Positions 1 to 33,365 of a DNA stretch of 33,365 nucleotides are shown here, in pieces. Origin of the DNA: Candidatus Bipolaricaulota bacterium. GTDB taxonomy: Bacteria > Bipolaricaulota > Bipolaricaulia > UBA7950 > UBA9294. The notes beneath the pieces were generated by a model. The model was not told the DNA's origin. It made no database searches and was given only the letters and a program-made list of their open reading frames with translations. Location: positions 1 through 33,365 of the forward strand of contig JAYEFP010000105.1 of the NCBI GenBank assembly GCA_034715975.1, in the 5' to 3' direction. Position 1 is the stretch's first letter; each line of letters starts with the position of its first letter. The position numbers and the translations under genes are program-made.

Positions 1-717
1 GTGTATACGGCACCGATGGTCGATTCCTGTGCCGGACAGAATGTCTGCATTACCCTCGTTGCGACCGACAACTGCGGTGCACAGGGTAGAGATTCCTTCA
101 TCCTACACATCAACAACGTCAACCGTCCGCCGATCATCAGTGCGGGTAACGACATCGTTGTCGATGAAGGTGTAACGATCCAGCTCTGCGCAACCGCGTC
201 CGATCCGGATGGAGATGCTCTCAAGTGCCACTGGAGCATCCCTTACGGTAAAGGTCTGCTGAACGACCGGATGCTCCTAAGTCCGGTGTTCACAGCTCCG
301 CTCACCGGTGCCTGCGAAGGCGAGGACATCGTCCTTATGCTGACGGTCATCGATAGCTGCGGTGCGAGTACGGAGGACAGCGTGACTATTCATGTGCGCA
401 ACGTGAACGCGTCACCGATCGTCGAACTCGGTCCGGGCTTCTCGATGAAAGAAGCGACTGCATGCATCCTGCACGCGGTCGCCACCGATCCGGAATGCGG
501 TCCGCTCACCTACTACTGGGCGGCCTCTGCTGGCACCTTCGACGATGCCTTCTCCGCCATGCCCTGCTTCACAGCGCCTCTTGTTGGTCCTTGTGAAGGG
601 GAGAACGTCTCCGTCAGTTTAACGGTGACCGACACATGCGGAGCGAGTACATGCGATTCATTTATGATTCACGTCGAAAACGTGAACACACCTCCAGTCG
701 TCAAGGCGGATCCGTAA
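1..717 (+). CDS. C-terminal fragment of a large secreted/surface protein built from Cys-containing PKD/Ig-like tandem repeats (5' end outside window)
   Basis: ORF open at the left edge, stop TAA 715-717. A 93-95 aa unit recurs at aa 2, 97 and 190: [YF]TAP..C.G..V...L.V.D.CGA...DS..IH[IV].NVN..P[IV]. 'DPDGDALKCHW' and 'DPECGPLTYYW' resemble the D.DG..L.Y.W element of PKD-type domains. A strong hairpin follows. Confidence 0.7.
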   Translation: MYTAPMVDSCAGQNVCITLVATDNCGAQGRDSFILHINNVNRPPIISAGNDIVVDEGVTIQLCATASDPDGDALKCHWSIPYGKGLLNDRMLLSPVFTAPLTGACEGEDIVLMLTVIDSCGASTEDSVTIHVRNVNASPIVELGPGFSMKEATACILHAVATDPECGPLTYYWAASAGTFDDAFSAMPCFTAPLVGPCEGENVSVSLTVTDTCGASTCDSFMIHVENVNTPPVVKADP

Positions 718-747
718 GGATCCGAGAAACAGAAGCGACGTTGGCTG

Positions 748-779
748 ATCTGCTCCGCCTATTCGTAGGCGGAGCAGAT
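748..779. terminator. Bidirectional intrinsic-terminator-like hairpin between convergent genes
   Basis: Perfect 13-bp stem atctgctccgcct (748-760) / aggcggagcagat (767-779) with loop attcgt. T-rich tail tgcttcttct on the plus strand. Lies between the stop at 717 (+) and the stop at 822 (-). Confidence 0.6.
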
Positions 780-821
780 TGCTTCTTCTGGCACTCCAAA
801 GATCACAGTTCTTTGCGCTGA

Positions 822-1130
822 TCACTTGTCCCTTGCTCGTTTCTCTAGCCATTGCTTAAATGAACGCTGGCTTTCGCCGGAGGCCCTTCCGAACACCAAG
901 TTCTCCACACTGATATCTTCATCGAGGTCTGGCCAATGAATACCTTCCCCATTTCCTATCAGCCGCCAGGTATTGCGCTCCACCGGTGTACCATGCAACA
1001 GGCGCGGATACCAAGTAAGTGGTATAGAGATAGTACGTCCATCGCTCAACTCGACTGTAAGCGCATCTTCTGTAATAGTGATATTTCGGGTGCTAGCTAC
1101 TTGCACTACCTCAGTTTTCAAAGTATTCAT
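822..1130 (-). CDS. DUF2442-family small protein
   Basis: 'ITEDALTVELSDGRTISIPLTWYPRLLHGTPVERNTWRLIGNGEGIHWPDLDEDISVENLV' matches the DUF2442 pattern as I remember it. Start moved to ATG 1130-1128 (MNTLKTEV...), preceded by GGAGGTGGA. The longer 155-aa ORF would overlap most of the upstream gene. Confidence 0.75.
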   Translation of the reverse strand: MNTLKTEVVQVASTRNITITEDALTVELSDGRTISIPLTWYPRLLHGTPVERNTWRLIGNGEGIHWPDLDEDISVENLVFGRASGESQRSFKQWLEKRARDK

Positions 1131-1347
1131 TCCACCTCCTCTGAAAGGCCTCTTGATTTTCCTCCACAAGTTTCCGAATTCGATTAAGCTCCTTACCACT
1201 AACCCCTCTACTACTTTGCAATCTAACGGGGTCGAGCCAGAACTTTGCCACCTTATCATCCCTTTCGACGTGTACATGAGGAGGCTCATTACGATCCCCG
1301 GCGTAGAAGAAGAATCTGTAAGGCCCGATTTGTACTAGCGTTGGCAT
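1111..1347 (-). CDS. DUF4160-family small protein
   Basis: 'IGPYRFFFYAGDRNEPPHVHVERDDKVAKFWLDP' is the hallmark DUF4160 core (..F.FY..D...PH.HV). Stop TGA 1113-1111 overlaps the DUF2442 gene by 20 nt. GGGAGAAAAGT precedes the ATG. Confidence 0.75.
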   Translation of the reverse strand: MPTLVQIGPYRFFFYAGDRNEPPHVHVERDDKVAKFWLDPVRLQSSRGVSGKELNRIRKLVEENQEAFQRRWNEYFEN

Positions 1348-1379
1348 ACTTTTCTCCCATCCATTACGGCCGCATCAGC

Positions 1380-1409
1380 ATGGTACACCTGTTTCTGTTC
1401 CGTTGTCAA
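1380..1409 (-). promoter_or_regulatory. Candidate sigma70-type promoter for the DUF4160/DUF2442 pair
   Basis: On the minus strand: TTGACA (1409-1404), 18-nt spacer, TACCAT (1385-1380), about 30 nt upstream of the ATG at 1347. Confidence 0.3.
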
Positions 1410-1460
1410 CTGCTTCCAGCATGCGATGTTTCTAGCCTAGCATACCCGTGTCAGCCGCCG

Positions 1461-2006
1461 CTAAGCCCGCTCTTCTTGGAACAAGGCACAGATAACCTCC
1501 CCCGGCGGACACTCGTGCTGCGTGAGTGATTTCAGGACGGCCTCTCCTATCGGGTTCTCTCTTACGAGTGCGTGCGCCACATGTAGGTGCAGGCACTTGA
1601 TCCGCGTGAAGTCTGCTATTCCACCAATGCCTCGCTCTAGCAGTGCATGCAACATTGCATTCTCTTCAAGAAACGCGATATCGTCACGCGAAAGGAGACG
1701 CATGCGCTCTTCAATGTAGGAACGATGTGCGCGCGCTAGTCGCGCGGCGAGATTTGGATCACGACGGACCTCCTCTTCGAGCCGACCGATCATTCCATCC
1801 GCCTCAAGAGACGCGATCACGCGTGAAAGAAACGGGCAGGTGAGCCAGTACAGGGTCGGGAACGGTTTGCCATCTAGTAGCGGATAGACGGTCACTACCT
1901 GCGGATAGCCGTGCACACAGCGCTTGGATATCGCCACCAAACCGCGCGGTGGACGCCCAAGCTGGCGAGCAATGATTTTCGTATCTTTTAGCGAGACAGG
2001 TTCCAT
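1461..2006 (-). CDS. DUF501-family protein
   Basis: 'GYPQVVTVYPLLDGKPFPTLYWLTCPFL' matches the conserved DUF501 core (PFPT.YWLTCP). Its ATG at 2006 overlaps the upstream LplA-like gene by 19 nt. Confidence 0.7.
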   Translation of the reverse strand: MEPVSLKDTKIIARQLGRPPRGLVAISKRCVHGYPQVVTVYPLLDGKPFPTLYWLTCPFLSRVIASLEADGMIGRLEEEVRRDPNLAARLARAHRSYIEERMRLLSRDDIAFLEENAMLHALLERGIGGIADFTRIKCLHLHVAHALVRENPIGEAVLKSLTQHECPPGEVICALFQEERA

Positions 2007-2731
2007 TCGTCACTCTCATACTTGTCGATTTGCAGTCGCTTGGCACATTTCAACTCTTCCTCGGTGTAGCTTCCTTCTCGCAGTTCTTGGTCCATGCCGT
2101 CAGCAAGCTCCTCATTTAGCGTCCGGGTAAGGATTTCCAGCCTGATGCCAGAAGTTATCTGCGATAGGCAGGCGACCGACCTGGGATGGGACGCGACGAA
2201 ATCGGGTTTGTACGATTTGTGCATGGCAAGGAGGACGCTGTCGATCGGAACATGGGATGGGAAGACGAGAAGTGTCGTGTGATAGAGGAGGATACTTCCT
2301 CTTCTTGCCTGTGCTGCTCCCGCAATCTTCTTCTCGCCGATCAGGAGAGTGTTCCCTTCCACGTTGGCATCGATACCAATTTCTGATAACGCACTTACAA
2401 TCATCCCTCCGATCGCAGTGTAGGCTCCAGAGACGGTGCCAAGGTGTCTTCCGTCTCTTAGAAACAGCGACAGGTTCAGGTTCCCCGGGTAGTGATAAAC
2501 GGCTCCGCCCCCGCTGATGCGGCGGCGCACAGGGATGGAAAGATCTCGCAGGTGAGCAAGGTCGACTTCGCTTCTGGCCGACTGTGACCTTCCGATGATC
2601 ACGGATCTCTTGTTCACCCATATGCGGAGGATGTCGTCCGTCCCATCTCCTATGCCTGCGAAAAGCGCCTCTTCAAGAGCCAGCCCGAGTGCAGGGTCTA
2701 TCGGGTTAAGGTCAACGATCAGTCGGAGCAT
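1988..2731 (-). CDS. Lipoate-protein ligase family protein, catalytic (BPL/LplA/LipB) domain only; LplA-, LipL- or LipM-like
   Basis: 'RRRISGGGAVYHYPGN' (RR.SGGGAV.H motif) and 'GEKKIAGAAQ' (lipoyl-AMP-binding lysine motif) align by eye with the E. coli LplA N-terminal domain. At 247 aa it lacks the LplA C-terminal accessory domain. Confidence 0.8.
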   Translation of the reverse strand: MLRLIVDLNPIDPALGLALEEALFAGIGDGTDDILRIWVNKRSVIIGRSQSARSEVDLAHLRDLSIPVRRRISGGGAVYHYPGNLNLSLFLRDGRHLGTVSGAYTAIGGMIVSALSEIGIDANVEGNTLLIGEKKIAGAAQARRGSILLYHTTLLVFPSHVPIDSVLLAMHKSYKPDFVASHPRSVACLSQITSGIRLEILTRTLNEELADGMDQELREGSYTEEELKCAKRLQIDKYESDEWNLSR

Positions 2732-3591
2732 GCGGGAATTGTCTGCGCAGCATGGTACGAGCTTCGCACGAGCGGCCCGGATATGACGAAGCAGAACCCA
2801 AGATCACGTGCTTCATCCGCGAGTGATGCGAATTCATCCGGATGGACGTAGCGTACAAGCGGTGCTGCATTATGCGATGGCTGGAGGTATTGACCGAGCG
2901 TCAGCGCCCTTACGCCTGCTTCACGCAGATCGCGTAGGGTATCAATCACCTCGCTTCGTTTCTCACCAAGGCCGAGCATGAGGGAGCTTTTGGTGATCGT
3001 AGTAGGCGAGATCTCTCTTATGCGTGCAAGGACGCCCATTGACTGGTCGTAACCAGCGCGCGGATCACGGAGTCCGGGGGAGAGCCTGCGCACGGTCTCG
3101 ATGTTATGGCCAATGACGTCGGGAGCACTGGCAATGAGCGTACGCAAGGCTTCATCACTCCCGGAGAAGTCGGGGATGAGCGCCTCGACCTTGATCTTAG
3201 GTGAACGTCTCTTGATCTCAGCGATTGCCGCCGCAAACAGGGAGGCTCCTCCGTCCACAAGGTCATCCCGATCGACGGATGTCAGGACAACGTAAGCGAG
3301 GTTGAGATCGGCGATTGCGTCGGCCACTCTCGTTGGTTCATCCTCATCGATCACACCGTGTGGGTTCCCGGTGGGAACGGCGCAGAAACGGCACGCTCGC
3401 GTGCATACACTCCCAAGGAGCATGAACGTCGCCGTCCGCGCTCCCCAGCATTCAGCCGCGTTCGGACAGCGTGCCGCCTGGCACACGGTGGTCAGGTGAT
3501 GCTTAGAAAGCACGTCGCGCACTGCGTGCATTCCCGCTGCTTCTGCTGCGGTGTGGGCTCTTACCTTTAACCACGCTGGGCGATCAGTCAT
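2719..3591 (-). CDS. lipA: Lipoyl synthase (radical SAM)
   Basis: Auxiliary-cluster motif C.{4}C.{5}C ('CQAARCPNAAEC') and radical-SAM motif C...C..C ('CTRACRFC'). Typical 290-aa length. Overlaps the lipB stop by 8 nt. Confidence 0.93.
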   Translation of the reverse strand: MTDRPAWLKVRAHTAAEAAGMHAVRDVLSKHHLTTVCQAARCPNAAECWGARTATFMLLGSVCTRACRFCAVPTGNPHGVIDEDEPTRVADAIADLNLAYVVLTSVDRDDLVDGGASLFAAAIAEIKRRSPKIKVEALIPDFSGSDEALRTLIASAPDVIGHNIETVRRLSPGLRDPRAGYDQSMGVLARIREISPTTITKSSLMLGLGEKRSEVIDTLRDLREAGVRALTLGQYLQPSHNAAPLVRYVHPDEFASLADEARDLGFCFVISGPLVRSSYHAAQTIPACSD

Positions 3592-4264
3592 CGATATTCC
3601 TCCAGTACTTATCCGGATCCTCTGCCACGATCTCCCAACCGAAGATCACTTCCATGTGCTCTAGCAGCCGCTGCGTGACATCTTCCATCGTTATCGGCTC
3701 CGAGACGAGGTCAACGAGGGAGGCCATTTCAATCGGAAGACCGCACGGGTTGATCATGGCAAAGTGGTCCTTGTTGACATCGACATTGAATGCCAGGCCG
3801 TGTTGCGTTACCCAATGGCGAACGGAGACGCCGATCGAGGCGATCTTGCGTTCCCCGACCCAGACCCCGGGATAGCCCGCGCGGCGTGCAGCTTCCACCT
3901 TGTAGTCCGCGCATAGATCGATCATCGCCTGCTCAAGGGACGCAATGTAACGTTTGATGTCACGCCCGTAATCGCGCAGGTCGATTATCGGGTAACAGAC
4001 GAGTTGGCCCGGACCATGGTAGGTGATGTCGCCGCCCCTCTCGATCTCGTACACCGGAATCCCTGCTCGTTTCCTCTCCTGCTCTGACACGCGGATATTG
4101 GTTTGTGAGCCGCTTCGCCCGATGGTGAACACTGGATCGTGCTCCACCGTGATCAGAATATCATCGATCTCGCCTTGACAGCGCATTTGGTGCAGCCGCT
4201 GCTGCAGGGCGTAAGCGCTGGCATAATCGGTTCGCCCAAGCGCAAGGTGAATAACGCGTTTCAT
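3584..4264 (-). CDS. lipB: Octanoyl-[ACP]:protein N-octanoyltransferase
   Basis: 'RGGDITYHGPGQLVCYPI', 'RKIASIGV', 'HGLAFNV' and 'NPCG' (catalytic Cys) are LipB hallmarks. Start placed at ATG 4264 (MKRVIHLALGR...), directly after the upstream stop at 4266-4268. The longer ORF would overlap the upstream gene. Confidence 0.88.
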   Translation of the reverse strand: MKRVIHLALGRTDYASAYALQQRLHQMRCQGEIDDILITVEHDPVFTIGRSGSQTNIRVSEQERKRAGIPVYEIERGGDITYHGPGQLVCYPIIDLRDYGRDIKRYIASLEQAMIDLCADYKVEAARRAGYPGVWVGERKIASIGVSVRHWVTQHGLAFNVDVNKDHFAMINPCGLPIEMASLVDLVSEPITMEDVTQRLLEHMEVIFGWEIVAEDPDKYWRNIDD

Positions 4265-4265
4265 G

Positions 4266-4511
4266 CTAGGAGGAAAGCTCCGCCAGTCGATCACCGACAC
4301 GTGCTTTCTCCCCTGCTTTGCGTAGGATGTGCTTGATCCGTCCTGCGACAGAGGCATCGACGATAAACGTGGTCTTCTCCGTTTCTACCTCCACGAGGTC
4401 GTCGCCTACCGCGAAAGCTGCTCCCTCGCCCTTCAGCCACTCCACAATTGCTACCTCATCCACTTCGCCCAAATCAGGCAAGTGAAGGTAGTTGTCATCT
4501 CTTCCTTCCAT
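4266..4511 (-). CDS. Stand-alone lipoyl/biotinyl-attachment domain protein (about 81 aa)
   Basis: 'VAIVEWLKGEGAAFAVGDDLVEVETEKTTFIVDASVAGRI' has the E2/GcvH-type hairpin with the modifiable Lys in E-T-E-K. Start placed at ATG 4511, 6 nt downstream of AGGAGG. Confidence 0.75.
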   Translation of the reverse strand: MEGRDDNYLHLPDLGEVDEVAIVEWLKGEGAAFAVGDDLVEVETEKTTFIVDASVAGRIKHILRKAGEKARVGDRLAELSS

Positions 4512-4625
4512 CGATCTCCTCCTCATGGCCAGCAGTCGGTCAACACGAGTTTCTGATGAGGATACTAGCAGATTGAGGCTTGCCTTTCATCTTGCCCCGT
4601 TATCCGCAAGCGCGTATAGTAGATT

Positions 4626-4686
4626 GCGCTTGGTCACGCTTCGGTTCCTGCGCGCCGCGCTTGGTCACGCTTTGGTTCCTGCGCGC
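4626..4686. repeat. Tandem direct repeat, 2 x 30 nt with 31-nt period, in a divergent intergenic region
   Basis: gcgcttggtcacgcttcggttcctgcgcgc (4626-4655), then c, then gcgcttggtcacgctttggttcctgcgcgc (4657-4686). One mismatch. Confidence 0.9.
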
Positions 4687-4724
4687 AAGGATCAGGCATA
4701 GCGAGCCACAATGAGGGAGTGCTG

Positions 4725-5330
4725 ATGCAAGTAGTCAAGGAAAGCGACGAGCGCCTGCAGGGCATGATACAGGCGCTTCTTGAAACAGGTGGGACGCTCA
4801 TCTTCCCCACTGACACGGTGTACGGGATAGGCGGGGGCCCGTGGGACGAGCGTACGCTTGCGCAGGTGCGCAGGATGAAGGGCCGCGTGGTTTCACAACC
4901 ATTTACCCTTCACCTGCCTTCGATTGAGGCGATCGAGCGCTTCGCGCATGTCGATGAGTGTATGCAACGAGTACTGGCGCGCTTCCTTCCCGGGCCAATA
5001 ACGTTTATCCTCCCTGCCACCAAGGATGCCCCTCCGGCTACGGTATTGAAAGGAAACGTGGGAATTCGCGTGCCAGCGCACCCATTCTTTCAATTGACAA
5101 TGCGCGAGCTTGATCGGCCTCTCTTTGGAACGAGTGTCAATCGCGCGGGGGAGGCCCCGCTTCATAGTATCGAGATGATGATCGAGCAGTTCTCCGGGGT
5201 TGATCTCCTCGTTGAGGGAGAGACGTGCACGGGCGTCCCGCCGGGGACAGGCGTCCCATCAGCCATTGTCGACCTCACAACCGATCCTCCCCAGGCACTG
5301 CGCGGAAAGCTTCCCAAGGATCTGATGTGA
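4725..5330 (+). CDS. tsaC: L-threonylcarbamoyladenylate synthase (YrdC/TsaC type)
   Basis: 'LIFPTDTVYGIGG' and 'KGR...QPFTLH' are YrdC-domain motifs. ATG 4725 lies 5 nt after GAGGGAG; an alternative GTG is at 4719. Confidence 0.82.
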   Translation: MQVVKESDERLQGMIQALLETGGTLIFPTDTVYGIGGGPWDERTLAQVRRMKGRVVSQPFTLHLPSIEAIERFAHVDECMQRVLARFLPGPITFILPATKDAPPATVLKGNVGIRVPAHPFFQLTMRELDRPLFGTSVNRAGEAPLHSIEMMIEQFSGVDLLVEGETCTGVPPGTGVPSAIVDLTTDPPQALRGKLPKDLM

Positions 5331-6184
5331 CCCGTCTATCCGCGCTTGCTCTCCTTTCGATAACTGTCATTTGGGGCTGGACGTTCGTTCTTGTGAAGCA
5401 GGGGGTGTCGGAGGTTGGTCCGCTTTCTTTTCTCGCCGCTCGTTTTGGCGTTGCGTTCCTCGTCCTGGCAATACCGTTGCACGGGACACTACGACGCATC
5501 GACCGCCGCTCTCTCATTCGTGGGTCGGCGGTGGGCATAGCGCTATTCCTTGGGTATCTGTTTCAAACATGGGGACTGATGTACACAACAGCGACGAAGA
5601 GCGGCCTGCTCACCGGTCTGTCGGTGGTAATAGTACCAATCGTCGCATCCATCTTGCTGCACAGGCGCGTGCAGTTGACGGTGTGGTTGGGGGCTCTGTT
5701 CGCCTCGGGAGGACTGTTCCTCCTTGTTGCGGGCAACGGTCAGTTTGGAGCGATGAACAAGGGTGACGTGCTCACTCTCGCTTGTGCCGTTAGCTTTGCA
5801 TTGCACATCATCCTTGTCGATCGTTTCGTGCGTCGCAGCGACTATCGCCAGCTTCTTCTCGTGCAGGTAGGCGTTGTTAGCCTGTTGAGCCTGATCGGAG
5901 CACTAGCCGTGGAGCGGAGTGTTCCCGCTCTCTCCGGTTCTCTTATCGAGGGGATACTGGTGACGGGCGTTCTGGCTACGGCTGTGGCATTTTACGTGCT
6001 GAACCGATTCCAGTCATCTTCCACGGCTTCGTACACGGCGATCATTCTCACTATGGAGCCTGCCTTCGCTGCTCTGTTTGGCTTTCTCTTGTTGGGGGAA
6101 ACAATGGGCCCCTCTCAATGGATGGGAGGCGCGATGATCCTCATGGGAATGGCGATTCCATCTATCTGGAAGCAGCCTGCATAG
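5327..6184 (+). CDS. EamA/DMT-family transporter
   Basis: About ten hydrophobic helices arranged as two EamA-like halves. GTG 5327 overlaps the tsaC stop (GTGA), with AAGGA 6 nt upstream. The ORF portion upstream of 5327 overlaps tsaC and is Arg/Pro-rich. Confidence 0.75.
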   Translation: MTRLSALALLSITVIWGWTFVLVKQGVSEVGPLSFLAARFGVAFLVLAIPLHGTLRRIDRRSLIRGSAVGIALFLGYLFQTWGLMYTTATKSGLLTGLSVVIVPIVASILLHRRVQLTVWLGALFASGGLFLLVAGNGQFGAMNKGDVLTLACAVSFALHIILVDRFVRRSDYRQLLLVQVGVVSLLSLIGALAVERSVPALSGSLIEGILVTGVLATAVAFYVLNRFQSSSTASYTAIILTMEPAFAALFGFLLLGETMGPSQWMGGAMILMGMAIPSIWKQPA

Positions 6185-6191
6185 GGAGTGT

Positions 6192-6221
6192 TTGCCTCTG
6201 TGGTGCCGGACCCACTATAAT
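6192..6221 (+). promoter_or_regulatory. Candidate sigma70-type promoter
   Basis: TTGCCT (6192-6197), 18-nt spacer, TATAAT (6216-6221), 20 nt upstream of the ATG at 6241. Confidence 0.3.
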
Positions 6222-6240
6222 GTTTCCATGGTGAAGAGAG

Positions 6241-6762
6241 ATGACTAACGCTCCTGACATTCTCACGGCGTCGCGGGGTGTGATTGCTGCACTCATAATT
6301 GTACTTGGTCTTGTTGGTCCACGCGCACTCGGCTGGGTCATCTTCCTCACGATGATAGGATGGACCACAGACATTCTTGACGGCCGTCTCGCCCGCCGTC
6401 AACACAAGGGGCCAACATGGATAGGAGAGCATGAGTTTGCCTTTGACATGATGATGGTCTTCGCTGCCTTGTGCTACCTTGTGATGGCCGGCTTTGTCCC
6501 CGTCCTGCCAGCGGGGATCTACGTAACTGTGGCACTTCTGTTCATCATTCTATTCCAGTCGAAGTCGGTTACAATGTCATTTGCCTTCCCCTTGGTTGCA
6601 CTTCCGCTCATCGTCGCCTACGTTCGCTCCCCGAGTGCTGCCTACATCTATATTGCGTGGATCGTGCTCGCCCTCCTCTACGATTGGCGACGATTCTTCG
6701 GTGTGGTGCGGGAGTTTATCGAGAACATCAAGAAGTTGTACCAGCGCTTCAGCACAGATTAG
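6241..6762 (+). CDS. Small CDP-alcohol phosphatidyltransferase-like membrane protein (divergent motif)
   Basis: '[11 protein letters not shown]' matches D..DG..AR. The downstream G...D...D part is not at canonical spacing ('...IGEHEFAFD'). The protein is multi-helical and hydrophobic. Confidence 0.55.
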
Positions 6763-7763
6763 AAGAGGCGATCGCTTTGTTCCTTCCCTAGATGCTTGTA
6801 CGCACGCTCAGTGGCGATGCGTCCTTGGGGAGTACGCTGAATAAACCCCTTCTGCAGCAGATAGGGCTCTACCATGTCGGTGATCGTGTCCTTCTCCTCC
6901 GAGAGGGAGGCAGCCAATGTGTCCAGGCCGACCGGTCCGCCGCCGAACTTGACAACGATCGCCTGCAATAGAGCACGATCGAGCGTATCCAATCCGACCT
7001 CGTCGATCCGCAGCAGGTCAAGGGAACGCCTTGCCGTTTCCTCATCTATCTGTCCGTCTCCTTTGACCTGTGCCACGTCGCGGGTGCGGCGGAGTAGGCG
7101 AACAGCGATGCGCGGTGTCCCGCGTGAACGCCTGGCCAGCTCGTGTGCACCATCCTCTGCAACTTCTACTCCAAGGAGCTTCCCCGCGCGAATGATGATC
7201 TCTTGCAGCTCCTCTACCTGGTAGAAGGCGAGGCGAAATGCCACTTCGAACCGATCGCGCATCGGTGCCGATATCAAACCGGCACGGGTGGTGGCCCCGA
7301 TGAGCGTGAACGGGGGGAGGTCGATGCGCAGCGATTGAGCGTTCGGTCCCTCTCCAAGGATGATGTCTATTTTGTAGTCCTCCATCGCTGGGTAGAGGAT
7401 TTCCTCAACATTCCTGCGCAAACGATGAATCTCATCGATGAAGAACACATCGTGTGGTTTGAGGTTGGTCAGGATCGAAGCGAGGTCGCCCGCTTTCTCA
7501 ATTGCCGGCCCAGAGCTTGTACGAATGCTTACCCCCATCTCCGTGGCAATTATCTGCGCAAGTGTGGTCTTTCCCAGTCCTGGTGGGCCGTGCAGCAAGA
7601 CGTGGTCGAGAGGCTCCTCGCGCCCCTGTGCTGCAGCGATGTAGATGTGTAGCTTCTCCTTGATCTCCTCCTGACCGATGAAGTCGTCGAGTCGTGCAGG
7701 GCGCAGGTTTACGAGGGAGGGTTCATCTGCGGCTTGAAGTTCAATGGTTCGCTCGGTCGGCAT
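6759..7763 (-). CDS. ruvB: Holliday junction branch-migration helicase RuvB
   Basis: '[14 protein letters not shown]', Walker A 'GPPGLGKTT', Walker B 'FIDEIHRL', 'GATTRAGL', and C-terminal '[17 protein letters not shown]'. Confidence 0.95.
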
Positions 7764-7841
7764 TATGAGTAGATCTTACATGAGGGGAATCGTGCCGGTC
7801 AACTGCGAACGGATCTCGGCGGCTACTGATGGCTCATACTT

Positions 7842-7862
7842 GATGGCTGATAGCTGATAGCT
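7842..7862. repeat. Three tandem GAT[GA]GCT heptamers, plus a fourth copy at 7828-7834
   Basis: gatggct gatagct gatagct at 7842-7862 in the ruvB/ribF divergent region. The repeats fill the spacer of a weak candidate promoter: TTGATG 7840-7845, 16 nt, TATTCT 7862-7867. Confidence 0.6.
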
Positions 7863-7884
7863 ATTCTGTTATCATCTGGCTACC

Positions 7885-8841
7885 ATGTCTGGAACCAGGG
7901 AAGCAAAGAGTGTCGTTGCGATCGGAACATTCGATGGAGTCCATCGAGGGCATCAGGTCATGCTTGCTTTGTTAAATCAGATTGCCACAAAACAGGGCTT
8001 GCAACGGGTGGCGTACGCATTTATCTTCCCGCCGCGTCTTGCTGTAAGGGGAGAGACACGAGGGCTCCTCCTTCCCGAGGAAATCAAGGTGACTCTTCTT
8101 AAGCGATACGTTGATCGTGTGGAGAGGGTTAGCTTTGCAGATGTTTCCGGGATCTCTCCTGGCGTGTTCGTGCGCGATGTGCTAATTGAAAAGCTTGCTG
8201 CACGCGCCGTTGTGGTCGGGCAGAGCTTTCGCTTTGGGCATGATCGAGCGGGCGATCTCTCCTTGCTGCGAGCGATCTGCGAGAGGGAATCGGTATCTGT
8301 TGCCGCTGTTCCGCCTGTTGTTGTCGATGGATCTCCGGTGAGCAGCACTCGCATTCGCCACCTTATTTCCACTGGAATGATCGAAGACGCGGCCGTCCTC
8401 CTTGGCCGTCCTCCCCTCCTCGTGGGACGGGTTGTTCACGGCGATCGTCTGGGAAGAAAGCTTGGTCATCCCACTGCAAACCTGTCGATCGATGAACAAA
8501 TCCTCCTTCCAAAGGAGGGGCTGTATCTTGTGCAGGCCTTCTGGAATGGCAATCAGTCATCCGGTCTTCTCTACGTTGGCAAGCGCCCGACGGTGAATGG
8601 AAGTGACCGCCGGTGCGAAGTGCATCTGTTTAAGGAAGACGATCGCTCAGGTTTGGAAGACCTGGTTGTGACTGAGAATCTATACGGAAAGACACTGGAG
8701 GTACATATCTTGCGGAGGGTGCGAGATGATCGCTCTTTCCTATCGCTTGCTGAACTGCAACAGCAAATGGAGCGTGATGTTGAGGGTGCTCGCGTGTTGT
8801 TGACTACATCCGATTGGCCGGAAAAGCCGATCGTTACTTGA
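7885..8841 (+). CDS. ribF: Bifunctional riboflavin kinase / FMN adenylyltransferase
   Basis: N-terminal 'AIGTFDGVHRGH' (nucleotidyltransferase motif), 'SSTRIR', and a C-terminal riboflavin-kinase region 'G..LG.PTANL...P..GLY'. Confidence 0.9.
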   Translation: MSGTREAKSVVAIGTFDGVHRGHQVMLALLNQIATKQGLQRVAYAFIFPPRLAVRGETRGLLLPEEIKVTLLKRYVDRVERVSFADVSGISPGVFVRDVLIEKLAARAVVVGQSFRFGHDRAGDLSLLRAICERESVSVAAVPPVVVDGSPVSSTRIRHLISTGMIEDAAVLLGRPPLLVGRVVHGDRLGRKLGHPTANLSIDEQILLPKEGLYLVQAFWNGNQSSGLLYVGKRPTVNGSDRRCEVHLFKEDDRSGLEDLVVTENLYGKTLEVHILRRVRDDRSFLSLAELQQQMERDVEGARVLLTTSDWPEKPIVT

Positions 8842-8875
8842 AAACAGATAGATACGGAATTACCATTGTCCTGGA

Positions 8876-9574
8876 ATGATAACATTAGGTATAGATACGT
8901 CTGCGGCTGAAGGCGGAGTGGCGTTGTGCAAAGACGACGAAACGCTGACGGAACTAATGATGGAGTCTCCTCTGCAGCATGCAGAGGAGCTTGTGCCGTT
9001 GATTGATGAGGCTCTCGATCGCTGTGAGTTGGAGACTTCTGATGTCGATCTTGTGAGCGTGAACAGCGGGCCGGGATCATTTACTGGCCTAAGGATCGGA
9101 TTGGCGACGGCAAAGGGTATATGCCAAGCAGCGAAGATTCCCCTCGTGGGGATTGACGGGTGGCGGATGTTTCGCGAGCGGGCCACATCGGCTGTCGACG
9201 CACGTATGTGCGTTGTGATCGAGAACCGGCGCGACCTGTACTACGTACAGTGGTTTGTTGGCGAGACTCCCATGCATGAGGCGGCGGTGCTATCCGGAGA
9301 CGAAGTGGTAAAGAGGATCTGTGCAGAGAAGAGGTCAGTGCACGTGGTCGGAAGCGGTGTAGCCGGGTTGCGTCAGCGTCTGGTGGGATGCCGTGTAGCA
9401 GAGCACTGCGCAGCAAAGCGTTGCTTTGTTGACTGTGCTCCCGAGAACCTGAACCGGCAGTCTCCGGCAACGATCGCCCGCCTCGGAGCACGGAGGTTCT
9501 TGCAGGATCAGCTCTATGATCTTGAGCCGGTGTACGTTGAGCCTGTATTGGCAAGGATAAGCAAGGAATCTTAG
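8876..9574 (+). CDS. tsaB: tRNA t6A biosynthesis protein TsaB (YeaZ family)
   Basis: 'ITLGIDTS' and 'GPGSFTGLRIGLATAKG' are YeaZ/TsaB hallmarks. Confidence 0.85.
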   Translation: MITLGIDTSAAEGGVALCKDDETLTELMMESPLQHAEELVPLIDEALDRCELETSDVDLVSVNSGPGSFTGLRIGLATAKGICQAAKIPLVGIDGWRMFRERATSAVDARMCVVIENRRDLYYVQWFVGETPMHEAAVLSGDEVVKRICAEKRSVHVVGSGVAGLRQRLVGCRVAEHCAAKRCFVDCAPENLNRQSPATIARLGARRFLQDQLYDLEPVYVEPVLARISKES

Positions 9575-9588
9575 AAGAGGTGAGTTCA

Positions 9589-9780
9589 ATGTCTCAAGTT
9601 TGCGATATTTGTGGGAAGCGGCCATCGGCTGGAAATCAGGTAAGCCACTCCATGCGTCATACGCGGCGCATGCGGATGCCAAACATCCAGCGCGTACATG
9701 CGTACGTTGATGGAAAGAAGGTCTGGATCAATGCATGCACTCGTTGTATCAAGTCGGGGAAGGTTAAGAAGGTTGTCTGA
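9589..9780 (+). CDS. rpmB: 50S ribosomal protein L28
   Basis: 'MSQVCDICGKRPSAGNQVSHSMRHTRR...PN.Q' is the L28 signature. ATG 9589 is preferred over GTG 9580. Confidence 0.9.
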   Translation: MSQVCDICGKRPSAGNQVSHSMRHTRRMRMPNIQRVHAYVDGKKVWINACTRCIKSGKVKKVV

Positions 9781-9841
9781 TGCGATGCTGAAGAATTCCT
9801 CGTTGACCAAGATGAGGGATTAACAAAAACTGGGTGGTTCG

Positions 9842-10291
9842 ATGTCAGTAGAGACTGGAGAGACGGTCATCGGAAGAGTTGTTGAGGTGACCGAGCGAGG
9901 GCTTGTCGTATCCCTGTCCGATGAGAATACTGGCATTGCACCTCCTTGCGCTTCATTATCGATCGAAACGATGATGGAGCGGTTTTCTTCTGGCGCGCAG
10001 GTGCGTGTCTTAGTTGGCGTGCAAGGCGAGAATGGCAGCTATGCCCTATCCATACAACAGAAGCCTGTGGATGCCGATATAGCCGAATTCGACCAGGAGT
10101 TTGCACGCCTGAATCACGAACTAACCAACTACTCTTCCCACACTATTACACCAGTCCACTCCTCACCGGAGAGTCCATCAATCGAAGAGAAAATAGAAGA
10201 GTGGATCGCCAAGGCTGAACGGTGCCTTGCACGCTTGCACAAGAACCGTGGCAAGCGGCTTAGCGAGGAATTCTACAATAACAAGCAATAG
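9842..10291 (+). CDS. S1-like RNA-binding domain protein
   Basis: 'GETVIGRVVEVTERGLVVSLSDENTGIAP' is an S1/OB-fold N-terminus. The acidic/helical C-terminal tail was not recognised. Confidence 0.5.
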   Translation: MSVETGETVIGRVVEVTERGLVVSLSDENTGIAPPCASLSIETMMERFSSGAQVRVLVGVQGENGSYALSIQQKPVDADIAEFDQEFARLNHELTNYSSHTITPVHSSPESPSIEEKIEEWIAKAERCLARLHKNRGKRLSEEFYNNKQ

Positions 10292-10304
10292 AACGGAGGT
10301 CACC

Positions 10305-10529
10305 GTGCCAAGAGGGATGGTTGTGATCGACAAGGAGCGCTGCAAGGGATGCGGGTTGTGCATTGCTGCATGTCCACATCAGGTGCTCGCCTATTCGGGA
10401 GAACTCAATCACAGTGGGTACAACGTAGTGCATATGGAACAACCAGAGGCGTGCGTTGGGTGTGCATTCTGTGCCCTGACGTGCCCCGATGTCGCGATTG
10501 AGGTCTACCGAGAGAAGGTCGCCGCTTGA
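10305..10529 (+). CDS. 2-oxoacid:ferredoxin oxidoreductase delta subunit (2x[4Fe-4S] ferredoxin)
   Basis: Two C..C..C...CP motifs ('CKGCGLCIAACP', 'CVGCAFCALTCP'). GTG 10305 lies 5 nt after GGAGG, and the upstream part of the ORF overlaps the S1 gene. It is the first gene of a D-A-B-C set. Confidence 0.8.
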   Translation: MPRGMVVIDKERCKGCGLCIAACPHQVLAYSGELNHSGYNVVHMEQPEACVGCAFCALTCPDVAIEVYREKVAA

Positions 10530-10563
10530 CAAGCTACTGCCCAAAGGGTTGTGTTAGGAGGAG

Positions 10564-11622
10564 ATGATGGGAGAGAAGGTTTTGATGAGGGGAAACGAGG
10601 TGATTGCCGAGGCAGCGATACGCGCTGGTTGCCAGTGCTATTTCGCCTACCCGATCACCCCGCAAGCCGAGCTTCTGGAGCATATGGCGGAGCACATGCC
10701 CCGACTGGGGCGCACATTTGTGCAAGCGGAGAGCGAGTTGGCAGCGATCAACATGATCTACGGAGCTGCTTCCGTCGGAGTGCGAACGATGACTTCTTCT
10801 TCTTCGCCTGGGATCAGCTTGAAGCAGGAAGGGATCTCTTATCTTGCTGGATCGAGCCTCCCCGCGGTGATTGTCAATATCGTACGTGGAGGCCCAGGGC
10901 TGGGTGATATTGCTCCATCGCAGTGTGACTACTTCCAGGCAACAAAAGGAGGAGGACACGGGGACTACCATATGATCGTCCTCGGCCCATCCACTGTTCC
11001 CGAGGCGGGAACGCTGACGATGCTTGCCTTCGATCTTGCCGATAAGTACCGCACGCCAGTGATGATCCTCGCTGATGGGATGCTCGGGCAGATGATGGAG
11101 CCGGTTGAGCTTCCCGAGCCGATCGACATCGCATCGCTTCCGAAAAAGGACTGGGCAACCACCGGAGCCAAGGGACGCGATCCGAACATTATCCTCAGCT
11201 TCGATCTCGATCCGGAGGTTCTCAAGCAGATGAACCTCGATCTGCAGCGCCGCTACCGCGAGATCGAGAAGAGTGAGGTGCGCTACGAAGAGGTGCAGAC
11301 CGAGGATGCTGATATCGTGATCGCCGCCTATGGCACGACTGCGCGCATTGCTAAGACGGTCATCCGCGTGGCGAGAGCGGAGGGAATCAAGCTTGGGCTG
11401 TTCCGCCCAATCACCCTGTGGCCATTCCCGTACGAACCGCTGAAGAAGCTCTCTGATCGTGTGCAGACCGTCCTCACGGTAGAAATGAGCGCCGGTCAGA
11501 TGTGGGAGGACGTACGCCTGGCCGTGGCTGAGCGCGCCGACACCCCGTTCTACGGGGAAATGGGCGGTGTTGTTCCCACACCGGGTGGAATCCTAAGCGA
11601 GGTGAAGAAGTATGCCCACTGA
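10564..11622 (+). CDS. 2-oxoacid:ferredoxin oxidoreductase alpha subunit
   Basis: 'GNEVIAEAAIRAGCQCYFAYPITPQAE' and 'AESELAAINMIYGAASVGVRTMTSSSSPG' are typical OFOR alpha-subunit N-terminal motifs. Confidence 0.85.
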   Translation: MMGEKVLMRGNEVIAEAAIRAGCQCYFAYPITPQAELLEHMAEHMPRLGRTFVQAESELAAINMIYGAASVGVRTMTSSSSPGISLKQEGISYLAGSSLPAVIVNIVRGGPGLGDIAPSQCDYFQATKGGGHGDYHMIVLGPSTVPEAGTLTMLAFDLADKYRTPVMILADGMLGQMMEPVELPEPIDIASLPKKDWATTGAKGRDPNIILSFDLDPEVLKQMNLDLQRRYREIEKSEVRYEEVQTEDADIVIAAYGTTARIAKTVIRVARAEGIKLGLFRPITLWPFPYEPLKKLSDRVQTVLTVEMSAGQMWEDVRLAVAERADTPFYGEMGGVVPTPGGILSEVKKYAH

Positions 11623-12370
11623 CTTGCACAACATGGTTAAGGTATTCTCCCGGCCCAAGAGCCTTACCGATGCCCGTTCTACTTATTGCCCCGGCTGTCA
11701 ACACGGGATCTTAACGCGCATCATTGGCCAAACGATCGATGAATTGAAGATCGCAGAACGGACCGTGATCATCGCTCCGGTCGGATGTTCCGTATTCGCC
11801 TACCTCTGGTATCGTTGCGACGCTGTGCAAGCGGCACACGGCCGGGCCAGCGCCGTAGCCACGGGCGTCAAGCGCGCGGATTCGAACCTCGTCGTCCTCT
11901 CCTATCAGGGGGACGGAGACTTTGCGAGCATCGGAACGGCCGAATCGATTCACGCCGCGAATCGTGGAGAGAACATCACCGTCATCTTCGTTAACAATCA
12001 GATATACGGGATGACCGGCGGCGAGATGGCCCCCACTTCCCTTGTTGGGCAGAAGACGACGACCACACCGAATGGCCGCGATGCGGCGCTCTTCGGCTAT
12101 CCGATCCGGTTCTCCGAGATGATCGCACAGCTCGACGCGCCTGTGTATGTGACCAGACAGGCGTTGTACGACACGAAGCGGATCATGGACGCTACCAAAG
12201 CGATCAAGAAGGCGTTCACAAACCAAGTGGAAGGGAAGGGATACTCGCTCGTCGAGGTTCTCTCCACATGCCCGACGAACTGGCACATGAAGCCCGTCGA
12301 TGCGAGCAGGCACGTTGCCGATATGGTAACCAAGGTTTATCCCCTTGGCGATCTGGTAGATAGGGGGTAG
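11612..12370 (+). CDS. 2-oxoacid:ferredoxin oxidoreductase beta subunit (TPP-binding)
   Basis: 'YCPGCQHG' and 'GDGD...IG' form the TPP/cluster-binding pattern. Overlaps the alpha stop by 11 nt. Confidence 0.85.
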   Translation: MPTDLHNMVKVFSRPKSLTDARSTYCPGCQHGILTRIIGQTIDELKIAERTVIIAPVGCSVFAYLWYRCDAVQAAHGRASAVATGVKRADSNLVVLSYQGDGDFASIGTAESIHAANRGENITVIFVNNQIYGMTGGEMAPTSLVGQKTTTTPNGRDAALFGYPIRFSEMIAQLDAPVYVTRQALYDTKRIMDATKAIKKAFTNQVEGKGYSLVEVLSTCPTNWHMKPVDASRHVADMVTKVYPLGDLVDRG

Positions 12371-12372
12371 GG

Positions 12373-12912
12373 ATGGAACAGTCAGTTATTATTTCAGGAT
12401 TTGGTGGGCAAGGAGTGATCTTGGCAGGGAAAATCCTTGCGCAAGCAGCGATGAATCATGGGCTCGAGGTAACATGGCTCCCATCGTACGGTCCGGAGAT
12501 GCGTGGAGGAACCGCTAACTGTACTGTCGTCTTAGGAAACGAGACTGTTGGCTCGCCAATTGTCGATGAACCAACCTCTCTCATTGCGATGAACCTTCCT
12601 TCGCTCGACAAGTTCGAGCGCATGGTTGCGAGTGGCGGCACGATCATCGTCAACTCGTCACTGATCGATCGCGACGTCAGCCGTGACGATGTCCGCGTAA
12701 CCCAATTACCACTGAACGACTTGGGAACAAAGGCGGGCAGCATGCGTGCGATCAACATGGTTGCGTTGGGGGGATACCTCAAAGCGACAGGCGTCATACC
12801 ACTTGATGTAGTGAAGAAAACTATGGCGCAGATGCTGGAGAAGGGAGGAAAAGGGAAGTTCGTGTCGCTTAACGCAAAGGCGCTCGATGAAGGATACAAC
12901 GCCGCACACTGA
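12373..12912 (+). CDS. 2-oxoacid:ferredoxin oxidoreductase gamma subunit
   Basis: 'ISGFGGQGVILAGKILAQAA...YGPEMRGG' is the gamma-subunit signature. Confidence 0.85.
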   Translation: MEQSVIISGFGGQGVILAGKILAQAAMNHGLEVTWLPSYGPEMRGGTANCTVVLGNETVGSPIVDEPTSLIAMNLPSLDKFERMVASGGTIIVNSSLIDRDVSRDDVRVTQLPLNDLGTKAGSMRAINMVALGGYLKATGVIPLDVVKKTMAQMLEKGGKGKFVSLNAKALDEGYNAAH

Positions 12913-13432
12913 CAATCGCCTTACCGAGAGACAAGAGGTGTTTGAGGGGAGGCTTATCAGCCTCGTCGTCGACCGCCTGCGCCTCTCAACCGGAGTCGAG
13001 GTGACGCGAGAGGTTGTCCTCCATCCGGCTGTTGTGGCGATATTGCCCATTCTCCCAGATGACCGCCTTCTCCTGGTCGAACAATATCGCCATCCGGTAG
13101 GCGCTCTTCTGTGGGAGATTCCAGCGGGCCTGATCGATCCAGGGGAGTCTCCGCTCATCGCCGCAAAGCGAGAACTGCGCGAGGAGACGGGATATGAAGC
13201 GCAGGAGTGGGTGGAGAACGTCTCCTTCTTCACTTCCCCTGGATTCACCAATGAGAAGATGACGCTCTACGAGGCACGAGGTCTGGTCAAGGTGAGTGTT
13301 GCGGACCCTAATGAGATCGACACCGCTCGTGCCTTTACCTCCTCCGAGCTAACTCGCTTGATCGAAGACGGGACAATTCGCGACGGGAAGACGATCCTGG
13401 CGATTCTTAACTGGCAAGCCGCCACCAGTTGA
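12887..13432 (+). CDS. Nudix hydrolase (ADP-ribose pyrophosphatase-like)
   Basis: Nudix box 'GLIDPGESPLIAAKRELREETGY'. ATG 12887 lies 6 nt after AAAGG and overlaps the gamma-subunit gene by 26 nt. Confidence 0.8.
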   Translation: MKDTTPHTDNRLTERQEVFEGRLISLVVDRLRLSTGVEVTREVVLHPAVVAILPILPDDRLLLVEQYRHPVGALLWEIPAGLIDPGESPLIAAKRELREETGYEAQEWVENVSFFTSPGFTNEKMTLYEARGLVKVSVADPNEIDTARAFTSSELTRLIEDGTIRDGKTILAILNWQAATS

Positions 13433-13710
13433 TCCTCCATCGGCAATGCGCATGGCTCTTTGCCGTTTAGCGTGGGTAGCGATTCTTGACCGCAAATGAT
13501 AGAAGACCGTCCTCTGCGCCTCTGCGAGAGAATGCTTCTGTCCTTTCTCATCACTCGTCACTCATTACGTATCACCGTTCGATGTCTTTGCTAGAGGCAC
13601 TCTGTTACATAGCATATTTCCACTTACCCACTCAAGACGATAAGGAACCATGCGCGTGAGTTTGGCCGCGCAATTCGTAAAAGCCGACAAAGCGCGCTAT
13701 TCTAAGTGAC

Positions 13711-15528
13711 ATGAGAGATAATCACGTAACCAAACAAACAGCCAAGCCATGGAAGCGGTCACGGTTCTTCCGCTTTGGACGGAACGGGAACGGCGAGTAT
13801 CACTTCACCTCTACCTCGATGCCCAAGAACGTCCACTCACTTGGGAACGGGAAAATTGGAGGAAAAGCACGCGGGTTGCTGTTTGTCATCAATCATCTCG
13901 CCAAAGGCGGGACGCTCACGGCCCATGACGACCTTCTTCGATTTCCGGACTCTCTGATAGTAAGGACGGACATATTCGATGAATTCATGGAGGCAGGTAA
14001 CCTGAATGAGGCTGTTCTCGCCAGATGCAATCAACAGTTTGATCCGGATGAGTTGCAACAGCGCATCGTATCCTCCCCGTTTCCTGTGACAGCTCGTGAC
14101 GCGCTGGCACGATTCCTGACTGATGAGCATCGCCCGCTTGTCGTCCGCTCGTCGTCTCTTATGGAGGATAATCCGAAGCATTCCTTCGCCGGGATCTATC
14201 TATCGGAATTTCTGGCCAACACAGGCAGCGACGACGAGCGCTTGGAAGCGCTGCTTGCTTCGATCAAACGTGTGTATGCGTCGACCTTTGGGCAGAACGC
14301 GCGTGCATACCGCAAGCGGCACGCCCTTCCTTGGAGCGAAGAGAAGATGGCGATCCTGATTCAGAACATGATCGGGCAGCACTATCAACAGGACCTGTTT
14401 TATCCACTGATAGGTGGAGTCGGTTTCTCTCTCAATTTCTACCCTTGGAGTGACCGTCTACGCTCGGAAGATGGCGTTGTTCGCCTCGTCGTTGGCGTGG
14501 GGACCCGCGCGGTCGGGCGCGAGTATGCCCGTGTCTTCTCTCCCAAGCTTCCCGGCTTGCGACCGGAGGGCTCGGACGACCAAGCGATCATCCAGTACTC
14601 GCAGGAGGCGGTTGATGTCCTCGATATGAAGAAGAAGTGCCTTAGCAAGACACGTCTTCCCTTATTGCACAATTCACTCTTGCGCAAGGTCTGTTCCGTC
14701 GTCGACGCAGACGGTGTCTTGAGCGAGCCAGTTTCCGCCCTTCCTCCCGTTGGGAGGTACATCGCGTCATTCGAGCGATTTATCGGCAAGAGCAACATCA
14801 TGCCGTTCACTCCCCTGTTACGCCAGCTCCTCGCCGGGCTGCAGGGGTTGTTCGAGCGCCCGATCGATATCGAATTTGCGGTCAACTTCCCGACACAGGA
14901 AGAGGATGGTTCTCCACTGTTCTACCTTCTGCAAGCACGTCCACTTGGAGGCAGGTCGCAGCATCGCGCGATCCACCTCCCTAACGCATCCCCACAAGAA
15001 ACACTCCTAAGTAGCCAGCGTGTGTTGGGAAACGGGGTGCGAAGGAGGATTCATGACCTGATCTTCGTGGATCCAGCAACATACCGCTGGGAGGAAGCAC
15101 ACGGGATCGCACGCCAGGTAGGGAAGATCGACGATGCCTTGAGTGGTAAAGAGTACATCCTGATCGGACCTGGACGATGGGGGACATCGAATCCGCAGCT
15201 CGGTGTGCCCGTTGAGTACGGAGAGATCGCCGGTGCATCCGTGATCGTGGAGATGGCGACGGAGTCATTCTCCCCCGAACTCTCCTACGGAACGCATTTC
15301 TATGCCGACATGGTGGCCAGCCGCGTCCTCTATCTCCCGTTTAACGCTAGCCTTGGCGACTACTTCAACCAGGACTTGCTCGATCGGCAGGGCGTGGTGT
15401 TCGCTGATTCCTTCGTCAAACACGTTCACTTTCAGAAAGGCTTGGATGTCTACGTAGATGGAAAGGGAAAGCGAAGTCTGATCTGTATTTCTCAGGGCAA
15501 GCGCAGGATGCAAATCGATCGCAGATGA
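13711..15528 (+). CDS. PEP/pyruvate-binding (PPDK_N-type ATP-grasp) domain protein lacking swivel-His and PEP-utiliser domains
   Basis: 'IGGKARGL' and 'VVRSSSLMEDNPKHSFAGIYLS' match the N-terminal nucleotide-binding domain of PEP synthase / pyruvate phosphate dikinase. No GG.TSH-type phospho-His motif occurs anywhere in the 605 aa. An alternative start is ATG 13819 (MPKNVHSL...). Confidence 0.7.
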   Translation: MRDNHVTKQTAKPWKRSRFFRFGRNGNGEYHFTSTSMPKNVHSLGNGKIGGKARGLLFVINHLAKGGTLTAHDDLLRFPDSLIVRTDIFDEFMEAGNLNEAVLARCNQQFDPDELQQRIVSSPFPVTARDALARFLTDEHRPLVVRSSSLMEDNPKHSFAGIYLSEFLANTGSDDERLEALLASIKRVYASTFGQNARAYRKRHALPWSEEKMAILIQNMIGQHYQQDLFYPLIGGVGFSLNFYPWSDRLRSEDGVVRLVVGVGTRAVGREYARVFSPKLPGLRPEGSDDQAIIQYSQEAVDVLDMKKKCLSKTRLPLLHNSLLRKVCSVVDADGVLSEPVSALPPVGRYIASFERFIGKSNIMPFTPLLRQLLAGLQGLFERPIDIEFAVNFPTQEEDGSPLFYLLQARPLGGRSQHRAIHLPNASPQETLLSSQRVLGNGVRRRIHDLIFVDPATYRWEEAHGIARQVGKIDDALSGKEYILIGPGRWGTSNPQLGVPVEYGEIAGASVIVEMATESFSPELSYGTHFYADMVASRVLYLPFNASLGDYFNQDLLDRQGVVFADSFVKHVHFQKGLDVYVDGKGKRSLICISQGKRRMQIDRR

Positions 15529-15632
15529 TGAATGCTGGTTTTTCTTTGAACGGCAATTTGTGGTATTATTGGGTGAAGATTGAATCCTGCGGGATGTAAC
15601 CCATGAGACAACAGGCGGCATAAGGAGGGTCA

Positions 15633-16712
15633 ATGGCGGAAGTAGCGCTTAGCAAGGTGATGAAGAAGTTTGGTGACTTTGTAGCGGTAAAGGAGATTGA
15701 CCTACAGGTGGAGGATGGAGCGTTCACGGTACTTGTAGGGCCATCGGGGTGTGGAAAGACGACGACGCTGCGGATGATCGCTGGGTTAGAAGAGGTGACA
15801 TCGGGCGAAGTGAGCATTGGTGAACGAGTAGTGAACCGAGTCCCACCGAAAGACCGTGACATTGCGATGGTCTTTCAGAACTACGCCTTGTATCCGCACA
15901 TGGACGTATACAACAACATGGCGTTTGGCCTCAAGCTACGTAAAATTCCGAAGAAGGAAATCGACCGGCGCGTGAATGCAGCGGCATCGCTTCTTGGTAT
16001 TGAAGGAAAGCTGAAGAGCAAGCCACGTGAGCTATCCGGTGGGCAGCGGCAGCGGGTGGCAGTCGGAAGAGCGATTGTTCGTGATCCGAAGGTATTCCTG
16101 TTTGACGAGCCGCTATCGAACTTGGATGCCAAGCTGCGGGTACAGATGCGTACCGAGCTTGAGCAACTACACCACAAGCTGCAGACGACGACAGTCTACG
16201 TGACGCACGATCAGATAGAGGCGATGACGCTGGGCAGCAAGATTGCCGTAATGCGTGATGGAGTGATCCATCAGTACGCATCGCCGCAGAAAACGTACGA
16301 CCATCCTTCAAATCAGTTTGTTGCTGGGTTCATTGGGAGTCCGGCGATGAACTTCCTGTCTGCGCAAGCGACTGTAGAAGGGGGAGTGGCTACTCTTACG
16401 GGAAATGGGTTCACCATCAAGCTTCCGATGAATGGGAGGATCGACAGTGTTCCCGAGCGAGTAATTGTGGGGATTCGTCCCGAGGACCTCACCGGTCCGC
16501 TGACAGAGGGCGAAAACCTCATCCAGATGACGGTCAAGGTAACGGAGCCATTAGGTAACGAGCTACTCGTGTACGCTGACTGCGGTGGTGAGCAGATCGT
16601 GGCCAACCTCGACCCGCATCAACACATCGAGATCGACTCCATAATCAAGCTCTCTCCCAATCTCGACACCATTCACCTGTTCGATCAGGAGACGGAGGAA
16701 ACCCTGCTGTAG
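15633..16712 (+). CDS. ABC transporter ATP-binding protein, MalK/UgpC/MsmX family, with C-terminal regulatory (TOBE-like) domain
   Basis: Walker A 'GPSGCGKTT', signature 'LSGGQRQRVA', Walker B 'VFLFDEPLS', H-loop 'VTHD'. GGAGGG lies 4 nt upstream of the ATG. Confidence 0.9.
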   Translation: MAEVALSKVMKKFGDFVAVKEIDLQVEDGAFTVLVGPSGCGKTTTLRMIAGLEEVTSGEVSIGERVVNRVPPKDRDIAMVFQNYALYPHMDVYNNMAFGLKLRKIPKKEIDRRVNAAASLLGIEGKLKSKPRELSGGQRQRVAVGRAIVRDPKVFLFDEPLSNLDAKLRVQMRTELEQLHHKLQTTTVYVTHDQIEAMTLGSKIAVMRDGVIHQYASPQKTYDHPSNQFVAGFIGSPAMNFLSAQATVEGGVATLTGNGFTIKLPMNGRIDSVPERVIVGIRPEDLTGPLTEGENLIQMTVKVTEPLGNELLVYADCGGEQIVANLDPHQHIEIDSIIKLSPNLDTIHLFDQETEETLL

Positions 16713-16741
16713 ACTCCCTAATAGGCTGATCAACTAACTGC

Positions 16742-17113
16742 CTATTCTTGTGCGAGGCGAACCTCGCGTGTAGCGATGAGGTTCGCTTCTGTTCCTAGTA
16801 TATTCTCTGTCAGAACCTGTCCGATCTCCACCGGTGCGTTTACTGAGAGCGTGCGTATGTGGTTCATGATCTGGCCGATTAGCCGCTTGGGAACAGGCTG
16901 ATCGGTCTTTACGGAGACGAGTGGGCGATCTCCGCCAACCAATCTCACACTCGTAGGAAGGACGCGCATTGGATCGATCGCCTCTTGGCGAGCGTACGCT
17001 TCCCCGCGCGGGCAACGGTTCCCGCTGATGCTCGTCACCACACCGTCCACCATCTTCACCCTAATCTCGCAGCCGATCGGGCAGGAGACACAGATCAGCT
17101 TCTTCTCAGTCAC
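16742..17113 (-). CDS. DUF1667-domain protein (small Cys-rich third subunit of the GlpA-like dehydrogenase set)
   Basis: 'LICVSCPIGCEIRV....GNRCPRGEAYA' is the DUF1667 pattern. Its start overlaps the upstream stop by 4 nt. Confidence 0.75.
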   Translation of the reverse strand: MTEKKLICVSCPIGCEIRVKMVDGVVTSISGNRCPRGEAYARQEAIDPMRVLPTSVRLVGGDRPLVSVKTDQPVPKRLIGQIMNHIRTLSVNAPVEIGQVLTENILGTEANLIATREVRLAQE

Positions 17114-18348
17114 GACTCGATCACCTCAACGCGTGCCTCATCGATCTTCAGTAACTTCGTTAGCGCATCCTCGGGGATGCGGATCTCGATCATCTCGCTT
17201 GGGCGCACCACCGGCTGCACGCGGGAGATGACGCTCCCGATACGTACTGTCGCTTGTCCCATCGCACGCGACGCACGCAGGTAGACGCTCGCTCGCTCCC
17301 CAAAGACGAGTGACGTGGGCACTAAATGAAGGACGTTCTTCCCACGCACAAGGCGTGTCGAGTGTTCCTGGCGCAGTTCTCCTCGCGCGTACAGAGCCGC
17401 CGATCTTCCTGCTATTTCGCCTACTGCAGCAACGGAATCAACCAGGTCGAATATAGCAACGTTGTTCCCTGCGGCAAATAACCACGGGACCTCTGTCTGC
17501 ATGAGGGAGTTAACGCGTGGACCACGATTAATCGGATCGATCGTTGTAAAGGGTGCGATAAGCTCGTTTTCCGGGATCAAGCCGATTGATAGGATCAGCG
17601 TATCTACCGCAAAGTGCCTCTCCGTTCCGGCGATCGGTTGACGAGACTCGTCCACCTGTGCCACTGTTGCACCCGTGAGGCGATTTCTTCCATGGACCTC
17701 GATGATAGTATGGCTCAACAGGAGCGGAATATCGTAGTCTTGCAGGCACTGCACGATGTTCCTCATTAGGCCTCCCGGATTGGGCTGAAGCTCGACGACC
17801 GCAGCAACTTCCATCCCCTCCAGGCGAAGCCGGCGGGCCATGATCAGCCCAATATCGCCTGAACCAAGTATCAGGGCACGCTTGCCCGGTAGAAATCCGT
17901 GAATGTTTACGAATCGTTGTGCCAGTCCGGCTGTGTAGATCCCTGCTGGACGCGGACCAGGGGCCATCAAGCTGCCGTAGGGGCGCTCGCGCGCGCCGCT
18001 CGCCCATACCACCGCCTTGGGGTGAATTCTCATCATACCTTCCGGTGTTAGCGCTTCGATCACTGGGTCGCGAGGATCGATCTCAAGGACGCTGCAATCA
18101 GAGATAACCTCGGCGTTGGCGTGTATGAGCTCCGTTACTAAGCGGTGGCCAAATTCCGGGCCGGCGAGCTCCTCGTGGTAGCGATGGAGCCCGAAACCAG
18201 TATGAATGCACTGATTGAGTACTCCTCCTACCTCTTCGTCTCGCTCCAAGAGGAGTGTTTGTGCCCCAGCTTCAGCGGCAGCAGTCGCCGCTGCAAGTCC
18301 CGCGGCACCGCCACCAATGACCAATACATCGACCGTTCTCTTCCTCAT
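17110..18348 (-). CDS. FAD/NAD(P)-binding pyridine nucleotide-disulfide oxidoreductase-family subunit
   Basis: N-terminal 'DVLVIGGGAAGLAAA' and a second dinucleotide fold 'ALILGSGDIGLIMA'. Its start overlaps the upstream stop by 4 nt. Confidence 0.75.
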   Translation of the reverse strand: MRKRTVDVLVIGGGAAGLAAATAAAEAGAQTLLLERDEEVGGVLNQCIHTGFGLHRYHEELAGPEFGHRLVTELIHANAEVISDCSVLEIDPRDPVIEALTPEGMMRIHPKAVVWASGARERPYGSLMAPGPRPAGIYTAGLAQRFVNIHGFLPGKRALILGSGDIGLIMARRLRLEGMEVAAVVELQPNPGGLMRNIVQCLQDYDIPLLLSHTIIEVHGRNRLTGATVAQVDESRQPIAGTERHFAVDTLILSIGLIPENELIAPFTTIDPINRGPRVNSLMQTEVPWLFAAGNNVAIFDLVDSVAAVGEIAGRSAALYARGELRQEHSTRLVRGKNVLHLVPTSLVFGERASVYLRASRAMGQATVRIGSVISRVQPVVRPSEMIEIRIPEDALTKLLKIDEARVEVIES

Positions 18349-19775
18349 GGCCGCACCTTTCGACCGAGAACCATGCTCGCCTCACCACGCAGGGTGACAT
18401 CGTTTGGTGAAACGCCAAGCTCCCGTGCTAGAATCAGGAGGATCTTATCGGTGCAGAAGCCACCTTGACAGCGACCAAAGCCGGCACGCGTACGAAACTT
18501 CACCCCGTCCAGCGTGTGTGCGCCGCGATGGATCGCTTCCACGATCTCCCCCTCTGTCACTTGGTTACACTGACAGACTACGCGACCATAGAGTGGATCG
18601 ACCTCGATCAGTGCGTCGCGCTCCCGGGCAGGAAGATCCAGCAATTTTCTTATGCCGCGGCGCGTCGGGTTGAACGATTCCTTCTCTACAAGATTGAGAT
18701 CGTGCGCCATGATGTCGCGAGCGAGGAATCGTGCGACCGAAGGCGCCGCCGTCAATCCGGGTGAACGCATTCCCGCAGCCTGGAAGAAGCCATTGATCGC
18801 GGTCCTGCCGACCACGAACTTCCTATCCGCGGTCTCGGGCCGTAGGCCGGCGAAGGTCTTTACGACGAGCGACAGGTTGAGCTCTGGCACAAGCCGCCTT
18901 GCCCCATCGATCGCCTCGTGTAAGCCATCATGGGTTGTCTCAGTCGCTTCCTTCTCTTCAGCATCGAGGTCTTCCGCCGTCGGCCCCAGGAGGATTCCGC
19001 CGTCTATCGTGGGAACGACCAGCGTGCCCTTGGACATCTCATTTGGGGTGGGAAAGACCACCGAGGAAACGAGCGGACCAACCTTCTTGTCGAGCAGGAG
19101 GTACTCGCCGCGACGGGGAAAGAGAACTGGCTCGGAGAGACCAACCATCTCTGCAATACGATCGGCAAACAGGCCGGCGGCATTCACAACGGCGTCGACT
19201 TCATACTCCCCCCGTTGAGTGATGATCCTCTTTACTCGACCATCCTTTACATCGATAGATACAACTTCTTCATCAACATGAAGATCGAGACCGTTGGCTG
19301 CCGCGTTCTCCACCGCGGCGATGGCCAGGCTCCATGGCTCAGTTATTCCCACGCTTGGTGACCACAAACCGGCAACCACACTTGGATTGAGTTTTGGCTC
19401 ATGGGCAAGGACCGTCTCTCTGTCGTGCATCTCAAGGCCGGAAACGCCGTTCTTGATCCCTTGTTCGTAGAGCTCCTGCAATGCAGGTAGCTCGTCATCG
19501 GATAGGGCAACAACGTAAGCCCCGATGCGCCTGAACGGAACGTCCAACTCACGTGAAATCTTCTCGTAAAGGCCGTTACCCTCAACGCAAAATCTGGCGC
19601 GATCTGTCCCGGGGACTTCGTGGAATCCCCCGTGGACGATGGCGGAGTTTGCCTTGGTCACGCCCCAACCAATGTCCGCTTCCTTCTCAAACAGGAGGAC
19701 ATCGGCATCGTAGCGGGTCAATTCACGCGCGATCAGCGATCCGACAATCCCTGCCCCAATGACGGCAAGTTTCAT
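18345..19775 (-). CDS. FAD-dependent glycerol-3-phosphate dehydrogenase-like oxidoreductase with C-terminal BFD-like [2Fe-2S] domain
   Basis: 'KLAVIGAGIVGS' (DAO-type FAD fold). C-terminal 'CQCNQVTEGEIVEAI...GRCQGGFC' is a BFD-like cluster motif. ATG 19775 forms an ATGA overlap with the glpK stop. Confidence 0.75.
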   Translation of the reverse strand: MKLAVIGAGIVGSLIARELTRYDADVLLFEKEADIGWGVTKANSAIVHGGFHEVPGTDRARFCVEGNGLYEKISRELDVPFRRIGAYVVALSDDELPALQELYEQGIKNGVSGLEMHDRETVLAHEPKLNPSVVAGLWSPSVGITEPWSLAIAAVENAAANGLDLHVDEEVVSIDVKDGRVKRIITQRGEYEVDAVVNAAGLFADRIAEMVGLSEPVLFPRRGEYLLLDKKVGPLVSSVVFPTPNEMSKGTLVVPTIDGGILLGPTAEDLDAEEKEATETTHDGLHEAIDGARRLVPELNLSLVVKTFAGLRPETADRKFVVGRTAINGFFQAAGMRSPGLTAAPSVARFLARDIMAHDLNLVEKESFNPTRRGIRKLLDLPARERDALIEVDPLYGRVVCQCNQVTEGEIVEAIHRGAHTLDGVKFRTRAGFGRCQGGFCTDKILLILARELGVSPNDVTLRGEASMVLGRKVRP

Positions 19776-21259
19776 CTCTGCCAGTCCTTTGCTCGTTCGA
19801 CAGCGCGCGCCCATTGAGAGAGGAGGCGCTCGCGTTCGTCGTTGCCCATCTTTGGCGTGAATCGTGTCTCGGAATGAGGGAGATCAAGAATCTCATCGCA
19901 CCGCCTCCAGAACCCAACCGTCAGTCCCGCGGCAAACGCCGCGCCGCGAGCCGTCATCTCTAGCTCCTCGGGGCGGATGACGGGTATCCCGAGGATGTCT
20001 GCTTGAAACTGACAGAGAAAGGCGTTCCTTGCCGCTCCTCCGTCCACGTGCAGCTCTTCGAGCGGGAGACCGAGATCGTCCTCCGTCGCGCGCACGATGT
20101 CGTGAGTCTGATAAGCGATCGCTTCTAGAGTAGCACGCACAATGTGCTCCCGCCGGGTCCCGCGCGTGATCCCAACGATCGTCCCGCGTGCACGTGGGTC
20201 CCAGTACGGTGCGCCGAGCCCGGTGAGGGCGGGGACGAAGTATACGCCGTTGGTCGATCCTACACTACAAGCTAGCTCATCCGACTGCGCCGCATCGTCT
20301 ATGATCCGCAAGCCGTCGCGTAGCCACTGAATCGCCGCCCCAGCGACAAAGACCGACCCCTCTAACCCATAGTTGCTTTCCTCATCGCTGCTGTAAAAGA
20401 CAGTTGCCAGGAGGCGATGCGCGCTCTTGGCGGGGCTGCTCCCTGTATTGCTCAGAAGAAAAGCCCCCGTCCCCCAGGTGACCTTCGTTGAACCCTTAGC
20501 AAAACCGGCGTGGCCGAACAGGGCGGCCTGCTGGTCACCGAGCACTCCTGTGATCGGAACAGCACGTCCGATGATCTCTTCCTTGATGCGGGCAAATACT
20601 GATAAGCTCGGTCTCACCTGCGGCAGGCACTGCTTGGGGATGGAGAAGATTCCGGTCAATTCATCGTCCCAAGAAAGGGTTTGTATGTTGAACAGCAGGG
20701 TACGCGAGGCGTTGCTTGCATCGCTCATATGCTCCCCGGTTAGTTTCCACAGAAGCCATGTATCGGGGGTGCCGAACAGGATTTCGCCCCTCTTGGCGCG
20801 CTCACGTGCCCGCGGAACGTGCTCCAAGATCCAGGCCACTTTCGTCGCCGAAAAATACGGATCGAGGGCAAGCCCGGTCCGCGTGCGCACCTCGTCTTCT
20901 ACTCCTTCATCACGCAGGCACGTACAGATCTCTGCCGTACGGCGATCCTGCCAAACAATCGCCGGATATACTGACTCCCCTGTCGCGCGTTCCCACACGA
21001 TGGTTGTCTCACGCTGGTTGGTCAAGCCAAAGGAGACAATGTCGTCAGCCGAGAGGCTCCCTTTGGAAAGGGCTTCACGCATTACAGCCACAGCCACTTC
21101 GAAGATCTCGTCTGGGTCTTGTTCGACCCACCCCGGCTGCGGGTAGGACAGGGAAAGCTCGCGGTAGGAAGAGGAGAGAGGCACACCGGAGCGATCGAAG
21201 ATAACGCACCTCACCCCAGACGTCCCCAGATCGATCGCTCCAATGTACTGCTCTGCCAT
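19772..21259 (-). CDS. glpK: Glycerol kinase
   Basis: 'YIGAIDLGTSGVRCVIFD', 'NQRETTIVWE', 'FGTPDTWLLWKLTG', 'DQQAALFG', 'GTGAF', 'HVDGGA' are FGGY/GlpK motifs. Start placed at ATG 21259 (MAEQY...). Confidence 0.93.
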   Translation of the reverse strand: MAEQYIGAIDLGTSGVRCVIFDRSGVPLSSSYRELSLSYPQPGWVEQDPDEIFEVAVAVMREALSKGSLSADDIVSFGLTNQRETTIVWERATGESVYPAIVWQDRRTAEICTCLRDEGVEDEVRTRTGLALDPYFSATKVAWILEHVPRARERAKRGEILFGTPDTWLLWKLTGEHMSDASNASRTLLFNIQTLSWDDELTGIFSIPKQCLPQVRPSLSVFARIKEEIIGRAVPITGVLGDQQAALFGHAGFAKGSTKVTWGTGAFLLSNTGSSPAKSAHRLLATVFYSSDEESNYGLEGSVFVAGAAIQWLRDGLRIIDDAAQSDELACSVGSTNGVYFVPALTGLGAPYWDPRARGTIVGITRGTRREHIVRATLEAIAYQTHDIVRATEDDLGLPLEELHVDGGAARNAFLCQFQADILGIPVIRPEELEMTARGAAFAAGLTVGFWRRCDEILDLPHSETRFTPKMGNDERERLLSQWARAVERAKDWQR

Positions 21260-21308
21260 CGTGCCCCCTATCCCTTTCTTGCGATTATTTGCCTTTATTT
21301 GCGAAACA

Positions 21309-21337
21309 ATAATACGCAAGGGATCTCTTCAAGTCAA
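21309..21337 (-). promoter_or_regulatory. Candidate sigma70-type promoter of glpK
   Basis: On the minus strand: TTGACT (21337-21332), 17-nt spacer, TATTAT (21314-21309), about 50 nt upstream of the glpK ATG. Embedded in an imperfect palindrome (see findings). Confidence 0.45.
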
Positions 21338-21357
21338 TAGGCGGCGCGCCCTCTCTC

Positions 21358-22464
21358 CTAGAACGGGAAGTTATAGCTGTCTAGCCCCAACTCCTTCTGC
21401 ATTATGAGAAGATTGTTCTGAAGGTTCGGATTGATCGGGACCCCTTGTTCACGGATCTCCTTCTCTTTCAACCACTCCTTCTCACCAGCGGTGTAGATCC
21501 GCTCAGACCCCGGTATCTTCGTTGAGTTGCGCAGAGAGCGCAGGATATCGCCCGTCGTTTTCTTGAACTGATCGAGCGGGACGAAGTGTTCGATGTCGAT
21601 CGCCATGAAGAAATGGCCCAGGCGATGCGGGCGCGGGCTCCCGTCGGGATTGAACCCACTGAGAGCACGGAGGAACATGCCTCCCTGCAGAGAGGCGGAC
21701 AGGATCTCCACCATCGTCGCCAGGTCATATCCCTTGTGTCCACCCATCGTCTCCCCGATGCCGCCAAGGGGGACGAAGGCGTTCTCCTTCTTCTTGAGGC
21801 CGGCGAGGATCGCCACCGTGTCAGTGGCTGTCTTCCCCTCGCGGTCGATCACCCAGCCGGCCGGGGTTGGCGTCTCCGCACGATCGAGGACCTCGATCTT
21901 TCCCCTCTGCGTAATCGAAGTCGCAGCGTCGTATAGGAATGGAAACTCCTCATCACTCGGGGCACCAAAGGCGATCGGGTTCGTTCCCAGCAGCGGATCC
22001 ACTCCGAATGTTGGGGCCATCGAAGGACGGGCGTTGGTGAACGCCATCCCTATCATCCCCTGCTCGACCGCCATCAGTGGGTAATAGCCGTCGATTCCAA
22101 AGTGTGTCGACTCGCGCACGGCAGCCGAGCCCATCCCGTACTTCCTCGCCTTGTCGATCACCATCTGCATCGCGCGCACGGAGATAACGTGTCCCATTCC
22201 ATTGTGGCCATCAATGAGGGCGGTCGTTTCCGTCTCCTTCACGACCTCAAACTCAGTGGTCGGGGAGAGGATCCCCTGCTTGACTCGATCGTAGTACATC
22301 TTTAGTCGTCCCACGCCGTGTGACTCAATTCCGCGTAAGTCCGAGGTGATCAGAACCTGAGCGCACGTCTTTGCCTCATCCTGAGGTACGCCCAATGCGG
22401 TGAAAACGTCAATCGCAAAGTTGTGAATGGTCTCTACTGGTACACGCACTGTGTCATTTGCCAT
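21358..22464 (-). CDS. Ldh_2 (malate/L-lactate dehydrogenase type 2) family oxidoreductase
   Basis: 'TSDLRGIESHGVGRL', 'HFG', 'GGHKGYDLA' fit the Ldh_2 family, which includes sulfolactate, ureidoglycolate and 2,3-diketogulonate dehydrogenases. ATG 22464 lies 6 nt after GGGAGG. Confidence 0.75.
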   Translation of the reverse strand: MANDTVRVPVETIHNFAIDVFTALGVPQDEAKTCAQVLITSDLRGIESHGVGRLKMYYDRVKQGILSPTTEFEVVKETETTALIDGHNGMGHVISVRAMQMVIDKARKYGMGSAAVRESTHFGIDGYYPLMAVEQGMIGMAFTNARPSMAPTFGVDPLLGTNPIAFGAPSDEEFPFLYDAATSITQRGKIEVLDRAETPTPAGWVIDREGKTATDTVAILAGLKKKENAFVPLGGIGETMGGHKGYDLATMVEILSASLQGGMFLRALSGFNPDGSPRPHRLGHFFMAIDIEHFVPLDQFKKTTGDILRSLRNSTKIPGSERIYTAGEKEWLKEKEIREQGVPINPNLQNNLLIMQKELGLDSYNFPF

Positions 22465-22494
22465 ATATGCCTCCCTTAGGTACAATATCTTAGT

Positions 22495-23280
22495 TTAGTT
22501 TAGTTTTGCATCGAGTTCAGCGAGGGCTGCAATACTCTCGATCACATAGTTCGGTTCTACCTTCGAAACTGCCAGATCGGCGCGCGATGTAACCCCGCTC
22601 AACGTGAGGATACCGGTCAACCCAGCGTCTCTTGCCATTCGCATATCGGTCTCCAAGCGGTCGCCGATCATCGCGCACTCCTCACGAGTTACTCCAAGCC
22701 GGTCGATGGCCACGTCCACGGTGTGTCGTGATGGCTTCCCTACCACCACCTCGACCTTCTTCCCGGTTGTCGCTTCAAGTGCAGCAATTACGCCGGCTGC
22801 ATCGGGTATCTCTCCCTGCTCTACCGGGCAGGTGCGATCCGGATTAGTCGCTACGAAGTGCGAACCACGACGGATCGCCTGGAAGCCGATGTTCAGCTTC
22901 TCGTAGGTGAATGTACGGTCGAAGGCGGCAATCACATACTCTATCTTCTCCGGGTCATCACACAGGGCCAACCCCGCGCGCTCTAACTCAGCGAGCAGCG
23001 GAGGCTCTCCAATCGCGTACACGTGCGCGCCAGGGGCTGACTCGGCCAAGTACCTAGCCAAGACAAAGGATGAGTTGATCACCTCGTCCTCGCTCGTCTC
23101 TATTCCAAGCCTCGTCAGCTTGTGGGCGTAATCGGCGCGCGAATAGAGCGGCTTGTTAGTCAGGAAGACTAACCTGCGTCCGCGCTTACGCAACGCCGCG
23201 ATCGTCTCTGTCGCCCCGGTGATCAGCCGTTCGCCAAGGTACACGGTACCGTCAAGGTCAAGCAGATATCCATTTATCAT
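22495..23280 (-). CDS. HAD-superfamily subfamily IIA (NagD-like) phosphatase, copy 1
   Basis: Motif I 'LLDLDGTV', 'LTNK', 'GKP', 'IGDRLETD'. Start placed at ATG 23280 (MINGYLLDLDG), 2 nt after the upstream stop. Confidence 0.8.
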   Translation of the reverse strand: MINGYLLDLDGTVYLGERLITGATETIAALRKRGRRLVFLTNKPLYSRADYAHKLTRLGIETSEDEVINSSFVLARYLAESAPGAHVYAIGEPPLLAELERAGLALCDDPEKIEYVIAAFDRTFTYEKLNIGFQAIRRGSHFVATNPDRTCPVEQGEIPDAAGVIAALEATTGKKVEVVVGKPSRHTVDVAIDRLGVTREECAMIGDRLETDMRMARDAGLTGILTLSGVTSRADLAVSKVEPNYVIESIAALAELDAKLN

Positions 23281-23282
23281 AG

Positions 23283-24131
23283 CTATTTCTGTGCTTGCAT
23301 GGCGATCCCTTTTGTAAAGCTTTTCCTGAACAGTATCAGGATAAGGAGAGGCGGGAGCATAGCGATGATCGCGCCGGCCATGATGACGTTCCACTCAGGG
23401 GCGATCTGCTCGCTCGCAAGGAGCATCTTAACGCCGATCTGAACCACGCGCATTTCACCCGTAGTGGTGACGATCAACGGCCACAGGTACTGGCTCCACA
23501 TGAAGATGAACTCGATGACGAACAGGGCGGCGATGTTCGTTTTGGAGATCGGGACCAGAATCTGCAGGAAGTAGCGCATTGGGCTTGCCCCATCAACTCG
23601 GGCTGCATCCGGTAGATCCCTTGGCACCGTCATGAAGAACTGACGGAAGAGGAGGATGCCCGTCGTGCTGGCGAAGAAAGGGATGGTCAGGGCGTAGTAC
23701 GAGTTGATCCAATCGAATGTCGCCATCAACTGGAAGGTCGGAACGATGCGCACCGGGAGCGGGAGCATCTGGGTTATCATGGTCATGGGGAAGAGCAACG
23801 ATCGTCCGCGAAACTTGAAGTGCGTGTAGGCAAAAGCTGCCATCAACGCGAGGATGATCTTTGCTATTGCGACCACGATAGAGATGAACGAGGTGTTAAG
23901 CATGAGACGACCCATGTTGATCCGGTTCCAAGCGACGGCGGCGTTGGCGAAGAAGTGGGTGCTAGGAATGAGTCGCGGTGGATACCCGTAGGACTGCTGA
24001 AAGTTCAGGGTGCTAGTGATGAGGGCAAAGATGACAGGAAACGTAATAACGATGACAAGCAGGATTAAGAGACCATGAATGAGGAACTTGTATCGGGTTT
24101 TTCTCGACAAACGAATCACCTCAGCGTGCAT
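23283..24131 (-). CDS. ABC carbohydrate/glycerophosphoryl-type permease, UgpE-like, locus 1
   Basis: EAA-loop 'DAARVDGASPMRYFLQILVP'. Start ATG 24131 gives the same 11-nt overlap with the upstream permease gene as in locus 2. An alternative GTG is at 24119. Confidence 0.8.
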   Translation of the reverse strand: MHAEVIRLSRKTRYKFLIHGLLILLVIVITFPVIFALITSTLNFQQSYGYPPRLIPSTHFFANAAVAWNRINMGRLMLNTSFISIVVAIAKIILALMAAFAYTHFKFRGRSLLFPMTMITQMLPLPVRIVPTFQLMATFDWINSYYALTIPFFASTTGILLFRQFFMTVPRDLPDAARVDGASPMRYFLQILVPISKTNIAALFVIEFIFMWSQYLWPLIVTTTGEMRVVQIGVKMLLASEQIAPEWNVIMAGAIIAMLPPLLILILFRKSFTKGIAMQAQK

Positions 24132-25014
24132 AGATGGCCTTTCGCGTTGCAAATCGCAATTGAATGATTGCAGCGATGGAGATAACAACAAAGATGACAA
24201 GCGATTGCGCGGACGCAGATCCTGTCTTCAGGTGGATGAATCCAGTTCGATATAGGTTGTACACAAGGATATTCGTTGCATTCCCCGGTCCGCCGCGGGT
24301 CATGATATCGATCAGCCCGAAGACCTGGAAGAACGAGTAGAGCATGTTAACAAACAGCAAGAAAGTAGTGGTCGGAGAGATCATGGGGAACGTAATCCGC
24401 CAGAAGGTCTTCCACGGTCCCGCTCCATCCACGCGCGCTGCTTCCATGAGTTCGCCAGGTACGTTCTGCAGCCCGGCCAAGAGGAATATGATGTTGTAAC
24501 CGAGCATCTTCCACGTAGCGGCAGCAGCGACAATGAACAGAGCGATCTGACCGCTGGTCATCCAGTTCATCAGTGGGCCGCCGGTGATCTTAGAGATGAT
24601 GTAGGGGACGATCCCAGTGGCGGGGGCAAACATCAATGCCCAGATCACTCCGGCGATCGCTGGGGAAAGGGCGTAGGTCCAGATTAGGGCGACCTGATAG
24701 AAACCCAGCCCTCTTATCTTCTGGTTCAGGAGTTGAGCGATGGCGAGCGACACGGAGAGACCGATCACGATGACGAACCCTGAGAAGGCGAGCGTGGTCA
24801 GTACACTGCTCCTATAGTCCGGCGAGGAGAACAAGCGAAGATAATTCCGAAAGCCGACGAAGATCGTCTTCGTGCCAAACGGGCTTGAGACGTAGAAGGA
24901 CGCTCGTATGCTCTGAGCGAAAGGGACGACCAGGAAGAGCACGATCACGAGGATCGAGGGGGCAATGAGCAGGTAAGGCAACAATCTATGCTTTGGAAAT
25001 CTATCCTCTTCCAC
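24121..25014 (-). CDS. ABC carbohydrate/glycerophosphoryl-type permease, UgpA-like, locus 1
   Basis: 'GYNIIFLLAGLQNVPGELMEAARVDGAGPWKTFWRITFP' is the EAA loop. Start proposed at GTG 25014, 7 nt after AAGGAG; the longest ORF begins with TTG at 25044. Confidence 0.8.
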   Translation of the reverse strand: MEEDRFPKHRLLPYLLIAPSILVIVLFLVVPFAQSIRASFYVSSPFGTKTIFVGFRNYLRLFSSPDYRSSVLTTLAFSGFVIVIGLSVSLAIAQLLNQKIRGLGFYQVALIWTYALSPAIAGVIWALMFAPATGIVPYIISKITGGPLMNWMTSGQIALFIVAAAATWKMLGYNIIFLLAGLQNVPGELMEAARVDGAGPWKTFWRITFPMISPTTTFLLFVNMLYSFFQVFGLIDIMTRGGPGNATNILVYNLYRTGFIHLKTGSASAQSLVIFVVISIAAIIQLRFATRKAIYAR

Positions 25015-25047
25015 CGTCCCTCTCCTTAGTTTATCAGGAAACAAAGA

Positions 25048-25076
25048 GGTGGGGCAGGCTTATGCCGTGCCCCACC
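25048..25076 (-). terminator. GC-rich hairpin (attenuator/partial terminator or mRNA stabiliser) between SBP and permease genes, locus 1
   Basis: ggtggggca (25048-25056) pairs with tgccccacc (25068-25076). The stem is extended by ggc/gcc around a ttat loop. On the minus-strand transcript it is followed by TCTTTGTTT. Confidence 0.45.
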
Positions 25077-25086
25077 GTATATGCTC

Positions 25087-26391
25087 TTATTCGCCGAAGA
25101 GCTCGTAGTAGTCGGTGAGTAACTGGTTCATTTTCGCAGCTGCCTCATCGAGTGCTTCGCGTGGAGTGAGCTGGTGTGCTATCGCCTTCTCCACCGCAGC
25201 TCTGAAGTGCTCCCGCATCTCGACAAACGGGCCAAGTCGTACCCCGCTTGCTGCTGCAGTGTCCCTCCGTCCGGATAGGATCTGCAGGAAGGCTGTCAGG
25301 TAGGCCTGATCGGCCGAGAACCAACCCTCGTCTAAGAGCGACTTGAGCGCGGCGCCACTCACCGGGAAGTAACCTGTCCCCTTGTGCCACTGAATGGCGA
25401 TATCCTTTTTCCCGAGGTACTTCAGAAACTCCCAAACCCCGTGGAGCTCCTCGTCACTCTGCCCCTTAGTGACCCATAGGCTTCCGCCGCCGATGACCGA
25501 GTTTCCTACGGGGTATCCTTCGAAGCGGGGGAGGAAGCTTGTTCCTACCTCGAACTCCGAAGCCTTGATGATCCCAGCCAGCGATGAGGTCGACTGAATA
25601 AGCATCGCGATCTGTCCGGCCTTGAATGCGGAGTTTGCCGAGTACTCCGCCCCTCCGTATATGTAGATCCCTTTATCGTGCAGCCTTATCCAGGTCTCAA
25701 AGACCATGTGCCCAAATGCGTCATTGTAGACAACCTCGGTCGCCAAACCGGCTCGACCGTTGTCGTTGTTCGCATAGAGGTGGTTGTGGTAGGTGAGCGT
25801 CTGCTCGAAGATCCAACTCGGCCAACCCGTGGAATAGGCGTGCTCGAGTACACCGCTATCCAGGATCTGTTGCCCGCACTCTTCCATCTCTTTCCATGTT
25901 GTCGGTGGCTTGTTCGGATCGAGTCCCGCCGCCTTGAATAGGTCCTTGTTGTAGTAGAGCATCGCCGTGGACGAGTTGAACGGCATCGACCACAGGTCGC
26001 CATCGACGGAGTAGTAGTGTGTGATGGGGATCACGTACTGTGCCCAATCCCACGTCTCCCCTAGCATCCCAGGGATCTGATAGACAGGGGTGATGGCACC
26101 GCTATCTATCATCGTCTGCGTGCCCACCTCGTACACTTGAACCAGGTTTGGCGCGCTCCCCACAGGGTAGGAGGCGACGAACTTGGTCAGCGTCTCTGCG
26201 TAACTCCCGGTGAACAAGGGCACGATCTCGATATCGGGATGACTGGCGTTGAAGCTGTCGACGATCGCCTCAACGACCCCCAGGCGTGACCCGCTCATCG
26301 CGTGCCACCAATTGATCTGCGTCTTCTCCGCAAACGCGAACGAAGACAGGGCAAGTACTGCTAACAGCGCAATCACTAAAACACGTTTCAT
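25087..26391 (-). CDS. Extracellular solute-binding protein, family 1 (UgpB-like), locus 1
   Basis: Signal peptide 'MKRVLVIALLAVLALSSFAFA' with no lipobox Cys, typical 434-aa length, and a position upstream of two permease genes. AAGGAGG precedes the ATG. Confidence 0.8.
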   Translation of the reverse strand: MKRVLVIALLAVLALSSFAFAEKTQINWWHAMSGSRLGVVEAIVDSFNASHPDIEIVPLFTGSYAETLTKFVASYPVGSAPNLVQVYEVGTQTMIDSGAITPVYQIPGMLGETWDWAQYVIPITHYYSVDGDLWSMPFNSSTAMLYYNKDLFKAAGLDPNKPPTTWKEMEECGQQILDSGVLEHAYSTGWPSWIFEQTLTYHNHLYANNDNGRAGLATEVVYNDAFGHMVFETWIRLHDKGIYIYGGAEYSANSAFKAGQIAMLIQSTSSLAGIIKASEFEVGTSFLPRFEGYPVGNSVIGGGSLWVTKGQSDEELHGVWEFLKYLGKKDIAIQWHKGTGYFPVSGAALKSLLDEGWFSADQAYLTAFLQILSGRRDTAAASGVRLGPFVEMREHFRAAVEKAIAHQLTPREALDEAAAKMNQLLTDYYELFGE

Positions 26392-26525
26392 TTCTTACCT
26401 CCTTTTGATCCTTGAAGCACCTATACAAGCTATATTTCACCACTCTCCAGCTCTTGTATCACCTCCTTCCGAGACTGACAGCTGCCAGGCCTTCTTTCGA
26501 TTTGTTGCACTAACTTGCGAATGCA

Positions 26526-26554
26526 ATTATAGCTAACGCCAGTCACCTCAACAA
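26526..26554 (-). promoter_or_regulatory. Candidate sigma70-type promoter of importer locus 1
   Basis: On the minus strand: TTGTTG (26554-26549), 17-nt spacer, TATAAT (26531-26526). Implies a leader of about 130 nt before the ATG at 26391. Confidence 0.4.
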
Positions 26555-26607
26555 AAACCTACAACTATCCACGAAAAATGTCAACCGCAAGCCATGTGTA
26601 CAGCACA

Positions 26608-27561
26608 TTATTGTGAGTCAAGGACGGTTGCGGCAATATCGACAAAATCGGTGAACACGCCATCGACATTGTAGTGGTAGTAGAACCGATCGAGCTCATC
26701 GCTCAGGTTGGCGTACTGTGATGGGAGGGAATCTTTACGGAAGGTATATGGGTGCACTACCAGATCTCGCTCGTGTGCCCAGGCGACAAATTGTGGGTTC
26801 TTCTCGATGATCTTCTTGGAAGGACCAATCCCATTGGCGTATGAGGCAATAGCATCCAGTCCCTCCTCTGTCCACATGCTCGCGTAGGCCCAACTAGCGC
26901 TCACCAATTGAATGAGTGGGATCTTTGTAGCCAACTCTCGCAACTTCTTCAACGAATCGGGCTCGAAGCACTGGACGTACACCTTTGCATCTGCTGCCAT
27001 GTAGCTATAGCGATCCAGCATGTTGATCAACGCCTGTTCCATGGGGAGTCCTTGTTGATCATGCCAGCTAGGACGCTTGAGTTCTGGATATATGCCCACA
27101 TCGCGTCCTGTGCTCTTGTTTAAGCTTTGGACAAGCTCGATCATCTCAGCGAAGGTGGGAACATCGAATCTCGACTTACCGACTGGGAAGCGATCTGGGA
27201 AATAGGGAGTGCCGTTTGACTTGCAGCGCTCGTGCACGGATAGGGTTTTGATCTCAGCCAGGGTGAAGTCGGCAGCGTACCAGTGGCCGTCGGAGCGGTG
27301 ACGATTCGGAAAGACTGTTTCCACATCGGTCGTCGGATTCAGGTAGATGTCATGCATGCAGATGAACTGGGCGTCCTTTGTCAGCACGAGATCGGGCTCT
27401 ACGTAGTCCGCCTCCAACGCATATGCGTAGGCGTAGCCCTCCAGCGTGTGCTCCGGCAGGTACCCCGCCGCCCCACGGTGTCCGATGACAATCTTTCCTT
27501 GAGCAACAGCGATTAGCCCAATGGCAAGAACGATTCCCAAAGCAATCAATATCCGCTTCAA
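26608..27561 (-). CDS. glpQ: Secreted/anchored glycerophosphodiester phosphodiesterase
   Basis: N-terminal hydrophobic signal 'MKRILIALGIVLAIGLIAVA', then 'IGHRGAAGYLPEHTLEGY' and 'EPDL' GDPD catalytic motifs. Confidence 0.85.
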   Translation of the reverse strand: MKRILIALGIVLAIGLIAVAQGKIVIGHRGAAGYLPEHTLEGYAYAYALEADYVEPDLVLTKDAQFICMHDIYLNPTTDVETVFPNRHRSDGHWYAADFTLAEIKTLSVHERCKSNGTPYFPDRFPVGKSRFDVPTFAEMIELVQSLNKSTGRDVGIYPELKRPSWHDQQGLPMEQALINMLDRYSYMAADAKVYVQCFEPDSLKKLRELATKIPLIQLVSASWAYASMWTEEGLDAIASYANGIGPSKKIIEKNPQFVAWAHERDLVVHPYTFRKDSLPSQYANLSDELDRFYYHYNVDGVFTDFVDIAATVLDSQ

Positions 27562-27584
27562 TGTAGCCTCCTAGTGTCTTGTAC

Positions 27585-28556
27585 CTAGCCTTCTTCTTTC
27601 GCCACAGGCTGATCAACTAGCGGGTAGCGATCCACGTTATTGAATGGGATTTCTTTTGGACTATCGCGGATTCCATCTGCTCCAGGGTGGTCTTGGTCTT
27701 GCCCTGAATAGCGGTCTACAATAGGATCTCCAGACCAGAAATTGCCTCCCGCGGGATAGCCACCGTCCCAGTAGTTGCTGATTTCATCGCATGTTGCCGA
27801 TCGGTTGTTATCGAGAAATGCATTATGGAAGATGCTGTTTCCCTCGGACGTATGGACGATAGCCAGCCCCAACTCGCAGTCTGTGATCGTATTTTCGGTG
27901 ATTGAGCAGTCGAAGCAGTCCCACAGGAACATTCCGTGATTCATATTCGTGATATCGTTGCTGCGCAGATAGTCGCGATGGCAGCTATCCAAGTACATCC
28001 CATTGCGGCTGTCCGCTATGCTGTTGTTTGCTAACAGAGCATCGTGACAACGCCAGAGAAATACCCCGTGTTCTAGTGTCCCATGAATCTTGTTACCGAC
28101 AATACTGATGGTGTTGGATTCGGTGCCTTCAATCCCACGAATGCAATTGATGCAGGCATTTTCGTTGACCATGGTCGTCGGGGATTGATAGACAAAGATC
28201 CCTTTAGCAAGATCGGTGAGCTTGCAGTTGTTTACCTCTACGTGTGACGCTTGGCTAACAATAATGCCAATTACCGTACGACCCTTTCCAACTATGGTAC
28301 AGTTACGGATGATCAAGTAGGCTAATGTGTTCTTTACCTCGATTCCAGCACCTGCGCTCACTTCGATAGACCAATCGTCGATTATGTATGGATCGTCGAC
28401 TGAGCCACTTCCGGATGTGACCCCGTTCCCTGTGTGTAAATCGGCATCAGAACGAATGGAGATCTGATCATGCAGGGTGTCGCCGTGCGCTACCGGGCAA
28501 GCAAACACGATCGCGACGAGGCAAACAAGAAGCAAGGAGAAGGCATGCTTTCTCAT
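27585..28556 (-). CDS. Secreted right-handed parallel beta-helix (PbH1/NosD-like) repeat protein
   Basis: Signal peptide 'MRKHAFSLLLVCLVAIVFACPVAHG'. 'GSGSVDDPYII' lead-in, then repeated segments of about 22 aa (..N..I.....GI.......N.I..N.I) and a 'DRYPL' tail. ATG 28556 forms an ATGA overlap with the upstream stop. Confidence 0.7.
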   Translation of the reverse strand: MRKHAFSLLLVCLVAIVFACPVAHGDTLHDQISIRSDADLHTGNGVTSGSGSVDDPYIIDDWSIEVSAGAGIEVKNTLAYLIIRNCTIVGKGRTVIGIIVSQASHVEVNNCKLTDLAKGIFVYQSPTTMVNENACINCIRGIEGTESNTISIVGNKIHGTLEHGVFLWRCHDALLANNSIADSRNGMYLDSCHRDYLRSNDITNMNHGMFLWDCFDCSITENTITDCELGLAIVHTSEGNSIFHNAFLDNNRSATCDEISNYWDGGYPAGGNFWSGDPIVDRYSGQDQDHPGADGIRDSPKEIPFNNVDRYPLVDQPVAKEEG

Positions 28557-29773
28557 AGCCCTTTCTGTGCAAGAAGTTTGTCCATCAAGTTGATCAGTTC
28601 CTCCTCGCGTCCATGCGGAACGAGTGCAGCTGCTGCATAGCCGTGACAGGCATCGATGGTTCCATCGACCTGTAATGCAGCTTCGGGCAGGAGCCAATCG
28701 AGACCGGGCATGTCACCATCGATGATCCTCTGACCAAGCGACGTGGGAACCCGCATCGATACCTTGGCTAAGTTCCACTCAAATGTACCAAGCCCGGGAA
28801 TCTCAGTTGGCATGTCCTGGAACCCGGCAATGTACTTAGTAGGATCCATGAATTCCTCATCGCGGATGTCCATGCAGAACTCACCGATGATCTTCACCCC
28901 CATCGGGGAGAAACCGTCTCCGACGATGAACCATTGATTATGGTCCGTCACGTGGAGGTTCCCTTCCTTCAATCGGGCGAGCTGTTGGGAGAACCGCTCT
29001 TCCTTGAGGGTGCTCAGTTCTGCTAGCTTCTTGTCGTACTCCGGGCTGGGCCCTTCGAAGCACGCACGAATCCCTACCTCCGGACCTTCCACCGTGTATC
29101 CGGCTGCGCCGAGGACCGTAAGCGATTTGGAGAAGGGCGTAAGCGGGATCTCTCTACCGAAGCGGGTGAGGACGTACTCCTCTCTGTCACTTCCTTTGGC
29201 GATGATCTTGATGTCTCCCATCTTGACGGCGTCCATCAGAGCCTCACGGTTGTAGGCGATGAGCTTGCCGCTGCGATCGTGCGAATCACCGATCGCTCCG
29301 ATTACTCCCAGATAGCGCAAATCGACGTTCTTCTCATCGAGTACGGTAGCGAAAATTGTCGCTGCCGTAGCTGCGGAGATCTCATCCTCTCCTGACAGGC
29401 CGAAGCGCTCAGTGGATAGATTGAGAACCTTGTCCGATGTCGATTCCTCTGCTGGATGATGGTCGAGAATGAGAGTAAACGACCGATCGCGATTGAGACC
29501 GCAGATGACTGGGGCTGCTCTTCCCGCCAGGTCCGTGTACACCACCGGATGCCCGGCGGCGCGATCATGGATGCGTTCCACAATCGGTGGGTGAATCCGT
29601 TCTAGCGCGATCCTCTCCACCTTGAAGCCGTCGCGGCTGAGAGCGGTCTCCAGAATCGCTCCTGCGGTGAGTCCATCGGCGTCGTTGTGGTGCACCAGCG
29701 TAATCTCGCGTCCGGCGGTGCGCAGCTTGCTTATCCCATCCTTCAACGCCTTGATATACGCTTCTCTACCCAT
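28553..29773 (-). CDS. DHH/DHHA1-family phosphoesterase (RecJ/NrnA-like fold)
   Basis: Motif I 'HHNDADGL', motif III 'ILDHHPA', motif IV 'GAIGDS', and a degenerate DHHA1 element 'DACHGYAAAA'. Its ATG lies 1 nt after the upstream HAD stop. Confidence 0.7.
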   Translation of the reverse strand: MGREAYIKALKDGISKLRTAGREITLVHHNDADGLTAGAILETALSRDGFKVERIALERIHPPIVERIHDRAAGHPVVYTDLAGRAAPVICGLNRDRSFTLILDHHPAEESTSDKVLNLSTERFGLSGEDEISAATAATIFATVLDEKNVDLRYLGVIGAIGDSHDRSGKLIAYNREALMDAVKMGDIKIIAKGSDREEYVLTRFGREIPLTPFSKSLTVLGAAGYTVEGPEVGIRACFEGPSPEYDKKLAELSTLKEERFSQQLARLKEGNLHVTDHNQWFIVGDGFSPMGVKIIGEFCMDIRDEEFMDPTKYIAGFQDMPTEIPGLGTFEWNLAKVSMRVPTSLGQRIIDGDMPGLDWLLPEAALQVDGTIDACHGYAAAALVPHGREEELINLMDKLLAQKGL

Positions 29774-29774
29774 C

Positions 29775-30635
29775 TCAATGCTCCTTTGCTTCCAAAATAT
29801 CGATCACTGAATCGAAGGCAAAGCTCGGAGATACACCAAGAGATTGCAGCTTTTCCTCGGTCATAGCTCCCGAGCGCACGAAGATCGTCGTCATCCCCAT
29901 CCCTTGCCCGGCAAGCATGTCGGTATCCATGTCACCGACAATAGCGCAGTCCCTTCCCGCGAGTCCGAGTCGATTGAGGGCAATCTTGACGATGTACGGC
30001 GAGGGCTTGCCAATGATCGCGTCTGGTTCGCGGTCGACCATGTACGAGAGCGCACCGATCATCGCTCCTGTCCCTGGGATAACCCCGTCTTTGGCCGGAA
30101 AGATGCGGTCGGGATTTGTAGCAACGAACTTAGCGTTAGCATGGTAGAGGGCGCGCAGCGCACCGGTGATCCTCTCGCTATTCTCCTGGGTGAGTTGGCC
30201 CTTTCCGTTGAACGCTGAGCCGACGACCGCATACTCAGCGACGAGCGGATCATCCACGAGATCCAATCCGGCAAGCTCCAGCTCCCGCCGGAGTCCAGGC
30301 GCTCCGACCATGTACACCTTTGCCCGCGGTTTTTCGTTCGCTACGTAGCGAGCGGTGGCGTAGGTAGAGAGGACAAGATCATCAGCGGTCACCGGGATAC
30401 CAATGCGGGTGAATTTAGCGATGTACTCCTCGCGCGACTTGGTCGAGTTGTTGGAGATGAAGATCACCTTTTTCCCTCCGCGGCGCAGCCGTTCGATCGC
30501 CTCTGGCGCGCGAGGGATGATCTCCTCTCCGCGCACGAGGACGCCATCGACATCGAATACAAAGCCCTTGCACCTATTCAACGGATGCTCGGCCGCGAAC
30601 ATGTCCATCTTTGCATCCGGATACCAATCAGTCAT
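29775..30635 (-). CDS. HAD-superfamily subfamily IIA (NagD-like) phosphatase, copy 2
   Basis: Motif I 'FVFDVDGVL', 'ISNNS', 'GKP', 'VGDMDTDM'. GGAGGG lies 5 nt upstream of the ATG at 30635. Confidence 0.8.
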   Translation of the reverse strand: MTDWYPDAKMDMFAAEHPLNRCKGFVFDVDGVLVRGEEIIPRAPEAIERLRRGGKKVIFISNNSTKSREEYIAKFTRIGIPVTADDLVLSTYATARYVANEKPRAKVYMVGAPGLRRELELAGLDLVDDPLVAEYAVVGSAFNGKGQLTQENSERITGALRALYHANAKFVATNPDRIFPAKDGVIPGTGAMIGALSYMVDREPDAIIGKPSPYIVKIALNRLGLAGRDCAIVGDMDTDMLAGQGMGMTTIFVRSGAMTEEKLQSLGVSPSFAFDSVIDILEAKEH

Positions 30636-30658
30636 GCGAACCCTCCAATTCTGTCTTA

Positions 30659-31399
30659 TCAGTTGTCCTTTCCCTCGGCTTGCCGTAATTGGATGAGTGC
30701 CTCGGGTCGGTCCGTTATTATTCCGTCCACTCCCATGCGAGAGAATTCTTGCATCGATTCGTCGTTATTGACCACCCATGGGTAGATAGCAATACCACTT
30801 GAGTGTGCATCCTTGACAAGCGTTGGCGTGGTCTGTGCCCAATGCGGAAGCACAGCCACCGGATTCAATGCCTGTATCTCCTGTCGCAAACTCAGCCACT
30901 CTCCCGCATAAAGCATCCCGATCCGCGTATCACGCGATGTCTCGTGTAAGTTCAAGAGGCTACGGTGATCGAATGAGATCACGGTGGTCCATGATATCGC
31001 GTCACACTCGTGCAGGATCTGAGAGAGACGCTCTTCCACCCAGGTATAGCGATCCAATTCGTGCCGTGTACGCTTGACCTCAAGAAAGAGCTCAGCTTTG
31101 CCGGCGAGTAAATGAAGCGCTTCTTCGAGGAGGAGGATCCGTTCGCCGGCGTATTTTGTCGACGTGCGGCTGCCAATCTTTAGTGTCCGTAGCTGATCGC
31201 TTGTAAGGTGCATTGTCCAGCCAGCATGGCCGGTAAGGCGAGCGATATCAGCATCGTGGAACAACACAAACTTGCGGTCCGCCGTTGGCCAGACATCGAT
31301 TTCCACCGCATCCAATCCGAGTGCAAGAGCATGTTCCAGGCCTGTTCGTGAGTTTTCCGGGGCACTCTGCCCCCCACCCTTGTGTCCAACAATCTTCAC
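30659..31399 (-). CDS. ugpQ: Cytoplasmic glycerophosphodiester phosphodiesterase (UgpQ-like)
   Basis: 'IVGHKGGGQSAPENS', 'EIDVW' and 'HD' GDPD motifs, with no signal peptide. GTG 31399 overlaps the upstream stop (GTGA), with GGAGGAG upstream. Confidence 0.8.
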   Translation of the reverse strand: MKIVGHKGGGQSAPENSRTGLEHALALGLDAVEIDVWPTADRKFVLFHDADIARLTGHAGWTMHLTSDQLRTLKIGSRTSTKYAGERILLLEEALHLLAGKAELFLEVKRTRHELDRYTWVEERLSQILHECDAISWTTVISFDHRSLLNLHETSRDTRIGMLYAGEWLSLRQEIQALNPVAVLPHWAQTTPTLVKDAHSSGIAIYPWVVNNDESMQEFSRMGVDGIITDRPEALIQLRQAEGKDN

Positions 31400-32259
31400 T
31401 TCTCCTCCGTAAGCGCAAATCCGCGCATGAACTGTTCCTGCAACAGGATAAACATGATGAGCGGCGGCAGCATAGTGATGATTACGCCAGCCATGGATAT
31501 GCCCCAGTGGACCATCCCTTCTGGTCCGGCGCTGGTCAGCCTCTTCACGCCCATCTGGATCATCTGGTTGTTGTTGGAACTAATGATAATCAGCGGCCAT
31601 AGGTATTGGTTCCACAAGTAGACGAATTCAATTACCGCCATTGCTCCAACGGTGTTCAGCGACATGGGTAGTAAGATCTGCCACAGAAAACGCATTGGGC
31701 CAACTCCATCCACGCGAGCTGCGTCGACAAGTGATGTGGGGATGGACATGAAATGCTGACGGAAGAGGAACGTCCCTGTTGCAGATGCTAAGAACGGGAC
31801 GGTCAGTGCCCAGAAGCTGTTTCCCCAACCGAGACTGCTCACGAATTTGAACAGCGGAACTATGCGTACGGGAACGGGCATCATCAGTGTCACGAGGATA
31901 AAGACGAATATCAGCCCTTTGAAGCGGAAGTCAAAGTAGACTAATGCCAGGGCTGCAAGGAGAGATAGGATAGTCTTTCCCACCATCACACTGATTGCCA
32001 CAGCGAACGTATTACCCATCAGCCTTCCCAGATTATAGCGCTCCCAGGCGACGGTGTAGTTCTCGATCGCCGATCTGCCAATACCAAACTGCGGTGGGTA
32101 CGTGCTAATTTGAGCAGTACTCTGTGTGCTCTTGATGAGCGCGAAAATAATCGGGGAAGCGACTATTAGAGCAACCAAAATGAGGACAAGATGAGTAGAG
32201 AAGGTGGAGAGTCTCGGCCTCCAGTAGTACCAATCACGCCTATTCTTCTTACCCGCCAT
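31396..32259 (-). CDS. ABC permease, UgpE-like, locus 2
   Basis: 'DAARVDGVGPMRFLWQILLP' EAA loop, collinear with the locus-1 paralog. ATG 32259 lies after GGGAGGAAGG and overlaps the upstream gene by 11 nt. Confidence 0.8.
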   Translation of the reverse strand: MAGKKNRRDWYYWRPRLSTFSTHLVLILVALIVASPIIFALIKSTQSTAQISTYPPQFGIGRSAIENYTVAWERYNLGRLMGNTFAVAISVMVGKTILSLLAALALVYFDFRFKGLIFVFILVTLMMPVPVRIVPLFKFVSSLGWGNSFWALTVPFLASATGTFLFRQHFMSIPTSLVDAARVDGVGPMRFLWQILLPMSLNTVGAMAVIEFVYLWNQYLWPLIIISSNNNQMIQMGVKRLTSAGPEGMVHWGISMAGVIITMLPPLIMFILLQEQFMRGFALTEEK

Positions 32260-33133
32260 AGTGTACCTTCCTCCCCGTAGTCCTAAACTGCAGCAATGTA
32301 AATCCAACAACCATGACAAACAGAATCACCGACTGCGCCGATGCCATTCCCCACTTATTGTGTTGGAAAGCATCACGGTACAGGTTGTAGATGAGAATGT
32401 TCGTCGCGTTTGCCGGCCCCCCCTTAGTTAGGACATCGATAAGACCGAATACGTTGAAGAAAGCGTAGATCATGTTCATGATCAACAGGAAGAACGCAGT
32501 CGGAGACAACAAAGGAAGCGTGATCCGCCAAAAACAGCGCCATGATCCGGCACCATCGATTCGCGCCGCCTCAATCACCTGCCCGGGAACGTTTTGCAGT
32601 CCAGCCAGGAAGAAAACTATGTTGTATCCCAGGTTCTTCCACACCGCGGCAGTGATCACCAGGAAGATAGCAAGACTCTTGCTCGTAACCCAATCGGGCG
32701 ATATTCCAATGGTTCGCTCCAAGACGAAGTTTACCACCCCAGCTGTCGGATTGAACAAGAATAACCAGATCGTTCCTGCCACCGCCGGGGATAGCGCGTA
32801 CGGCCAGATGAGAGCGGTTCGGTATATGCGAGCTCCACGCACCTTTCGGTTAGCGACCAGCGCGATCGCTAAGGATGAGGAGAGGCCTAGAAGAACAATC
32901 CCCGCAGCGAACACAATGCTGATCCACAAGCTGTGGAGGTAGGCTGACGAGGTGAACATGCGCACATAGTTCTGAGTTCCCACATAAAGGGTGCGAAGCC
33001 CCATGAATGCGGCCCGAAGGAGGCTCCAGCTAAAGCTTTGCGCCAGCGGATAGTAGAGGAACATTCCGCAAACGAGCAGGGTGGGAAGCAGGATGAGCAG
33101 CGGGAGCTTCCTGCTTGGGAACTTACTCTCCAT
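32249..33133 (-). CDS. ABC permease, UgpA-like, locus 2
   Basis: 'GYNIVFFLAGLQNVPGQVIEAARIDGAGSWRCFWRITLP' EAA loop. GAGGAG lies upstream of the ATG at 33133. Confidence 0.85.
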   Translation of the reverse strand: MESKFPSRKLPLLILLPTLLVCGMFLYYPLAQSFSWSLLRAAFMGLRTLYVGTQNYVRMFTSSAYLHSLWISIVFAAGIVLLGLSSSLAIALVANRKVRGARIYRTALIWPYALSPAVAGTIWLFLFNPTAGVVNFVLERTIGISPDWVTSKSLAIFLVITAAVWKNLGYNIVFFLAGLQNVPGQVIEAARIDGAGSWRCFWRITLPLLSPTAFFLLIMNMIYAFFNVFGLIDVLTKGGPANATNILIYNLYRDAFQHNKWGMASAQSVILFVMVVGFTLLQFRTTGRKVHYGG

Positions 33134-33169
33134 GATCTTTTTCTCCTCTTCTTCTGCTAGGCTAAAATA

Positions 33170-33198
33170 ACGGGGAGCCCAATAAAAAGGCTCCCCGT
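33170..33198 (-). terminator. Hairpin (attenuator/partial terminator or mRNA stabiliser) between SBP and permease genes, locus 2
   Basis: acggggagcc (33170-33179) pairs with ggctccccgt (33189-33198) around a 9-nt loop. On the minus-strand transcript it is followed by TATTTTAG. Confidence 0.5.
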
Positions 33199-33212
33199 CT
33201 CTGTCGGCAAGA

Positions 33213-33365
33213 CTAGCCGCCCATTAGTTCCTTGTAGTCCACAAGAGCCTGATCGATCAGTCCCTTAGCCTTGGAAAGAGCATCAGCTACGCTAGCTCCA
33301 CCGTAGATTTCTTCTGCGGCATCCTCGATGTAAGTTCGAATGTCCGGGAAGACACCAGACAGAGC
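33213..33365 (-). CDS. C-terminal 50 codons of a second family-1 solute-binding protein, locus 2 (gene continues beyond the right edge)
   Basis: Hand translation of the minus strand gives ...ALSGVFPDIRTYIEDAAEEIYGGASVADALSKAKGLIDQALVDYKELMGG*, with stop TAG at 33215-33213. It is collinear with the C-terminus of the locus-1 SBP (...ALDEAAAKMNQLLTDYYELFGE*). Absent from the ORF track only because it is short and edge-truncated. Confidence 0.7.
   Translation of the reverse strand, partial: ALSGVFPDIRTYIEDAAEEIYGGASVADALSKAKGLIDQALVDYKELMGG

Follow-up and report, generated by a model that had tools for sequence, protein, structure and literature searches.

Genetic organization of the locus

The window, i.e., the whole stretch of 33,365 nucleotides of Candidatus Bipolaricaulota DNA analysed here, carries a densely packed run of co-oriented minus-strand genes, ugpA–ugpE–GDPD–HAD-IIA–DHH–beta-helix–glpQ, preceded by the end of a substrate-binding protein (SBP) gene (Table 1). 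The GDPD gene, whose position is the same in every Bipolaricaulota locus that extends far enough upstream, abuts on ugpE and is separated by 23 nt from the HAD-IIA ORF (30635..29775). The gene junctions described in an earlier, sequence-only reading of the region all match the sequence on re-checking, coordinates included: the TGA stop of HAD-IIA (29777–29775) and the ATG of DHH (29773) leave a 1-nt gap, the TGA stop of DHH (28555–28553) shares bases with the ATG of the beta-helix gene (28556–28554) in an ATGA overlap, and the TAG stop of the latter (27587–27585) is followed by a 23-nt spacer and the TTG start of glpQ (27561), preceded by AGGAGG. Such close packing is kept in relatives and therefore is not a matter of chance. 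The start of ugpE is likely the ATG at 32259 and not the TTG at 32319 of the mechanical ORF; its orthologues comprise 286–287 aa and show the identical 11-nt overlap with ugpA.

The full-length SBP orthologue from a related locus, L005 (437 aa), scores 192.6 bits with the UgpB model NF008211 (cut-off 411), and in relatives a gene for a GlpR/DeoR-type regulator lies just upstream of the SBP gene. The hairpin located between the SBP gene and ugpA has a folding energy of −28.8 kcal/mol (z = −3.5), with none of 200 shuffled sequences folding as well, and is possibly an attenuator or an mRNA stabiliser.

Table 1. Features of the window discussed in the text
Feature	Position	Strand	Remarks
First SBP gene, UgpB-like, 3' end	33213..33365	−	cut by window end; stop TAG 33215–33213
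12-bp GC-rich hairpin, then U-rich tract	33169..33199	−	
UgpA-like ABC permease	32249..33133	−	PF00528; NF007852 (UgpA) 263 bits, equivalog cut-off 335
UgpE-like ABC permease	31396..32259	−	PF00528; NF008210 (UgpE) 221 bits, cut-off 297
Cytoplasmic GDPD, UgpQ-like	30659..31399	−	PF03009 146 bits; no signal peptide
HAD-IIA phosphatase (HAD1)	29775..30635	−	TIGR01460 142 bits, above cut-off 100
DHH/DHHA1-type phosphoesterase, 'DACH' subfamily	28553..29773	−	406 aa; cytoplasmic
Secreted right-handed parallel beta-helix protein	27585..28556	−	323 aa; PF13229, PF05048, three TIGR03804 repeats
Secreted GlpQ-type GDPD	26608..27561	−	signal peptide, TTG start; NF008354 322 bits, above 254; PF03009 177 bits
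Second tandem module, whole	16742..26391	−	after 216-nt spacer
UgpB2	26391–25087	−	second module
UgpA2	25044–24121	−	second module
UgpE2	24200–23283	−	second module
HAD-IIA no. 2 (HAD2)	23394–22495	−	second module; 36% identical to HAD1
Ldh_2-family dehydrogenase	22485–21358	−	second module
Glycerol kinase GlpK	21319–19772	−	second module; TIGR01311 671 bits, above 590
GlpA-like/Pyr_redox_2/DUF1667 glycerol-3-phosphate dehydrogenase set	19814–16742	−	second module
UgpC/MalK-type ABC ATPase	15633..16712	+	PF00005, OB_MalK, TOBE_2

The locus resembles the ugpBAECQ operon of E. coli with its periplasmic GlpQ, and the GlpQ of B. subtilis involved in teichoic-acid salvage, in comprising a UgpB-like SBP, UgpA/UgpE-like permeases, a cytoplasmic UgpQ-like GDPD, and a secreted GlpQ scoring above the NCBIfam equivalog cut-off. 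As in the E. coli route, GlpK and a G3P dehydrogenase encoded downstream finish the catabolism. Unlike in ugpBAECQ, the transporter proteins fall below the Ugp equivalog cut-offs, a GlpR/DeoR-type regulator is found upstream in relatives in place of Pho control, and there are additional genes for HAD-IIA (twice), a RecJ-fold DHH protein, a secreted beta-helix protein, and an Ldh_2 dehydrogenase. The sequence-only picture of the operon needs amending in two further points: it has no ATPase gene of its own, the sole candidate for serving both permease pairs being the UgpC/MalK-type gene, which lies on the other strand and belongs to neither operon, and the whole locus is duplicated in tandem as a second ugpBAE–HAD module, whose gene order is also found in relatives.

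HAD-IIA phosphatases and the DHH protein

HAD1 and HAD2 are genuine members of HAD-IIA, their catalytic motifs being intact (FDVDG, SNNS, GKPS, and GDMDTD in HAD1). Both match the G3P/phosphoglycolate phosphatases (Rv1692 of M. tuberculosis, 4i9f; mammalian PGP, 7po7; the TK1734 family of T. kodakarensis), which provide a precedent for the dephosphorylation of glycerol phosphate, but remain under the specific cut-offs (TK1734_fam 151–186 vs 475, PGP_euk 166–178 vs 202). The closest solved structures to HAD1 are instead those of the uncharacterised 'p-nitrophenyl phosphatase Pho2' (3qgm/4jdp, 230 bits), with 7po7 and 4i9f more distant. Neither pairing nor fusion with DHH is known for phosphatases of the Rv1692/PGP/TK1734 type.

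Instead of being a generic DHH enzyme, the DHH protein is placed by its AF2 model (pLDDT 94.6) in the archaeal RecJ/Cdc45 fold group. It is matched over its full length by P. furiosus RecJ (5x4h; Foldseek TMq 0.83), T. kodakarensis GAN (5ghr), M. jannaschii RecJ2 (7ykv), and M. thermautotrophicus RecJ-Cdc45 (7bih), and its N-terminal domain matches archaeal RecJ in sequence at 1e-30; with the archaeal RecJ equivalog model NF053576 it scores 154 bits, far under the cut-off of 360. In the model the predicted architecture—a DHH domain, a short CID-like insert, a linker helix, and a DHHA1 domain—corresponds to the complete RecJ/Cdc45 set. The protein nevertheless shows only 16–20% identity to the archaeal RecJ family, is shorter (406 vs 430–470 aa), has a reduced CID-like insert, occurs in bacteria devoid of the GINS/MCM partners, and is encoded in the context of glycerol-phosphate metabolism and not of replication or repair.

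The DADG, DHH, and GAIGD motifs had been correctly recognised: HHNDADG (28–34), D81, DHH (104–106), and GAIGDSH (159–165) are all invariant in 59 homologues. Motifs I–IV of the archaeal RecJ family are kept, as is the phosphate-anchoring K-x-S-x-R, here KVSMR (337–341). The two-metal site is retained, and the enzyme appears to be active. The DHHA1 degeneracy seen earlier is likewise real, NGGGH of the nucleoside loop being exchanged for IDACH (373–377), of which D-A-C-H is invariant in the members of the DACH subfamily. In MjRecJ2 the phosphate is held by K369/S371/R373, while N398 and G399–G401 of the NGGGH loop touch the base and ribose (PMC11193018); the correspondence with the DHH protein is drawn from motif order and the model and not from a superposed complex.

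NrnA-type nanoRNases and pAp phosphatases (8a8k, 4ls9, 5o7f) are also two-domain DHH–DHHA1 enzymes, giving a weaker structural match (TMq 0.37–0.57). Unlike the DHH protein, they keep GGGH, lack the CID insert and the long linker, and are not known to be linked to HAD-IIA or glycerol genes. Since they act on small phosphoesters and not on long DNA, a small-molecule or short-oligomer substrate is mechanistically plausible by analogy with them. It should be mentioned that the closest characterised relatives of the DHH protein are all nucleic-acid exonucleases or pAp/nanoRNA phosphatases, which counts against a role with glycerol esters.

Conservation of the gene neighbourhood

The HAD–DHH–GDPD linkage is not a peculiarity of one genome but is present in every Bipolaricaulota-type locus, with DHH directly after HAD-IIA and GDPD within 5 kb in 21/21. 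Relatives whose DHH is 78% and 69% identical have the gene order unchanged, beta-helix included, and the complete Bipolaricaulota J31 genome has DeoR–SBP–perm–perm–GDPD–HAD–DHH–GlpQ–HAD–Ldh_2. The linkage also recurs more widely, in KSB3-like loci (GDPD–HAD–DHH–GDPD and ATPase–DHH–GDPD), Thermococcus sp. JdFR-02 (GDPD–GlpK–SBP–perm–perm–ATPase–HAD–DHH–GpsA), and Desulfurococcales, Pyrohabitans, and Methanobacteriota (HAD–DHH). In Chloroflexota DHH precedes HAD-IIA, the reverse of the Bipolaricaulota order, GDPD is not nearby, and the gene most often found upstream is mevalonate-kinase-like (20 loci), left unexplained by a glycerol role and counting against it.

Among the DACH-type loci HAD-IIA is adjacent in 36 of 52 (in Bipolaricaulota, Chloroflexota, and several archaea, with either gene coming first) and a glycerol-phosphate gene lies within 5 kb in 41, the remaining 11, which speak against a glycerol role, including some short contigs; these counts exceed the number of independent events, as many loci are closely related, and most come from MAG contigs, several with doubtful taxon labels. 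In the Archaeoglobi-type ADA[TS]H subfamily the respective numbers are 4/31 and 11/31, the loci having been collected with peptide patterns from, and thus biased toward, the DACH subfamily. The HAD–DHH link is strengthened by two fusion proteins retaining the DACH motif: P0205 (HAD-IIA + DHH) and P0204, a single 5.4-kb ORF of a Magnetococcales MAG (HAD-like + HAD-IIA + DHH + GlpD-type G3P dehydrogenase). The HAD–GlpD fusion could fit other schemes equally, which is a point against a glycerol-ester scheme. Owing to the HAD adjacency in both orders and the two fusions, DHH with HAD-IIA is the conserved core, usually accompanied by GDPD or glycerol genes. The proposed triad of DHH, HAD-IIA, and beta-helix is real as a set of co-oriented genes, but not indivisible, the beta-helix being optional. 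Literature searches found no description of the DACH family or of an operon with the DHH/beta-helix/HAD-IIA/ugp composition, in agreement with the sequence-only reading.

These neighbourhoods bear on the possibility, which we regard as rather unlikely, that the DHH protein continues to act on nucleic acids or nucleotides, whether as a RecJ-like exonuclease, as a nanoRNase, or as a pAp/cyclic-dinucleotide phosphodiesterase. Together with a NagD-like HAD-IIA it would form a general phosphate-scavenging pair converting oligonucleotides to NMP and then to nucleoside and Pi, merely sharing the operon with the phosphate-releasing GDPD and GlpQ. In favour of this, its structural neighbours are without exception nucleases or pAp phosphatases, neither the metal site nor the phosphate anchor has been lost, NagD (2c4n, 1pw5) is an example of a nucleotidase within HAD-IIA, and E. 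coli ugp operons are members of the Pho regulon. Moreover, a related archaeal protein, P0195, is fused to a family-B DNA polymerase; it represents, however, a different subfamily, with an ADG-H DHHA1 loop and motif IV lost. The nucleoside-contacting GGGH loop is exchanged in every DACH member, the neighbours are carbon-catabolic glycerol genes (GlpK, GlpA-like, GpsA, the GlpD fusion) and not pst/pho, and the regulator beside the operon in relatives is of GlpR/DeoR type, all of which argues against a nucleic-acid or nucleotide substrate.

Putative role of the DHH–HAD-IIA pair

We favour, with a joint probability of about 0.55, the view that the region represents the distal half of an operon conserved in Bipolaricaulota, SBP–ugpA–ugpE–GDPD–HAD-IIA–DHH–[beta-helix]–glpQ, which serves to take up and catabolise glycerophosphodiesters and glycerol phosphate, and that the DACH subfamily has moved away from nucleic acids to become a phosphoesterase acting in the cytoplasm on a small glycerol-phosphate ester, forming a two-enzyme module with HAD-IIA. 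Their presence in the operon suggests an undescribed step of glycerol-phosphate breakdown and not a DNA function. The fold, motifs, fusions, gene order, and conservation are shown by the data, and the substrate, the direction, and any physical DHH–HAD interaction are inferred. In the extracellular space GlpQ, possibly aided by the beta-helix protein, would attack phospholipid head groups or phosphodiester-linked polymers, freeing small diesters or glycerol phosphate for import by the Ugp-like transporters. Binding proteins of the UgpB type can accept G1P in addition to G3P, and what becomes of G1P after import has not been described (PMC12718374). In the cytoplasm ordinary sn-glycero-3-phospho-diesters would be cleaved by GDPD, and an ester beyond its reach by DHH, the candidates being sn-1-type diesters (of archaeal lipids or lipoteichoic acid), short GroP oligomers, cyclic glycerophosphate, or a bisphosphate. 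The non-G3P product would be dephosphorylated by HAD-IIA to glycerol, which would be converted to sn-G3P and then DHAP by the products of genes lying just downstream, GlpK and the GlpA-like dehydrogenase. If ordinary G3P were the substrate, its dephosphorylation by a HAD enzyme ahead of GlpK would seem futile, which also counts against this route.

The thermophilic hosts of many family members bring to mind compatible solutes (diglycerol phosphate, glycerophosphoinositol, di-myo-inositol phosphate), which the DHH–HAD pair would turn over in archaea and catabolise after scavenging in Bipolaricaulota; this we find highly improbable. Members of the DHH family are numerous in Archaeoglobi, Thermococcus, Desulfurococcales, and thermophilic Bipolaricaulota, a gene for NAD-dependent G3P dehydrogenase lies within 5 kb in seven Archaeoglobi-type loci and directly downstream in Thermococcus, the nearest solved HAD1 homologue is an archaeal-type Pho2 protein, and diglycerol phosphate, itself a glycerophosphodiester, is known from Archaeoglobus. 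Yet most Archaeoglobi loci have no glycerol genes near DHH, the subfamily there being ADATH, mesophilic Chloroflexota and the Magnetococcales MAG account for many DACH members, and DHH–HAD is not linked to synthase genes for those solutes.

The beta-helix protein

The signal peptide and PbH1-like repeats read from the sequence are borne out by the three TIGR03804 matches and by the N-terminal signal-like helix; the protein also has conserved Cys/His-rich coil positions. The start at ATG 28556 is backed by 27 orthologues, which have aligned N-termini with a hydrophobic signal-like segment, and the longer ORF from TTG 28697 finds no support. The AF2 model (pLDDT 86) gives only generic beta-helix matches, at E of about 1e-5, and profile and fold searches recognised no catalytic signature of lyase or hydrolase families. 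As a secreted right-handed parallel beta-helix with PbH1 repeats the protein resembles NosD, phage tailspike depolymerases, and alginate epimerases/lyases, with TM-scores of at most 0.51 and no recognised catalytic residues. NosD, an accessory of an ABC-type complex, is among the best fold matches (7osf, 7o0y), but the TIGR04247 score is 72 (cut-off 300), no nos genes lie nearby, and, unlike NosD-type proteins, the orthologue group is limited to the DHH–glpQ slot in Bipolaricaulota.

In the model of a complete polymer-harvest operon for material such as poly(glycerol phosphate) teichoic acid or capsule, the beta-helix protein would bind or depolymerise the polymer outside the cell and GlpQ would be the exo-enzyme there, with DHH serving inside as a nanoRNase-like exo-oligo(GroP) phosphodiesterase on imported oligomers. 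Trimming of short phosphodiester oligomers is known for DHH enzymes, NrnA among them, and poly(GroP) may be considered chemically similar to the RNA backbone. The beta-helix gene fills the DHH–glpQ slot, next to that of the secreted GlpQ, in 15 of the 21 Bipolaricaulota-type loci and in L090 and L091, and its fold is similar, at low significance, to polysaccharide depolymerases/lyases. However, it is missing in L011, L012, and L015, whose DHH is 85–89% identical, and in the complete J31 genome, and its product has no recognised catalytic signature. The ligands known for UgpB-like binding proteins are G3P, G1P, and small diesters and do not include oligomers (PMC12718374, and general knowledge). 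The DHH–HAD pair is kept in Chloroflexota, KSB3, and archaea without the beta-helix and often without a secreted GlpQ, and therefore its role cannot depend on the harvest of an extracellular polymer. Nothing in the present results specifically supports the polymer-harvest model, which we consider unlikely.

Orthologues of the beta-helix protein form ca. 37 clusters, after which the score falls sharply; all those with known context lie between DHH and glpQ, and none was found outside Bipolaricaulota loci. The protein is an optional, fast-evolving extracellular accessory confined to this lineage, and its gene has the lowest GC content and conservation in the operon.

Organization of the glycerol phosphate gene block

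From the end of the window down to ca. 16.7 kb, the (−) strand carries a single long block of co-oriented genes related to glycerol phosphate, divided by a 216-nt spacer into units 1 and 2 (see the table). The two units form tandem Ugp-like modules (26608–33365 and 16742–26391), each comprising a substrate-binding protein (SBP), two permeases, and a HAD-IIA phosphatase. The dehydrogenase set closing unit 2 is a GlpA-like/Pyr_redox_2/DUF1667 glycerol-3-phosphate dehydrogenase. The junctions within unit 1 are as tight as the sequence-only reading had claimed: the HAD-IIA and DHH genes meet at TGA-g-ATG, the DHH and beta-helix genes share an ATGA, and 23 nt separate the beta-helix gene from glpQ, whose TTG start codon is preceded by an AGGAGG site. 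Intercistronic elements of the same sort as the hairpin between the binding-protein gene and ugpA give rise to an excess of binding protein over permease. The 216-nt spacer, located before ugpB2, is not significantly structured (z = −1.0), and in the region 21000–33365 promoter and terminator consensus sites do not rise above shuffled sequence. Scans of the window returned no Rfam families and no tRNAs, and no pst or pho genes indicative of a Pho-regulon context are present in it.

Features of the glycerol phosphate gene block and its ATPase gene
Feature	Position	Strand	Unit	Remarks
UgpB-like binding-protein gene, 3' end	cut at 33365; stop 33215-33213	(−)	1	
Hairpin between binding-protein gene and ugpA	33199-33169	(−)	1	12 bp, GC-rich, U-rich tail; −28.8 kcal/mol, z = −3.5
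ugpA-like	33133-32249	(−)	1	
ugpE-like	32259-31396	(−)	1	
Cytoplasmic GDPD	31399-30659	(−)	1	146 bits in PF03009; signal peptide absent; directly adjoins ugpE
HAD-IIA (HAD1)	30635-29775	(−)	1	
DHH	29773-28553	(−)	1	
Secreted beta-helix	28556-27585	(−)	1	
Secreted GlpQ	27561-26608	(−)	1	
Unit 2	16742-26391	(−)	2	second UgpB/UgpA/UgpE set, HAD2, Ldh_2-family dehydrogenase, GlpK, then dehydrogenase set
ABC ATPase, MalK/UgpC type	15633-16712	(+)		the sole one; downstream of both permease sets

The remaining 15 kb comprise housekeeping genes (lipoate synthesis, RuvB, RibF, TsaB, POR, and NUDIX). Two observations made there are unconnected with the operon: a fragment of a PKD/cadherin-like surface protein at 1–717 (+), and a short CDP-alcohol phosphatidyltransferase-like ORF at 6241–6762 (+), adjoining an EamA transporter.

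Transporters, GlpQ, and the second module

The Ugp models are the top match for every transporter component, each scoring under its equivalog cut-off (UgpB2, 311 vs. 411; the orthologue of the first-module binding protein SBP1, 193 vs. 411; UgpA, 263 vs. 335; UgpE, 221 vs. 297). The operon contains a cytoplasmic glycerophosphodiester phosphodiesterase (GDPD), the UgpQ component, but unlike a ugpBAECQ operon with its UgpC, it has no ABC ATPase gene on the (−) strand between 16742 and 33365. Both transporters are presumably served by the (+)-strand ATPase. The two SBP types are only distant relatives of each other, and their transporters probably differ in the solutes they import; a single module is present in some related genomes, both in others. 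The secreted GlpQ scores 322 bits in the NCBIfam equivalog NF008354 (cut-off 254), and its N-terminus, MKRILIALGIVLAIGLIAVAQG, is recognizable as a signal peptide.

A UgpC-like gene convergent to the DHH gene and directly adjoining it is found in Chloroflexota and Atribacterota (loci L038, L040, L045, L048, L083, and L086 of the genome scan). In the window, an Ldh_2-family dehydrogenase gene follows HAD2 (21358–22485, (−)), as it does in the complete Bipolaricaulota genome J31, in L005, L012, L019, and others; its top NCBIfam match is L-sulfolactate dehydrogenase (256 bits, cut-off 500). Its presence hints that a 2-hydroxy-acid is also processed, perhaps one derived from a phospho-hydroxy-acid released by HAD2.

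The DHH protein

The motifs of the two-metal site named in the sequence-only reading, HHNDADG (28–34), D81, DHH (104–106), and GD163xH165, are all present and invariant in 59 homologues. The altered DHHA1 element it described is likewise real: GGGH reads IDACH (373–377), with only the histidine retained, and I-D-A-C-H is invariant in the same homologues together with K337, S339, and R341. The match to Pfam PF01368 (DHH) stays below the gathering cut-off (24.7 vs. 28.1 bits); as many homologues carry a precomputed PF01368 match, this is a borderline score and not absence of the domain. Only the N-terminal ca. 190 residues are recognizable by sequence, with RecJ models, and the NCBIfam equivalogs are not reached (NF053576 RecJ_archaeal, 154.5 vs. 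360; NF053575 GAN, 80.1 vs. 850). The C-terminal half has no sequence match in the PDB and was linked to DHHA1 by fold search alone. The AlphaFold model is confident (pLDDT 94.6, pTM 0.92) and in Foldseek matches over its full length RecJ of P. furiosus (5x4h; TMq 0.83/TMt 0.72, 19% identity), followed by RecJ-Cdc45 of M. thermautotrophicus (7bih) and RecJ2 of M. jannaschii (7ykv); Cdc45 structures are also matched. It displays the DHH, CID insert, linker helix, and DHHA1 arrangement of archaeal RecJ, GAN, and Cdc45. Weaker matches are to pAp phosphatase, bacterial RecJ, and NrnA.

In MjRecJ2, a K-x-S-R-R motif holds the scissile phosphate, and contacts to base and ribose are made by an N-G-G-G-H loop (PMC11193018). 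The nucleoside-contacting loop (N398, G399–401; PMC11193018) is not conserved in the window protein, the equivalence being drawn from motif order and the model. The simplest reading would be that the phosphoester chemistry is kept and nucleoside recognition replaced. That the DHH protein is still a nucleotide or oligonucleotide enzyme, working in a phosphate-scavenging pair, is unlikely, as this would leave unexplained the replaced loop, the carbon-catabolic neighbours, and a fusion to a GlpD-type dehydrogenase, both described below. Should it nevertheless prove an ordinary nanoRNase or pAp phosphatase, only an unusual operon arrangement would be left of the finding.

Close homologues, of ca. 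405 aa, number in the hundreds, and the protein is 50–60% identical between Bipolaricaulota, Chloroflexota, and Thermococcus. Two subfamilies are named here after the residues replacing the GGGH loop. DACH members occur in Bipolaricaulota, Chloroflexota, KSB3, Atribacterota, Thermococcus, and Desulfurococcales, and in both HAD fusions, while ADA[TS]H members come from Archaeoglobi and others. To our knowledge, bacteria lack GINS. The label "single-stranded-DNA-specific exonuclease RecJ", which these genes carry in JGI names through automatic annotation, is probably wrong.

Conserved linkage across genomes

The genome scan, covering one genome per GTDB species and queried with peptide patterns drawn from the DHH subfamily itself, returned 80 loci, which were screened with the window's proteins; locus ORFs are six-frame stop-to-stop segments scored with the same proteins. 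Most loci lie on MAG contigs, and many are close relatives of one another. Some taxon labels are implausible, with Bipolaricaulota-like loci filed as Thermotogae, Neomarinimicrobiota, or Caldisericota; the window is itself an entire NCBI MAG contig of 33,365 bp, and its nearest relatives are labelled Bipolaricaulota/Acetothermia.

The linkage is not unique to this genome, contrary to one doubt raised in the sequence-only reading: in all 21 Bipolaricaulota-type loci, a HAD-IIA gene directly adjoins the DHH gene and a GDPD gene lies within 5 kb, and 15 of the 21 have the beta-helix gene adjacent to DHH. Relatives whose DHH proteins are 78% and 69% identical keep the same gene order, including the beta-helix gene and the 4-nt DHH/beta-helix overlap. 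The complete chromosome of Bipolaricaulota sp. J31 shows the order DeoR-SBP-perm-perm-GDPD-HAD-DHH-GlpQ-HAD-Ldh_2. In the Bipolaricaulota MAG GCA_001684015.1 (L090:4788-6004), GDPD, DHH, HAD2, and Ldh_2 are split into fragments; this more likely reflects poor assembly or frameshifts than decay, although pseudogenization is possible.

Beyond this group, KSB3-like genomes show GDPD-HAD-DHH-GDPD and ATPase-DHH-GDPD, and in Chloroflexota the order is reversed, DHH preceding HAD-IIA, with UgpBAE, UgpC, or GlpK sometimes nearby. Thermococcus sp. JdFR-02 carries GDPD-GlpK-SBP-perm-perm-ATPase-HAD-DHH-GpsA, and HAD-DHH pairs occur in Desulfurococcales, "Benthortus", Pyrohabitans, and one Methanobacteriota MAG. 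That the DHH-HAD pair acts in the metabolism of phosphodiester compatible solutes of thermophiles is very improbable. Among 52 DACH loci, HAD-IIA is adjacent in 36 and a glycerol-phosphate gene lies within 5 kb in 41; the corresponding numbers for the 31 ADA[TS]H loci are 4 and 11.

In ca. 20 Chloroflexota loci, a mevalonate-kinase-like GHMP kinase gene lies directly upstream of DHH, giving MVK-DHH-HAD-IIA (TIGR00549, 172.6 vs. cut-off 163; loci L028-L049, L050, L052, and L066, e.g. L045:9025-9996), and in 11 loci an alkaline-phosphatase-superfamily protein of ca. 270 aa is encoded nearby as well. Archaeoglobi have one or two ADATH copies per genome (L056, L073, and others). A gene for NAD-dependent glycerol-3-phosphate dehydrogenase is found within 5 kb of DHH in seven loci of the Archaeoglobi set (L057, L067, L069, L076, L081, L082, and L084). 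The conserved Archaeoglobi neighbours, aldehyde:ferredoxin oxidoreductase with a 4Fe-4S protein (next to DHH in ca. 16 loci), aminotransferase, and BirA, resemble lineage synteny and offered no clue to function.

Fusion proteins

Searching 1.8 billion representatives with a profile yielded ca. 172 clusters of the DHH family at E < 1e-30, plus a few long proteins. P0205 (835 aa) consists of HAD-IIA and DHH. P0204, an 1810-aa protein encoded by a single uninterrupted ORF of a Magnetococcales MAG (L088:2691-8123) and annotated by NCBI, runs from a HAD-like domain through HAD-IIA and a DACH-type DHH domain to a GlpD-type FAD glycerol-3-phosphate dehydrogenase; its gene stands alone, the adjoining genes encoding an HD-domain protein and part of a histidine kinase. 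The same extra HAD-like domain occurs in P0194 at the DHH domain's C-terminus. P0205 and P0204 tie the DHH domain independently to the HAD-IIA phosphatase and to glycerol-3-phosphate oxidation.

A further fusion, P0195/P0334 from a Nitrososphaeria archaeon (1187 aa), joins a family-B DNA polymerase to a RecJ-like DHH domain. With an ADG-H loop and motif IV lost, P0195 falls outside the DACH group, and the fusion was therefore set aside as a sign of a DNA role for the window protein. Its DHH part looks like a Cdc45-like, probably inactive module on PolB.

The HAD-IIA partner and a proposed role of the pair

HAD1 scores 142.4 bits in TIGR01460 (cut-off 100.15), its translation contains all the catalytic motifs (DVDG, SNNS, GKPS, and GDMDTD), and it is 36% identical to HAD2. 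The solved structure nearest to HAD1, at 230 bits, belongs to an uncharacterised "Pho2 p-nitrophenyl phosphatase" (3qgm/4jdp); the known HAD-IIA glycerol-3-phosphate phosphatases 7po7 and 4i9f are more distant.

Taken with the linkage and the fusions, the favoured interpretation, to which we assign a probability of about 0.55, is that the DACH protein is a cytoplasmic phosphoesterase acting with HAD-IIA on a glycerol-phosphate ester, as part of an uptake and catabolism system that is conventional in other respects. A HAD-IIA enzyme upstream of GlpK would make sense if its substrate were a glycerol phosphate unusable by glycerol-3-phosphate dehydrogenase, for instance the sn-1 enantiomer or the 2-phosphate. 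Dephosphorylation would yield achiral glycerol, from which GlpK would then form sn-glycerol 3-phosphate (sn-G3P). A broader and rather doubtful proposal is that the two enzymes constitute a two-step bacterial and archaeal pathway converting glycerol-phosphate esters unusable by GDPD- and GlpD-type enzymes to glycerol, which GlpK would re-phosphorylate to sn-G3P. Its substrates could be sn-glycerol-1-phosphate-type head groups (of archaeal lipids or lipoteichoic acid), cyclic glycerophosphate, or glycerol phosphate oligomers. If this were true, the recycling of biomass based on glycerol 1-phosphate (G1P) would be explained by a stereochemical "reset" route, and a DNA-replication nuclease fold would have been recruited to lipid-head-group catabolism. 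We know of no intracellular enzyme described for sn-1-type glycerophosphodiesters, e.g. those of lipoteichoic acid. UgpB-type proteins have recently been shown to bind G1P besides G3P, the intracellular fate of G1P being undescribed, and archaeal G1P recycling has been termed unexplored (PMC12718374).

Ugp/GlpQ systems, HAD-IIA phosphatases, and DHH enzymes are all of known kinds. Full-text literature searches found no description of the DACH family or of the operon composition, in agreement with the sequence-only reading as regards the latter. Thus, the composition appears undescribed, and so does a DHH subfamily of RecJ/Cdc45 fold with ties to HAD-IIA and glycerol-phosphate catabolism. For RecJ/Cdc45 specialists, a highly conserved, catalytically intact member in bacterial glycerophosphodiester operons is unexpected, and equally so is the fusion of such a fold to a HAD phosphatase and glycerol-3-phosphate dehydrogenase. 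The finding suggests that an enzymatic step is missing from what is known of glycerol-phosphate ester degradation, and it provides a testable pair of soluble proteins with a short substrate list.

The beta-helix protein

The secreted beta-helix protein with PbH1-like repeats, as proposed in the sequence-only reading, is borne out by three TIGR03804 repeats (59 bits, cut-off 19.45), a PF13229 match of 70 bits, and a hydrophobic leader common to 27 orthologues. Since these orthologues share the leader and align from the methionine encoded at 28556, the start codon is this ATG and not the TTG farther upstream at which the mechanical ORF begins. In the AF2 model, residues 57–256 form regular three-strand coils in a right-handed parallel fold. 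Fold search gave no specific enzyme assignment, only generic beta-helix matches (E ~1e-5, TM ≤0.51) to tailspike depolymerases, NosD, and alginate epimerases/lyases. NosD identity was rejected on score (TIGR04247, 71.8 vs. cut-off 300 bits) and context, with no nos genes in the window or the related loci. A lipoprotein signal (VFAC) was rejected as well, its cysteine not being conserved in the orthologues.

The orthologue group is small: after ca. 37 clusters, the score falls off sharply. All members with a known context lie between DHH and glpQ, and a more distant beta-helix protein lies outside this slot. The gene is absent from J31 and from L011, L012, and L015, whose DHH proteins are 85–89% identical to that of the window, and the protein is therefore regarded as an extracellular accessory that is optional and plausibly acts together with GlpQ, the secreted product of the adjacent gene. 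The sequence-only reading suggested that the operon may serve to harvest an extracellular phosphodiester polymer, a model in which the beta-helix protein would be a depolymerase and the DHH protein an exo-enzyme on glycerol phosphate oligomers. This is less likely still than a nucleotide role of DHH and cannot explain the conservation of DHH-HAD where the secreted components are absent.

The beta-helix protein has a ladder of conserved Cys and His at coil positions (FLWRCH, YLDSCH, FLWDCFDC, VHTSE, and ATCDE), a number unusual for a secreted protein, and a metal site or a disulfide ladder is possible. Its gene evolves faster than any other of the operon (60% identity, as against 78–94% for its neighbours) and is the lowest in GC (0.497, GC3 0.565; window mean 0.555).
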